Of a stretch of 64,000 nucleotides of DNA, positions 1 to 64,000 are shown piece by piece (position 1 is the stretch's first letter; each line of letters opens with the position of its first letter). Both the position numbers and the translations under genes were made by a program. The notes beneath the pieces are model-generated. The model did not search any database and was not told the origin of the DNA. It was given only the letters and a program-made list of their open reading frames with translations. Location of the stretch: positions 3,720,001 through 3,784,000 of the forward strand of contig JBHGNT010000022.1 of NCBI GenBank assembly GCA_043228905.1, read 5' to 3'. Source of the DNA: Azolla caroliniana. Its lineage: Eukaryota; Plantae; Polypodiophyta.

Positions 1-3000
1 TTCGTACAAGACGAGGTCTCACACTCCATGATCCTCGAGCAACCCTTTATCACGGCTTCACGGATGGAGACGAAGGTGCTCGATAGCGGTGCGACTTTTG
101 CACGAATTTGGAGCCAAAACGGAGGGAAATCCGTCCAATTCCTAACGGTGCCGGAAATCATGAAAGGAACAAGAGAGAGCTCTTGTCCCAAACAAGAATG
201 GATTTTTAGAGTGGAATATTGCGGAGTGGGGAAGTGATAGTCCGAGAAGCCTTGATACCCCACACAAGAAGAAACCTCTCAGAGCAAAACAAGTACGAAT
301 CGGTCTAGATGGGGCATCCACGTACACGGTCGTAACCGGAGGAATGAAGAAAGAATACCGAAAAGTGGAGGATAAGTTACGGTCGGCATCAATAATAAAA
401 GAAGATGAAGAAATCGTGGGAATAGTTGAAGAAGTGTTCTATGGGACCACGTTACAACGGCTTGAAGAGCTCGCGGAAGATACAAGCCAGGGAAACCGGG
501 TAATTCCGGTGGAATCGGTCGAGATGTACGAGATCATTGCGAAAATGGGGCCGGATGCGCTCCGCAAAGAAGAAGCAATGGTAAGTATGAAATACAAGAC
601 CGTGGAGAAGAAGGTGAAACCAACCGCGGGACCGTTACCCGCCGATAGCGAACAAAAGAGGAAAGAAGTCTCGGGGGATCCGACACTTCGGAAGTCCATG
701 GATATTGGACATGCCTTCATGGATGACAACCGGAAGAAACTTCGGATCGGTGGTGGGTTCCTATTAAAGAATGAAGAAGAACGATTCCGTGGGATGCTAG
801 AGCGACATGGGAGAGCATTTGCATTTACATCGAAAGAAAGAGGATGCGCTGACCCGAAGATAGTGGAGTCGATGGTGATCTTCATGATTGACCATGTGTC
901 GTGGAACCTGAAGCCGATTCCGGTGCCACGGGCACATATTTTGAAAATCATCGACTTGCTCAAGGAGAAGGTGGCGATGGGGATTCTAGAGCCATCAAAT
1001 GCTCTGTACTCAAATCAATGGTTTACGGTTCCGAAGAAGAATGGGTCACTCTGATTTATCCAAGACTTGCAACCGGTGAACAAGGTCACGATCCGGAACT
1101 CCGGAGTCGGTCCGATAGTGGACGAATTTGCGGAAGCATTTGCCGGTCATGCGATATACTCTATCGGATACCTCTACTCGGGGTATGACCAATTCCAACT
1201 AGCCGTGGAGAGCCGAGACATCACTACCATGCAGACACCGATAGGATTAGTCCATATGTGTACGCTACCACAAGGCGCGACGAACTCGGTCGCACATATG
1301 ATGAATGCAATGAACAAGGTGCTTCGAGACTGCATTCCGGAGATAATGATGCCGTTCCTAGATGACATTCCGATGAAAGGATGCACGGTAGAAGAAAAAG
1401 ATGAAACTATGGATGATCGAGGATGCCGAAAGTTCGTAGTCGACCATATTCGTGATTGCGAGAAAGAGCTTCGAAAGTTAGAAGATGTGCACCTAACACT
1501 TTCCAGGGAGAAATCGGCATTCAGGCAAGAAGAAATATTGGTAGTTGGACATCTATGTGGGCCCTACGGCCAAAGACCGTCACCGACCAAGATCAATGCA
1601 GTTCAAGCTATGAAAGAAATATGTGAGTCACAATCCGAAGGTTTCTCGGAGCATGTGCATTCTACCACATAAGGATTCCACACTATGCACATATTGCAGA
1701 CCCACTCTATCACTTGTGGCGGAAGGGTAAGAAGTTTGAATGGAAACTGGAGCATACCAAAGCCGTGAAGAAGATCAAGAAATCACTACGAAGGGCAAAA
1801 GCACTAAAGAAGTCGAACTATGACCGACCGATCATAGTAACGGTTGACACAAGTCCAACCGGAATTAGATGGGTCATCAATCAAGTCGATCCGGATGGTT
1901 CGCGATATCCGATCCGATTCTGAGGAAAGGTTCTCAACGAAAGGCAACGCGGATATGTACAAGTCAAAAGAGAATTACGGGGAGTTGTGTCGGCAATCAA
2001 ATCGGATCGAGATTATTTGATGGGAGCCGAAGTACTGATCAAAACGGATTGTCTTCCGATACTCGGGATGATGCGGAGTTGCACGATACCGAATGTGGCT
2101 ATGCTAAGATGGATTGCATATGTTAAGTCGCTTAATCCGGAGGTACGGCACATCTCCAGAAAAGATAACACGGTAGCGGATATGCTATCAAGGGCACGGT
2201 TCGGAGATGACATAACCGAATCTGATAATGAAGAAGTTTCCAAAGACTACTTTGCTTCGGAGCACATATGTCGGGTGAACGTAATCCGAGAATTCCAGGA
2301 AGAAGAATACGAGGGAGAAAGCTTGTTGATCAGGAAAGTGCTACAAGAAATCGAGGAATCCTCGGATAATAAAGAGAAGAGAGCCGAGATCCGAAGTAAG
2401 AAGCGGCAAGTTCGAAAGTTCTTCTTGAAAAATGCATTAATATGGAGGGAGTCGAAAAGACTGGATGGCATACCACTTCGGGTAGTCGGGACGAAAGAGC
2501 AACGAAACCGGATAATGTTCGAATTTCACGAATCTGATTGGGCTGGACATCGAGGAACGTGGGAAACTTTTGTGAAAATCAAACAAAAATATTGGTGGAA
2601 GAACATGTACAAAGATATAGCAGAGTTCATGGAAAGCTACGAGAAGTGTCCAATCTACTCCGGAGTTCGACACCGAGATGAGTTACATCCGACATTCTCA
2701 CCGACAATCAACTTCAAATGGATGGTCGATATTGTAGCCATGCCTACTGGGATCGGACAAAAGAAGTACTTGGTGTTAGCTCGGGAAGATCTCACAAACC
2801 AAGTAGAAGGTCGAGCGCTACGAAGGAAAACGTGTTCTACAGTATGCCAATTTCTTTTGGAGGAGGTGTTTTGTAGGTACAGGTGTGTAGGACAAGTGAT
2901 TGCGGATCGGGGAGAACTTGACTCTGAAAAAGCTAAGGAATTCTTCACCAAACATGGAGTTTGGTTAACACTGATAACGACATACAATCCGGAAACCAAC

Positions 3001-4501
3001 GGGAAGATCGAACGAGGACATAGTCCGATCATCAAAGCACTTGCGAAGGCATGCGATGGAAGGGTGAAGTATTGGCCGCAGATGCTTCCGTATGCACTAT
3101 GGGCGGATTGGATGATGCATAGCTCCGTAACCGGTTACATGCCGGCAGAACTCATGACTGGGCAAGCACCGGTAATGCCAACGAAAACCGTGATCGCGAC
3201 ATGGACAATGCTACTATGGAAGGAAGAGATGAGCCGGGAAGAACTACTAGCGGTCCGGATACGACAACTAGATAGAAGACCGGAAGACATAGCGGAAGCA
3301 ATACGCCGACAACAAGAAGCGTGATTCCGCAATAAAAGCCGGTTCGACACAAAGCACCGACTACAACCGCGGAAGATTGAAGCAGGAGATTGGGTGATTG
3401 TCTACGACAGTAGTTTAGATCATCAACATACAACAATACGGAAGTTCGCGAAAAGGTGGTTCAGGCCATACGAGGTTCGGAAAGTTTTCAACAACGGAAC
3501 TTCCCGACTATGTGAGTTGGATGGAACGATGCTACGAGTGCCTATAGCCGGGAAACGGGTGAAGATTTTCAAGAAACGAACTAATGAAGAACCCTATGTG
3601 ATCCTAGACAAGACAGACAAGAAGGAGCAATTGGACGAAGATCGCGGTGATGCGGAAAGCGAAGAAAGTGGATTACAACTCATAGTCGACTTAAGGGGAG
3701 AATTGGAGGAAGCTTCGGATGAAGGTGAATAGCAAGCATCGGGGACTTCGACACATACCGAAGGATGTGCGGGTTCGGAGGGGGCGAGTGTCGTAGTGTG
3801 AATCACACACTACGTGAAATATGTAAAATACGTATAATAAATAAAATAAAATATTAAAATTATTTATTACGTGCATAGGGCAGGATTCAAACCTTGTACC
3901 TCCACATAGACAAACCCCAACCTTACCATTGTACTAAATTATCCTAAGTGTTTTAAATATAGATTTAATACGTATAAGACCTTTATTTACGCCTACCTTT
4001 ATTAAAAGGAAAGTCATGCATTTTTTAGAATGTGTGAATACTTTATTTATAAGAAAAATGTACACCAATAAAAAAAACAGACTTGTGCACATCTAGCGAG
4101 CATGAGCACTATATTTAGGAAATAAAAGCATAATGTAAAAAGGCAACTCATGCACATTTAATGTGCATGAACACTTTAGAAAAAGCATGAAGCTATGCTT
4201 AGCCTCTTCCATCCTTATATAAGGAGGAAAGAAAGATGTATGGGGGTTGTTGCTTATTTTACAAGGGTGGATTAATATAATATAATCGTGGGATTCACGA
4301 ATTCGCTAACTATTTTTTTCTCTCTTAACCTAAGTACTCACTAATACACTATACTCGTGGGATTCACGAGTTTTTCATATCTTTCTTTCTTACAACATAT
4401 TTGATATTCTTCATTGCCTTAGAATTTCCTTTTCTCCTAGTCCAAAACCTCAGTGGTTCCCGCCCGGCTCACGCAACGATCCGGAGCCGAAACGCACGAC
4501 A
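1..4501 (+). mobile_element. Ty3/Gypsy LTR retrotransposon G1 (5' part outside window), degenerate PR-RT-RH-INT plus 3' LTR
   Basis: ORFs 344-1054, 1067-1672 (LPQGATNS, FLDD), RNase H 1714-2200, integrase 1987-3324 (HRG..C, DRGE, YNPETNGKIER), 3394-3732; purine-rich PPT ending 3788; LTR 3789-4501 with TGTCGT...ACGACA ends; right flank ACGT inside Copia C1. Confidence 0.93.
3789..4501 (+). repeat. 3' LTR of G1 (713 bp)
   Basis: Follows PPT GGAGGGGGCGAG, inverted termini TGTCGT/ACGACA, TATA-like CTTATATAAGG at about 4214; Copia coding sequence resumes at 4502. Confidence 0.85.
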
Positions 4502-6334
4502 ACGTCTCATAGGTGGCCTTGATTGGAAGGAGGTCCGGTTTTGCTTACCAAATAGGCAGTCGGTGCACCTCTCAAGATGCACGTTCTTCACCGAAATGAG
4601 GTTGTCATCGGCAAGCCTCTTCATCCCCTTCACGCTCATATAACACAGTCTCTTGTGCCACAACTCACCGGCAGTGTCGGAAGCCACGTTCACTTCTTCT
4701 GGGCATAACCGGGCATTCATCAAGTACAACGTGGTGACCTTCCGGGCCCGAGCCACTATCAAGCTCCCTTTGCTGAATTTCATGACTCCGTTCCGAATGT
4801 TACCCGTGTAGCCTTCATCATCTAGCCGATCGGCTGATATCAGGTTCAGTCGAACCTCCGGAACATGTCAGACATCCTTGAGCAGTAGCTTGCATCCGGC
4901 TGGTGTTGTCAACCACACGTCTCCTATGCCGACAATTCGGCATGTACCTTCATTCCCCATCCGGACAGAGCTGTGATCATCGGCTATGTAGGATGAGAAG
5001 TATTTCTGATCTGGGGTAAGGTGGAACGATGCTCCAGAATCGACAACCCACGTTGTCTCGTCGCCAGCAAGGTTCAACTCACTCTCCTCAGTGATGAGCA
5101 TCAACTCTTCTTCACTTGTCACGATTGTCGTCGTTCCCTTCCAGCCCGACTTCACTCTTGCTAGGGATAACTGTTTCCCTTCCAGCCCGACGTTGCCCAA
5201 GGTGACAACCAACGTCTCCCAACTATTTGGGAGGGAACCGAGTAGGAGTAGTGCTAGTACCTCAGCGGCGAGAGGTACTTCCAATGATGTTGCCTGGTGG
5301 ATCAACCCCTGTAAGGTATTCATGTGCTCCGCTATACTGGAGCCATCTTGGTACCAGAGTCTTACTAGCTTCCGAAATACCGAAACCTGATTAACAACAT
5401 TTTTTTTCTGAAACATAATGCCGATCTTCTCCCAGAGCTCATGAGCCTTGCTTTGTTCATTGAAGTTGTGGTATAAACTCATGTCGATGAAGCACCGTAT
5501 GTACGCCGTTGTCTTCATGTGCATCACCTCCCATATCGTGGCATCGATTTTTTCCGGTCTCTTGTCCTTGAACTCAACCAACAGCCAAAGATCTTTAACC
5601 ATGAGCATGTCCCTCATCTTCGACTTCTACCCTGAGTAGTTGGAGCCGGTGAGCTTGAACATGCCTCCCAACGAATCTTCCATTTTCCTGTGTCATTTTG
5701 CTCTGATACTAGTTTGACAGGAAATATGCGGAATAATCTCCGGCCACAACTGAAGCGTAGATCACTTGATGACAATCAAACACAGAAGAAATGGGAATGG
5801 AGGTAAGTACACAAACAGAAAGAGAATACAGAGGATGTTAACATGGAAAACCCCCCGAGAGGGAAAAACCGCGGGAGCCCATAGACTCCAAACTATCACT
5901 ATGCCAAGGAGTACAACAGGGAGCACAGAGGCAACGACCTCCTGCTGACGATCTTCGCCTAGCGGCGGTTACAACAGAGACATGCTCTGTATCGCTCTCT
6001 CTCTCTCTCTCTCTGTGTACAGTCGTTACACCAATTACACTATACAAAGATAATAACAACAACTATCAGAATAAAAAGACTATTTGCCCTAGGTCACATT
6101 TATACTAATATGACATTAGGACTATTTACAGATATAGCCCCAATGGGCTCTCAGAAACATATCTACATATATGTCCCTTCATCCGGCGAGAGGTTCTCAT
6201 CGGGTCTTCCTTGCCGGGTACTCGTCATCCGGTTCTCACCGGGTCTTCCTTGCCAGGTACTCGTCCTCCAATTGTCACCGGGTGTTCTGATGCCGGGCCT
6301 TCGTATCCCATCCGGAGGGACCGAGATCCTAACA
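4502..6334 (-). mobile_element. Ty1/Copia element C1, 5' part (LTR, PBS, gag, PR, pre-integrase), interrupted by G1
   Basis: LTR 5715-6334 (TG..CA); tRNA-Met PBS GCTCTGATACTA 5700-5711; gag ATG at 5683; WVVDSGASFH protease and LWHKRL..C..C motifs; same family as elements at 51369 and 54165. Confidence 0.92.
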
Positions 6335-9300
6335 CATTGATGATCGTCCCATTGTTTCAAGAAATATCATAGAAGAGTCAGAGCCCGTTAATATTGTCCT
6401 AGATAATTTAGTATGTGTAGTATCCTTTAATATAATTATTATCCCAGAACATCCCATCGTTTTGGGATTACCATGGTTCGAATTACATAACCCAAACATA
6501 GATTGGAGAACAAGAGAAATCCGGTATCGACAAACCCAAAGATCTACTCATAAGATTGCAACCATTTCGCTACATCAGTTGCCTGAGGAAGGACGCAAGG
6601 AAGAAATGTTTCTGTTGAGAGTCGAACTCAACTTCCCATAGAAATAGGTTTCACACTGGCTCATGGACATACCATTCTAGTTTTGTAAATAGTAGATAGG
6701 TCCCTTGCCCTAGTTTAGTTGGTATTTCCACCAACCTTTTCTAACCTGGTTAACAATTGGAGGTACTATACAGTTTTCTTATTAAGAGCTCTCTCTTTCT
6801 CTCTCTTTGTTTTGTTGTACACACACACACACACACTCAATCATCTTCCGCTACATTACACCACCAACTCCATTTCTTTACATTATATCAAAGCGTGTGG
6901 TTGCTTAATCGAATCTATTCAACTGTGTTGTGGTACACGCCTACGATCAACAGAACCGGTTTATTAACAGAGAAGAAATCAGTATGAATACTCAAATGGG
7001 AAGCGCTCTTCCTACGGAGAAGCTCGACAGGACAAATTTCACATATTGGGAGTACAAGATGCATTAGTACCTTGTCGGACAAGGATACTAGAGTTATATT
7101 GAAGGAGCTCATGAAACGCAACCCAACCCGACACACGCCGACTACCCAGCGTGGGAGCATGCGTACATGATCACATGCTTGGCTATATTTGAGAGGCGAA
7201 AACGCCAAAAGAAGCATGGGGCAATCTCAAGAAGATCTTCGCGACCAATACGGTTGCCCGCAAACCCCAGCTTCGTCAGTAGTTAAATGGCATTCAACAA
7301 AGGGACATGTCAATCAGCAGCTACGCCTTGAAGATCAAGGAGCTGTCTGATGCACTCGGGTCGATCAATGTTGGCATTGATGATGAAGAAATGGTGTAGA
7401 TATGCCTCGGAGGCTTGGCACCTCGATTTAGCACAATAAGGTCCACCGTCCTCGCAAGAGAGAATCCTCCCACCTTTTTCGATCTCCAGTCAATGTTGTT
7501 GGTCAAGGAAAATCATGCTCGACAAAGGAGCAACACACTAGAGGGTCAGATGCTCTACTCCCAGCCGGATGATAGAAGAAATTTCGTCCGTGGAGATAGA
7601 GATCGATTCGGACACGGCCATCACAGTCGGCGGATCCAAGAGTGTAACTCCCACCAATGGTAAGTGGACAAGAACAACTCTAGAGAGTTCGGTAGAAGGG
7701 GGAGTCATCAAGCCGGACCAAGCAATCACAATAACCCAATCGAATGCGTATATTGGGGAAAACTCAGACACTACGAAGAGGAGTGCTGAAAGAAGAAGCG
7801 AGACTCCACTTCGACCGGTCGAATGTTCACGAATTACGCATTGAATTCCGACTACGACAAACGTAGCGGAATGTTCATGAATTCCGCATCGAGTTCCGAC
7901 TAAGACGATCGTAGCGGAATGTTCATGATGCGGCACAAAGCGCACTCAATGGCAACTCAAGGTGAAACAAGCACCACACCCTTAGAGAATGTATGGTTTG
8001 TTGACTCGGGAGCATCCAACCAGATGATGTGTCATAAAGATTGGTTTCGGGAATTACGAAAACCCAAACGTCCCGGATATGTCAAGACACACGATGACAT
8101 GACCCATCCAATACAGCATGTCGAGAACGTCCCATTTGGAAACAACGGCAAACAAACCTACCTCAAGAACGTACTACATGTTTCTACAATCAAGAAAAAC
8201 TTGGTCTCGATCAGCCAAATTGTTGAATAAAGAATGCAAGTACAATTCAATAATGATGGGTGCTTTCTCGAAAGAGGCGATTGAGTCGTAGCTCACGGAC
8301 GTCGTGAAGGCCGTATGTTTGTCCTCGAATCGAAGGAGGTAAAATTGGCCATGTTTGCAAAGGGCCTCAAAGTCGAAACCAACCTAAACTTTTGGCACAA
8401 GAGAATTGGTCACATCAATCTCCAAAAACTTCAAAACATGCAATCGAGAAGAGTCATACTCGGACTCCCGAACTTTACCGTGCAGGAGATTATGGGCATA
8501 TGCGAAGCGTGCTAGTTCAAAAAGCAACACCGACATCCAATCCCGAAAGAGTGGAATGTGAGCAAAGGGATCCCGGATGTCGTACACTCAGATGTATGGG
8601 GACCGGTCCAGACAAGCACACTCGGCAGATTTACATTACGTTTATCGACGACTTCTCTAGGAACACTTGGATCTACCCGATGAAACAAAAGGACAAAGTG
8701 TTCAAATACCTCCAGAGATTCAAAGCCAAAGTCGAAAAAGCTACGGATCGGCATGTACGCTGCCTTCGATCAGATAGAGGTAAAGAATATTTTTCGGATG
8801 AATTTATGGCGTATCTCCAAAAGGAAGGAATCCGACGAGAATTTTCCTGCCGTCACACACCTCAGCAGAATCGCATAGCTGAGCGTAAAAACTGGCACAT
8901 AGTAGAAGTCGCTCGGGCTATGATGCATGAGAAGAATCTGCCGAAATCATACTGGGTAGAAGCGGCAAACACGGTCTTATACCTCATGAATAGTTACACA
9001 ACCTCGGGAGTACACGACATAACTCCTCATGAGAAGTTTTTTTGAAACAAGCCGGACTTATCACATGTCCGCATTTTCTGCGCAATCGCTTACGTACATA
9101 TTCCCGACGACACGTTGTCGTGTTGTTACGTGCATGCGTGGAGAACGAGGCAGGACCACCGGGGCCTCGGACCGAGAAATAACCAAATGAGGGGAGGGGA
9201 AGGAAACTAACGGCGTAATTCACACGCGCACAGACCCACAGAATCACAGGAATTGCAACTAGCTATAGAACGCGAGATGGAGACAGAACGAATGTTTATG

Positions 9301-9736
9301 CAAATATAAATCAAGGTGTTACAACCGGCAAGCCGACGAGTGATGGGCTCCGACGCCTGCGCACACACACACCCACATATACAGAACGCGAGATGGAGGC
9401 TCTGCTGGGAGCACTCGGGCGTCCCGCGGAGCAGAGTCAACCTCTCGAAACCTGCACAAAACGATTATGGAGACGACAGAGGAGAGGAGAAGCGCTCGGT
9501 TCCACTCCGGCAGCATTTCTTCCTCCACAAATGCGATATATTTTTTCAATACCTCTCCCTCTCTGTTATAGCCCAAGGAGGGAGGCCGTTACCACCCGTT
9601 ACATCATGTTTATTCCCTGTCCTTTCAGACAGGGATATGCCTTGATTTTCTCCCTACTGAATGCGTGCTACTTAGGATTTCACCTTAGCCGACTTATACC
9701 TATCTACGTACTATACAACAAAACTTGTGCCCACGT

Positions 9737-9933
9737 TATCGCGTTGTTACGCGCGTGTGTGGGGAACGAGGCGGGACCACCGTGGTCTTGGACCGAGAAA
9801 TAGCTGAGAAGGAGGAGAGCGGAAAGGCAACGGACACACTTGCACACGCACAGACATGGGAGCACACAGGGATCACAGTCCAACAACACAACAAACGAGA
9901 CGACTAGAAGTCTGAGTATATGAACACATATGC

Positions 9934-9965
<32 letters not shown>

Positions 9966-12900
9966 CGAGACGGTTACAACTAATAGGCCGGCAAGGCGAA
10001 CACCGACGGTTGTTCACTCACACACACAGAAGAGCGAGATAGAGACTTTGCCGGAAGCACACGAGCGTTCCACGGAGCAAAGTCAACCTCCCGAAAACCT
10101 GCGCAAAAATGGCTATGGAGAGTGGCAAAGGAGAAGGGCTCGGTCCTAGTTCGGCAACACTTCGTCCTCTCTATCGCGCGATCCCTTTCCCCATTCCTCT
10201 CCCTTTCTTTTATAGCCCAAGGAGGGAGGTCGTTATCATCCATTACATCACATTAATTCTCTGTCCTTTCGAACAGAGATACACCTCGATTCTCTCCCTA
10301 CTGAATGCGTGGTACCTAGGATTTCACCTCAGCCGACTTGGACCTACCTACTTACCATACAACGAAAAGTGTGCTCATGTGGAAGGGCCGGTTTACACAC
10401 GCTAAACTCGGTTTCCGCCGAGGGGCGGTTTTCTTCACGGCATCCGCCCCCACCTAACCACGCATCCACCGGTAGGTACCAAAATTGGGCTCTTGCTTTA
10501 CTCCTCGTCTTCCGGATCGTCATCCGCCTCGGACCGCCTGTCGTCACCGTCCATGCTTTCTAGATCCGGCTCGCACTCGTGTCGTTTCTTAAATGCTTTG
10601 AACCTCTTCCCCGCTACCGGTATTGCCATCCTCGTACCGTCGAGCTCCGCAAGATGGTAGGTCCTATTGTCGTTGGCACCTATCACCACGTAAGGCCCGA
10701 ACCACCTCCTTGCAAACTTTCGCGTTGCCCTGTGCTGGTTGTTGAGGTTGCTGTCATACACTAGGACCCAGTCGCCTTCCTCGATTTTCTTCGGTCGCAG
10801 TTGGTGACTCCGGTCAAACCGCCCTTTGTTCTTCAACCTTGCCAACCGAAGCTTCTCCACGGCTCTTTCCACGTCCTCCGGCCTTCGCTCAAGTTGTCGA
10901 ATCCGTGCCGCTAGCAGCTCCTCCCAGCTCATCTCATCTATCCAGTCGACCGTGGCCCATGAGGAGATGGTTCACTCTGTTGGCATGATCGGCCTCTATC
11001 CATACATAAGCTCTGCCGACATGAACCCGGTTACCAAACTGTGCGTAGTTCGGTCCGCCCACAAGGCATAAGGTAGCAGTTGCGGCCAGTTCCCGACTTG
11101 GCCTTCACATGCCCGTACTAGCGCTTTGACGATCGGCCCGTGTCTGCGCTCCACCTTCCCGTTAGCCTCCGGATTGTACGTTGTGGTGAGCGAGAGTTTG
11201 ACACCTAGTCGGTGAAACAACTCTTCAGCCTCTTGCACGTCCAACTCTCCACGGTCAGCCACGATCTTTCCTATGCTCCCGTACCCACATATCACGTCCT
11301 CGATTAGAAATCGGCACACAGCCACAGTCGTTTTTTTCTGCAGCGCTCGGCCTTCAACCTGGTTCATCAAATCCTCCCGAGCCAGCACCAGATACCGCAT
11401 CTGTCCTACCCCCATCGGCATCGTCACCAAATCCACCATCCATTTGAAGTGGACGGTCAGACGGTAGGTCGGGTAAAGCTCGTCCTAGTGTCGGACTATG
11501 GAATGCATCTGACAGCTTTCGCAAGTCGTCACGAACCGATGCACGTCCCGGTACAGTCCCGGCCACCAGTACTTCCCCTTTAGCTTCTCGAACGTGGCCC
11601 ACGTTCCGCGGTGTCCGGCCCAGGGACACTCGTGGTAGGCCTCCAACAACTCCTCTTGTTCCTCCTTCTTCGCCACCACTCGGAGCGAGATGTCGTCCCT
11701 CTTCTTCGGGTGCTTCCATATGTACCCGTCCCGAAGGAAGAATCGGTACGCTTTCTTCCGGATCCGGTTGGTCTCTTCCTTTGTCCACGCCGCATCCGGT
11801 GTCATTGTTTTCAGGAGCCCGCCGATCTGGAGCCACTCCCGGTCATACTTGCTCTCATCGAATTCGTTAAGCGCCGGAGTGCTCCCCTATCTGGTCGTCA
11901 CGTATGCCGCCTCGAAGAAATCTACGCCGACTTCCTCGTCCTTCGAAACCATGCCGTCCTTGTTTTCGAACCTCGCCCTTGAGAGCATTGTCTTTTCCGG
12001 AAATCTGTCGTATCTCCGGATTCAGGGACTTGATGTACGTTATCCATCTGAGCATTGCCAGGTCCGGCGTCGCGCATCCGGAAACCATGCCAAGAATCAG
12101 CAGGCAGTCCGTCTCGATTATTACCTCTGTCCCGATCAGGTAGTCTTTATCGGCCTTCACTACCGAAACGATACCCCAAAGTTCGCGTTTAACCTGGGCG
12201 TATCCTCGCTGTCGCTCACTGAGGACCTTCGCGCCGAACCGGATGGGGAACCTCGTGCCAACGTCATCCTCTTGGTTGATCAACCGCCCGATCCCGGTCA
12301 GCCTCGTGTCCACCGTCATGTAGATGGGGACACCCTTGCCGTAAGCCACTTTACGGAGAGTTGGTGCTACCATAAACGCCTCCTCTAGTCTCCAGACCGA
12401 CTCTGTGTGCTCCGTCCTCCACTCGAGCCTACACCCTTTCTTCAACAACCCGTAGAGCGGCTCCGCAACATGCGCGTAGTGCGGAATCCAGATGTGGTAG
12501 AACGCGCACGCCCCCAAGAATCTGCGGACCTCCGTAACAGACCCGCATTCGTCCTTCATCACGGAGATGGCTTCTACCTTTGCTGGAGACGGTTTCCTAC
12601 CGTAAGGCCCGCACAGGTGTCCGACCACCAAGATCTCTGACTGCCCGAATGCCGATTTTTCTCCGGAGAAGGTGAGTTGTGCGCTCTCGAGCCTCTGCAA
12701 CACCTTCTCGCAGTCGTTGATGTGGTTCACGACGAACCTCCGGCATCCGTCCGGCCCGACAGTCTCGTCCACATCTTCCACTGGACACCCCTTTATCAGG
12801 ATGTCATCCAAGAATGGCATGGTGATGTCCAGGATGCAGTCCCTCAACACTTTGTTCATTGCGTTCACCATATGCGCCACCGAGTTCGTGCCACCTTGTG

Positions 12901-15900
12901 GTAGGGTACACATCCGTACTAGGCCGAGAGGGGTTCGCATCGTCGTGATATCCCTGCTCTCCATGGCTAGCTGGAACTGGTCATACCCCGAGTATAAGTC
13001 ACCGACCAAATAGATCGACCTCCCAGCGCAGGCCTCCGCGAACTCGTCTATGGTCGGTCTGATTCTTGCATTACGGATGGTCACCCTGTTGACCGGTTTC
13101 AGGTCCTGAATGAAGCTCAGGGTGCCGTTCTTCTTCGGCACTGTAAACCACCGATTCGAATACGGGGCACTCGACGGTTCAAGGATGCCCATCTCCACCT
13201 TTTGCTTCAAAAGCTCCATCAACTTCGGGATGTGAGCTCTCGGCACCGGAATCGGTTTGAGATTCCACGGTACATGCGGTACTATGAAGATCACCATCGG
13301 TTCGACGATCATCGGGTCCACGCACCTGATCTCCTCTGGCGAGAACGCGAAGGCTTTCCCATGCCTTTCGAGCATTCTCCGAAACCTGTTCTCCTCCGCC
13401 GGTAGTAGAAAGCCACCCCCATCGACCTTGAGCTCCCGTAGCGTTATGTCGGTGAACCGGTGCCCTATGCCAGCCGGATTCTGTAAACTTGGGTCCGACG
13501 CGACCCCTTTTATCCGCTCCTTGCTGCCCTCCGGCAAGGGTGCCGCGACCGGCCTCACCTTCCGGTCCACAGTCTTCTACTTTGTACCCACGCGGGCCAT
13601 CCGATCCGACCCGATCCTTTCCCCGAAGTCCGCGATGACTTCGTACATTCCCATCGAACCTACCGGAACGTTCTGGTCTTCTCTAAGGTTTTCACCAATC
13701 ACCTTTCACAACTCGCCCAAGGTGTCGTCAAAAGAGACCGCCTCCACGGCGCCGCTGATCTCTTCGTCGGGGGAGAGGACTCTGCATCCCCTAAGCCACT
13801 CCTCCATTGTCAGAGAACCAAAATTTCCAACCTATGGTATAAGTCTTCTTCCCTACTATACATTTGTGGGGGTTTTCCGGGGTGTCCGGACTATCACGGC
13901 CCCACGCCTTGATACCCCTCTCTAAAAATCCCCTCGAGTTTCGCCACGGAGGGTCTCGTGATTATGCTCATGGTTTGGTTGCACCGTCAGGAACTGGACC
14001 GAGTGACGCCCATCCTAGCTCTTGACTCTTGCATAGGCCGAACCGTTGTCCAACACCTTGGTCTCCATCCGTGCCGCCGTGATGTACGGTTCTCCTAGTA
14101 TAACCGGATGTGAGGACGTCTCTTGCACAAAGAAGTGCTGGTCAATCTCGACATCGCCAATTTTCACCCGTACGTTCGGGCAGGCTCCATGTAGTTCTTC
14201 TGTGGTGCGCGTCACTGCCTGTATTTGCAACTGTGTTTGGTGTTGATCGGCCATTTCCCCTTTTTGTCAAAGTCCATGGACATCAAGTTGATTTCTGAAC
14301 CGTGGTCCACCAACGCCACCACCGGTTCCTGGACATCCCCAACCTTAATAGGGGTCTCCGTGGTCGCTCTGGCCCAGTGCGGCCTCGAATAGTGGCTCTC
14401 CGCCAGCTTGTCTTCTAACGCCATGTCCTCTATGTGCGTCGTTCGCACTTCAACCGGCTTCTCCGGCTCCGGCTCTGTCGAGAGCCTCTTCCTCTTCACC
14501 AAGTCTACGATGGAGTCGTGGAACTCCTTCTTGGCGATCCCGACCACTTCCCTCAACGACAGCTCCACTTTGTTGTCAAGGATACGTTCGTCCAGGACCT
14601 TTCGCAGGTCCGTGGTCCTTTCGATTTCCGTGCTCAACCGGTACCCGGCCTTCTTGGCTTTATCCGATGCGCCGGTCGCACTGGCCTCATTCTGCCTTTG
14701 ACCGAATCGAGTCTCGTACCGTTGCGAGGGCCCGGCCCCTCCGGTTTTACCTACTCGCTTGTCTTCCACCAGAGCCTCTTAGTTCTAGCATGCACCTTCA
14801 ACCAAGCCCGTCTTCTCTTCGACCGGGTCACTCCACCCGGTTACCTCCCGGACCCGTTTTTCCGCGCGGTTCGCTTCTTCTTTCCTTAGCCGTGTGCCGG
14901 CGAGGCCTTCCAGCATTAGCAGCCAGAATCCGGCTTCTTTCGTCTTCCGGGCCTCACCACCTCTGACCCGGATCCCAGTCGACGCCGAGTAGTGGACAGT
15001 CTCGGCGTGGCGAGACACCGCTTCTTCCATCAGTCGTTTCATACCCCCTCGTCCGACATTTCGGTCTAGGGCCCTTCGGGTCTCGCTAGCGTGCACCTGA
15101 CCATTCCATAGGTACACCACATTGGCTCTCATTGCCTCGGCGAAGTCTCCGCAGTCCTTCCAGACGTGGCCAACCGCGTTGCACCACGAACACTAGTTTC
15201 CAGCCAGAGGCCTTCGGTCACGGGCCTGTTCGCCGTTGTCCCTCCGTGCCTGTGCAATATGCAGGTCCTCTAGGGCTGCTCCTCCGGACGAACCTTTGAC
15301 CATGCCGGTCGAAGTTGATCCGGTCTTGAGCCAGTCTCGGGTCTCTTCCCTTCGCACTGGTGGGGTTGGCTCGAGTTTCCTTGCTGCTACAGAGCCTGCC
15401 CCTGTTGATCCTTTATCGACCCACTCTCACCGTTTGTCGAAACGGCCACTGACCCTCTTCACCATGGCCCAGTCAGCCGTCAGCCCGTCATCAGTCTCCA
15501 GCAGGAGACCCACTTGCTCCCGGTCTCTCGCATTCACCGACTTAACGAACACCAGGACGCGACTTGTGTCTAGTACGGTCTGGTCGAGCGCCGAAACACG
15601 CGCGAAGCGTTCTTCAAACTCCCGGAGGAGCAGTGACGCATTTCTCCCCTTTTCGGGGGTCTCTACCCATTTCATGAAGTCCCATTTCATGAAGTCCCAT
15701 TTCGAGTCTAGCTGAAGCGCGTCATCAAGCCCGTATTTTTCGAGGAGCTGACCTTCAAACTCGTCCTAGGTCCGGCTCTTAAAGCGTACCTCGAGCACCT
15801 CCGCATGGATGCCCGACATCGCCACCCGAGGGATTCCGGTTAGTCGCCTTTCTTCCGGAATGTCTCTCATTACCATCTAGGCCCGGTAGGCCTCCAAATA

Positions 15901-16268
15901 GCTCGTTGCATCCTTCCCACCGAACCGGCCTATCGTGCCGACGAACGATTCAATAGCCCTATCGAGGGCGCCTGCGACTTCGCGCGCACTCACTATCCAA
16001 TCCAGAGCCGAAGCCATGGCTTCCGCAAGATCCGATCCCCTCATCTTCGTATTCCTCTACCGCCTATTCACGTCGGGTTCACCAAATATATCGCGTTGTT
16101 ACACGCGTGCGTGGGGAACGAGGCGGGACCACCGGGGTCTTGGACCGAGAAATAGATGAGACACACTTGCACATGCACAGACACGGGAGCACACAGGGAT
16201 CACAGTCCAACAACATAGCAAACGAGACGACTAGAAGTCCGAGTATATGAACACGTATGCATATAAAT

Positions 16269-16300
<32 letters not shown>

Positions 16301-16778
16301 CGAGACAGTTACAACTAACAGGTCGGCAAGGTGAACACCGACGCTTGTTCATGCACACACACAGAAGAGCGAGATGGAGACTCTGCCGGAAGCACACGGG
16401 CGTTCCACGGAGCAGAGTCAGCCTCCCGAAAACCTGCGCAAAAATGGCTATGGAGAGTGGCAGAGGAGAAGGGCTCGGTCCCAATCCGGCAGCACTTCGT
16501 CCTCTCTAATGCGTGATCCCTTTCCCCATTCCTCTCCCTTTCTTTTATAGCCCAAGGAGGGAGGCCGTTATCATCCGTTACATCAGCATTAATTCTCTGT
16601 CCTTTCGGACAGAGATACACCTCGATTCTCTCCCTATTGAATGCGTGCTACCTAAGATTTCACCTCAGCCGACTTGTACCTACCTACTTACCATACAACG
16701 AAAAGTGTGCTCGCGTGTAAGGGCCAGTTTACACACGCTAAACTCGGTTTCCGCTGAGGGACGGTTTTCTTCACGACA
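9737..16778 (-). mobile_element. Ty3/Gypsy element G3 (tRNA-Trp family), full length but degenerate, nested in G2 LTR
   Basis: LTRs 9737-10442 and 16089-16778; TSD ACGT at 9733-9736 and 16779-16782; PBS ATTCACGTCGGGTTCACCA 16066-16084; gag, PR (VDHGSEIN), RT-RH ORF 11867-13570, INT 10498-11805. Confidence 0.95.
16066..16084 (-). promoter_or_regulatory. Primer binding site complementary to tRNA-Trp 3' end
   Basis: Plus strand ATTCACGTCGGGTTCACCA matches the recalled 3' end of plant cytosolic tRNA-Trp(CCA) plus CCA; repeated at 21353-21370 and 59702-59719. Confidence 0.85.
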
Positions 16779-19700
16779 ACGTGTAAGGGCCGGTTTACGC
16801 ACGTTATACGCGGTTTCCGCCTAGGGACGGTTTTCTCCACGACATCCTCCCTCACCTAACCGCGCATCCACCGGTATGCGCCAAAATTAGACTCTTGCCG
16901 GAGAAGACCGGCCCACGCTCACCCTTCGTCCTCCGTATCGGCATCCGCTCCGTGCCGGTTGTTGTCACCATCCAGGTTGTCTGGGTCCGGTTCAGCCTCG
17001 TGCCGCTTTTTGAATGTTTTGATCCTCTTCCCCGCCACCAGAACCGACATCCTTGTCCCGTCGAGCTCCGCGAGATGGTAGGTCCCATTGTCGTTGGCGC
17101 TTGCCACCACATAAGGCCCGAACCACCTTCTTGCAAACTTCCACATTGCCCTGTGCTGGTTGTCGAGGTTGTTGTCGTACACTAGCACCCAATCGCCTTC
17201 CTCGATCTTCTTTGGTCTTAGTCGGTGAGTCCGGTCGAACTGTCGTTTGTTCTTTACCCTTTCCCTCTGCAGCTTCTCCGCGACTCGGTCCACGTCCTCC
17301 GGTCTTCGCTCCAGCTGCCAAATCCATGCCGCTAACAACTCCTCCTAGCTCATCTTGTCTTTCCAGTCCACAGTGGCCCATGAGGTGATTGTCTGCTCCA
17401 TTGGCATGATCGGCTTCTGCCCGTACATTAGCTCTATCGGCATGAACCCGATTACCGAACTGTGCGTAGTTCGGTCCGCCCACAACGCGTAGGGTAAGAG
17501 CCGCGGCCAGTTCCCGACTTGGCCTCCACACGCCCGTACTAACGCTTTGACGATCAGCCCGTGTCCGCGCTCCACCTTCCCATTAGCCTCCGGATTGTAT
17601 GCCGTGGCATACCACTTCTTCGATCAGAAATCGGCACACGACCGCGGTCGTTTTGTTCTGCAATGCTCAGGCTTCCACCTGGTTCGTCAGGTCCTCCTGA
17701 GCCAACACCAGATACCACATCTACCCTACCCCCATCGGCATCGTCACCATATCCACCATCCACTTGAAGTGGATGGTCGGAGGGTAGGTCGGGTGAAGCT
17801 CGTCCCGATATCGGACTATGGAGTGCACCTGACAGCTTTCACAAGTCGTCACGAACTGATGCACGTCCCGGTATAGTCCTGGCCACCAATACTTCCCCTT
17901 TAGCTTCTGGAATGTGGCCCACATCCCCCGGTGTCCGGCCCAGGGACTCTCGTGGTACGCCGTCAGCAATTCTTCTGGATCCTCTTTCTTCGCCAACACT
18001 TAGAGCGGGATGTCATTTCTCTTCTTCGGGTGCTTCCATATGCTCCCGTCCCGTAGGAAGAATCGGTACGCTTTCTTCCGAATCCGGTTGGCCTCTTCCT
18101 TCGTCCACGCCGCGTCCGGTGTCATTGTCTTCAGGAACCCGCCGATCTGGAGCCACTCCCCGTCGTACTTGCTCTTGTCAAATTCGTTAAGCGTCGAAGT
18201 GCTCCCCTTTCTTGTTGTTACGTTAGTTGACCCGAAGAAGTCCTCGCCGACTTCTTCATTATCCGAAACTATGTCGTCCTCGTCGCTGAACCTCCCACTT
18301 GAAAGCATATCGGCCATGGCGTTATCCTTTCCGGAGATGTGCCGTATCTCCGGGTTTAGGTACTTGATGTACGCGATCCACCTGAGCATCGCCAGGTCCG
18401 GAGTCGCACATCCGGAAACCATACCCAGAATTGGTAGGCAGTCCGTCTCGATGATCACTTCCATCCCGATCAGATAGTCCTTATCGGCCATAACTGCCGA
18501 AACGATACCCCATAGCTCACGCTTGATTTGGGCGTGTCCTCGCTTCCGCTCCCTCAATACCTTTGACCCGAACCGGATCGGGAACCATACGCCATCTTCG
18601 TGTTCCTGATTGATCACCCACCCGATCCCGGTCGGGCTCGTGTCCACTGTCACATAAATGGGGACTTCCTTACCGTAAACCACTTTCCGGATAGCCGGTG
18701 CCGCGGCGAGTGCCTCCTTCAGTCTCTGGATCGACTCCGTGTGCTCGTCTCTCCACTCGAATTTACGCCCTTTCTTCAGCAATCCGTAAAGCGGTTCCAC
18801 GACATGCGCGTAGTGCGGAATCGAGATGTGATAGAACGCACATGCCCCAAGGATCCTTCGCACCTCGGTGACTGACCCGCAATCATCTTTCATCGCGGAG
18901 ATGGCTTATACCTTTGTTGGGGACGGCTTTCGGCCGAAAGGCCTGCACAGGTGTCCGACTACAAGGATCTCCGGCTGTCCGAAGGCTGATTTTTCTCCTG
19001 AGAAGGTGAGCCGCGTGCTCTCGAGTCTTTGTAACACCTTCTCGCAGTCGCGGATGTGATCCGTCACGAACCTCCGGCAACCTTCGAGCCTGATCGACTT
19101 GTTCTTGTCCTCCACCAGACTCCCTTTGATCGGGATGTCGTCCAGAAATGGCATGGTGATGTCCGGGATGCAGTCCTTCAACACCTTGTTCATCGCATTC
19201 ACCATGTGCGCCACCGAGTTCGTTCCTCCTTGCGGCAGGGTACACATCCGAACTAGGCCGAGAGGAGACCGCATCGTTGTGACATCCCTGCTCTCTACAG
19301 CTAGTTGGCACTGATTGTACCCTTAGTACAGGTCCCCGACCAAGTAAATCGACCTCCCTATGAAGGCCTCCGTGAACTCATCGATTGTCGGTCTAATACC
19401 TGCGTTTCGAATGGTCACCTTGTTGACCGGTTGCAAGTCCTGTATGAAGCGCAATGTGCCGTTCTTCTTTGGCACGGTAAACCACCGAATCAAATATGGG
19501 GCACTCCATGGTTCGAGGATGCCCATCTCCACCTTCTGTTTCAGCAGCTCCATCAGCTTCGGGATGTGATCTCTGGGTACCAGAATCAGTTTGAGATTCC
19601 ACGACACATGTGGTACCGTGAAGATCACCATTGGTCCCACAACTTTCGGGTCTACGCACCCTATCTCCTCTGGTGAGAATGCAAAAGCCTTCCCGTGCCT

Positions 19701-22700
19701 CCCGAGCATTCTCCGAAACCGGTCCTCTTCCACCGGCAGTAGAAAACCACCCCCACTAATCTTGAGCTCTCATAGTGTTATGTCGGTGAACATGTGTCCC
19801 ATGCTGGCCGGATCTCGTAAACTTGGGTCCGACGCGACCCCCTTTATCCGTAACTCACTGTCCTCCAACAAGGATGCCACGACTGGCCTCACCTTCCGGT
19901 CCATAGTCTTGTACTTCGTATCCACTCGGGCTGTCCGATCCGACTCGAGTCCACTACCGAAGTTGGCGATGACTTCGTACATCTTTTCCGAACATACCGG
20001 AATCGTCCGGTCCTCATTAAGGCCTTCTAAGAACACCTCCCGTAACTTCCCCAAGGTGTCGTCGAAAGAGACTACCTCCACGGCTCCGTTGATTTCCTCT
20101 TTAGGGTTGAGGACCCCCCATGCCCGAATCCGCTATTCCACTCGGTCTACCTCTTCCTTCTTCAACCGTACTCCGGGGAGACCCTCTAGCACCAATGGCC
20201 AAAATCCGGAGTCCTTCATTTTCTAGGCCTCATCACCCCCGACCTGGATTCTCGCCGACACCGAGTAGTTAACGGCCTCTGTATGTCGTGTCGCGGCCTC
20301 TTCCATCAACCGCTTCATTCCGCTGCGCCCCGAATTCAACTCTAGGGCTTTCCGGATCTCGCTCGTGTGCACCCGCCGATTCCAAAGGTAAACCACGTTG
20401 GTGCTGAGTGCCTCTGCGAAATCTGCACATTCTTTCCATATGTGGCCGACCGTGTCACACCACATGCACCACTGCCCCGCCAGCGGCCTTCGATCACGAG
20501 ACTGTTCGCCGTTGTCCCTCCGGGCCTGTGTGATTTGGAGATCTCACACCATCTACGACAGCTCTTCTAGAGCCGCGCCTCCGGAGGGACCTTTGACCAC
20601 TCCGCTCGGGGCTGAGCCCGCCTCAAGCCAACTCCGAGTTTCTTCCTTCCTAGCCAGTACCGACACCGGCTCCTCGAGCTCCCTTGCCGGGACAGGTCTT
20701 GCTGCCGACGAGCCCTCGTCGTTCCACTCGCACCGCTAGTCGAAACGACCGCAGACCCTCCTTACCATGGCCTAGTCTACCGTGAGCCCTTTGTCTGTTT
20801 CCAACAGGAGACCCACCTTCTCCCGGTCCATGGCGTCCACCGCCTTGACGAACAGTAGTACCCGACTTGTGTCGAGCACGGTCTAGTCCAGTGTTGACAG
20901 CTGTGCGAACCGTTTCTCGAACTCCTGGAGTAGCGCCAATGCGTTTCTACCCTTCCCTAGGCTCTCAACCCACGCCATGAAGTCTCGCTTCGACAGTCCT
21001 AGCGATTCATCGAACCCATACATCTCGAGGAGCTGCAGCTCAAACTCCTCCCAAGTCTGGCATTCGGCCAGCACCTCGAGCACCTCTGTGTGGATGCTCG
21101 GCGTCACTACCCAAGGGAATCCGGACAACCGCCTGTCCACCAAGATATCCTTAATGATCATTTCAGCCCAGTAGGCCTCCAAGTAGCTCATGGCATTCTT
21201 CCCACCGAATCGACCTATAGTGCCAACGATCGACTCAATGGCCCTGTCGAGGGCGCCTGTACCTTCACGCGCACTCACTATCCGATCCACAGCCGAAGCC
21301 ATGCCTTCCGCAAGATCCGACCCTCTCATCTTTCTATTCCTCTACTGCCTATTTCACGTCAGGTTCACCAAAAATATGTCGCGTTGTTACGCGCGTGCGT
21401 GGAGAACGAGGCGGGACCACCGGGGCCTCGGACCAAGAAATAACCAAATGATGGGAGGGGAAGGAAACTAACGATGTAATTCACACACGCACAAAACCAC
21501 AGAATCACAGGAATTGCAACTAGCTACAGAACGTGAGATGGAGACAGAACGAATGTTTATGCATATATAAATCAAGGTGTTACAACCGGCAAGCCGGCGA
21601 GTGATGGGCTCCGACGCCTGCACGTGCACACACACACACAGACAGAACGCGAGCCAGGAGCACTCGGGTGTCCCGCGGAGCAAAGTCAACCTCCCGAAAC
21701 CTGCACAGAACGATTATGGAGACAACAAAGGAGAGGAGAAGTGCTCGGTTCCACTCCAGCAGCACTTCGTCCTCCACAAACGCGATATATTTTTTCAATA
21801 CCTCTCCCTCTCTTTTATAGCCCAAGGAGGGAGGCCGTTACCACCCATTACATCATGTTTATTCCCTGTCCTTTCGGACAGGGATACGCCTTGATTTTCT
21901 CCCTACTGAATGCGTGCTACTTAGGATTTCACTTCAGCCGACTTGTACCTATCTACGTACTATACAACAAAACTTGTGCCCACGTGTAAGGGCCGGTTTA
22001 CGCACGTTATACGCGGTTTCCCCCTAGGGACGGTTTTCTCCACGACAACGCGACAAAAGCTCAACCCGAAGTCAGAGAAATGTATCCTCGTGGGGTGCTC
22101 ACTCGAACAGAAGGGGTACAAATGCTACAATCCATCTACCCGAAAAGTTTGAACCAGTCGAGATGTCGTTTTTGACGAGTCCGCATACTGGTACGCACCA
22201 AAGACAACTTTGACTACGACTCCGATATACGCCGAAATTGAGGCAAAAGCCGAAGATCATGTTACGCGCATGTTCGACGAAAGCCCAATTATGACACAAC
22301 TGAGTGGACCGTCATAGCCACCGAGTGATCAAAGCACATCTCGGCCGAGTCCAAAGCTGGACAAAGGGAAGGGGAAAATGCGGGAATACAAAGACCAGTT
22401 CGAATTCGAATCGACTCACTCCCTTGGTATAGTGAGTTCGAAGGCCTTGACATCCAGACAAATAGCATGAAGAAAGCTTTAGAATATGTGAACGAAAAGC
22501 TACGCCGGTCCACCCGAGAGAAGAACCCCGTAAACCGTTATGGCTACAATGAGTACATGGCATATCATTACGCCTTTATGATGAAGGTAGCGACAGTACG
22601 GGAGCCGGAAACGTTTTCTGAAGCCGCAAAGGAGCCCAGATGGGTTGATGCGATGAATGAGGAAATGGAAACATTATGCAAAAACGAGACCGGGGATCTC

Positions 22701-25547
22701 GTTCCTCACCCTTCGAAGAAGAAAGCAATTGGCTACAAGTGGATTTACAAAGTGAAAACACAATGCCGACGGCTCCGTAAATCTCTTTAAAGCACGGCTC
22801 GTTCCGAAAGGATACGCACAAACACACGACGTTGACTACGAAGAGATCTTTGCCCTGGTGGCAAAGATGAAAACTGTGCGGACCGTAATTGCTATCGCAT
22901 AAGCAAAAGGGTGGCACCTCCACCAAATGGACATCAAGAACGCCTTTCATCAAGACGAATTGGAAAAGGAGGTGTCCATGATCCACCCACCCAGATTTGA
23001 ATCGCGCAGTCATCCGAACGTCATGTGCCGACTTAAGAAACCACTTTACAGCCTCAAACAAGCACAACGTGCATGGCACTCAAAGATCACGCAGTAGCTT
23101 CATCAGATCAGATTTCGAATGTCAAAATCTAATACTTCTCTGTACATCCTAAACGAGTCGGATAGTCTGATTCTGATCATCCTTTACGTGGATGATTTGG
23201 TCATTGGAGGAAAAGATCTAGCTGAGATTAACAAGGTCAAATCACTTCTCTCCGGCAGATTCAAAATGAAAGACCTGCACGAGCTACATTACTTCTTAGG
23301 CATTGAAGTAATTCGAACACCAGTTGGAATAATGATATCACAACAGCACTACGTTCTCAACTTACTCTACAATTTCAGAATGACGGAGTACAAACCTATG
23401 TCTACCCCTCTCGATCGTAATTTCAAGATCGATGCTAACTCTGGCATGGCCGAGAGTGAGCTGACTTAGTATCGTCAATTGATCGGTAGCTTAATTTATC
23501 TAACTGTCACGAGACCCGAAATCTTCATCTGGATTGCACTAAGAGGATACTTCGGTATGTCAACACGACGATGGACTACGACATCATGTATAAGTCGAAT
23601 ACGATCATTCGACTTGAAGGGTACACTAACGCAGACTGGGCAGGATACAAAGCAGATAGACGATCCACATCCAGATTCGTCTTCTCTCTTGGTAGCGGAG
23701 CTATCTCCTAGAGCAGTAAGAAGCAACCGACAGTCGCACTGTTGAGCACGGAGGCCGAATACAGTCGCATTGTTGAGCAACCATCGATTTACAACCAGGA
23801 AAAGAGCCAATCTACAATTTGTCACCAACCGAGCTAGAAATCCTTCAAGCCTATATAGAGGAGAATTTGACAAATGGTTTCATTCAACATTTGAAATCTC
23901 CAACCAGCACACCCATTTTCGTCGTCAAGAAAAAGGATGGATCACTTTGTCTCATCATAGATTATCGTGGCTTGAATAAGGTCACCATCAAGAATAGGTA
24001 TGCACTTCCCCTTATCTCAAGTCTTTTAGAACGGATCAATGGTCCAAGGTTCTTCACAAAGATTGACTTACGAGGAGCATATAACCTCGTACGGATCTGA
24101 CCAGGAGATGAATGGAAGACCGCATTTCGCACCAGATATGGGCACTCCGAGTATACGGTCATGCCATTTGACCTCACTAATGTGCCAACAGTCTTCCAGC
24201 ACATGGCAAATGATATATTCCGAGACCTATTGGATGTTTGTTTGATCATCTATTTGGATGATCTACTGGTTTATTTGAAGACCCAAGAAGAGCATGATTC
24301 TCATGTATTGTTAGTACTAAAACGACTTTGAGAACATGGTCTTTATGCAAAGCTAGAAAAATGTAGTTTCGAGTGCCACCAGGTAGAATTTCTGGGCTAT
24401 GTCATTTCCTCGGAAGGCATCTCCATGGATCCAACTAAGGTCAAAATGGTGGTAGAGTGGCAGACTCCGCATTAATTGCGAGATGTGCAATGCTTTTTAG
24501 GCTTTGCCAATTTCTACCGCAACTTTATACTAGATTACTCAAAGCTTGTTCTGCCTCTCACACAGCTTACCAGGAAGGGACAATCGTTCGTTTGGTCTGA
24601 AGAAGCAAACATGGCTTTTCAGAGTCTTAAGAAGGCATTTACATCAGCTCCTACTCTAGCTCATGTTGATTGGGAAAAACCATTCATCATCGAAGCAGAC
24701 ACGTTGGATTTCGCCTTGGGTAGCATTCTGTCACAACAAGGCGATGATGAAAAGCTACATCCTGTGGCTTTCCACTCACGCAAGTTTGACACCGCCGAAA
24801 TCAACGATGAAATTCATGATAAGGACCTATTATCAATAGTGGACTCTTTTACGCAATGGAGGCATTTTCTAGAGGGATCTTCTCATCATGTCACCGTATT
24901 CGGTAATCACAAAAACCTTGCCTACTTTTAGAATGCTTGTGGGTTAAATCAATGTCAAGCTCAATCGGCCCAATTCCTCACTCGTTTCAACTTCAAAATT
25001 ACATATCGTCCAAGGAAGCAACAAGGGAAGGAAGATGCATTATCACGGCGCTCGTATCTAGCACCGTGTTAAGAGTCTATTACTAATCAATAGACCAAAT
25101 CAAGTAAAAAGGAAGAAAATAGATTGGATAGAAGAACCCGTTCCACCCGACCACCCCCGAGCTATGATCTAGACATAGCCAACCTACCATCGACGTCCCA
25201 TACCGCCGGATATTAGGATGACTAATACCTTGGAAGAGATAAACACGATCGTCGAGACGAAAGCCTAGCCCGCACCACCGGTGTCTACGACAGCAGCCTT
25301 CCGACGTGATGATCTCTATGAGGGTAGCTAAGCCTCATATTTATACCTTTTCCTAGGCCCCTTGAATAGATGTGCCTTTCTAAAAGGCTCTCTATTCATT
25401 GGTTGTCTAAATCATGATAGTGCATGCACATATCATTCATTCTATCCAATCATTAGTCCCCTTTTTAATAATAGTGAACATACCCTTCACTAATGTAAAT
25501 ATTAGTGACCTACCCTCATCAACGTTATGTGTACATAACATACTCCC

Positions 25548-28500
25548 CTACTTCAAAAGATTGCACTCTTGCAATATAAAGTGAGGAAATTGTGCCTTAA
25601 GCGAATGCTCGCGTTCCCATGTGGCATCATCAATAGGTTTATCCATCCATTTGATCTTGAATAGCCGAATCTCTTTAGAACGTAAACGTTTAGTACGAGA
25701 ATCAAGAATTCGTTCAGGAACATGAGGTTTGTAAGAAAAATCCGCTAATGTTACAAGATCTTGGATTGTGATGGTGTTATCACCAGAGCCTAAAAATGGT
25801 TTTAGACGACTGACGTGAAAAACAGGATGAATACCAACGTTACGAGGTGAGGCAAGGTGATAAGCAGATGACCCAACTCGCTTAAGGATTTCAAATGGGC
25901 CACAATATCGTGGGGCTAACTTAGCGCACTTGCCCGTAGATAATGACGTAGAATCAGTCAGGACACGCAAAAAAACTTTTTGACCAATAGTAAATGCACG
26001 AGGACGTCTATCCTGATCAGCATAAAATCGAGCACGATCTTGAGCTGTCTTGACATTTTCTTTGGCAATATGCAACATTTGGTTCATGTCTTGCAAAAAA
26101 TTGCGTGTACTGTCTAATGTATCACGATGAATCGTGACATCAACTGGGGCACGTGGCTGAAAACCATACATCAACATAAAAGGACTATATCCAGTGGATG
26201 TATGTTTAGAGCTATTATAGGCAAATTCTAAGATAGGAAGGTATTGCTCCCACTTAGAAGGGGTTTTTGCTACATAAGCTCGAAGCATGTCCTCAATAAT
26301 TTGATTAACTCGTTCAGTTTGTCCATCAGACTGAGGATGATCTGCGGAACTCATGCTCAACGTAGTTTCTAGTTTCTTAAAGACCTGAGTCCAAAAGTCA
26401 CTAGTAAACTTGGAATCTCGATCACTAACAATATCCATCGGTAATCCATAAAAACAAAATAACTCATCAACAAATTGATAAGCCAACTGTTGAGCGGTTA
26501 CCGTGGTTTTTGTAGGAATAAATCTAGCTAATTTTGTTAGCCTGTCAACGACAACCCATATGGCATCATGACCCCTCTGTGTACGAGGTAAACTAACAAT
26601 AAAATCCATCGAGATACTTTCCCATTTATTGTTGGGAATATCTAAGGGATGTAAAAGACCAGCAGCTTTAAGTCGTTCCGACTTATTAATCTGACATTGT
26701 AAGCATTGAGTTACGTATTTATGCACGTCAGAGCGCATCTTAGGCCAGAAAAAGTACACGAGATGAGAACGAGTGTGCGTTGTATTCCAGGATGACCAGC
26801 AGATGGTGCATCATGACATTCATGAAAAATTTTCTGTTTAACATTTGGTAAATCTGGAACACAGACCTTTCCACTACGGTAGAGCAAACCGTTTGTAATG
26901 TGAAAGGTCGCCTTCGAGGGTAGGGTGCTAGTATCGGCATCTAAACCAGATTCGGCTTTCGTCCAGTATTTTGAGAAATAACTGTCATCAAGGTATTTCC
27001 CTCGAAGGTGATCTAAAAGATCAGATTTTATTTCCGTGAAGCTAAGCATGTTAACTTCTTTAATGCGACTAAGAGCATCAGCAACGGTGTTCATAGAACC
27101 CTTGCGATATCGTATGGAAAAATCAAAATCTTGCATAAGGTCAGCCCAACGGCCTTTACGACCAACGAGATCGGGCTGGTCACAAAAATACTTTAATGAT
27201 TGATGGTCTGTTGTAACCACAAATTTATTTCCATAGAGATAGTGCCTCCATGTTTTAAGTGCGTGTATCACCGCAAACAACTCTTTCTCTTGAACCGAAT
27301 ACCGAGATTAAGCAACATCAAGCTTCTTACTTTCAAAAGCAATAGGGTGACCACCTTGATAAAGAACGGCACCAATAGCATAATCACTAGCATCGGTTTC
27401 AATTGAGAAAGGCTTAGAAGGGTCTGGTAATAGAAGAGTGGGAGCCTGACATACATGCTCCTTGAGTGTCTCAAATGATTTGTCAAGTTGTTCATTCCAT
27501 GAAATTGGTTTGACAGACTTACGTGGATGACCTTTTAAAAGGTCAGTTAATGGCGTAGTCAATTTGGAATAGTTACGAATTGATTTTCGTAAAAATCCAA
27601 CAAACCCTAAGAATGATCTAAGTTCACGAATATTACGAGGAATGGGCCAAAGTTTAACCTTTTCAATACGAGAAGGTTCAATTTCAACGCCATTTTCTAT
27701 AATTAAATGACCTAGGTACACAATAGATTTTTGGAAGAAGTCACATTTTGAATGTTTTGCATAGAAAGAGTTGTCACGCAACTTTCGCAAAACAAATCGA
27801 ACATGTTGAACATGATCTTGCAAGGTACGGCTATATATCAAAATATCATCCAAGAAGACGACAACAAAATCACCGAGTTGATCTCGGAAAACATCATTCA
27901 TCGCTTGTTGGAATGTGGCTGGAGCATTAGTCAACCCAAACGGCATGACTAAAAACTCATAATGGCCATAGCGCGTACGAAAAGCGGTTTTAGGAATATC
28001 ATCCTCGGCGATGCGAATCTGATGATAACCAGTTCGTAAGTCAATTTTCGTAAAATATCGAGCCCCGTGCAAACGATCAATCAAATCATCGGCACGAGGT
28101 AATGGATATGCATTCTTAATTGTCATTTTATTCAAACGGCGATAATTGATACACATTCGCCACGAACCTTCCTTCTTCTTAACTAATAGAACTGGCGCAC
28201 CCCAAGGTGATTTACTATACCTAATGTGGCCCATACTCAAGTATTCCTTAAGTTGTTTAGCGATCTCATCCTCTTCTAATCGACTAAGTCGGTAAGGTGG
28301 AATGCTCACAGGAGCAGCCCCAGGGATGAGTTCAATTTGATGGTCCACATTACGTTTAGGTGGTAAAGTAAGCGGTAATTCAGTAGGAAACACATCTTGA
28401 AAATCCTCTAAAATAGAGTCGAGTAATCGTTGCTCAAAATGTGGTAATTGTGTGGCGTCAATATTAAAATAATAAAATTGAACCGCAGGATCAATTACAC

Positions 28501-29950
28501 ACGAATAAATTAATGAACTAGAATACTCACTTAAAGATTTAGAAGACACAAGTGAATGAGAAGGAAGTTTGGAACATTGAATAAAATGTTTACAATTATT
28601 AAGTTCAAATGTGATTGAGTGATTAACCCAATCAATGGACAAAGAAGGGTTTTTATTAAAAAACCAAGGATATCCTAAAATGCCATCTGCGGATTGTAAT
28701 TTCATAACATGAAAGTCAAGCTTCTCCAAATAAGTATCTATTTGAATTGGCAGTTGACAAACAATGCCACTGATGTATTGAACGTTTCCATTTGCCATGT
28801 GAACTTGATAGATATGATCACTTGCGTTTATGTGGAGCTCCATTTGCTGCACAAAGTGATCATTAAGAAAATTGTGAGAACTACCGGAATCAAACAAGAA
28901 ATGTGCTTGTGTTCCATTGATATATCCGACTGCTCGGAGTAAATCATTAGGTCCAAGTAAATGTGAAGGAAAAGTGCATTCACATAAACTTAAGTGATTG
29001 GTATGAACTTCAACAATATCAAAAGACTCACCTGTGTGACTCGTAGATTTGTCTTGAGGAGGGGTGTTCATTGACTTCCTCTCAAGACGACGACAGGTAT
29101 CCTTTGTGTGGCCCCGCTTCTTGCAATATGCACAGAAGAGGTTCGGTTTCTTTGAGTCGCGGTCAAGAGTGTCACTGGATTGCTTACGTTTCCCAATGAA
29201 CTTGACATTCGGAGTTTTGGCGAACTTAGGTTTATTGTGGTCTTTCTTGGAAGTCCTATGGTATCGCAGCACAATGTTGACGGCTTCCTCGAAAGTTGTG
29301 GGGTCCTTGTCATGGACAATCCAATGATAATCCCCATTGGGAATACCATTCAAAAAACAAGCGACAAACCATTTCTCACCCGTAAGTCCCGATTTTTGGA
29401 TCTGGGTCCGAGCGTGATGCACATAATCCTCGAGAGAGGTAAATGGCTTACTAGACAATGTGAGCAAGTGTTGCGCTTGTTTGGTTTGAGAAGGTGGCTG
29501 CAAGAATTGTTTCTTAAAAACATCAACGAAACCTTCCCAAGTTGTGGGTAAGTTTTTTGCGGTCCTTAGGCCACGCCACCAAGCAGCAGCTCGGCCACCT
29601 AACTCACGACCGACATAACCAATTTTTACTGCATCGGGCTTGGGATGAAGCTCAAAGTGAGACTCCCAACGACCAAGCCAAGTGCTAATGGCCTCCTCGG
29701 TTCTTTCTTTCTTATCTCCCTTGAAAGGCGTGACTACGAAGGAAGGTTCACCTTCTTTCTTGGACTCAATAGTTAATTCTTGGAATTTCTTTTCCAATGC
29801 CATATTGGCCTGTCTCATTTCGGCCAATTGATTCAAGGTAGTAGTGAGCAATTGCTCAATAGTGATCTCAGCTTGTGTGCGAGATGCGGATTGGGGTTGA
29901 GAGGTCTCATTTGGAGAGATCGTTCCAACTGCGTTCAAAACTTGTTCCAT
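25548..29950 (-). pseudogene. G4 gag-pol (Gag with CCHC knuckle, PR, RT, RH, INT, chromodomain); one in-frame stop and one frameshift
   Basis: ORFs 27308-29950 and 26711-27280 share a frame; 25548-26759 is shifted; motifs [26 protein letters not shown]-terminal PERILD..KW..DATWE. Confidence 0.93.
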
Positions 29951-30977
29951 GATGCACGCTGTGGGTATGCAATAAAATAAGGAGGTTCAGAAAATACACA
30001 AGCAAAATGAATGCTTGAAATTTTGATTGAAAGAACTTTATCCAAGAAAGTATCTCATGTCTTTACCCCTCTAGACATATGAGATGTGATTCGAGATCCG
30101 ATAACTATGGTAACACTATGGTGTTTTAAAAACCATGGGGGAAAACATAGCTAAGATGTATTTCTCGGATCTCTATCTTGAGTAATCATGGCGGCTCCCC
30201 GAGGCTCAACCATGGTTCTTACATCAATGAAATTTCCTAGATAGCCTTATATTAATGCCAACCCATCATGTATTATATGGTCGAGAAAGTGTATTACGTG
30301 AAAAAAACAAGTGCACTCACAAGTAATATTCTAGTCTTGCGAGCAATAAGCAAACGTGATGATAAAATGATAAAATAAGGCACTACTCATAAGAGTTAAG
30401 TAGTGATGAAAACAAGGGTAAAAAAAAAAGAACCCATGTGTTACCTACGAAAAAAACAATGTCACAAATAAATGGGAAGTGCAAGGTATGCACATATACA
30501 TCCCAATATGATTGTTATAACTTGCACAATTGTGACATAAGCCACAAATTGATACAAGTGATGACGGTGTTGTGCGCAAAGATGTAATACTCAAATCCAT
30601 GAGTAAAACATCAATAAGGGAACTCATATGGTTTTACTCGTTTTCTAAGGCTTGATGATAAGAGTTAAACCTAGATGACCCGTTGAAAAAATAATAATAA
30701 TAAATAATAAATAAATAAAAATCGTTCAACAAGCCACTCCATACGAAAAAATAGTCTACACGTAAAGGTTACATTAAAAATAAACGATGTAAATACTTTA
30801 CACATGAAAAGGAAGTGGAAAAAGGATAGTTAATTGTGGGCGGGTAAATAATAATTACTAGAAAATCATATAAGTGAAACAATACTTATGAAATCAAAAT
30901 TTAATTAGAATAATCAACAATTAGGTGTATGGAATCAAACATGCCCTAAGATACGAAACCCTAGGGTAGTTGACATG

Positions 30978-31296
30978 CACCTCCTCAAGACCACCACATA
31001 TCCCTAGAATCGGCCAAGTAATGGCTAATTAAAGAGGAAAGTGGCATAGGTAAGTGACATATACCTCGTCAAGGCCACATCATCCCTTAGAATCGGCCAA
31101 TTGATGGCTTATTAAAAAGGAAAGTGGCATATGTAAGCTACATATACCTTGTCAAGGCCACAACATCCCATAGAATCGGCCAATTGATGGCTTAATAGAG
31201 AGTAGAGTGGCATATGTAGGCAACATACACCTCGTCAAGGCCACATCATCCCTTAGAATCGGCCAAGTGATGGCTCAATAGAGAGGAAGAGTGGTA
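30978..31296. repeat. About 4 x 83-bp tandem repeat in G4 5' UTR, followed by a ~120-bp duplication (about 31305-31490)
   Basis: Unit ACCTCGTCAAGGCCACATCATCCCTTAGAATCGGCCAATTGATGGCT... starts near 30978, 31062, 31145, 31228. Confidence 0.9.
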
Positions 31297-32488
31297 TACT
31301 CAACATCATATGCAAAACGGCCATGAGATAAGCGTGTGCGATTAGAGCAAACACGCTTGACCCAATGCACAAGAATAATTATTATCGTAAGAGTTCAAGA
31401 GAGGAGAGAGTGGGATATATATCGCAATATGCAAAAGGCCATGAGTTGAGCGTGTGCGATTAGTGCAAACACCCTTGGCCCGATGCATAATAATAAGTAA
31501 AATCGTAGCGTAGTAGGAGGTAGAAAGAAAGAGAATAAAACGTAATACCAATTTGATTCGACCATAAAGAACGCATAATAGAAAAAGAGAAGAGATCAAA
31601 AAAGAAGAATACCGGGTTTAGAGTGTTGTTTTGATCCTGAGAAGAGCATGACGAGCCTTGTTAGATCCCCCTCGCTCACACGCAAAAAACATCAAAACAA
31701 CAAAAAAATTGTTAGTAAAAGCTCTGATACCACTGTTAAGAGTCTATTACTAATCAATAGACCAAATCAAGTAAAAAGGAAGAAAATAGATTGGATAGAA
31801 GAACCCGTTCCACCCGACCACCCCCGAGCTATGATCTAGACATAGCCAACCTACCACCGACGTCCCATACCGCCGGATATTAGGATGACTAATACCTTGG
31901 AAGAGATAAACACGATCGTCGAGACGAAAGCCTAGCCCGCACCACCGGTGTCTACGACAGCAGCCTTCCGACGTGATGATCTCTATGAGGGTAGCTAAGC
32001 CTCATATTTATACCTTTTCCTAGGCCCCTTGAATAGATGTGCCTTTCTAAAAGGCTCTCTATTCATTGGTTGTCTAAATCATGATAGTGCATGCACATAT
32101 CATTCATTCTATCCAATCATTAGTCCCCTTTTTAATAATAGTGAACATACCCTTCACTAATGTAAATATTAGTGACCTACCCTCACCAACGTTATGTGTA
32201 CATAACACACCGCGTCCTGACGAGCCAACTTTTGATAACCAAAAGCAAGTAATCCTAGGACAAGTACCACTGCAAGCAACGCAGGTCTTCGGTATGCCCT
32301 TGGATCCCCACGTTATCGATACCATACGTGAGGAATTGAAGACAGATGCTTTTGCCCAAGCCATTCTAGCACAAATTGATCCCTCTCTAGCATCTTGTTC
32401 ACAGTCGCAACAACCAGGTACGGACTATCGACAATTCAAATGTCATGATGGATTACTATTCTTTAAGAAACTCTTGTATGTTCCTAAT

Positions 32489-32688
32489 GGTTTTGCTCGT
32501 TTATCTTTGTTTTTCCATTCTTTCCATGCTTCTCATTGTGTGCCTTTTGGTGCTTGACAAGTTCCCGTGGTGACTTCAAGTAGCTCCTCCAAGTCAATTA
32601 GTAGCTCCATCCTTGGTTTCCAAATTCGATAATTCTTTGCGTTAAGTTTATCTACGAAGTATTTTCTTTCTTGAGAGGAACTTGCCAT
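32489..32688 (-). pseudogene. Copia-type gag N-terminal fragment
   Basis: Manual translation MASSSQEK-(frameshift)-KYFVDKLNAKNYRIWKPRMELLIDLEELLEV..W..WKNKDKRAK fits the Copia gag KL...NY..W..RM pattern. Confidence 0.7.
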
Positions 32689-33187
32689 AATGCTCAGGTT
32701 GTTTTCTCGTTTTCTCTTCTTTCTTTCTTTCTTTCTTTTTCCTCTTGGTTTCCTCTTTATATAATAGAGGAAGTGGAGGGAACGTTGGATGTGTTTGAAA
32801 AATACAGTTACTAATAAAAAGAAAACAGTAATAGTTAATAATAGTAACTACTCTAGATGTGGTGTAGAGTTAATGTGGCAACTAAAATTAGTTGCTCTAA
32901 AACGGTTTTGTTGTTTCTAATAAATGCAACATGTGATACCAATGGGCTGATATCGACCAGAGAAGTATCTACATGCATAGAGGTAATTCCAAGACTGATG
33001 ACACAATCGACTATACAAGAGAAAAATAGTGTGAACCCAAGCCCAAAGACTGCATAAGAGCAAAAGAAGGTGAAGCCAGACCCAAAGACACAGTCGACCA
33101 AGGGTTTGAAGAGGAAAAGGACACCAATTGTGTTGACAGAACCTGAGTTCATTTAAATTAACCTAACTTGGTGTAACAGAGGCTTAG

Positions 33188-33710
33188 TTGCAAGAATGGA
33201 AACCTAAACCATTAGAAGACGAAAGAAGAGCCTTGATCTTGGAGCTTGATAAAGTCTTGATGAGTGTGTGATATATGACACCAAGGAGGGACACGAATCA
33301 ATTTCGAGAGTGGGTTATGCATTACTTTGATTTGTTTATTTTGAGTGAAAAAACACGTTCAGATGTATGGAAGTGTGTAGAAAGATTCTTCCCAAAGTGG
33401 CGACAACATTTTAAGGGTCAATGGACACGAGAAAGATGTGAGCAGTAGGATATTGCAAGATTCAAAAGACTTTCTGATTTTTGACATACCTGGCCCGAAC
33501 ATAATGCTGACAATATGTTGATTGTGGATACAGAACATTTCTGGCATTACTGCAACCTTGGCAGATGTTGTCTCATTGTACTCGAGGAAATGCATGATAA
33601 CTACTTGGGGAGACATTGAGCTGCCAACTAACTGCATGGTTGTGGACACCATACCGAGGTCGATATGCAGATCACATATGTAGAGAAGTTGCACTGACCA
33701 GTAAGAGTTT
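33188..33710 (+). pseudogene. Intronless FCP1/NIF (HAD phosphatase-like) domain pseudogene
   Basis: Manual translation RRALILELDKVL..*..PRRDTNQFREWVMHYFDLFILS..FKGQWTRERC..FKRLSDF*HTWP..NADNMLIVD..HYCN follows the NIF-domain motif order (LVLDLD, RP..FL..F..FS, C, K.L..W, N.L.VD..N). Confidence 0.55.
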
Positions 33711-34163
33711 AACTGTTTATAAGCGCTTTGTAGACATTGCCAATGGTGTATTATAAATATGTAATTTAATGACATATTAATCAATTATGAAGAATTAAAT
33801 CGCTTGTTTTGAGTAAATTATAGATACTGTGTCATTTTAAAATAGGTGATTGATTTCTGATTTCATGTTGTTGGTTGTTCTCAGAATGGCAAACTGTTTG
33901 AACTTGTACATGGTTCACTTGAGAGTAAAAGAACCATTGCCAAAATGTATTCAGACAGTATAAACATCATTATGCACATTGAACAGACACTAAAACTGAA
34001 AGTTACAATAAGTAAAACTAACAATCAATATACATTTAACAGACACGATTTTATTAAGAAACAAGAACAAAAAGAAGACTCCCAAATGATTTTATTAAAC
34101 TGTTTTTTTGCAATACAACTACTTTGTCCACTTTACTAGAAAACTAGTATGATCTCCTTGTAG

Positions 34164-34361
34164 CTACAAATTTCATGGCATATTGTTGTAAATACATTCA
34201 TACACATTAGCACTAACTGTGTAGAAATCTAAGCAGCTATTGTATTGCGACATCGGGACGTTGATGCACCTAACCAAATGAGAGTACATGTACGCTACTG
34301 GTTTGCCTTCTAAAAGCCTATACACATAATTGTAATCATTTAGTCTCACATAAAAAATACC
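34164..34361 (-). pseudogene. C-terminal fragment of a putative DNA-transposon protein
   Basis: 66-codon frame GIFYVRLNDYNYVYRLLEGKPVAYMYSHLVRCINVPM..YTVS..YECIYNNMP; resembles, from memory only, the C-terminus of repetitive transposase-like proteins of seed-free plants. Confidence 0.4.
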
Positions 34362-34725
34362 TTTGATGTAGAATATCCCGACTGATACAAAATTTCCACA
34401 AGGGTTAAAAAAGTAGTATAAGGGGCTAAATACTGGTGTTGAACCGAACGGCTTGTGATGAATGTATGGACACCTATTTATAGGTCCTTGTGGAGTATTT
34501 TAGAATGTTCTAAAATATTTTAGATATTTAGGATAATTATGAAATATTCTAGAATACTCTAAATATCTTGTAATAACTAATAATATAATTATTATGATTA
34601 TACATCATATATGTTATATAATGGTTAAAGGTTTAACATATAGACCAAGGAGTTGTGGGTTCGAATCCTTGGGAACCAAAATCTATCTCTTCATGAGAAA
34701 GAGAGATAACATAAGTATATAGAAA

Positions 34726-37700
34726 TGTTAATCCTTAGGGCCGGACAACAGCCTAACACAGTGTGTCCACTTAAGACACTTCACCAAAGAGTGTTACGGC
34801 GAGATAGCTTACAACACAACGCTTAATTGGACCTTAATTGGTTACTTAGCAATACGTCATTAACACGCGTAAGATATACAATAAGCACAGAACGGTGAAC
34901 AATCCTCAATGATTAACAAAAGGTTTATATTACTCTCCGTTGATTACTACATTGTAACCGGGCCTTTATATAGGTCACCGGTGCAAAGTACAAAACGGTG
35001 CCAATCGGCACCTATTCGGGATCGGTCCGGATCCGGATCGGCATACCGATTCCGGTCCATCTGTCCACATCTTCTCATATATTAATATATTAAGACTAGT
35101 AATTACAACAGGTTCCCAAATAACAATTCCCCTTTTCACACCCTGGTCTTGGCGTCCTTAGCTCCTTTGCCGATCGGGTAACACATGGCACGCCCGTGGG
35201 ACAATACCTTGTACGTCGAATCCCACACCGGTCCCTTACTCTTCGTCCAAGATATCCAAGATGCTTTGCTCCAGGGTCTCCAGTGGTTCTACAGGAATTT
35301 GTTGTGGCTGTTGTTGCTGTTGATGTTGCGGCTGCTCCGATTGTGGCTGGGGTTGCTTCTTTGTTTGTGGCTCCGACTCTGGTTGCGGCTTCGATTGTTG
35401 CTCTGGCACCGAAGTTTCCTTCGTTGTTTCCTCCGTCGGAGTTGTCTCTGGTTGACTTACCCCAGCCTGGTCCCCGTCTGGTCCTTGTACCGGCGACGGT
35501 TCCTCATCACTAAGGTTGACCGTTGCCGCCTGCCTTGCTTTTTCTTCCCTAAGCCGGAGCCGCTCATAGCTCTCAAACTGGATTTGAGCATCCATCCGAT
35601 CATCGTCCAGTTGAGCTATGAGTTGTCGGACCTTCACCAATTGCTCATCCGCCAGAGTTGTGAAATCTTCTACCAACTCATCCTTTATGGCGGTGAAGTC
35701 CTTTGATGTGAGCATGTAACAGTCGTCACCTTCCTTCCGTTGGTTTTCCGCGTCTGCCTTGAGCAACTGGAGTTCAGCCGCATTCTGCGCCCATTTCGTC
35801 CACCATCGCACGGAGCTCTCGTCAATCAAGCGTTTGGTCTTGTTTAGCCATGCCCGGAGGATGCACTAGATCTGTTCCATTCCCATCTGTGATTTTTTCT
35901 CCGCGGCTTGTCGCTCCTCTTTCAATTGCTTGATGATTTTGACCGTGTCCACCTCTTGCTCCCTATAATGCGACAATTGACTTTGATAGGTTGTTTGCAA
36001 CTTCTGTAACACCATTGTCGCCCTCTCCTTTTCTTCATGGTGTTACTTGTGGAGCTCCATCCGGTCCCTCGCTGCTTCCTCCAATAGCTTTGTATTCTCA
36101 GCCTGTTCGTCGGCGAGTGTTGTCGTGGCCCTATCAACTTCCTGCCGGAGCTTGGCCATCCTTTCCTACGGTTGCTTATCCTCCGTGTCCAAGCTCTTAA
36201 AGTTCCGGTGCAGGTGGTTGAAGTCCTCTGTCTTCTGCTTCAGCCTTTGGTTGATTTGCTGGCGAGCGCGGTCTTCCCGGTCCTTTTGTTGACGGAGTTC
36301 TTCTTTCAGCATTTCGATTTCCGTTTCCACCATCCGTCGCAGCTTGTCCTTCTCCTATAGCAATTTTTCTTTTTCCTCCTTTAGCTAGTCGTAAGCTTGA
36401 TGCCCTTTCCGCAGATTTTCTTCTACCTGGTGGAGGTTTTCAACAGTCTTCTTTAACTCCTCTTCTGCCGCTTTCTTCAAATCTCGTTCGTGGCTCCGTA
36501 GTGCTTCTTGTGCGGCAAGTTCGTCCCTTAATTCGGCAAGCTCTTGGGCTTGCGCCGTATCTTTCTCCGGGACAGTTTTTGTCTCTAGGGTCTTATTCAT
36601 GTGTACAGGCGTGGTTGTTTCTTTATTCTGTACATCTACCAGAGTCACCGGTGCTTGGATCTGTGTTGCGATTAAGGCCAGTTTGGCCATGTCTTCTGTG
36701 ACCCAATCCAAGTCTTGTTCAAGGCACCGGATCCTTGACCGGGCCGTCTCTAGTTCATCGGTTGTGATTAGCAACCGTTCCATTTGCGCTCGTTCTTCCG
36801 CCTCTACATACAGTATCACTCCGGCAACCTGCTCTCCTATCCACCGGAGCCATTGGCTGTCGGTGCCCTGTTGTTGCGTCTGCACGGAGGGTTGGCTGAT
36901 GGGTTCACTTGCTAATGGCCAGTCCCGCCTAACTGCGTCAGGCTGCAATTCCGGCTTTGCCTGCTGACCGCTTTGTCGTTTAGGTTTCAGTTGTGTTTCG
37001 GCTGGCCGCTCTTGTTCTGCTTGTTCTTGGCCGGTTGAAGAAGATGGCACATGCCTTACCGGCGCTTGCATTTTGGGGCTTGCCGTTTCTTGACCCGCCG
37101 GTATTGCCTGTTGTGTAGGGGCTTCTGAGACCGGTTCCATCCGAACCGGTTCTGGTTCCTCCCTTGGCGTGGAATTCTCAGTGTGGGGTAAAGGCATTCC
37201 ATCCTTCCGTGGGTCCAAACGCTTCCTAGTTGATTCCGCGGTGCTCGTCGTCGGCCACTGCTAGAGGTGCTCCGTAGGTCGCCCAAAACTGTGTTAATCC
37301 TTAGGGCCGGACAACAGCCTAACACAGGGTGTCCATTTAAGACACTTCACCAAAGGGTGTTACGACGAGATAACTTACGACACAACGTTTAATTGGACCT
37401 TAATTGGTTACTTCGCAATACGTCATTAACACGCGTAAGATATACAATAAGCACAAAACGGTGAACAATACTCAATGATTAACAATAGATTTATATTACT
37501 CTCCGTTGATGACTACATTGTAACCGGGCCTTTATATAGGTCACCGGTGCGAAGTACAAAACGGTGCCAACCGACACCTATTCGGGATCGGTCTGGATCC
37601 GGATAAGCATACCGATTCCGGTCTGTCCGTCCACGTCTTCTCATATATTAATATATTAAGACTAGTAATTACAACATATTCCCAAATAACAATTCCCCTT

Positions 37701-37749
37701 TTCACACCCTAGTCTTGGCAGCCTTAGCTCCTTTACCGGCCAGGTAACA
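34726..37749 (-). mobile_element. Non-autonomous 3.0-kb LTR element N1 carrying one coiled-coil ORF
   Basis: 458-bp LTRs 34726-35183 and 37292-37749 (TG..CA), TSD AGAAA, PBS-like TTTTGGGCGACCTAC next to the 5' LTR; no PR/RT/INT motifs seen. Confidence 0.93.
35236..37218 (-). pseudogene. About 660-aa Q/E/K-rich coiled-coil protein of N1 with five in-frame stops
   Basis: ORFs 36385-37218 and 35236-35829 lie in one frame with no frameshift; stops at 36385, 36355, 36166, 36043, 35866 (four TAG, one TAA). Confidence 0.8.
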
Positions 37750-39327
37750 AGAAAACCAAATTCATTAACAAGAATGACTACAAAGAAGAGGAGAAGGTGA
37801 CTATATTCTCTTAACATAAGTATATCGAAAACCAAATTCATTAACAAGAATGAAGAATGACTACAAAGAAGAGGAGACTTAACTACAATAGGACTTAACT
37901 TCTATGACACATTAGTTATATTCTCTTACTACAACTACTTCTTGGGAAAGGAGGTGGAGACTTAACTACAAGTCAACTAACTATGTGTCATAGGTCTTAA
38001 CTTCTATGACACATTAGTTATGATAGAAGGTGGTGGTATTTCCTCACACTTTTGGTCTTACGATGTGTTCACATCATAGGGAAGTTGAGTTTTATTCTCA
38101 ACGCAATGTAATGATTTGCGTGCAACTCTTGACACTAATTCACAAGGTAGTTCAAGAACAAGGGATGGCCTTGAATAGCCCCTTACAAATGTCAACTTAG
38201 AGATAAAGGATTACCACTTCAACTTTAATTTGATTCAACGGGTTGAGTTGTAAGTGCATCAAATCCTTCAGGAATTTGTTAGGTTGGAGGACCTAAATAA
38301 GAGGTTTCAGTAAACGGTTCCCATTGTTTCAATTTGTTTTTATAAAACTTTTTATGGTGATGCAATATTAGGGGCATCGATAGGATTTTGTCGTGGGTTA
38401 ATGTGAACTAAAACTAGCACAAGGTAACAAGGTACAGAGAATTGGCCTAGGGTGTCTTGGGGGGGGGGGGGCGACAGGTCACGTGACAATGGAGCGAGGC
38501 GATAGGGCCGGAGGTGGCTCTAGGGAGGTGTGAAGGGCCAAGTGATAAATGGATACTAAGAATGGAAAAGGATTATGCATATACATGGCATGGATTTGGA
38601 TTGGAATTTGGAGATGCATAATGATGAGCTTTCTAAAAAGGGAAATATACACTTTCTCCTTAAAGGTGGGGTGGGACTGGCCTCTGCAACTCTGATTGGC
38701 CTGGCCACATGGAGCTCTTGCGAGACTTGAGCTACATCTCATGATTGGTTGCAGCATTACCATTACCATCACCATTATCATAGCTTCCTCCTATAACTTG
38801 CTCCTGTTTCTTTCTTTTGTAATGAACCAGAGACCCCCCCACACACACCTGCACATATAGATAGATAGAGGAGGAGGAAGAAAACAAGCACAGAGAGAGA
38901 GAGATTACTCTGTTTTTTCTTTTGGGTTTGGGTTTTGTCTTTCCCTTTTTGGTAATTTTTCATTCCTCTTTAAGACAACTGATGCTTTTTTTGTTCTTTT
39001 GGGTTCCACTCAGTTTTCTCTCTTAGTTTGGACACACACAAACAGAAGAGACTCTTGTGTGTGTGTGTGTTTATTTTCTCTCTTATTTTGGATTGTTTTG
39101 CACCCTCTCTCAATCTCTGCCCATCATCTGTCTCTTAACTCTATCTTTTGGGTTGTTTTGGGCATTCATGAATGCTCCCACCCAATTCAGATACCGATAA
39201 AACTACATAAATTTTGTTTCGCTCTTCGGGTTCAGATTCGATCGCGGGTTCAGAGCTTGTCGGCATTTGCCGTGCCGGAAGCGAGTGTCAGAGCGCGCGG
39301 GCTTCCATTGGCGGTTCCATTGGGAAC

Positions 39328-41293
39328 ATGGATGTCTCCATAGCTGCACTTTTCATGGAGGAAAGGCTTCTTTCGTCACCCATCACATGGGAAACAAATC
39401 ATGAGGTAAGTCCCACCCTATACTTTGGTTTCATTCCATCTACATTTGACGAATGGAATGAAGGATCGATTGATAAGATTTTGTTAAGGAACAACATGAA
39501 CATGCTTGCGCATGTCTTATTAACAAGTTGAGTAAATCTATGCCATCTTTGTCTAGTCATGCTTTATAAATTTGTATTTGATCCAAGTTAATGGGTATCA
39601 GTAAAAAATGTTATGTTACATGCTCTTATTATATAGTGTTTGCATTTGCATATTAGAATATTTAGTATGTAGATTAATATAGTACATGTCTGACATGAAA
39701 TCTTTGTAGTTTGTCGGCCATCACATGGATCAATTGAGCAATATTTAATTAAAAGAGAACAAATGTCCTAAAACACATGATTACACTAGGCCTTAAACAA
39801 AATAAACTTGTTTAGATCATCATCTCATGCTCTTATATTAATGGCTTTGCTTGTGGCTTGCTTAGAACATGAATGAGCTTCGGCATAGGATCACGTGTAC
39901 AATATCGGAGCTGGAGGCAGCTAAAAAAGAACATAAAATGCAAGAGCACATCACAAGAGCCAGGCTACAATGCTTGCAGGGCCTCTTGGATACAACCAAG
40001 ACGGAGCGAGACGAAGCCCTTCGACTTTTCACGAGCCTTAAGGAGTCACTCATGCGAGCATCGAATTCATTAGGGGCCAACGGATCTATCACTCAATCGG
40101 CCTTGCTAATCCGCAACGGTAATGATCATGCAAAGCACCGCGATTCATTGTCTTCTCTAAACAATTTATCGACGAATCGAGGCGCCCTAGAGAAGCACCC
40201 CGATTCGGATATTTTGGACATGGATATATTCACTTCCAAAGACAATGAGAATTGGAGAGACTTCCCCGAAGAATTCGACATTCTCAATGAAGATGGAGGG
40301 GAGGGTGGGTCTTTTGTGGAAGATGAGAGCTTGAACATGAAGACGAAGTCTTCTTTCAGCGACCCACCGAGCTCTGGTTCGGCATCAAGCTGGGAAACAA
40401 ATTTGCAAAGACAATCATCCGTCATTTCGACAGCAGCATCACCACAAGTGAAGAATCAGTATTCTGATGGAAGTGAGAAAGCAGCAGCCGCAGCAGCACC
40501 AGCTTTCATGGCATATCTCCCTGGTATGTGTGCTAATTCTTCAACTCGATCCCCATTAATGTTAATGCCGGAGGAGAAGGAAAAAGCATCAATGGCATCA
40601 TCATACATGCCCACATATTCTCATTGCTCGTTCCTCGACATGCCCGCATTGGTCATTTCATCTTTGTCTGAATTATTAGACAATCCGCCGACACCCCATA
40701 CAAGATTCGAAAAGAAGAAAGCAGAGCTTTGGTTCGCACCATTTTCACCGGAGACCCCTAATCTTAGTATGTTGATGATGCCAGGATCTGCAAACATGGA
40801 GAAAAAATATGACATACCTCCTCCCATGGTGGTGTCTCCATCAAACTTATCCAAGGTCTCAACATCCACATCCACCACCAAGTTACCTCTGAAAAGGTCT
40901 CTTTTGGAGTCTCTTGAAGAAAAACATAGTCAAGAGGAATCATTATTGGTGAACCCATTGCCAAAGAAAGGGAAGCTCTTGGAAGCAGTAGCTAGGGCAG
41001 GGCCTCTACTGCAACAACTTATTGTCATAGGTCCATTACCAGATTGGAAGAATCCACCACCAGTGATGGACATACCAATGATGCCTATGTCATTGAGCAA
41101 CATTTCTCTGTCTTCCCCTACATGTACCATCAGCCCAACCCCTTCCCCATTTGTAGATACATGCCAATCTTTACACATGCATGGTCTCCCAACATATCTT
41201 ACAGATTTGCATACCATGCAGCAATCAAACATACACATGAGGTCTAGCCTAGAAAAAAAGCTTATAGCACCTGCACTCCCACTAAAACCATGA
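39328..41293 (+). CDS. DUF1635-family plant protein, two exons (39328-39405, 39866-41293), about 501 aa
   Basis: GAG|GTAAGT donor, CTTAG|AAC acceptor, phase 0; N-terminal coiled coil MNELRHRI..ELE..ERDEA and C-terminal LPKKGKLLEAVARAGPLLQQLIVIGPLPDWKNPPP signature; uninterrupted frame. Confidence 0.88.
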
Positions 41294-42288
41294 ACCCTGG
41301 GAATATGCATGTGAACCATGTAAATTAGAACTTAGCCTATGGTGGTGTTTTCTCTAGAAGTCACCCCTCCACACCTAAAGGGTTCCTTTTACCATATCAT
41401 TGCTTCTCATTACTTGTCAAATGTCCTTATTTGGATCTATTGTTTGGATGCATCATCCAGAAATATGGATGCATGCAACATATATAATTTATTGGAATAT
41501 GCAACCAGATAATGTATTGATGAATTGCCGGGTTTTTTTTGCCTTTGTATTTAGGTTGTACCACTATAGTGGTATGTCGGTTTTTTCAGCCGTTGTATTT
41601 AGGTTGTACCAATGTAGTTGTATGTCAATAATTCCTTCCTGAAATTTGTTTTTTTAAATATGCGGTTTGACACAAGCAGTAATCCGGTTATACTCTCTAT
41701 TTATTTCTCGCAAAAGTAATGTATATATTAACATGATAGTACAAAAACACTTGCAATCTTTATGATGATGAGGATCTTATCCTAAGGTAAACCCCAAGGT
41801 GTTGTAAGACTCTTTTCAATAACAACTCTTTCTATTTTACTAATAAGGTGCTCAAAAAGCTGACTTGCGAAGATTGTCAAATCAAATTTCCTTTCAACTA
41901 AATGTGATCTCTCTTGGTAATCCATTAGAGATCATCAAACAAAAACCGGTTTCTCACACTCTACTTGTACCATAATCCCAAACATCTAAGGTAGACAAAA
42001 AATGGACAGGGAAAATCTATGTATCAATCTCCCACTAAAGGCCAAAAAGAATCAGTGAAGTCGATGGGAATATTGTAGAAGACATGTACATCCTACTTGA
42101 TGAGCGTGTTACACCATATACATAAAACAATTGTGTAACCAGTGTTGTGATGTTTTCAACACAGTTTGAAACCACCCTCAAAAAGCAATAAAATAGTAGT
42201 ATTGTGAAGTCAACTTTGTTAGCAACAAAAATACATTTTCACTTGTCAAAGAGCATGTCTTATGAATGAAAGGTCGAGGGATTAAATA

Positions 42289-43016
42289 TTGTAATAAATT
42301 TTCAAGGATATAAAGTTAGAGGCAGTTTTCAAATGTACGAAAAAAGCAGAGAAAAAAGTGGAAAAAAACAAGTCGTGGATATGAAGAGCTAGGTAGAAAA
42401 AAAAGCTCATAATTTCTTTATCTAATATCCAAGCTCGAATCGAAAAGTGATGAAATCTACAATTACACAAGAGAAATAGTGATGAAAATAAAAAACGCTT
42501 AACATAGACATGCTTTTTATTTGGGTAAAAAGCAAGCAATAGAAAACCTATAAATAAGAGCTTATCTTATTCTTAACAAGAAGTGGGGGAAGGGAGAAGA
42601 GGACGCGGAAGCTCTACAAATTTGGAAGGTAGAAGAAGAGGGGTCAACATCAAGAAGAGGCAACATCAATCAAGGATCTCCCTCTTCTATACTCCACTTA
42701 CTTCTTTTCTCCATCTCTCTCCCCCCCTTCCTTGATAAACTATCTTCCATCTTCCTTATGACAAAACCCATTGTAACTTGATTCTTAGTTTATAAAAGCT
42801 CTTATTTTGTAAACAAGTATTATTTCCTTTCACCTCTTGTGTGTTCATGTGTCTTGTGATTTGGGACTATTCCGGGCGTGCCCATGTACCTCTCCTTCCA
42901 AAAGGCATTCGAACTTTTGTGTCTCGTGTGTAAACCTTCCTTTTATGTGTTCATGTGTCTTGTGACGAGGAAGGTTTCGGGAAACCATGCACCTCTCCTC
43001 CCCATAAAGACGTTCG
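42289..43016 (+). repeat. Probable truncated LTR of an unidentified element
   Basis: Starts TGTAAT shortly after a purine-rich run, CCTATAAATA at about 42547, internal direct repeat GTGTTCATGTGTCTTGTGA; no partner LTR in window. Confidence 0.35.
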
Positions 43017-44160
43017 TGTTGGAGATAATATGTAGAGATATTGGTGCGGAAGCGAGATTAAGGACCTATCAGTGAGTCTAGCAAACAACGCAAGTGGAGA
43101 TATACACTGTTATATAGAAAGAGAGATGTGCTCAAAAGAAGAGTATGTTATATTAACCCTCAAACAATGTTACAATGATTAGTCTCTCACTTATATAGGT
43201 AGGGTGACTTAGCCCTAATTGTGAGGACATGTTCACACTAGGATACAAGTGCGTAGAGTGGGACTTTGGCCCAACAAACTCCCTCGTAAAAGGACTACTC
43301 TATCTACAAACAGTGATACAGGGTTATCTCCCTCGTAAACCTAGATTACAATTTGATCTAAAGTTACAATTGTATAATTACAAGTTAGTTGGCATATGGC
43401 CGAATTGGCAGAGGTAAAGTCGGGATCTAGCCTAATTCAGCTAGTCATCTGAATCATACGTCGTTCGGGTTGGCTTGTTTGAGTCGGTCAAATCGACTAA
43501 TTCGGATCAAATTTCTTCTGAATTGACTTGTTCATTCAAATCGGCTCGTGTTTGATTCTGACTCCTAGCCTTTGGTCGATCGTTTGCTTCCTGCTCGTGC
43601 TTACTCTTGTGCTCCTCATTGGATCCTTGATCTATCTTCTCTCTAGACGATGTCCTTGTCTAGTGTTGCGTCTTCAACCTCGCGGCATTCCAATTCTTTT
43701 GACTTTGCCTTTTTAGCTTGTTTGATCAAGTTGGTCTTCGACCTACCTTCTGCTCCTCGTTCGACTCTATTCTGCTTAGTTGTTGTAGTCCCATCATTGT
43801 CCTTAGGGCCTTGAAGCGTTGTTTTGGGAGTGGCTTCGTCATGCAATCGACGATATTCACCTCGATGTCGATGTTCCGGACTTCGAGCTTCTTCCTTGTT
43901 ACGAGCTCCCGGATACAATGAAACTGCACCTTAATATGTTTTGTCTTCACATGGTAGACAAGATTCCTAATAAGGTGAATTGCGCTCTGTGAGTCGCAAT
44001 TGATGATCGATTTGTCTTGTAGCCAAAAAATTGGGCGACAGTCGATGCAGCAAGATTGCAATGTATTCAGCCTCTATGGTTGATAGGGTCATGCACACTT
44101 GAAGCTTCGACCTCCATGATATGCTGCCACCGCCATAGGTAAAAAGGTAGCCTGGTTGGA
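43017..44160 (-). mobile_element. Ty1/Copia 3' fragment: RNase H, PPT and 3' LTR
   Basis: LTR 43017-43276 (TGTTGG..CCAACA), PPT GAGGGAGTT, GYLFTYGGGSISW..LSTIEAEY and CDSQSAIHL..HVKTKHI motifs. Confidence 0.88.
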
Positions 44161-44167
44161 CAACGTA

Positions 44168-44541
44168 GGACAACGTAGGATATCATCTCACCAACTTGAG
44201 ATTGAGAATGTTCGTGCTAATAGAGAGGAAAGGTTATGTAGGTTATGTCACATAGAGGTAGAAGATGAGTATCACATTGCATGCAAGTCTCGAACTTACG
44301 CCGAGATAAGGGCGGAATACCAAGACATACTAGGACCCTCTCCCACCCTCTCCAAACTATTAGATACCTCGGATATAAAGAGACTAGGTAGGTATATCTT
44401 AGAGCTAAAACAACATAGGGAGAATAAACTACAAAGTGTTAACCATAACCTTTTTAATATTCACCAACATGTAACTAATCTAATTTTTCAGGAACAAGGG
44501 GAGACGATGAATGTGGACACACCTACACCACTCGGTCTCTC
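44168..44541 (+). mobile_element. Non-LTR (LINE) ORF2 C-terminal zinc-binding fragment
   Basis: RISSHQLEIE..REERLCRLCHIEVEDEYH..C..Y..IR motif typical of LINE ORF2 C-termini; truncated at both ends. Confidence 0.8.
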
Positions 44542-44567
44542 TCTAGGCTCAACCCCTAGTAGGATCG
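44542..44567 (+). pseudogene. tRNA-Arg 3' half remnant
   Basis: TCTAGGCTCAACCCCTAGTAGGATCG aligns with 45722-45747 and shares its downstream flank. Confidence 0.7.
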
Positions 44568-44830
44568 GTTTAGAATCGTGATATTAGTGTACGACATCAA
44601 GAACATGACGATGAAGAATCATGGAGTCATAATGCGCATTCGTCTCAACCGTCTAGAAAAAGTGATATTGTATCCACTGTTTTGGCTGGATGCATGCATT
44701 CATCATTTACGACGACGATGATGTTTAGGTAAAATAAATGGAATGGTTTATTTGGCACAAATTCCTCATCAAAAGTGTATCGCATGTCAATTACGATCCT
44801 GAATGGAAGTACAACCAACGGAAAACCTAA

Positions 44831-44903
44831 TATCCTATGCCCCAATGATTAAGGCATTGGTCTACGAAACCAAAGATTTTAGGTTTGATCCCTAGTAGGA
44901 TCG
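44831..44903 (+). tRNA. tRNA-Arg(ACG), degenerate (probable pseudogene)
   Basis: 73 nt; acceptor ATCCTA/TAGGAT, anticodon arm TTGGT-CTACGAA-ACCAA; A and B boxes mutated (GGTTTGATCC). Confidence 0.8.
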
Positions 44904-45674
44904 ATTAGGATTAGGTTTCTCTTTTCGAGAATCAGAAAACAACGATGACAGAGTACTCGGTAATGCATGCGTAATCAATACATGCATGTATTGGGGAAGG
45001 GATAGCATTACGTCTTTCAACATAATCATCTATCACGATGATGTCATTTACAAGTTTTTAATGCGCATTCGCCCGAGTGAACATATGAACAATGCCTTTC
45101 TTGCTTAGGCTCGTCGTGCTCATGTCTGGCCTAGTTTGAATACATGCTACTATAGGCAAAAATGTGATGACGCCTAGTTGTTGTATGATGTGTATCTGAA
45201 TGTAGTTGTTAACAAGGATAACGTCGTTTAAAATTTAGAAACAACCTACACGAAGGCCACCAATAAGACATCGCATGCGTGATACTTTTCATTTGGTTAG
45301 TCTACTAGAATTAATAGAAGATAGCTTATTTGAGATTCAACAATGCAAAATTATGTACGAGTGAAAGAATCTAGCGGGTGGTATGATGATAGGAGAACGG
45401 TATCTAGACATTAGAGATTGATAGTTTGAGACAAAAACTCTTCTTTAAGGTCATTTGTATGGTCATGAATGCTTTTCTATGGATTAGATACGTCACACCG
45501 CATACCTTTATCCGATAAAACCATTTATGCTCATCTCCGTAATGTGGCCAAGAATATCGTGGTAAGATAAGAGACAACATATCCTATGAAAAATACGATG
45601 ATTAAAATATATGACGAGAAATAAGAGATCCTATACGTTCACATGTGTGATCTTCTTTTCAATGACAAGTCGAA

Positions 45675-45747
45675 AATCGTATGGCCTAATGGATAAGGCA
45701 TTGATTTTCGAAAGCAAAGATTCTAGGTTCGACGACTAGTAGGATCG
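45675..45747 (+). tRNA. tRNA-Arg-derived pseudogene (anticodon position reads TCG)
   Basis: 73 nt; TGGCCTAATGGATAAGGC D-arm, GGTTCGAC T-loop; anticodon and T stems mismatched. Confidence 0.75.
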
Positions 45748-46002
45748 GTTTAAATCGTCATCCTAGTGTATGACATTAGGAACATGAAGATCAAGAACCA
45801 TAGAGTCATAATGTGTATTTGTCTCAACTGTCTAGAAAATGAGATCATGTATCCACTGTTTTGGATGGATGCATTCATTTACGAGGATGATGATGTTTAG
45901 GTAAAAGAAATGGAATGGTTTATGTGGCACAAATTCCTCATTAAAAGTGTATCGCATGTCAATCACGATTCTCAATGGAAGTACAACTAACGGAAAACCG
46001 AA

Positions 46003-46075
46003 GATACTGTGGCCCAACAGATAAGGCATTGGTCTATGAAACCAGAGATTCTAGGTTCGATCCCTAGTAGGATTG
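46003..46075 (+). tRNA. tRNA-Arg(ACG)-derived pseudogene (ACG changed to ATG)
   Basis: 73 nt; TGGTCTATGAAACCA anticodon arm, intact CTAGG-TTCGATC-CCTAG T arm. Confidence 0.8.
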
Positions 46076-47064
46076 ATTAGGAATACGTTCCTCTTCTCAT
46101 CGAATCAGCTCCAAAGCAACTCGACGTGGAGTAGAAATAATTAAGAAGATAAGGGAGCGTGAGCTACGTTGCCTATAAGCTACGGTTGGGGTACATTTTA
46201 CATTGGGGCCACGGGCCACATCCAACATCGAAACCCTTTGACCGCCCGCTTTTTTTCGAGAGACTTGGATGGAAATGAAACTAGGCCTAGTATAAAGCCA
46301 TCGAACATGTTTTTTTACTAGAAATCTTTATCTTAAGTTCTATTTTATTTTTATTTTTACTTTCAATGAATGGGTAAATACCCCATTTTTGTTGTAAACC
46401 AGTTGTCCCATGGGCCAGTTTTTGTCTTAGAAGACATTAATATATATTTCTTTCTCACGCACACATACATCATTCCGCAACACAAAATGGTGCACTTGAT
46501 TCTTTACAGTAATTATCATCGTTATTGCTCATTCTCAACAATATTTTCAACATGCACTTTGTTTTCTTTCGATTATGGACCTTGACTATATACTACTAAG
46601 CTTTCAATGCTACACGGTTACTTGATTTTGGTATAAAAACCCTATCGTCGAGGTTTTGTGTAGAGTCTTGACTCTTGGATATACACAGATCCATATACTA
46701 GCTTCGATCTAAAATGTTGTACTTTAAGGAACACTTCATGCACTTCTCTAAGCTGGGTTTTATTACACAATCAAAATATCTAGATACCAATGAACGAATA
46801 ATCAGTCTATTTTCACATGAATTCATCTATTAATTGTATATATATATTTTGGGATTCTGATGGACTGCATATGGCGATTGCCATTTAGTACATACAAGAT
46901 TTCATCATGGCAGGATGTTTTGTAAGTATACTGTTGGATATATTTTCTCTTGAAATGTGGATGATACCCAATGTTTTTCTCCTTTTGATGTCTAAAAGGG
47001 TTTCTATATCTGTCCTAATCACCGGTAAAAGAATAGACCGAAAAGAGAAGGTATGGACAGAATC

Positions 47065-47202
47065 ATGGCGAGCTCGCTTCCAACAGAAATGCTCGACCGG
47101 AGCAACTATGCATCATGGTCGTATAAAATGCACCAGTACATGTTGGGGCAGGGATACTTGAGCTACGTGGAAGGAGCGAATGAAGCAACGCCGGATTCGG
47201 CA
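47065..47202 (+). mobile_element. Copia gag 5' fragment (C2-like family) cut by C5 insertion
   Basis: MASSLPTEMLDRSNYASWSYKMHQYMLGQGY is homologous to gag at 6996. Confidence 0.8.
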
Positions 47203-50200
47203 TGTTGGCATAAAAGGCCGACTCCTTCCAAGTTGTATCCGTCCGAGTGTGAACTCGTCAATAAGTTAGGGCTTAGTATATAAGCGAATACCTAACATTG
47301 TATAGAGTGACAAGTAACAGAGAGACAAACTATTTGTGTATTGTATCTTTGAGAGAGTGTGAGAACGAGGCAATAAAGCTTTCCATTAGAGCTGGCACTA
47401 TGTAAGTCTACGCCTATTCTATTTTCTGTCCGCATTGTTTGTTGTTCTGAACCGACAACAGATCCATACACGTTTCTGCAAATCACACTCATTACCAACA
47501 ACTGGTATCAGAGTGAATCTTTGTTGTTCAGCGGCAACAGACAACAGAAGAAGCTGAAAGAAAAGACCAAGTTAGAAATCTCAAGCTCACAAAAAGAATA
47601 TGGCTTCAACATCCGGAACAAGAGTTGAAACCAGAAAATTCGACGGCAAAAACTTTGCCTTGTGGAAGGAGATGATGCAGGATGTGTTGATCATTCGAAG
47701 ACAGGTCAAAGCCATTCGGCACAATGAAAAACCTGCTTCAATGACAACCAAGGAGTGGAGATCAATGGACGAAATCGCATGCTCCACCATCCAAATGCAT
47801 TTGGCCGAAAAACGTCTATTTCAGCATGGCGAAAGAGACGACAACATTCTCATTGTGGGAGAAGCTACATGCCATTTATGAAAAGAAATCCTCATCGTCG
47901 AAATTGATTTTGTTCAAACAATTGTTCAACATGAAGATGAGAGAGACCGATCCGGCAACCTCCCACATCAACACCTTCAGCCGGGTGTTGTCTGAGCTCT
48001 TGTCACAAGGGATCAACTTTGATGAAGAAGTGAAAGCCCTTGCCCTCCTATTGAGCTTGCCGGCAAGTTGGGAGGTATTCTGCACGACATACGCCAATAG
48101 CTGACCGATCCTAAACTTGGACGAAACAATCGGTAAAGTCCTCACAGAGGACATTAGGCGAAAATTGATGGGACTAACTTCGATGATTCAACAGAAGCCC
48201 ATCACTCGACCGAGTTATTCGATCGACAGAGTTGAACGAAAGAACAAGCCGACATAACCGGTCGACGCTACAGCCAATCGAAAACAAGGGGAGACCGACA
48301 ACGGTCGAATTCGAAAATGGCCCAATCAAGCGAGTACTGCACACAGTGCAGGAAAGTTGGCCACAATGTTTCCGACTGCTGGTCATTAAAAAGAAAAGAG
48401 AGTGGTCGGCAATCCGAGCGGAATCGGGGACGTTCTGACTCGGATCACTCTCTAGCTACCAACCAAATCAACATTACCGACACCCGATCCGGAGCAATCA
48501 TCTCCTTAGAGGACTCAATGATCGGAGAAGTCCTCTACAGTGCACAAGTTGCACACACGTGGCTACTAGACTCTGGCCCCACATTTCACGTGACCCCAAA
48601 CATTGAATGGTTCTCGAACTATTCAATTGGCACCATCGACACAGTCCGATTGGGAAACGGGCAGGAGTGCAAGATAGCTGGAATTGGGGAGGTTCCCATC
48701 ATATTGCCAAATGGCAACACAATAACCCTGCACTGAGTTCAACATGTACCCTATCTAAAGAGGAGTCTGGTCTCCATCGACATGTTAGCCGAAGACAAGT
48801 ATAGAACGACTCTACACGAGTCAACATGGGTGATCAGCCGAGGAAACCTCAAAATCGGTAGTGGGTACAAGTATAATAATCTATAACCATGGATGGTGAT
48901 CAACCCTGAAGGGGCCGTGAACGTAACCGAGAAAACCGACCCGAACTTATGGCATAGCCGACGTGGCTACATGTCTTAAGCCGGACTTGATCGGCTTATG
49001 TCGGTCGGCTACATCTTGAAACTCGAGGCAAAGACGGACTTCTGCAAGCATTGTCGATATGGGAAACAAACCCGAAGTCTGCACTCTCTCTACTACGAGA
49101 TGGTACGACTGCCCCTAGAGCTTGTGCACACAGACATATGTGGGCCCATGCCAGAGCGATCACTAGGAGGCTCCCGGTACTTCATCACATTCGTAGATGA
49201 CTATACATGGAAAGTTTGGGCATACTCCATCAATTCCAAAGAGGAAGCGCTCGAGGTCTTCACTCGATGGATAGTTGAAGCGGAGAACTGGTCAGGATAC
49301 AGAGTGAAGACACTCTGATCTGACAATGGAGGTGAGTACACCTCCAAAGCCTTCAAATAGTACTTGTCCGGAAAAGGGATCCGACACCAAAAGACCATTC
49401 CCTACACACCCATGCAAAATGGACTGGCAGAACCGATCAACAGGACGATCCAGGAGAGGTTGACGGCAATGCACCAACAAGCCAGACTGAAGTTGGAATT
49501 CTAGGTCGAGGCATTGCAAACAACGGTGTACTTGATAAATCTGGCGTTGTCAAGAGCAATCAGGTTCGAAGTGCCACAAGCACTATGGTCAAGCAAACAA
49601 TCAACGTACGATAGGCTCCGTATATTCGGCTGCAAAGCATACGCGTTCATCCCCAAGGACAAAAGGACGAAGTTGGCACCCCATGCAACAAAGTGCATAC
49701 TTCTCGGTTATAGAACTGATGGGAACTTCGGCTACCGGGTATGGGACCCGGAGAACCCGAAATTGATCCGGAGCAGCGACGTAGTCTTCAATGAAGACTC
49801 TATCTTCTCTCAGCAGAACCAACAAAAAACAATTGGTAAGAAGGTATCCTTCGAAGATGACAGCACTGTCGTAGAAGGACCGAGCCACCGCCCGAATTGG
49901 AGACTCGACAATTAGTCGAAGTCCAACAAGCTGACAACTTCCCTACCTACACCGAATCGGCAACAAGTCCTATCGTCGAACTCAAAGACAAAGTCATCAA
50001 AGACACAGCCAAAGCGACAAGGATCGATAAAGGCAAAGTCACCAAAAGACAAGTCAGAAAAGAGTCGATGATAACCACAGGGGAGGAAAACCAGACACCG
50101 TCGAAATCCCAATCTGGGGATGGGACACCTAACAAGACTCTTGATACAAATGGTTCAACTAATACCGATCGAACAATAGAGCTGATCGAAGGATCCGAAC

Positions 50201-50450
50201 CAAACATCTCAGCACACAGAAGATTTGGACGAGCTCGAAGGCAAACAAAGTTCTACCAACCGGGCCTCGACTACGTCAACTACACGGATGTAGGCGAACC
50301 AAGCACCTATGAAGAAGCTATGGCCACACCAGACGCAGAAACATGGCTACAAGCCATGAAATCTGAAATGGACTCGATTCATCAGAATCAGACATGGGAG
50401 TTGGTCGAACTACCAACTAGAAGGAAGCCGCTACCTTGCAAATGGGTTTT
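47203..50450 (+). mobile_element. Ty1/Copia element C5 (5' LTR, gag, PR, INT, start of RT), 3'-truncated
   Basis: LTR 47203-47500 (TGTTGG..CCAACA), PBS TGGTATCAGAG 47503, gag 47600, CTQCRKVGH..C, WLLDSG, LVHTDICGP, ends at PCKWVF. Confidence 0.92.
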
Positions 50451-51368
50451 CCAAAGGGTGGTCATCTTGACTATCGGCGAGAAGATTTCGTCGTAGTCAA
50501 CCCCATGTTCCTATTTAAAACCTTTGGTGACAAGCCGAGCTTTGTATTTGGGCTTCTCCGAGTCAGATACATATTAGTATCTGAAGAACCATTTGCAGGG
50601 TACCGGCTTCCTTCCAATTGGTTATTTGACCAACTCCCATGTTTTGTTGTCTTTGATCAAATCCATCTCGGATCTCATGGCTTGTAGCCATGTGTCGGCA
50701 TTTGGCACGGCTATAGCTTCCTCATAAGATCTTGGTTCGCCTATGTCTGTGTAGTTGACGTAATCGAGGCCCAGTTGATAAAACCCTGTAAGCCATCCAA
50801 CTCATCTATATCTCTTGGGTGCCGAGATCTTTGGTTCAGATTCTTCAATCCTCTCAGTTGGTTGTTCAGTATTTCTTGAACCATCATCAAGAGTCTTCTG
50901 GGATGACTCGCCCTTGGTATAGGATTTTGGCGATGTTTGGTCACCTTCCCCTTCTTCGTGATCGAGTGACAGAGGTATTTGTGTCTTAGCCGATTCAGCT
51001 CGGTTTGACACTTTAGCCTCTTTGGGTGACTTGGTCATTTAGACTCTGTCATTTTCGCCTCCTGTCAATCTCTTAGTCGAATCGAATTTGACTAGTGGAC
51101 CTCTGGTCTATTCGGATTTGGCAAGGTGTTCGTTAGGTCGGTCGATTTCAACTAATTGTCGAATTGCCGACTGAGCGCCATGGGTCAATCCTTCCACGAC
51201 ATCTTTGTTGGTATCAAATCACACCATTTTGCTAACTATTTTTTGTTGGTTCCTCTAAGAGAAAATCGAGTCCTCATTGAAGACTACGTCACTGCTTCAA
51301 ATCAATTTCCGGTTCTCTGAGTCCGATAGTTGATAGGTGAATTCCCCATCAATTCCATAACCAAGAGA
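50451..51368 (-). mobile_element. Inverted fragment of a C5-related Copia (INT end, linker, RT start)
   Basis: Minus strand encodes LDYVNYTD..EP..WLQAM..WELV..PCKW..GVDYDEIFSPIVKMTT. Confidence 0.88.
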
Positions 51369-54164
51369 TGTTTGGAATTTGGTCCCTCTGGATGGGATCT
51401 GGATGAATCCGGCGGAAACCAGATCTAGGGACATATCTATAAATATGTTTCTGATTTGCCTATCATGGCTATATTTGTAAAGAGTCCTAAAGTCATATAA
51501 GTATAAATATGACTTAGGGAAGCCACTTTATGTGGTTGTATGAGTTGTTATCACTACTATTGTAAAGATAGAGACAGACATAACGAGAGAGAGAGAGAGA
51601 GATCTAGAAAGTTTTTCTGTTCTAACCACCGGTTGGCGAAGACATAGAGCTCAAGGTCATTGCTCTGAGTCTCGCTTTGTATCCTCTTCTCATAGGGATA
51701 GTTGGAGTTTGTGGGCTCCCGTGGTTATTCCCTATAAGGTTTTTCCACGTAAACATTTGGTGTCGTCTAATACTTTGTAAGTGCATTAATCTTATTTCTA
51801 TTTCGTGCTTTCTTCCATTGAGTGTTTAAGACTCGGTTGTCGCCGAGCGCGATTCCACACAATTTGGTATCAGAGCGAAGGTTCTAAACCTTGAAGAAAA
51901 TGGAAGAGTCATTTGAAAGCCTGTTCAAGCTCATCGGCTACAACTACCTAGTGTGGAAGTAGAAGATGAGGGACATGCTCATGGTCAAAGATCTCTAGCT
52001 GTCGATACAGTTCGGGGACAAGAAACTAGACAAGATCGATGCCACGACATGGGAGGTGATGCACATGAAGATGAAGGCATACATTCAATGCTTCATCGAC
52101 ATGAGCTTGTACAACAACTTCAATGAAGAAAGCAAGGCTCATGTGCTCTGGGACAAAATCGGCACCATGTTGGAGAGTAAAAACGTCGTTAATCAGGTTT
52201 CGGTATTCCGAAAGTTAGTGAGACTCTAGTACCAAGACGGATCCAGCATGACGGCGCACATGAATGCATTCCAGGGGCGCATAAATCAAACAACCTCATT
52301 AGATGTACCTCTAGCCGACGAGGTACTTGCGTTGCTCCTACTCGGTTCCCTCCCATATAGTTGAGGGGTCCGCTAGCTGTCACTTTGGGCAACACCGGGC
52401 CAGAAGGAAAACATTGTCCATAACAAGGGTAAAATCAAGCTTGCTGGATGACGACGCTTGCCGGAAGGACCGGGAGTCCGGAACCGATCCGAAGGCCTTC
52501 GTCATGGGAGATTACCATAACTGGGGAAGAGGCTGGAATTGGAGTCCCCAAAACTGGGACAAATCAGGGACGAGGTCGAAGTTAAGGGGGAGGCCCACTT
52601 GCTTTTATTGTGGAAATCCGGGGCACTTCCAAAAGAACTGCCGACACTTCCGGAAAGCCAAAGGGGGAGCCGACATTCCGGAACTGAAGAAGATTTCAGA
52701 AAGGAGAGGAACGTCAGCGATCATGATAAGTGAGGAAGAACTACTGCTAATCACCGAGGAGAGTGAGTTGCATCTTGTTAGTGACGGGACAACATGGGTT
52801 GTCGACTCCAGAGCGTCGTTCCATCAGTTGAACCTTATATCAGCCAGTCGGGTAGATGATGAGGGCTACACGGGTAACATCAGGAACTGAGTCATGAAAT
52901 TTTGCAAAGGGAGGTTGATCGTGGCTTAAGCCCGGAATATCAACACATTGTACCTGATTCAAGCCTGGATATGCTAGGAAGAAGTGAATGTGGCATCCGA
53001 AAACGCCGGTGAGTTGTGGCACAAGAGGTTGTGGCACTTGAGCCAAAAGGGAATGCGGAGACTTGCCAAAGATAACCTCATTCCGGAGGTGAAAGACGTG
53101 CATATTGAGAAGTGCACCGATTTCTTGACTGGAAAGAAAAACCGAACCTCTTTCCGGACAAGACCACCAATGAGACTAAATGCACCACTAGAATGTGTGC
53201 ATACCGATGTATGCCAAGTGGACACAAAGTAACACTCTGGATCGCACTACTTTGTGACGTTCATAGACGACCACGGCCGGAAGTTGTGGATCTCGCCACT
53301 GAAGACGAAGGATAGGTATTATCCGTCTTCAAGGACTTCCACGCGAGAGTGGAAAAGAAACCGACCAGAAGCTAAAGTTGGTTCAAGCAGACAACAGAGG
53401 AGAATACCGAGGGTAGTTCAAGGGGTACTTCTGGTCTAAGGGAATCCGACTCGAATTTACCATGCCGAAGACACAAGAACTGAACGGGCTGGTCAAAAGG
53501 ATAAATAGGGCCATTATGGAGAGAATCCAGAGCATGTTGGCACATGCTAAGTTGTCCAAGACGTTTTGGCCTGAGGCGATGATGACAATGACATATGTGA
53601 TAAATAGATCACCCTCAACACCCTTGGACGAAGACACACCACAAAGAGTATGGACCAGTAAAGACGTGTCTTACAAGCATCTAAAGTTGTTCGATTGCCT
53701 TGCTTACGTGCATGTTGCAAAGGACAAGAGAGCAAAATTGGATCCGAAGTCCCGGTCGTGTATATTCCTTGGATACGGTGATGATGAGTTTGGATACCGA
53801 GTGTGGGACTTGGTCGACAAGAAGGTGTTGCGGAGTCAAGACATAATCTTCATGGAAGACAAGAGTATTGTCAACTGGGAGACGAATAAGAAGATAGTAG
53901 ACTCTGGATTGACCGACAGGACCCATCCTGCCAGAAGCTGGATAACACTCAAAGAACTGGACGGAATCGAACAAGAGACCGAAGCGATCGAAGAAGAAGA
54001 AGATCTGAACATCGGAACCGAACAAGACCCCGAATCGGATTCGGATGAAGAACAAATGGAGGAACTGCTCGCCGAAGACCAAGGAAGAAGATATCGTCTC
54101 AGGGAGAGGAGAGCCCCCCGGAGATTCCTGGACGCACAACATGTGTTGTTCACAGACAAGGGGG
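51369..54164 (+). mobile_element. Ty1/Copia element C6 (C1 family), degenerate, cut by C7
   Basis: LTR 51369-51861, PBS 51865-51876, gag ATG 51900, CFYCGNPGH..C, INT 53462-53880. Confidence 0.92.
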
Positions 54165-54237
54165 TGTTGGGAGACAGGTCCCTCCGGATGGGAAGAGAGA
54201 AGAACAGTGCCGATGAACAAACTAGACCGAGGCCGAA

Positions 54238-54600
54238 ACCGGATGAGGAGTACCCGGCTACGGAGAGCCGGATGATATAGACCGGGTGAAGACCGGATGA
54301 GGAGTACCCGGCTATAGAGACCCGGATGATATAGACCCGGTGAAGACCGGATGAGGAGTACCCGGCTACAGAGAGCCGGATGAGGAGTACCTGGCTACGG
54401 AGAGCCGGATGGTATAGACCCGATGAAGACCGGATGAGGAGTACCCAGCTACGGAGAGCCGGATGGTATAGACCCGGTGAAGACCGGATGAGGAGTACCC
54501 GGCTACGGAGAGCCGGATGGTACAGACCCGGTGAGAACCGGATGAGAAGTACTCGGTTACGGAGAGCCGGATGGTGCAGACCCGGTGAGAACCGGATGAA
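54238..54600 (+). repeat. About 6.5 x 54-bp CCGG-rich tandem repeat in C7 LTR U3
   Basis: Unit ACCGGATGAGGAGTACCCGGCTACGGAGAGCCGGATGGTATAGACCCGGTGAAG at 54238, 54292 and onward. Confidence 0.92.
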
Positions 54601-54749
54601 GAGACATATTCGTAAATATGTTTCTGAGAGTCCATCATGGCTATATTTGTAAATAGCCGAAAAGTCATATTAGTATAAATATGACTTAGGGCAAACTTTT
54701 AACTTGTGTTGTTGTCATTCTTGTTGGTGCAAGGAGAGAGATAGCGCGT

Positions 54750-55080
54750 AACACAACTAACGAGTAATCCTACGTTAATAACGAGCCAAACTCCGCGATA
54801 GAGAGGTTCAATTTCCGGGAGGATTTATCCATCTGTAATGAGAATGACATTGATAAGAGTATAAACAGAAACGTCTCCAACTTATATTTCAATGACGAGT
54901 GAAGCAATCGAGCTACCTACACCAGTCTAGTCTAACCTTTTGGCGGCTCTTTCCGATGAACAGAGATATGAATAGAAGATATCTCCGAGGGAAACCTCAC
55001 AACCTAGTAGTCAACGTGGCGATAATGACATTTATCAATATGCCACTGATTACTTACTGGGATCGTCATAGATGATTAAT
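54750..55080. other. 331-bp unclassified insertion in C7 LTR
   Basis: Absent from related C1 and C6 LTRs; flanked by GCGT at 54746-54749 and 55081-55084. Confidence 0.6.
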
Positions 55081-56907
55081 GCGTGCAAAGAGAGAGAGAG
55101 AGAGAGAAAGAGGTCATTGCCTTAGTTGTAACCGCCGCCTGTGGCGAAGATCGTGAGCACGAGGTCGTTGCCTCCGTGAACTCACTGTTGTACATTCTTA
55201 CATAGTGATAGTTTGCAGCCTGTGGGCTGCTATGGTTTTTTCCCTTAGTTTGGGGTTTTCCACATAAACCTCCTGTGTACTCTTCTCTTCTTTGTGTCGT
55301 TTATTATTTCCCGTTTTCTGTGTATGATTCTAAGCTCGGTTGTAGCCGAGCGTTGTGGATAAGGAACGTTGACCTCCCATCAAGTGGTATCAGAGCAAAA
55401 CCACACAGAAAATGGACGAATCGTTGGGCGGCATGTTCAAGCTCACCGGCTCCAACTTTTCAGTGTGGAAGTCGAAGATGAGGGATATGCTCGTGGTTAA
55501 AGATCTTTGGTTGCCGGTTCAGTTCGGGGACAAGAGACCGGACAAAATCGATGCCGCGATATGGGAGGTGATGCACATGAAGACAATGGCGTACATACGG
55601 TGCTTCATCAACATGAGCTTATACAACAACTTCAATGAAGAGAGCAAGGCTCATGAGCTCTGGGAGAAGATCGGCATTATGTTTCAAAACAAAAATGGTG
55701 TTAATCAGGTTTCGGTATTCCGAAAGCTAGTAAGACTCCGGTACCAAGATGGCTCTAGCATGGCGGAGCACATGAATGCCTTCCAGGGGCTGATACACCA
55801 GGCAACGTCATTGGAAGTACCTCTCGCTGACGTGGTACTAGCACTACTCCTGCTCGGTTCCCTCCCGGATAGCTGGGAGACGTTGGTTGTCACTTTTGGC
55901 AACGCCGGGCCGGAAGGAAAGCGGTTATCCCTAGCAAGAGTAAAGTCGAGCTTGCTAGATGAGGAGGCGCGTCGGAAAGATAAAGATACGAGCTCCGACT
56001 CCAAAGCGCTCCTTACCGAATCGGAACGCGGAGGACAAAGAAACCGTAGTACCCAGAACCGGGACAAGTCGGGAACATGGTCAAAGTCAAGGGGAAGGCC
56101 CACTTACTTCTATTGCGGCAAGCCGGGACACTTCCAAAAGAACTGTCGGCATTTCCGAAAAGATAAGGAGACCAATGGTAACGATTCAAAGCGGACCCCG
56201 GACAGGAATGGTAAAGACCGGAGGGGGCCTTACCGGTGTCGCGTAAATACGACGAGGATACGTGAACTTTGAGGCAAGACCCCGGGCCCTCCGACCAGAG
56301 GATAATCACATTTATGCGTTTATATTTTTAACAATTAACAGAAAGAAGAAATTTAATAATTTTCATTAACAAAGGAAAAAGAAATTACAATATGTCCCAA
56401 GATTGGGATTTAGAAGTTTTAGGTTTACTAAGATTAATAGAAAAGAAAAATTAGGGGTTTTGAGAGATATGGCTTCCGTAGGGAAGATTAGGATTAGGTT
56501 ATATGAGTATTATGGCTTCCGTAGGGAAGATTAGGGTTTTTGAGTGTTATGGCTTCCGTAGGGAATTTTAGGGTTTATGAGAGTTATGGCTTCCCTAAGA
56601 TAAGGGAGTTGAGAAGAAAATTAAGATAATATGGAGAGTATCCCCAGTATAGGAAAAAAAATGGAATTATATATGGAGTTCCTCGTTGATCATAGCCTTT
56701 CCACTTTTTGTTGCATGGCCTCTACTTTTAGTTGCCTAGCTTTTTCTTTTGGTTGCATGTGACTGTCCACATGACCTTTACTTTTTCCATGCACTCCCTT
56801 CTTTAGTTGCTTGCGTCCACATGGCCTTTACTTTAGTTCTCTTCACTTTACTTTAGTTTGTTGCATGATCCAATCTTTCGTCCGTCCGCATCCAACCTCG
56901 TCCGGTA

Positions 56908-57416
56908 GCCGGTTCCTTTTTGCTTGCCGACCGGTTACGGTTTGCTTGCCGGTTCCAGTTCTGGTTTTGCTTGCCGGCCCGTTCCAGTTTGCTTGCCGGC
57001 TTGTTTCCGGTTTGCTTGCCGATTCCGATTCCGGTTTTGCTTGCCGGCCGGTTCCGGTTTTGCTTACCAGCCGATTTCCGGTTTGCATACCCGTTCCGGT
57101 TCCGGTTTGCTTGCCGACCGGTTCCGGTTTTGCATACCGGTCGGTTTCCGAATTGCTTACCAGCCGGTTTCCGGATTTGCTTATCGGACCCATTTTCTGG
57201 ATTTGCTTACCGGCCGGTTCCAGTTTTGCTTACCAGCCGATTTCCGGTTTGCATACCCGTTCCGATTCCGGTTTGCTTGCCGACCGGTTCCGGTTTTGCA
57301 TACCGGTCAGTTTCCGGATTGCATACCAGCCGGTTTCCGGATTTGCTTACCGGCCCATTTCCGGATTTGCTTATCGGACCCATTTTCCGAATTTGCTTAC
57401 CGGCTGGTTTCCAGTT
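56908..57416. repeat. About 21-24-bp CCGG-rich minisatellite (TTTGCTTRCCGG..TTCCGG) in N2 LTR; shorter array at about 60396-60745
   Basis: Directly visible tandem units; source of the repetitive ORFs in the track. Confidence 0.92.
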
Positions 57417-58562
57417 TTAAGGAATTTGGCCACCATCATCCATCAAGACAAAGTGGCCAAAGTGCTCTTAGCACAAATGAAAAATGAGGGAGCTCAAGGT
57501 GTTTATATAGCCAGGACCTTAACTTTCCTATCTATGTGGGATAGTTCTAATTTCCCTATCTAATCAAACTTTATTTTCTCATAACTTGGTATGTATTTCT
57601 CCATTTTGTATATAGTAAAATACATTTTGAAGCTCTTGAGTATATCCTTCTTTCTATAGTAAGCTACTAATCTAATCTATAATAATTATTTCATTATTTT
57701 TTTACATAGTGTGTGAAGATTCACACGACATTCACCCCCACCAAACCTGCACATCCACCGGTATGTGCCAATTGTGATGAGGGTCCATTTTTGTTTACTT
57801 TAATTTTTCGTTGATGTACCCAAATCGCCATTGCCATTCGATCCACCATATTCTTCGCTCAATTTGTGTATTTCCATGACCGATTTTCATGGCTCTCTTT
57901 GGTCCTCTAGAGCATAATGCTTCACTCCTTATGCATGTGCCACCTTCATCTCGGCCATCTCCTTGGTCATCTAATTTTCTCTTATCATTCTTTCTTGTTC
58001 CATGCATGTCTTTCAAAGGCCTTATCGAAGTACTATTGTTGAGTACTCTTAGTGGTCCATTCTTTAATGACATGCTCTCTTGTAGGTCCTTAAGTGACCA
58101 CATTGTATGCTTCCCACTTTGTCCACTTTTGTGGTATACTCTTGTGTTAGAATTGACTATGACTTCTTTGCTAGTATTATCCTTGTTAGATTTTGTGATC
58201 ACATCTTTCGTATCCGATTGGCCCACTTGGCCCCCATCTTTACTTTTTGAGGTTTGCTTGGTCTCTTTGTCGCACACATTTGCTTTTGTCTTCATGCTTT
58301 GCTTGACCTCTTTGTCGCACACATGGACTTTTGTCATTTTGCTTTGCTTTACTTCCTTGTTGCACACATTGGCTTTAACCCTTGCTTCCTCGCCGCCATC
58401 GTCCTTCTCTTGGGTCTTACATCGATTAATGCCCAAGTCTTTCAAACGAGTGTGGAGGAATTTTGTAGTTTGGCATTGACTTTGTCGTGCTACTCTTTGC
58501 CACTTCCACCTTATGGTTGTTCGTGTTGACGTTGATCTTTGTTTCTTTGCCGCCACCGTCCT

Positions 58563-59678
58563 TCACTTGGGTCTTACATCGGTTAATGCCCAAGTCTCAA
58601 GAACTTTTGTGGGGAAAGTCTCTTCATGATCGTCTTCTACCCTCTTCGGCTTAACGTCTCCTTCTTCTTCGCATGTATTAGCCTTGACCTTCACTTCCTC
58701 GCCGCCACCTTCCGTCTCTTGGGTCTCACGTTTGCTTTCCGACGCATCTGCCCAAGTCTCTAGAACAAGTGTGGAGAAAGTCTTGACACGGCCATCTGCC
58801 ATTGACTGGTCTTTAGCCACCTCTGACTCAATGTCGTTTCTCGTGGCTACCTCCTCAATCATGTTGACCTTACACTTTTCATCTCCCTTGATCATGTAAG
58901 CTTTGCTCATGCTAGCACCTTCATCACTTGATGTTTCGGACACGATGCGTGTTCCGAAACATTTGTCTTCGCTTGAAGTGGCATTCGCCACCCTCAATTC
59001 ATTGGTTTCTTTCTTTTTCATTCTTTCTTTGCAAGATGAAAAGGTCTCTTGTTCCACACCTTCTTCCATGGTTACATAGTGGTACCGAACCTGGGCCTTT
59101 GTATCAGCCGTAACATTAATCCGCATTTGTTGGGAGGCCTCTTCTTCCTTGCTCATCATTTGCTTCAATTTTTGCTCCTTTTGAAGCTTCTCTTCAGCCT
59201 CAACTTGCGTCTTTAAGTTCTCGAATGCCTCTTCCATCAAGACTTCTATGTCGAGTATTGTTGAACCTTCCCTCTTCGAGTTTTCTTCTTTAGGTGGTAG
59301 TTTGTAGTTGCTTCCCGTCCTCTTTTCACCATCCCTAGTACGTTGTGTTGTCACCGATGAGAATCTTGCCTTCCTCTCATCGTGAAGTCGACATACTCTT
59401 TCCACTTTCGTCCAATCTTCTGTGAGGCCATTTGCACCATCGTCATCTTCAAGTCGGATTCCAATGGCATTCCTTTCCTTCCGGTCTATCGATTTCACAA
59501 ACATTAGGACTTTTTCCACCCCCACCAATCTTTGATCCCGCTCCGAGAGTTGTGCAAAGCGACACTCGAACTCAACGAAAGCATGCATGGCACTTTGGTG
59601 GGTATTTAATGATGATACCCATTGATCAAACTCGTATAGTTTGCATCTCTTCGGTTCTTTGTATCTATATGCCTCCAT
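58563..59678 (-). CDS. Truncated Gag-derived protein with E/K-rich low-complexity tail
   Basis: EFECRFAQLS..FVKSID..LEDDDG..LTEDW..V.RVC versus G3 EFEERFARVS..FVKSVN..LETDDGLTADW..V.RVS. Confidence 0.75.
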   Translation of the reverse strand: MEAYRYKEPKRCKLYEFDQWVSSLNTHQSAMHAFVEFECRFAQLSERDQRLVGVEKVLMFVKSIDRKERNAIGIRLEDDDGANGLTEDWTKVERVCRLHDERKARFSSVTTQRTRDGEKRTGSNYKLPPKEENSKREGSTILDIEVLMEEAFENLKTQVEAEEKLQKEQKLKQMMSKEEEASQQMRINVTADTKAQVRYHYVTMEEGVEQETFSSCKERMKKKETNELRVANATSSEDKCFGTRIVSETSSDEGASMSKAYMIKGDEKCKVNMIEEVATRNDIESEVAKDQSMADGRVKTFSTLVLETWADASESKRETQETEGGGEEVKVKANTCEEEGDVKPKRVEDDHEETFPTKVLETWALTDVRPK

Positions 59679-61059
59679 GAGATATCCTCTTACCGCCTCG
59701 TTTCACGTCGGGTTCACCAAAGATGTCGCGTAAATACGACGAGGATACGTGAGCTTTGAGGCAAGACCCCGGGGCCTCCGACAAGAGGATAATCACATTT
59801 ATGCGTTTATATTTTTAACAATTAACAGAAAGAAGAAATTTAATAATTTTCATTAACAAAGGAAAAAGAAATTACAATATGTCCCAAGATTGGGATTTAG
59901 AAGTTTTAGGTTTACTAAGATTAATAGAAAAGAAAAATTAGGGGTTTTGAGAGATATGGCTTCCGTAGGGAAGATTAGGATTAGGTTATATGAGTATTAT
60001 GGCTTCCGTAGGGAAGATTAGGGTTTTTGAGTGTTATGGCTTCCGTAGGGAATTTTAGGGTTTATGAGAGTTATGGCTTCCCTAAGATAAGGGAGTTGAG
60101 AAGAAAATTAAGATAATATGGAGAGTATCCCCAGTATAGGAAAAAAAATGGAATTATATATGGAGTTCCTCGTTGATCATAGCCTTTCCACTTTTTGTTG
60201 CATGGCCTCTACTTTTAGTTGCCTAGCTTTTTCTTTTGGTTGCATGTGACTGTCCACATGACCTTTACTTTTTCCATGCACTCCCTTCTTTAGTTGCTTG
60301 CGTCCACATGGCCTTTACTTTAGTTCTCTTCACTTTACTTTAGTTTGTTGCATGATCCAATCTTTCGTCCGTCCGCATCCAACCTCGTCCGGTAGCCGGT
60401 TCCATTTTGCTTGCCGGCTGGTTCCGGTTCCGGTTTTGCTTGCCGGCCCGTTCCGGTTTGCTTGCCGGTTCCGATTCCGGTTTTGCTTGCCGGCCGGTTT
60501 CTAGTTTGCTTGCCGGTTCCGGTTCCAGTTTTGCTTGCCAACCGGTTCTGGTTTTGCTTACCAACCAATTTCCGGTTTGCATACCCATTCCGATTCTGAT
60601 TTGCTTGCCGGCCGATTCCAGTTTTGCACACCGGCCGGTTTCCGGATTGCATACCAGCCGATTTCCGGATTTGCTTACCGGCCCGTTTCCGGATTTGCTT
60701 ACCGGACCCGTTTCCCGAATTTGCTTACCGACCGGTTTCAGGTTTTAAGGAATTTGGCCACCATCATCCATCAAGACAAAGTGGCCAAAGTGCTCTTAGC
60801 ACAAATGAAAAATGAGGGAGCTCAAGGTGTTTATATAGCCAGGACCTTAACTTTCCTATCTATGTGGGATAGTTCTAATTTCCCTATCTAATCAAACTTT
60901 ATTTTCTCATAACTTAGTATGTATTTCTCCATTTTGTATATAGTAAAATACATTTTGAAGCTCTTGAGTATATCCTTCTTTCTATAGTAAGCTACTAATC
61001 TAATCTATAATAATTATTTCATTATTTTTTTACATAGTGTGTGAAGATTCACACGACAC

Positions 61060-64000
61060 CGGAAGGGAACGACGGCAATCGTGGCAAGTGAAGAAGAGCT
61101 GATGCTCATCACCAAGGAGAGTGAGCTAAGCCTTGCCGGCGATGAGATGACCTGGGTGGTAGACTCCGGAGCGTCGTTCCACCTTACCCCGGACCGGAAA
61201 TGCTTCTCATTCTACTCAACCGGTGATCACTGCTGTGTCCGGATGGGGAATGAAGGTACATGCCGAATTGTCGGCATAGGGAACGTGTGGCTGACAACAC
61301 CAACCGGATGCAAGTTGCTGCTGAAGGATGTCCGACACGTTCCGGAGGTTCATCTGAACCTGATATCAGCCGATCGGCTAGATGATGAAGGCTACACGGG
61401 TAGCATCCGGAACGGTGTCATGAAATTCAGCAAAGGGAGCCTGATTGTGGCTCGGGCCCGTAAGGTCAACACACTGTACCTGATGAATGGCCGGTTATGT
61501 CCAAAGGAGGTGAATGTGGCATCCGACACTACCGGTGAGCTGTGGCACAAAAGGTTGTGTCACATGAGCGAGAAGGGGATGAAGAGGCTTGCAGACGACA
61601 ACCTCATTCCAGTGAAGAACGTGCACTTGGAGAAGTGCACTGATTGTCTGGCCGGTAAGCAAAACCGGACCTCTTTCCGACCAAGGCCACCGAGGAGACG
61701 TAATGCACCACTGGAGTTGGTGCATACGGATGTGTGTCAAGTAGACACGAAGTCACATGCCGGAGCGCAGTACTTCATGATGTTCATAGATGACCACAGC
61801 CGGAATCTGTGGGCCACACCGTTGAAGACGAAGGATCAGGTGTTATCCGTCTTTAAAGAGCTCCACGCGAGAGTGGAAAGAGAAACCGGTCGGAAGCTGA
61901 AGGCGGTTCGAGCAGATAACGGAGGAGAATACCGGGGGCAGTTCGAGGAGTACTACCGCTCGAAGGGAATCCGGCTCGAATTTACCGTGCCGAAGACGCC
62001 GGAACTAAACGGACTGGCCGAGAGGTTGAACCCGACCATAATGGAGAGGGTCCGGAGTATGCTAGCGCATGCAAAACTACCCAAGAAGTTTTGGGCTGAG
62101 GCATTGTCGACGGCGACATACGTGATAAACAGATCACCCTCAGTACCCTTGGACGGAGACACGCCACAGAGAGTGTGGACCGGTAAGGAAGTATCCTACC
62201 AGCATCTGAAGGTGTTCGGGTGTCTTGCGTACGTGCATGTAGCTAAGGACCGGAGAGGAAAGTTAGATCCAAAGACCCGGCCATGCATATTCCTCGGTTA
62301 CGGTGACGATGAGTTCGGCTACCGAGTGTGGGACCTGGTCGACAAGAAGGTATTCCGGAGTCGAGATATTATCTTCATGGAGGACAAGACGCTCGCCGAT
62401 TGGGAGTCGGAGAAGAAGATAATGAACTCCGAGTCGACCGGTAAGGATCGACTCTACGATGAGCAAACCCAACCGGCAAGAGACCGGTTAGCACTCGAGG
62501 GACCAGCCGGTTACGGTGAGGATACCGAACAGACTGAAGAAGAAGTAGAGGAAGCTGAAACCGGAACCGGCCAAGACCCCGAATCAAATTCGGATGCAGA
62601 GCAAATAGAGGAGCCGGTTACCGAAGCCCAGAGACGGAGATATCCTCTAAGAGAAAGAAGGGCCCCCCGGAGATTTGCGGATGGAGAGCATGTGCTGCTA
62701 ACCGATGAGGGGGAGCCGGAAAGCTTCCAAGAAGTGAAGGATGACACCCACAGCCGAAAATGGTTAAGTGCCATGCAGGACGAGGTGGATTCCCTACATG
62801 AGAACCATACGTACGAATTGGTGGAGTTGCCGAAAGGAAAGCGGGCACTCCGAAACAAGTGGGTGTACAAGTTGAAACTGGGAGATGCCGACAAACCCCC
62901 GAGATACAAAGCCGGGATCGTGGTGAAGGGGTTCCAGCAGAAGAAGGGCATGGACTTCGACGAGATATTTGCCCCGATAGTAAAGATGACCTCCATCCGG
63001 ACGGTGCTGAGTATAGCGGCAAGCATGGACCTCGAGGTAGAGCAACTAGACGTGAAGACGGCATTCCTTCACGGCGACCTCGAAGAGGAGATCTACATGC
63101 AGCAACCGGAAGGATTCGTGGATAAAGGGAAGGAGCACCTGGTATGCCGGTTGAAGAAGAGCCTCTACGGGTTGAAGCAGGCCCCTCGACAATGGTACCG
63201 GAAGTTCGACTCCTTCATGGCCGATCAAGGGTACCGCAAGACGCAGGCCGATCACTACGTGTTTGGGAAGAAGTTTGAAGGAGGCAACTTCCTAATACTC
63301 CTTCTTTATGTGGACGACATGTTGATCGTCGAACGGGACCAAGTCAAAATACGGATGCTGAAGAAGGCTCTCAACCGGACCTTCTCAATGAAAGACTTGG
63401 GTCCGGCAAGACAGATGTTGGGGATGCACATCACTTGGGACCGGTCAACGAAGCAATTATGGCTGTCACAGGAGAAGTACGTGACAAAGGTGCTTCACCT
63501 GTTCAACATGTCAAATGCGAAACCGGTCGGATCGACACTTCCGGCAAACTGCAAGTTATCCGGTAAGCAAAGCCCAAAGACGAAAGTAGAGAAGGCGGAT
63601 ATGATGAAGATTCCATATGCCTCTGCCGTCGGGAGCTTGATGTACGCAATGGTTTGTACCAGACCGGATATAGGATACGCAGTCGGAGTGGTGAGCCGGT
63701 TTATGAGCAATCCCGGCAAGGAGCACTGGAACGCGGTCAAATGGATACTCCGGTATTTGAAGGGCACTTCAGATATGTGTCTCCGATTCGGCTCCGGAAA
63801 ACCTCAACTTGACGGTTTCACCGATTCGGACATGTCGGCTGATGTGGATACCAGCCGGTCCACATCCGGGTATGTAATGACATATGCAGGGGGAGCTGTT
63901 TCATGGCAGTCGAGGCTGCAGAAGACGGTTGTGTTAACCACGGAGGCGGAGTACATGGCGGCTGTGAAAACCGGCAAGGAAATATTATGGATGAAGGACT
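61060..64000 (+). CDS. Copia pol (PR-INT-RT-RH), open frame running off the window
   Basis: Same frame at 61060 and 63961 with no stop seen; WVVDSGASFH, LVHTDVC, DNGGEY, QLDVKTAFLHG, YGLKQAPRQW, LYVDD, GFTDSD. Confidence 0.9.

Follow-up and report, generated by a model that had tools for sequence, protein, structure and literature searches.

A family of plant Ty3/gypsy LTR retrotransposons resembling the Phygy lineage probably produces its pol proteins by a programmed -1 ribosomal frameshift placed after the protease, a reading to which we give a probability of about 0.88 from sequence comparison across the family and which excludes E1, the dead copy in which the signal was noticed. The window (the whole 64,000-nt stretch of DNA analysed) is a nest of LTR retrotransposons, in which E1 is a decayed Phygy-like Ty3/gypsy element at 1-4501 (+), with its 5' LTR and gag outside the window. 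Its features are:

1..150 (+), C-terminal part of the retropepsin (protease), frame 1, with a translation that aligns with element G3 and loci L043 and L048
151..157 (+), single-base frame break, found in E1 only, separating the protease from the slippery site, seen in the frames and as an indel against other genomic copies
200..206 (+), slippery heptamer G_GAU_UUU (GGATTTT) at the end of ORF1 (Gag-PR), from sequence and family counts
207..212 (+), 6-nt spacer holding the ORF1 stop TAG (207-209), from sequence and aligned junctions
213..222 (+), 5' strand of predicted pseudoknot stem 1, GGAATATTGC, mismatched at 216 in E1
234..243 (+), 3' strand of predicted stem 1, GTGATAGTCC, from sequence and covariation
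226..231 (+), 5' strand of predicted stem 2, GTGGGG, from sequence
258..263 (+), 3' strand of predicted stem 2, CCCCAC, in the register common to L043, L048 and L058
200..3730 (+), pol (linker, RT, RNase H, integrase), beginning in the -1 frame and broken
3790..4501 (+), 3' LTR (TGTCG...CGACA), with a polypurine tract before it and ACGT after it

The original prediction had placed the heptamer, the TAG and both stems at these positions, and direct inspection of the sequence bears out every coordinate. Stem 1 of E1 forms 9 of 10 pairs, two of them G-U, with an A216.G240 mismatch that is private to this copy; at 216, 97-99% of the read depth in three DNA runs differs from E1. We place the frame break at ~151-157 because frame 1 holds the protease tail (1 to ~150) and frame 3 holds GAT TTT TAG. 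In L043 and L048, which are ~90% identical to E1, the protease runs uninterrupted in one frame to the DF-stop, and stem 1 is a perfect 11 bp. The -1 frame, predicted to be open from 200 into the RT-leading ORF, is indeed open from 164 to 1051 but stops at 1052, inside RT; further stops at 1921 and 3322 and a frame change near 1640-1670 break the remainder of pol. The ATG at 344, proposed as the start of that ORF, must be given up, with no conserved start in the family and the first pol ATG scattered from codon 3 to codon 111.

A second copy of the signal lies in G3, which is nested at an ACGT site in the 3' LTR of a further family member, G2:

9737..16778 (-), G3, full-length decayed family member with an ACGT target-site duplication, inside the G2 3' LTR
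16068..16084 (-), G3 primer binding site (PBS), a motif also found in relatives
13925..14370 (-), G3 protease, running in frame into ...GDF-stop, with its D-H-G motif at 14307 (14307-14299)
13866..13931 (-), G3 frameshift signal, with the heptamer at 13931-13925 and TAG at 13924-13922
13918-13909/13897-13888 and 13905-13900/13871-13866 (-), G3 stems, from sequence
13800..13810 (-), deletion of 47 nt found in G3 only, lying between slip site and RT, from alignment to L008, L011 and L020
9116..22047 (-), G2, same family as E1 and G3, with an internal deletion of ~1 kb near 20135

The LTRs of G3 match at 637 of 681 aligned bases, and its protease is broken by one frame change and one stop. The claim that G3 repeats the layout of E1 holds, heptamer, TAG and stems all being present. 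One end pair of its stems is unpaired and there is a G.G mismatch, and RT shares the protease frame instead of lying in -1 because of the 47-nt deletion near 13807, as judged against three close relatives. The deletion in G2 removes the protease and the whole signal and puts gag in frame with pol, with a stop at the junction. E1 and G3 are the only two of 84 heptamer-class sites in the window with such a pseudoknot when one mismatch is allowed, compared with 24 of 5558 sampled positions, both counts resting on criteria fixed after the two window copies had been seen. Each fails a perfect-stem search because of one stem-1 mismatch. ViennaRNA, which cannot model pseudoknots, gave no significant fold (z -1.6 to +0.45) and did not show the proposed stems in E1, and no Rfam family matched at E values up to 10. 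E1 and G3 are dead relics of a Gag-PR/-1-pol design, and neither copy alone proves the mechanism.

Three other parts of the window can be described briefly. An element at 57795-59740 (-) shares the PBS motif (59719); its ORFs are gag-like and charge-rich, with no Pfam hits, it has no pol, and it is possibly a non-autonomous partner of the Phygy-like family. A young chromovirus at 25067-32210 (-) has LTRs that are 99.4% identical, gag-PR-RT in a single ORF and a chromodomain. Inside the retrotransposon nest, at 39866-41293 (+), lies a host-like ORF with DUF1635.

The case for frameshifting comes from 80 related loci, mostly from one set of metagenome assemblies, which were retrieved with two protease peptide patterns only, so that their selection was blind to the junction. 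Of the 78 loci with a readable ORF1 stop, 70 carried a slippery heptamer (GGATTTT in 63, GGATTTC in 3, GGTTTTT in 2, GGGTTTT in 1 and GGTTTTC in 1), with TAA (29), TAG (29) or TGA (12) as the ORF1 stop. In the eight loci with no heptamer, most of them short contigs, the downstream ORF never exceeded 118 codons. Half of the readable loci (39/78) had a downstream pol ORF of at least 500 codons, representing 22 clusters at 90% identity and 18 at 80%, and all 39 had the heptamer at the end of Gag-PR. Relative to ORF1, pol lay in frame -1 in 37 of these and in the +1/-2 frame in 2; frame 0 was never used. Intact copies forming one continuous ORF or missing the heptamer had been named as grounds for abandoning the idea, and the numbers of such loci were zero of 39 on either count. 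From the heptamer onward the pol frame was free of stops in all 39, compared with 4-22 and 3-19 stops in the other two frames. The overlap between ORF1 and pol shrinks to 10 nt in six long-pol loci, since a pol-frame stop lies 3 nt before the heptamer.

Codon choice at the slip site is also constrained. Across 26 representatives, heptamer-bearing by selection, GAT was used in 26 and TTT in 25 (background, 56% and 38%), and the base before these codons was G in all 26, across 11 different codons. The G_GA start is a known departure from the X_XX slippery rule (PMC5009743). Of 34 aligned junctions, 32 had a 6-nt spacer, inside the 5-9 nt at which the stimulatory structure of a -1 signal is expected. 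A perfect two-stem pseudoknot at -23 kcal/mol or better was found at 42 of 52 unique junctions (81%), compared with 9 of 1029 pol positions and 10 of 1040 shuffles (~1%).

For the stems we aligned 34 junctions chosen from 54 unique ones, favouring intact elements, with one gap in the stem region. The covariation check that had been suggested for both stems supports stem 1: eight of 11 pairs were changed on both sides, the covariation score was 0.339 versus 0.218, with 0 of 500 shuffles reaching it, and pairing fell from 83% to 25-43% when the strands were slid, these counts ignoring relatedness among junctions. For stem 2 the outcome is mixed. Pairing of 4-8 bp is possible in 34 of 34 junctions, above shuffles, and compensated pairs occur (GAGGGT/ACCCTC, GCAGGGA/TCCTTGC, GGCGGG/CCCGCC and GCGGGA/TCTCGC), most clearly in L059, L067, L077 and L080; however, specificity for an element's own tail is modest (own tails score 16.2, tails of other members 14.5 and shuffles 12.1), and the register varies. 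Its G and C runs overlap pol codons, and stem 2 is not countable on fixed columns because loop 3 varies. We regard support for stem 2 of the predicted H-type pseudoknot as moderate. In L077:1569-1637, L079:1258-1326 and L080:935-1003, with heptamers G_GGU_UUU, G_GUU_UUC and G_GAU_UUU, respectively, the ORF1 stop lies up to 15 nt further downstream, reaching into stem 1, and the spacer is still 6 nt.

Protein databases revealed a similar division. Among Gag-PR homologues ending near the last motif, 30 of 42 end in DF, and 82 of 83 pol proteins from ORF calls have no gag and protease. The single other one, P0179, a distant relative with 57% RT identity, carries gag, protease and RT in a single frame; its junction, known from protein only, keeps D-F and G-F residues. 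More distant relatives, some with canonical DSG/DTG motifs among them, end within 45 residues past the protease in 54 of 76 cases and extend more than 100 residues past it in 14 of 76, several of the latter resembling gene models. Proteins matching the family named from Physcomitrium patens end in KDF-GEVPL, an ending that, from protein alone, appears to parallel L077 and L080, where the stop sits inside stem 1. Riccia sorocarpa gene models (named rows, P0094-P0189) bridge protease and pol at differing points. Two RNA runs yielded 5 and 0 reads, none over the junction; among short contigs related to L071, four span the T run and stem 1 ungapped, and no contig links the protease to the junction.

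The domain before the signal was modelled with a retropepsin fold (family model, pLDDT 91). Foldseek returned the Ddi1, XMRV, EIAV and HIV proteases as best matches (E 1e-6 to Ddi1 and XMRV), Pfam Asp_protease_2 was found in 19 of 23 sequences with scores below the curated cut-off, and a PDB sequence search gave no match. Identity to the homologues named from P. patens is 66-70% in the protease; the named homologues are from P. patens and Riccia, which suggests a host of bryophyte type. On the modelled fold, the signal lies after the protease. Its catalytic motif is D-H-G in the family (D-Q-G in L079) and not D-S/T-G, DSG or DTG occurring only in distant relatives; protease activity is therefore suggested by conservation and position. 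One may speculate that a weakened enzyme is favoured if protease is made one-for-one with Gag.

Together, the -1 frame of 37 of 39 long-pol loci, the covariation of stem 1 and the retropepsin fold favour, for the family though not for the dead E1 copy, the proposal that Gag-PR is followed by pol through -1 frameshifting. ORF1 would encode Gag and protease and end at G_GAU_UUU-stop, where most ribosomes would terminate, giving Gag-PR of about 700-770 residues as the probable major product. The predicted pseudoknot, 6 nt downstream, would stall a minority of ribosomes while GAU occupies the P site and UUU the A site, provided that it forms in vivo; these would slip back one base to GGA UUU and add ~1150 residues of RT-RNaseH-integrase, making Gag-PR-Pol the presumed minor product. 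The A-site tRNA-Phe could re-pair on UUU, and the P-site tRNA would probably re-pair poorly. We infer the slip step from established -1 signals (PMC5009743, PMC12789967).

Other routes to pol fit the same junction less well. Splicing might remove it and join pol to Gag-PR, as in Ogre, which is split at the same place and spliced (PMC6317226), and Riccia gene models do link protease to pol over the junction region. Those models are predictions whose junctions differ, however, and their introns over the frameshift are likely invented; no GT within 150 nt upstream is conserved in at least 20 of 26 elements, the pol frame is open from the heptamer in every long-pol locus, and splicing leaves heptamer, spacer and stems unexplained, all of which makes it highly improbable. 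Independent initiation of pol, either internally or by termination-reinitiation, with the structure serving that purpose or packaging, is also very unlikely, although viruses do reinitiate at overlapping start and stop codons (PMC3542737), E1 has its ATG at 344, and L059 and L071 have an in-frame ATG a few codons before the slip site. The first pol ATG is scattered in position, yet the frame is open back to the heptamer, and synonymous codon choice there is fixed; both points argue against it.

RNA polymerase could instead slip on the five-T run, so that part of the transcripts gain a base, or the stop could be read through, as in gammaretroviruses, in which a pseudoknot after UAG drives readthrough (PMC3542737). 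We give this as little credence as splicing: the T run is down to three in the GGATTTC of three loci, two of which have long -1 pol ORFs; frame 0 never holds pol, and TAA, TAG and TGA are all used as the stop. Chance, or decay of a single ORF, could be entertained from the two decayed window copies and the single-ORF P0179, but no long-pol locus has a single ORF and the pseudoknot occurs in 81% of junctions versus ~1% of controls. The pseudoknot controls, stem 1 covariation and pol frame counts largely refute this explanation, the least credible of all. Programmed -1 frameshifting is the reading that we retain for the family.

One branch may have changed the direction of the shift. L059:2836-2904 and L071:2498-2566, from families 71-77% identical, have the slip site AG_GUU_UUU, with ORF1 ending CAG GTT TTT (G/T)AC TAG, and are the only two among the 34 aligned junctions with a 5-nt spacer. 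In both, the -1 frame is soon closed (within 1 and 6 codons), and a pol of 1101-1154 codons is open only in the -2/+1 frame. This arrangement is matched by independent protein calls (P0031, P0033, P0084 and P0087), and the end of ORF1 and the start of pol in L059 find matches in protein clusters with 35 and 54 members. In a quick-method tree that left out 8 of 15 added protein rows and has a long outgroup branch, the two are a sister clade (support 100) nested among -1 elements. We consider it an even bet that this clade moved from -1 to -2 frameshifting driven by the pseudoknot, which we prefer to a +1 shift or to reinitiation at the nearby in-frame ATG. The arterivirus -2 site is the same sequence, G_GUU_UUU, and both systems need -2 (possibly +1 in L059 and L071); arteriviruses, which have no pseudoknot there, rely on nsp1-beta and PCBP at a C-rich motif 10 nt away (PMC6675879). 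In L059 and L071 the C-rich CCCANCUCC motif was not found 10 nt downstream, and the predicted pseudoknot starts 5 nt downstream. In an HIV cassette, a shorter spacer raises -2 relative to -1 frameshifting (PMC5009743). If this is true, a retrotransposon would here carry a natural -2 signal made of RNA only, and its -1 sister elements would serve as an internal control for the idea of spacer length setting shift direction.

By description, the family resembles the Phygy lineage of REXdb. Target-site duplications agree with the 4-bp NCGN of Phygy (ACGT on both sides of G3, GCGT/ACGT for G2 and ACGT at the 3' flank of E1), and the PBS motif of G3, shared by 35 of 80 loci, in which it lies some 2.0-2.3 kb upstream of the ORF1 stop, is presumably of the tRNA-Trp type, as in Phygy. 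Pfam searches of L048 pol and P0084 found no chromodomain and no additional RNase H, and the order PR-RT-RH-INT is that of Phygy. Lengths are 7.0 kb for G3, with deletions, and ~7.5 kb for L004, the REXdb range for Phygy being 7.7-10.0 kb. From target duplication, PBS motif and domain content we therefore describe the family as Phygy-like. The suggested comparison with REXdb points to a Phygy-like lineage but gives no ORF layout, which is listed for Phygy as not determined (PMC6317226 supplement 5). The coding organisation proposed here would fill that gap in plant LTR classification and would account for introns invented by gene predictors in Phygy-like elements.

The premise that most LTR elements recode between gag and PR does not carry over to plants, in which most LTR lineages use one ORF (PMC6317226). 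REXdb gives overlapping GAG/PROT frames for Tcn1 and Selgy (PMC6317226 supplement 5), and a review reports, from a 2003 survey, only +1 arrangements in plant elements (PMC5009743); the Phygy-like signal is a conserved plant retrotransposon candidate for -1 frameshifting stimulated by a pseudoknot. In the openly accessible papers searched, we found no description of it, and the available parts of PMC12786077, PMC7466625, PMC11963269, PMC5911963, PMC8703376 and PMC3542737 do not describe it. Ogre and Retand, of the plant Tat lineage, are split into GAG-PROT plus RT-RH-INT at the same position (PMC6317226 supplement 5), Ogre with a spliced intron and Retand with a single in-frame stop, both with an extra RNase H (PMC6317226). 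Unlike these, the Phygy-like family has overlapping frames, a heptamer and a predicted pseudoknot. What is new is the proposed mechanism and not the position of the split, Ogre and Retand already being split after the protease. Drosophila Ulysses may also be split after the protease.

G_GAU_UUU is the heptamer of RCNMV. The original prediction had attributed it to dianthoviruses generally; in the text available to us, a review gives it for pea enation mosaic virus, whose RNA2 has the same heptamer and a nearby stop, and gives only 'G_GA' for dianthoviruses (PMC5009743). At umbravirus and dianthovirus sites a stem-loop pairs with an element ~4 kb away (PMC5009743), whereas the structure predicted here is a local H-type pseudoknot. 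The family offers a 65-nt cassette in ~20 diverged natural forms, the -2/+1 branch included, on which models of spacer length and shift direction become testable.

Among retroviruses, MMTV and HTLV have a further shift between gag and pro, whereas here Gag and protease form one ORF of about 700-770 codons. Rous sarcoma virus, an alpharetrovirus, uses a heptamer that differs from G_GAU_UUU. As in the Phygy-like family, its protease is the C-terminal domain of Gag (PMC11769450), and its pol is reached, as proposed here, by a -1 frameshift at a pseudoknotted signal (PMC12002268). The Rous sarcoma virus element is doubly pseudoknotted, whereas the one predicted here, in a Ty3/gypsy retrotransposon of plants, is a compact knot of two stems. 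The arrangement implies that protease would be made one-for-one with Gag, the strategy of Rous sarcoma virus, independently reached.

What the first reader, a model, noticed from the sequence alone, without database searches (positions are those of the whole stretch)
9112..22051. Gypsy family with 4-bp, CpG-centred target sites and tRNA-Trp priming
All four insertions sit on NCGN: G2 ACGT/ACGC, G3 ACGT/ACGT, N2 CCGG/CCGG, and the G1 right flank ACGT. Other elements here have ordinary 5-bp TSDs (CACCG, AGAAA). All four landed in other retroelements although no chromodomain is visible on the integrase. Inference: integrase preference for (possibly methylated) CpG could steer the family into silenced DNA. 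The family may match a described non-chromovirus lineage; I cannot confirm that.
Basis: partly seen in the sequence, partly recalled or inferred. Interest (0 to 1): 0.7.

Follow-up and report, generated by a model that had tools for sequence, protein, structure and literature searches.

The report
Phygy-type retrotransposons inserting at CG sites
These plant jumping genes insert at four-letter sites with CG in the middle, a habit already published for the moss Phygy group to which they likely belong, and nothing tested here shows that they sense DNA methylation.

Summary
G2 (ACGT/ACGC), G3 (ACGT/ACGT) and N2 (CCGG/CCGG) have 4-bp duplications, and G1's one visible flank is ACGT. The preference is family-wide: 18 of 23 curated LTR ends in related contigs have a central CG, and contigs from three sequencing runs agree. 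It is not new. Neumann et al. 2019 list Phygy (Physcomitrella; 186 elements) as 4-bp TSD 100%, NCGN, tRNA-Trp 81%, no extra domain. No Phygy reference sequence could be aligned, so membership rests on matching features (about 0.85). Steering into silenced DNA is unsupported: at least 74% of the non-family CpGs here already lie in retroelements, so 4 of 4 nested has p of about 0.3, and a chromovirus control is nested too. What this adds is the same habit in a lineage with liverwort and fern relatives, and a conserved, likely -1 frameshift signal between protease and RT, where Neumann lists the Phygy layout as undetermined. An earlier scan note on other DNA of this genome also named Phygy.

The parts
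1..4501 (+). G1: Ty3/gypsy element of the same clade, cut by the window edge; broken pol 164-3729, PPT about 3771-3788, 3' LTR 3789-4501
200..240 (+). G1 candidate -1 frameshift signal (heptamer GGATTTT at 200-206, stop 207-209, degenerate stem)
4502..4505 (.). G1 right flank ACGT, in a minus-strand Copia (about 4502-5626); a paralogous Copia has ACGT at the empty site
9112..9115 (.). G2 TSD, left copy ACGT (likely ACGC originally)
9116..22047 (-). G2: 5,886 bp without G3; 5' LTR 21377-22047, PBS 21353-21370, 3' LTR 9116-9736 plus 16783-16845, PPT about 16846-16860; lacks about 1 kb spanning protease and the frameshift site; inserted in a plus-strand Copia integrase region (about 7949-9115 and 22048-23777)
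9733..9736 (.). G3 TSD, left copy ACGT, inside G2's 3' LTR
9737..16778 (-). G3: 7,042 bp; 5' LTR 16089-16778, PBS 16067-16084, broken gag-protease about 16022-13922, RT-RH ORF 11867-13573, integrase pieces 10501-11886, PPT about 10443-10458, 3' LTR 9737-10442
13888..13931 (-). G3 candidate -1 frameshift signal between protease and RT: heptamer GGATTTT 13931-13925, stop 13924-13922, 8-bp stem 13918-13888 with a G-rich loop
16779..16782 (.). G3 TSD, right copy ACGT
22048..22051 (.). G2 TSD, right copy ACGC
56233..61062 (-). N2: non-autonomous relative, 4,822 bp (56237-61058) between CCGG copies; 5' LTR 59724-61058, PBS 59702-59719, gag-like ORF 58566-59702 (37-40% identical to family gag), no pol detected, PPT, 3' LTR 56237-57730; inserted in a Copia gag

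Best explanation
G1, G2, G3 and the non-autonomous N2 are broken Ty3/gypsy LTR retrotransposons that sit at 4-bp target sites with a central CG, and they likely belong to the Phygy lineage or its sister, whose integrase likely picks NCGN by DNA sequence and bendability rather than by methylation. Shown: TSD length and motif, 18-nt PBS, PPT, domain order, no chromodomain or extra RNase H detected, one RT clade with liverwort and fern proteins. Inferred: a host tRNA-Trp primes the first strand. Ribosomes make gag-protease, and a minority slip -1 at G GAU UUU before a stem or pseudoknot to add RT-RH-INT. The integrase cuts 4 bp apart and unstacks the central pyrimidine-purine step, as foamy-virus integrase does, with added base readout that narrows the choice to CG. 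N2 borrows the enzymes. Nesting follows from where CpGs are and from which insertions survive.
For: Window TSDs and empty-site tests. Related contigs: 18 of 27 raw rows have a central CG. After dropping 4 LTR-internal repeats and correcting one 5-base register slip the count is 18 of 23; background CG is 0.045, p about 1e-16 at 0.075. Of the 5 misses, 3 are TG/CA (ATGT, CTGC, ACAG), the products of CpG deamination, and ACTT has ACGC at a homologous empty site. Sequencing-run contigs leaving the LTR end break from the stretch after ACG in 17 (X1), 13 (X5) and 10 (X11) cases; no row is listed for a break after A alone, and one row of 4 after AC (37 rows not shown). In all 4 runs the flank consensus of 44-48 contigs before the LTR ends in ACGT at about 0.4 overall agreement. 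PBS 18-mer identical in 37 of 42 hits in related loci. No chromodomain or aRH Pfam hit in 12 of 12 relatives scanned. Phygy record: 4 bp 100%, NCGN, tRNA-Trp 81%, no extra domain. Best solved integrase match is foamy-virus integrase, E 2e-21, which makes a 4-bp cut and prefers a central YR step (PMC4005685).
Against: No P. patens Phygy sequence could be compared: REXdb files were too large to read and no named Physcomitrium hit appeared among the 240 proteins listed. G3 is 7,042 bp, below the Phygy range of 7,656-9,968. tRNA-Trp identity is recalled, not tool-confirmed. Two flanks (ACTT, CCTT) are neither CG nor simple deamination products. Metagenome contigs are collapsed assemblies that give one-sided flanks, and several loci are near-copies. 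Bendability alone does not explain why CG and not TA, CA or TG; the readout residues are unknown. No data here separate methylated from unmethylated targets.
Confidence: 0.8

Rival explanations
1. The integrase, or a host partner, prefers methylated CpG, so new copies are steered into silenced, TE-rich DNA without a chromodomain.
For: All four copies are nested in retroelements. This DNA bears a methylation signature: 90 of 101 LTR-pair transitions are in CG/CHG context, which make up about 35-43% of cytosines. Phygy domains were reported enriched in predicted centromeres of the liverwort Apopellia (PMC12885004), and Phygy-in-Tcn1 pairs were the commonest repeated nests in P. patens (PMC6911290). 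A 1992 paper on CpG methylation and retroviral integration in vitro is cited in PMC5408687 (title only seen).
Against: 1,238 of 1,666 non-family CpGs in the window (74%) lie in recognisable retroelements, so 4 of 4 has p about 0.30. The chromovirus control is nested as well. The methylation signature dates from after insertion. CGCG targets occur in Drosophila errantiviruses. No methyl-reader Pfam domain was hit in 12 relatives, and the tail after the last conserved integrase motif is short (median 38 aa, 1 of 82 over 70 aa).
Confidence: 0.12
2. A distinct non-seed-plant lineage, not Phygy, that shares the 4-bp NCGN target and tRNA-Trp PBS by deeper ancestry or convergence.
For: No direct sequence link to P. 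patens Phygy was obtained. TatI also has 4-bp TSDs and tRNA-Trp. G3 is slightly short of the Phygy range.
Against: Neumann et al. name Phygy as the only plant group with the NCGN preference. TatI has aRH in 100% of members, and it is not detected here. A cloned P. patens small RNA with a perfect P. patens genomic match is letter-identical to N2's PBS region. A relative with both LTR ends in its contig spans 7,859 bp, inside the Phygy range (L015).
Confidence: 0.12
3. The CG pattern is a small-sample or composition artefact.
For: Only three full TSD pairs in the window; the region is GC-rich (CG frequency up to 0.075).
Against: Independent flanks from metagenome contigs and sequencing runs repeat it; the two 5-bp controls have no central CG.
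Confidence: 0.01

Closest known systems
Phygy, non-chromovirus Ty3/gypsy clade of Physcomitrella patens (Neumann et al. 2019, PMC6317226; abstract, passages, part of Results, section 15, supplements MOESM2 and MOESM5 read)
   Same: 4-bp TSD, NCGN preference, PBS type (tRNA-Trp, by recall for this window), no chromodomain, aRH or extra ORF, coding region filling nearly all of the internal part
   Different: Described there as specific to P. patens, while named relatives here are from Riccia, Calypogeia and Adiantum; G3 is 7.0 kb against 7.7-10.0 kb; the ORF layout, 'not determined' there, resolves here as gag-protease and RT-RH-INT in overlapping -1 frames; sequence-level membership untested
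TatI (Selaginella; PMC6317226 supplement MOESM5)
   Same: 4-bp TSD (100%), tRNA-Trp PBS (75%)
   Different: TatI carries aRH (100%); none detected here; no NCGN preference listed
Selgy (Selaginella; same source)
   Same: Short non-chromovirus, 4-bp TSD (96%)
   Different: tRNA-Ala PBS, 4.4-6.7 kb, overlap between gag and protease rather than after protease, no NCGN preference listed
Drosophila errantiviruses (gypsy, ZAM, Idefix subgroups; PMC5408687, passages)
   Same: Sequence-specific palindromic 4-base targets, one of them CGCG
   Different: Insect elements with env or derived from such; a different clade; works-like comparison only
Prototype foamy virus integrase (PDB 3oym; PMC4005685, passages)
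   Same: Best solved integrase match; 4-bp cut with a preference for a central flexible YR step
   Different: Retrovirus with a looser preference; the position aligned with Ala188 is Glu or Asp in 36 of 37 relatives matched
Fungal Ylt1-like non-chromoviral Gypsy elements (PMC2864245, passages)
   Same: Chromodomain-less Gypsy lineage; a fungal (Acaulospora) protein lies just outside the plant clade at 42% RT identity
   Different: No Ylt1 sequence was compared, so the link is a lead only

Membership tests
Phygy | 4-bp TSD | tested here: met
   3 of 3 elements with both ends in the window; empty-site and frame tests
Phygy | NCGN target preference | tested here: met
   4 of 4 in the window; 18 of 23 curated (18 of 27 raw) related LTR ends; run contigs
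Phygy | PBS complementary to tRNA-Trp | tested here: inconclusive
   18-nt PBS present in G2, G3, N2 and conserved in 37 of 42 related hits; tRNA identity recalled; no tRNA gene with this end found
Phygy | No chromodomain, aRH or extra ORF | tested here: met
   No such Pfam hit in window pieces or 12 of 12 relatives; INT stop about 60 bp from the 3' LTR
Phygy | Length 7.7-10.0 kb with coding region filling the internal part | tested here: inconclusive
   G3 7,042 bp; relative L015 7,859 bp; ORFs run from PBS to PPT
Phygy | RT/RH/INT cluster with P. patens Phygy in REXdb | not testable with these tools
   REXdb FASTA and element table too large to read; RLG2 sequence cell cut at 400 letters; no named P. 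patens hit
TatI | aRH domain | tested here: not met
   No RVT_3/aRH hit
Selgy | gag overlapping protease-RT-RH-INT; 4.4-6.7 kb | tested here: not met
   Protease motif lies in ORF1 and the overlap follows it; intact length about 7-8 kb
Chromovirus | Chromodomain on integrase; RT in the chromovirus clade | tested here: not met
   No chromodomain; 28% RT identity to the window's chromovirus, separate 100/100 branch

The most novel reading that the evidence does not exclude
A chromodomain-less retrotransposon lineage spread across non-seed plants reads methylated CpG at the centre of its 4-bp target, using the host's silencing mark itself to find safe landing sites, and rations RT and integrase by a -1 frameshift placed after the protease.
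Probability: 0.1. Interest if true: 0.7.

Novelty: new member of a known kind. Interest (0 to 1): 0.27.

Why it matters
The headline features were published in 2019 for Phygy, so the finding mainly extends a known trait. The modest gains are two. A clade called specific to one moss appears to have many relatives, including liverwort and fern proteins, and the unnamed relatives keep the same target motif and primer site. Intact relatives also show an ORF layout that Neumann et al. left undetermined. A plant integrase with a strict CG-centred target would be a usable system for asking how integrases read sequence and whether 5-methylcytosine matters; only a positive answer on methylation would be surprising.

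Tried and rejected
No whole genome is held, so no genome-wide TSD logo was possible; run contigs and 80 metagenome loci served instead. Viral contigs held no relative. No RNA holder was listed; this says nothing about expression. The tRNA behind the PBS could not be confirmed by tool: the window's tRNA-like genes are called Arg and His, 0 of 31 viral loci with the motif were tRNA genes, the prokaryote genome scan was empty, phage hits were chance, and paper listings gave no tRNA-Trp link. Phygy reference sequences were not obtained; cluster look-ups gave no organism names; the protein atlas gave no result. The looser terminus scans included coding and LTR-internal false hits and were replaced; two ACGT flanks they found (L002, L035) are not in the 23. 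A longer CACGTG target was considered: C precedes the site in all four run consensuses, but the matching G after it is not seen, so it is not claimed. A 5-bp TSD was rejected. Host identity: the neighbouring DUF1635 gene gave only weak named hits to Adiantum, so the host is not established. Gao et al. 2003 and Maertens et al. 2010 were not held. No paper search was run on the frameshift, so I do not claim it is unpublished. Searches for 'Phygy' (18 papers) and 'Phygy' plus 'fern' (3 papers) listed no study of its targeting by title; I read passages of five of the 18.
Full report
Anatomy. The window is TE-dense plant DNA. Self-alignment, ORFs and Pfam resolve 9112-22051 as two nested minus-strand Ty3/gypsy elements. 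G2 (9116-22047) sits in a Copia integrase region. G3 (9737-16778, 7,042 bp) sits inside G2's 3' LTR, about 60 bp from its inner end. G1 (1-4501, plus strand, cut by the window edge) is a more distant relative. N2 (56237-61058) has the same LTR tips, PBS and PPT and a gag-like ORF 37-40% identical to family gag, with no pol detected. All are broken. LTR divergence is 0.068 for G2 and G3 and 0.028 for N2.

The observation. TSDs are ACGT/ACGC (G2), ACGT/ACGT (G3) and CCGG/CCGG (N2), and G1's visible flank is ACGT. The 4-bp length is not an alignment choice. G2's sister LTR shows the empty G3 site with one ACGT, and removing 4 bases, not 0, 5 or 6, restores the host Copia frame at G2 and at N2. 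In run X5, 27 host-type contigs join the stretch exactly at 22048, so ACGC was likely the original G2 site. The controls have 5-bp TSDs, CACCG and AGAAA. Four of four central CGs has p = 5e-6 to 3e-5, or 3e-4 allowing any dinucleotide.

Family-wide test. No genome was held, so I used two outside sources. Contigs of public runs laid on G2's LTR show, in all 4 runs, 44-48 diverse flanks whose consensus ends in ACGT just before the LTR. At the other end, contigs break from the stretch after ACG in 17, 13 and 10 cases in three runs. No listed row breaks after A alone and one row of 4 breaks after AC. Another 11, 4 and 7 break at the LTR end itself; these mix PPT-side contigs with flanks not starting in A. 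37 rows were not shown. In 80 metagenome loci, LTR ends anchored on PPT- or PBS-marked copies gave 27 flank rows, 18 with a central CG. Dropping 4 LTR-internal repeats (L027 534, L041 7143, L042 5735, L067 1508) and correcting one register slip (L037) gives 18 of 23 against a background of 0.045. The misses are ATGT, CTGC, ACAG, ACTT and CCTT; three are CpG deamination products, and ACTT has ACGC at a homologous empty site. These are one-sided flanks from collapsed assemblies.

What it is. An RT tree of 45 rows puts G1, G2 and G3 in a 100/100 clade of 36 rows with Riccia, Calypogeia and Adiantum proteins. A fungal protein lies outside it, and the window's chromovirus is far away at 28% identity (midpoint root, no Phygy reference in it). 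No chromodomain or aRH was hit in 12 of 12 relatives. The PBS 18-mer is identical in 37 of 42 hits. I recall it as the complement of the plant tRNA-Trp 3' end but could not confirm that by tool. Neumann et al. 2019 state that Phygy is the exception among plant LTR retrotransposons in preferring NCGN (passage). Their supplement gives 186 elements, 4 bp 100% (NCGN), tRNA-Trp 81%, 7,656-9,968 bp, no extra domain, layout not determined. The finding therefore matches a published description. Membership by sequence could not be tested, because the REXdb files (MOESM1, MOESM3) were too large to read, and they bear directly on this claim. I put it at about 0.85 on features. The host is not established: relatives point to a non-seed plant, and earlier scan notes say fern, which my one test supports only weakly.

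How it likely works. Priming at the PBS and PPT is ordinary (inferred from structure). The best solved integrase match is foamy-virus integrase, which cuts 4 bp apart and prefers a central flexible YR step (PMC4005685, passages); CG is such a step. Restriction to CG implies added base readout (inference). One lead: the position aligned with foamy Ala188 is Glu or Asp in 36 of the 37 proteins my pattern matched among 120, where that paper reports small residues in retroviruses. That residue contacts bases outside the TSD, so it is not a shown cause.

Steering into silenced DNA. This is not supported. Outside the family, 1,238 of 1,666 CpGs in the window lie in recognisable retroelements, a conservative count, so four nested insertions have p about 0.30. 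The chromovirus control also landed in a Gypsy. The region does look methylated (90 of 101 LTR transitions in CG/CHG), but that records events after insertion. Drosophila errantiviruses include a CGCG-targeting subgroup (PMC5408687, passages), in a host I recall as nearly free of CpG methylation. For the idea: Phygy domains were reported enriched in predicted centromeres of Apopellia (PMC12885004, passages), and Phygy-in-Tcn1 nests recur in P. patens (PMC6911290, passages). It stays possible at about 0.1.

An addition. Intact relatives carry two ORFs: about 720 aa with a zinc knuckle and a protease motif (8 of 9 checked by pattern; Pfam support weak, E 0.13-0.16 in 2 of 6), and about 1,150 aa of RT-RH-INT in the -1 frame. 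In 49 of 57 junctions (many near-copies) GGATTTT or GGATTTC lies directly before the ORF1 stop. Six bases on, an 8-bp stem follows, with two-sided changes in 6 of 8 pairs across 25 sequences. A 12-pair version beat 500 of 500 shuffles and all slid controls, though its inner four pairs are weak. A G-rich loop has a downstream CCC in 48 of 52 cases, with no chance control, which hints at a pseudoknot. G3 and G1 keep the heptamer; G2 has lost the region. This is a likely -1 frameshift after the protease, untested. I ran no literature search on it.

Other papers opened. PMC7466625 (passages, one supplement part), PMC2864245, PMC1838911, PMC9033089, PMC13469084 and PMC12877858 (passages); only PMC1838911 and PMC2864245 bear on claims here.

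Verdict. New member of a known kind; interest 0.27.

Noticed in passing
window 13888-13931 (-), 200-240 (+); L001-L077: Conserved candidate -1 frameshift (GGATTTT, 6-nt spacer, covarying 8-bp stem, possible pseudoknot) between protease and RT, not between gag and protease; 49 of 57 junctions. L049 and L052 have a different junction with the next ORF in the +1 frame.
   Followed up: partly
window 59699-59718: N2's PBS region is letter-identical to the 20-nt P. patens cloned small RNA '1-39' (PMC1838911 Table 1; ppt-miR894 by my recall). It may be a tRNA 3' fragment or a Phygy PBS rather than a microRNA, and could pair with these elements.
   Followed up: partly
window 34726-37749: LTR element with AGAAA TSD that has no purine tract beside the left LTR; a tRNA-end-like stretch lies at about 35184-35202 instead (tRNA-Arg by recall and earlier scan notes).
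   Followed up: no
window 25067-32207: Young chromovirus: LTRs 99.4% identical, chromodomain on the integrase, CACCG TSD, inserted in another Gypsy.
   Followed up: partly
window 44542-46108: Diverged direct repeats (85%) with three tRNA-like sequences at 44831, 45675 and 46003; possibly a tRNA-derived repeat.
   Followed up: no
window 39866-41290 (+): Apparent host gene, 475-aa ORF with DUF1635; weak named hits to Adiantum only.
   Followed up: partly
window 9733-9737; L045 1003; L014 565; table 5c: The family often lands in its own kind: G3 in G2's LTR, L045 in another member's LTR, an LTR in family pol (L014), and run contigs joining an LTR end to a GCGT site in family gag.
   Followed up: partly
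L007 integrase; P0121-P0240: Acidic residue (Glu or Asp in 36 of 37 matched) at the position aligned with foamy-virus integrase Ala188, where PMC4005685 reports that acidic substitutions abolish strand transfer in RSV.
   Followed up: partly
window 9737-9738 and 16089-16090: Both G3 LTRs carry TA instead of TG at the same tip, so G3 may have inserted with a non-canonical end or mutated twice.
   Followed up: no

What the first reader, a model, noticed from the sequence alone, without database searches (positions are those of the whole stretch)
32489..34361. Compact decayed three-gene cluster: gag-like (-), FCP1/NIF-like (+), transposase-like (-)
None of these is called by the ORF track. A Copia-type gag ATG (32688) has a TATA-like box about 70 bp upstream but no visible PBS or LTR. 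Divergent from it is an intronless ORF with a low-complexity, NLS-like N-terminus (GLKRKR) and a NIF/FCP1-like domain whose DxDx(T/V) motif reads ELDKV, probably a pseudophosphatase. Converging on it is the C-terminus of a transposase-like protein. Inference: remnant of a large cargo-carrying mobile element encoding a Pol II CTD-phosphatase-like protein, a possible anti-silencing factor.
Basis: inference. Interest (0 to 1): 0.72.

Follow-up and report, generated by a model that had tools for sequence, protein, structure and literature searches.

The report
Sola2 transposon relic with pseudophosphatase cargo
This is a dead middle piece of a many-copy Sola2 jumping gene, likely from a fern, whose second gene ends in a phosphatase-like domain that lacks its key catalytic residues even in intact copies and likely serves as a binding module that would help the element against host silencing; the neighbouring gag stub comes from an ordinary retrotransposon family and is likely a chance neighbour.

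Summary
All three fragments are real, but they are two elements, not one. The transposase piece (34164-34406, minus) is the last ~78 codons of a Sola2 transposase (81% identical to an intact 604-aa protein). The NIF frame (32866-33756, plus; six stops, two frameshifts) is likely the last exon of that element's convergent second gene: the same tail-to-tail layout occurs in two distant Sola2 loci, in one close-family ORF, and in overlapping contigs of public runs. ELDKV is not decay: 8 of 10 close relatives covering the motif carry it, intact ones too, motif IV is also altered, and Ceratopteris relatives share the Glu. The fold is closest to UBLCP1, not Fcp1. Relatives suggest a full protein of N-domain, coiled coil, RING-like finger and NIF, and related Sola2 copies carry family-specific palindrome arrays, so an anti-silencing or self-recognition role is plausible but untested. 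The gag stub is codons 1-66 of an ordinary Copia family with intact 1418-aa gag-pol; the TATA-like box is chance-level. Both Sola2 ends are lost here. The locus is debris; the family-level cargo is moderately interesting.

The parts
32491..32688 (-). Copia gag stub, codons 1-66, one internal stop (32535); belongs to a separate Copia family
   Evidence: 85% identical over 66 aa to P0072/P0078, 1418-aa gag-pol with gag, protease, integrase and RT hits
32689..32740 (-). Copia 5' leader (purine-rich), PBS and LTR missing
   Evidence: continues the match to P0065 (aa 65-147 = 32739-32491) and P0064 (from 32709); those ORFs read through a PBS (WYQS / GIRA, recalled reading of TGGTATCAGAGC) about 39 codons before the gag ATG, which the window lacks
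32741..32865 (.). Unassigned multi-copy stretch holding the Copia/Sola2 junction and the TATA-like word (32756-32763)
   Evidence: no significant match to Copia leader ORFs or the cargo exon; 32750 onward is multi-copy in 4 of 4 runs
32866..33756 (+). Decayed last exon (inferred) of the Sola2 second gene: low-complexity basic region, then NIF/FCP1-like domain; firm from 32905
   Evidence: P0023 aa 53-347 match in three frame segments, 75% over the NIF core; anchored match to 32905 reached by 0-3 of 150 shuffles; PF03031
33242..33256 (+). HAD motif I reading ELDKV (nucleophile Asp replaced by Glu)
   Evidence: same motif in intact P0023, P0066, P0068
33757..34163 (.). Spacer / 3' ends of the two convergent genes
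   Evidence: 81-90% DNA matches to sequence downstream of Sola2 transposases in L002, L015, L019, L049; bridged by overlapping contigs
34164..34406 (-). Last ~78 codons of a Sola2 transposase, one premature stop (34175); cut off at ~34400
   Evidence: 62/77 identical to P0009; loose ends at 34397 continue as transposase, no depth beyond 34403 in 4 of 4 runs

Best explanation
The stretch 32866-34406 is a dead internal fragment of a many-copy Sola2 DNA transposon, likely from a fern, holding the transposase end and, tail to tail with it, the likely last exon of a second gene whose NIF domain lacks the nucleophile Asp and one metal-binding Asp in intact copies, and so is likely a non-catalytic binding module that would help the element escape or regulate host silencing. 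Shown: identity of the parts, their linkage in other copies, the family-wide ELDKV/LDT motifs, the HAD fold of an intact relative. Inferred: the full product is N-terminal domain + coiled coil + RING-like finger + NIF (seen in relatives P0042 and P0053, with the N-domain beside a close Sola2 transposase in L009). The N-domain would bind the family-specific palindrome array in the element, and the RING plus dead phosphatase would recruit or trap a phosphorylated host chromatin or proteasome factor. The Copia gag stub on the left and an unrelated sequence on the right are likely neighbours left by nested insertion and deletion, which removed both Sola2 ends. Odds: anatomy about 0.85; pseudophosphatase about 0.8; anti-silencing role about 0.3.
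For: Transposase: P0009 has DFAENY, SDDKKHD, WSDGAASQFK and FFGSGHGKGEHDGAG, matching by eye the Sola2 alignment in PMC3627910 additional file 10 (part 1 of 2 read). Linkage: (a) L005 and L008 (45-48% identical to P0009) carry a NIF ORF on the opposite strand ending 252 and 442 bp after the transposase; (b) P0068, one ORF with ELDKV-NIF, runs on into the antisense of a Sola2 transposase end (17/22 to L001, 17/32 to the window); (c) overlapping contigs tile 33398-33817, 33747-34045, 33787-34140 and 34084-34394. Many copies: 478-1360 contigs laid per run in 4 of 4 runs. Pseudophosphatase: 8 of 10 close relatives that cover motif I read ELDKV (1 frameshifts after ELD, 1 lacks the E); motif IV reads D-T instead of D-D; Ser (II) and Lys (III) are kept. 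Fcp1 needs Asp170 as nucleophile and Asp298 as Mg ligand (PMC4436666 passages). Model of P0023: pLDDT mostly above 85 over the domain, best PDB hit UBLCP1, E 2.9e-7. Age and retention: the ELDKV group is sister (100/99) to four Ceratopteris richardii proteins; the 3 of 5 Ceratopteris proteins fetched that keep the motif position have Glu there. In the run labelled as another organism, depth relative to X1 is 0.42 on the NIF core, 0.22 on the transposase and 0.04 on the spacer, against 0.36-0.45 throughout in a same-label run (a hint only). Arrays: TAGCTA-NN-TAGCTA occurs 3-20 times in each of six close loci; different palindromes occur in L005 (8 sites) and L008 (5 sites).
Against: No single contig spans the whole pair, and no complete element with TIRs was seen. 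Only 3 of 80 loci (3 of the 34 with at least 1 kb downstream of the transposase end) show a NIF hit; one of the three (L072) is on the same strand and decayed; L003, L004 and L010 carry a convergent low-complexity ORF without NIF; L015, 100% identical to the P0009 C-terminus, shows no NIF in 1568 bp downstream. The RING and N-domain were not seen in the ELDKV family itself; the RING hit in P0042 is below the Pfam cut-off (E 0.013) and P0053 has no Pfam hit. The N-domain has no annotation, so DNA binding is a guess. No dN/dS could be computed. The palindrome motif is absent from the relic (814 of 1000 shuffles score as high). 19-23 contigs per run reach past the left end of the laid stretch, so a repeated gag-NIF junction is not excluded.
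Confidence: 0.6

Rival explanations
1. One composite mobile unit: gag stub, NIF exon and Sola2 end were joined once and amplified together (the first reader's three-gene element, or a Copia leader that captured a Sola2 piece).
For: 32750-32920 is multi-copy, and 19-23 contigs per run continue beyond 32750; the junction between 32740 and 32866 could not be placed.
Against: The gag belongs to a Copia family with normal 1418-aa gag-pol and a PBS-bearing leader. No contig crosses the right junction, and contigs there continue as transposase. No shared TIR or LTR flanks the cluster. One contig matches 32762-32920 and then leaves (record 25).
Confidence: 0.1
2. The NIF exon is a passenger: a host DxNG-type gene fragment captured by Sola2 and copied without function, so ELDKV is a founder mutation that hitch-hiked.
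For: Most recovered copies are truncated or frameshifted (P0003, P0004, P0006, P0041, P0043); motif I is further eroded or deleted in Ceratopteris relatives; NIF is absent next to many Sola2 transposases.
Against: Intact 345-406-aa ORFs exist. The domain is conserved to Ceratopteris (32-42% over the aligned proteins) while the spacer drops out between organisms. The same convergent layout holds at 30% NIF identity.
Confidence: 0.2
3. The second gene is a structural transposition helper (TnpA-like): it binds the palindrome array to assemble the transpososome or repress the transposase promoter, with no action on host silencing.
For: The arrays lie directly upstream of the main transposase exon in L001, L005, L008, L055 and L057, where an autoregulator or helper would bind.
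Against: A RING-like finger and a phosphatase fold point to host protein partners rather than DNA synapsis (inference); the arrays differ between families, as VANC targets do (PMC10398659 abstract).
Confidence: 0.2

Closest known systems
Sola2 DNA transposons (PMC3627910: passages and additional file 10 part 1 of 2 seen; the founding paper was not held)
   Same: Transposase motifs match; Sola2 elements of amoebozoa also carry an unrelated second gene (Fanzor1).
   Different: The second gene here ends in a NIF pseudophosphatase; TIRs and TSDs are lost at this locus and were not tested.
Sola1-1_Ec32 of Ectocarpus (PMC12477816, passages seen)
   Same: Sola element with an accessory gene on the opposite strand, proposed to act on its own element.
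   Different: That gene is ParB plus DNA methyltransferase in a Sola1; 'phosphatase' and 'RING' have 0 occurrences in its main text.
VANDAL/VANC anti-silencing system of Arabidopsis (PMC10398659 abstract; PMC13317346 passages)
   Same: Transposon with an accessory gene and fast-diverging repeated motifs in non-coding parts; some VANC genes carry a captured host domain (Ulp1).
   Different: VANDAL is Mutator-like, no homology to VANC was tested or seen, and no binding or demethylation is shown here.
UBLCP1 / FCP-SCP HAD phosphatases and DXNXT-type NIF pseudophosphatase candidates (PDB 3shq; PMC4436666 and PMC13216928 passages)
   Same: HAD/NIF fold, motif II Ser and motif III Lys kept; distant element-borne relatives read DLNG, like the DXNXT candidates.
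   Different: This branch reads ELDKV, has D-T in motif IV, lacks about 25 residues after motif I, and has no UBL or BRCT hit.
Ty1/Copia LTR retrotransposon family of P0072/P0064/P0065
   Same: gag codons 1-66 at 83-85% identity and part of the leader.
   Different: Only a stub here: no LTR, PBS or pol.

Membership tests
Sola2 transposons | DDD transposase with Sola2 motifs (DFxENY, SDG, HGKGxxDG) | tested here: met
   Met in P0009 (compared by eye); the window holds only the C-terminal ~78 codons at 81% identity
Sola2 transposons | Short terminal inverted repeats | not testable with these tools
Sola2 transposons | 4-bp AT-rich target site duplication (PMC3627910) | not testable with these tools
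   No element ends available
Active FCP/SCP/UBLCP1 phosphatases | HAD/NIF fold | tested here: met
   PF03031 above cut-off; model matches 3shq, 8ujl, 3qle, 2q5e
Active FCP/SCP/UBLCP1 phosphatases | DxDx(T/V) with Asp nucleophile | tested here: not met
   ELDKV in the window and in 8 of 10 close relatives covering the motif
Active FCP/SCP/UBLCP1 phosphatases | Motif II Ser/Thr and motif III Lys | tested here: met
   S211 and K251 in P0023
Active FCP/SCP/UBLCP1 phosphatases | Motif IV Asp-Asp metal ligands | tested here: not met
   D-T in 7 of 8 close relatives covering it, V-T in 1
Fcp1 / UBLCP1 orthologues | BRCT or UBL domain | tested here: not met
   No such Pfam hit in P0023, P0036, P0042 or P0053; upstream exons of the ELDKV family not seen
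Ty1/Copia | gag homology | tested here: met
Ty1/Copia | LTR, PBS and pol at this locus | tested here: not met
   No PBS, no repeat pair, match ends at codon 66
VANDAL/VANC-type anti-silencing | Mutator-like transposase | tested here: not met
   The transposase has Sola2 motifs
VANDAL/VANC-type anti-silencing | Family-specific repeated motifs in non-coding regions | tested here: inconclusive
   Present in related loci, absent from the relic
VANDAL/VANC-type anti-silencing | Accessory protein binds the motifs and removes silent marks | not testable with these tools
   Needs experiments

The most novel reading that the evidence does not exclude
Fern Sola2 transposons carry an old, selected accessory protein (unknown N-domain, coiled coil, RING, dead HAD phosphatase) that binds the element's own palindrome array and uses the pseudophosphatase to catch a phosphorylated host factor and the RING to ubiquitylate it: a sequence-addressed anti-silencing device that arose independently of VANC.
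Probability: 0.2. Interest if true: 0.75.

Novelty: new variant of a known kind. Interest (0 to 1): 0.42.

Why it matters
The locus itself is decayed debris. The family matters: a cut-and-paste transposon with many copies has kept a phosphatase-fold domain while its catalytic centre eroded stepwise (DLNG in distant elements, ELDKV here, EVE or deleted in Ceratopteris). If the domain is under selection, it is a transposon-borne pseudoenzyme and a testable candidate for how DNA transposons persist in huge, heavily methylated fern genomes. It also means that some fern 'FCP1 homology domain-containing proteins' in databases may be transposon genes. I found no report of a NIF/FCP1 cargo in Sola elements (open-access library only; Repbase entries and the founding Sola paper were not available). 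Earlier notes of this scan describe similar cargo, so the idea is not new within the scan.

Tried and rejected
No whole genome is held, so copies could not be counted or bounded in the assembly. My first guess of a MULE/SWIM transposase was dropped once P0008/P0009 showed Sola2 motifs. 'ELDKV is decay of DLxGV in this copy' was rejected. TGATACCA at 32934 as the gag's PBS was rejected: it lies inside the cargo codons C-D-T and 246 bp from the ATG. 32750-32930 as Copia leader or LTR: anchored scores 0-0.8, not above shuffles; one local 27-bp match to P0065 on the opposite strand scored 21.0 against a shuffle maximum of 17.6 in 40, left unexplained. 32750-32930 as a decayed TAGCTA palindrome array was rejected (814 of 1000 shuffles). 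Viral-contig scans with the Copia and NIF proteins found nothing. Single-sequence fold of P0023 was useless (pLDDT 34); the alignment-based model was used. The Atlas gave no usable hit for the N-domain of P0042 and could not read the transposase fragment. No tRNA gene in 30000-40000. No RNA holder listed, which says nothing on expression. Sequence look-ups in earlier findings were blank. One supplement opened was the wrong file.

Full report
Setting. The window is packed with nested retrotransposons; no whole genome is held. The nearest named relatives of the NIF protein are from Ceratopteris richardii and Adiantum nelumboides, so the host is likely a fern (inference). Left of the finding, a young Ty3 element (25067-32207, LTRs 99.4% alike, TSD CACCG) sits inside an older Ty3 pol that stops near 32490. 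Right of it, an element with 458-bp LTRs (34726-37749, 93%, TSD AGAAA) interrupts an unrelated AT-rich sequence.

Observation. All three pieces are present. The gag ATG is at 32688, with one stop in 66 codons. The plus-strand frame has GLKRKR at 33103, ELDKV at 33242, six internal stops and two frameshifts, and hits PF03031 above the cut-off (24.4 against 21.8 bits). The TATA-like word exists but is one of 8 such words in 3 kb. There is no PBS near the gag.

The transposase is Sola2. A search for longer relatives returned 1 protein among 32 candidates (P0008). Its cluster holds 36 members, with intact 604-aa forms such as P0009. The window matches P0009 aa 528-604 at 62/77. P0009 carries DFAENY, SDDKKHD, WSDGAASQFK and FFGSGHGKGEHDGAG, which match by eye the Sola2 alignment of PMC3627910 (additional file 10, part 1 of 2 read). 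Pfam has no family for it. In 4 of 4 public runs depth ends at 34402 and loose ends continue as transposase, so the right junction looks private to this locus; only 38 bases beyond it were laid.

The NIF exon belongs to the Sola2 element. Of 80 loci around relatives of P0009, 44 contain the transposase C-terminus and 34 of these have at least 1 kb downstream. Two (L005, L008) have a NIF ORF on the opposite strand ending 252 and 442 bp after the transposase, as in the window; a third (L072) has decayed NIF hits on the same strand. L003, L004 and L010 have a convergent low-complexity ORF without NIF, and L015 shows no NIF in 1568 bp, so the cargo varies among families. In the close family, P0068 is a single called ORF that holds ELDKV-NIF and runs on into the antisense of a Sola2 transposase end. 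Overlapping contigs tile NIF, spacer and transposase, though none spans all. 478-1360 contigs were laid per run, most 90-95% alike; summed depth is not a copy number, but this is a large family.

ELDKV is the family state. Searches gave 7 proteins and 41 representatives. Intact ORFs of 345-406 aa (P0023, P0066, P0068) keep ELDKV; 8 of 10 close relatives that cover the motif read ELDKV. Against Fcp1 (Asp170 nucleophile, Asp172 base, Thr243, Lys280, Asp297/298; PMC4436666 passages) the family has Glu, Asp, Ser, Lys and Asp-Thr, and lacks about 25 residues after motif I. That paper's passages show Ala and Asn changes at Asp170 are dead; that Glu is also dead is inferred, not read. A model from a 33-row alignment is confident over the domain and matches UBLCP1 first, then CTDNEP1, Tim50 and SCPs, with Fcp1 far lower. 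In a 33-row tree the window groups with P0023 (100/99), sister to four Ceratopteris proteins (100/99), inside a moderately supported group (90/84) that also holds the L005 and L008 proteins and the RING-NIF proteins (midpoint root, no test of clades). Ceratopteris proteins that keep the position also have Glu (3 of 5 fetched), so the loss is old. Relative depth in a run labelled as another organism is about ten times higher on the NIF core than on the spacer, a hint of constraint.

Likely full product and mechanism. P0042 (Adiantum nelumboides, 752 aa) has an unannotated N-domain, a coiled-coil-like stretch, a weak RING hit and a DLNG NIF; P0053 shows a similar Cys/His pattern before NIF. The N-domain recurs (35% over 126 aa) on the opposite strand beside a transposase 85% identical to P0009 in L009. 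Related loci carry dense palindrome arrays upstream of the main transposase exon, with a different word in each family. By analogy with VANC (PMC10398659 abstract; PMC13317346 passages) and Ectocarpus Sola1-1_Ec32 (PMC12477816 passages), I propose that the N-domain binds the array and the RING plus dead phosphatase engage a phosphorylated host factor. These steps are inferred, and RING and N-domain were not seen in the ELDKV family itself.

The gag is separate. It is 83-85% identical to the start of ordinary Copia proteins, including 1418-aa gag-pol with all domains. Two of these ORFs read through a PBS about 39 codons before the ATG, which the window lacks. The Copia match ends at 32709-32739 and the firm cargo match starts at 32905 (weakly 32866); the stretch between is multi-copy but unassigned.

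Literature. Searches found no report of NIF/FCP1 cargo in Sola elements; the founding Sola paper and Repbase were not available, and bioRxiv supplements are closed. DXNXT-type NIF pseudophosphatase candidates are described in fungi (PMC13216928 passages). Earlier notes of this scan report a two-gene Sola2 element with RING/pseudophosphatase cargo in this genome and NIF cargo in CACTA and other elements; these are unchecked leads, not independent support.

Verdict. Observation partly confirmed; interpretation partly supported. A dead Sola2 fragment with a family-wide pseudophosphatase cargo beside a Copia stub. New variant of a known kind; interest 0.42.

Noticed in passing
window 25067-32207: Young Ty3/gypsy element, minus strand, LTRs 99.4% identical, TSD CACCG, PBS at 31721, with tandem 83-bp and ~118-bp repeats (30965-31507) in a long leader; inserted in an older Ty3 pol.
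   Followed up: partly
window 34726-37749: Element with 458-bp LTRs (93%), TSD AGAAA and only coiled-coil-like minus-strand ORFs without Pfam hits (35236-35865, 36385-37260): a likely non-autonomous LTR element; a related stretch interrupts L015.
   Followed up: partly
window 34410-34725 and 37750-38048: AT-rich, LTR-like sequence split by the insertion above; contains a tRNA B-box-like word (GGTTCGAATCC near 34658) but no tRNA gene; unidentified.
   Followed up: partly
window 39866-41293: Intact-looking host gene exon with DUF1635 (PF07795, E 1.2e-19).
   Followed up: no
L001 943-1830; L049, L055, L057, L016, L017; L005 69-482; L008 1481-2368: Dense family-specific palindrome arrays upstream of the main Sola2 transposase exon, with a different word per family.
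   Followed up: partly
L027, about 4 kb downstream of the transposase, minus strand: ORF with a RING-like Cys/His pattern convergent to a distant Sola2 transposase.
   Followed up: no
L003 7107-7601, L004 4280-4588, L010: Convergent acidic ORFs ending in basic, NLS-like tails downstream of Sola2 transposases, without NIF: alternative last exons of the cargo gene.
   Followed up: no
P0025, P0026, P0027, P0085, P0086 (Ceratopteris richardii): Four of the five are annotated as 'FCP1 homology domain-containing'; they group with the element-borne NIF and may be transposon genes; motif I is EVE, EA or missing.
   Followed up: partly
window 32878-32895: Palindrome GCAACTAA-AA-TTAGTTGC inside the weakly matched start of the cargo exon; P0065's N-terminal ORF has a similar word; unexplained.
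   Followed up: partly
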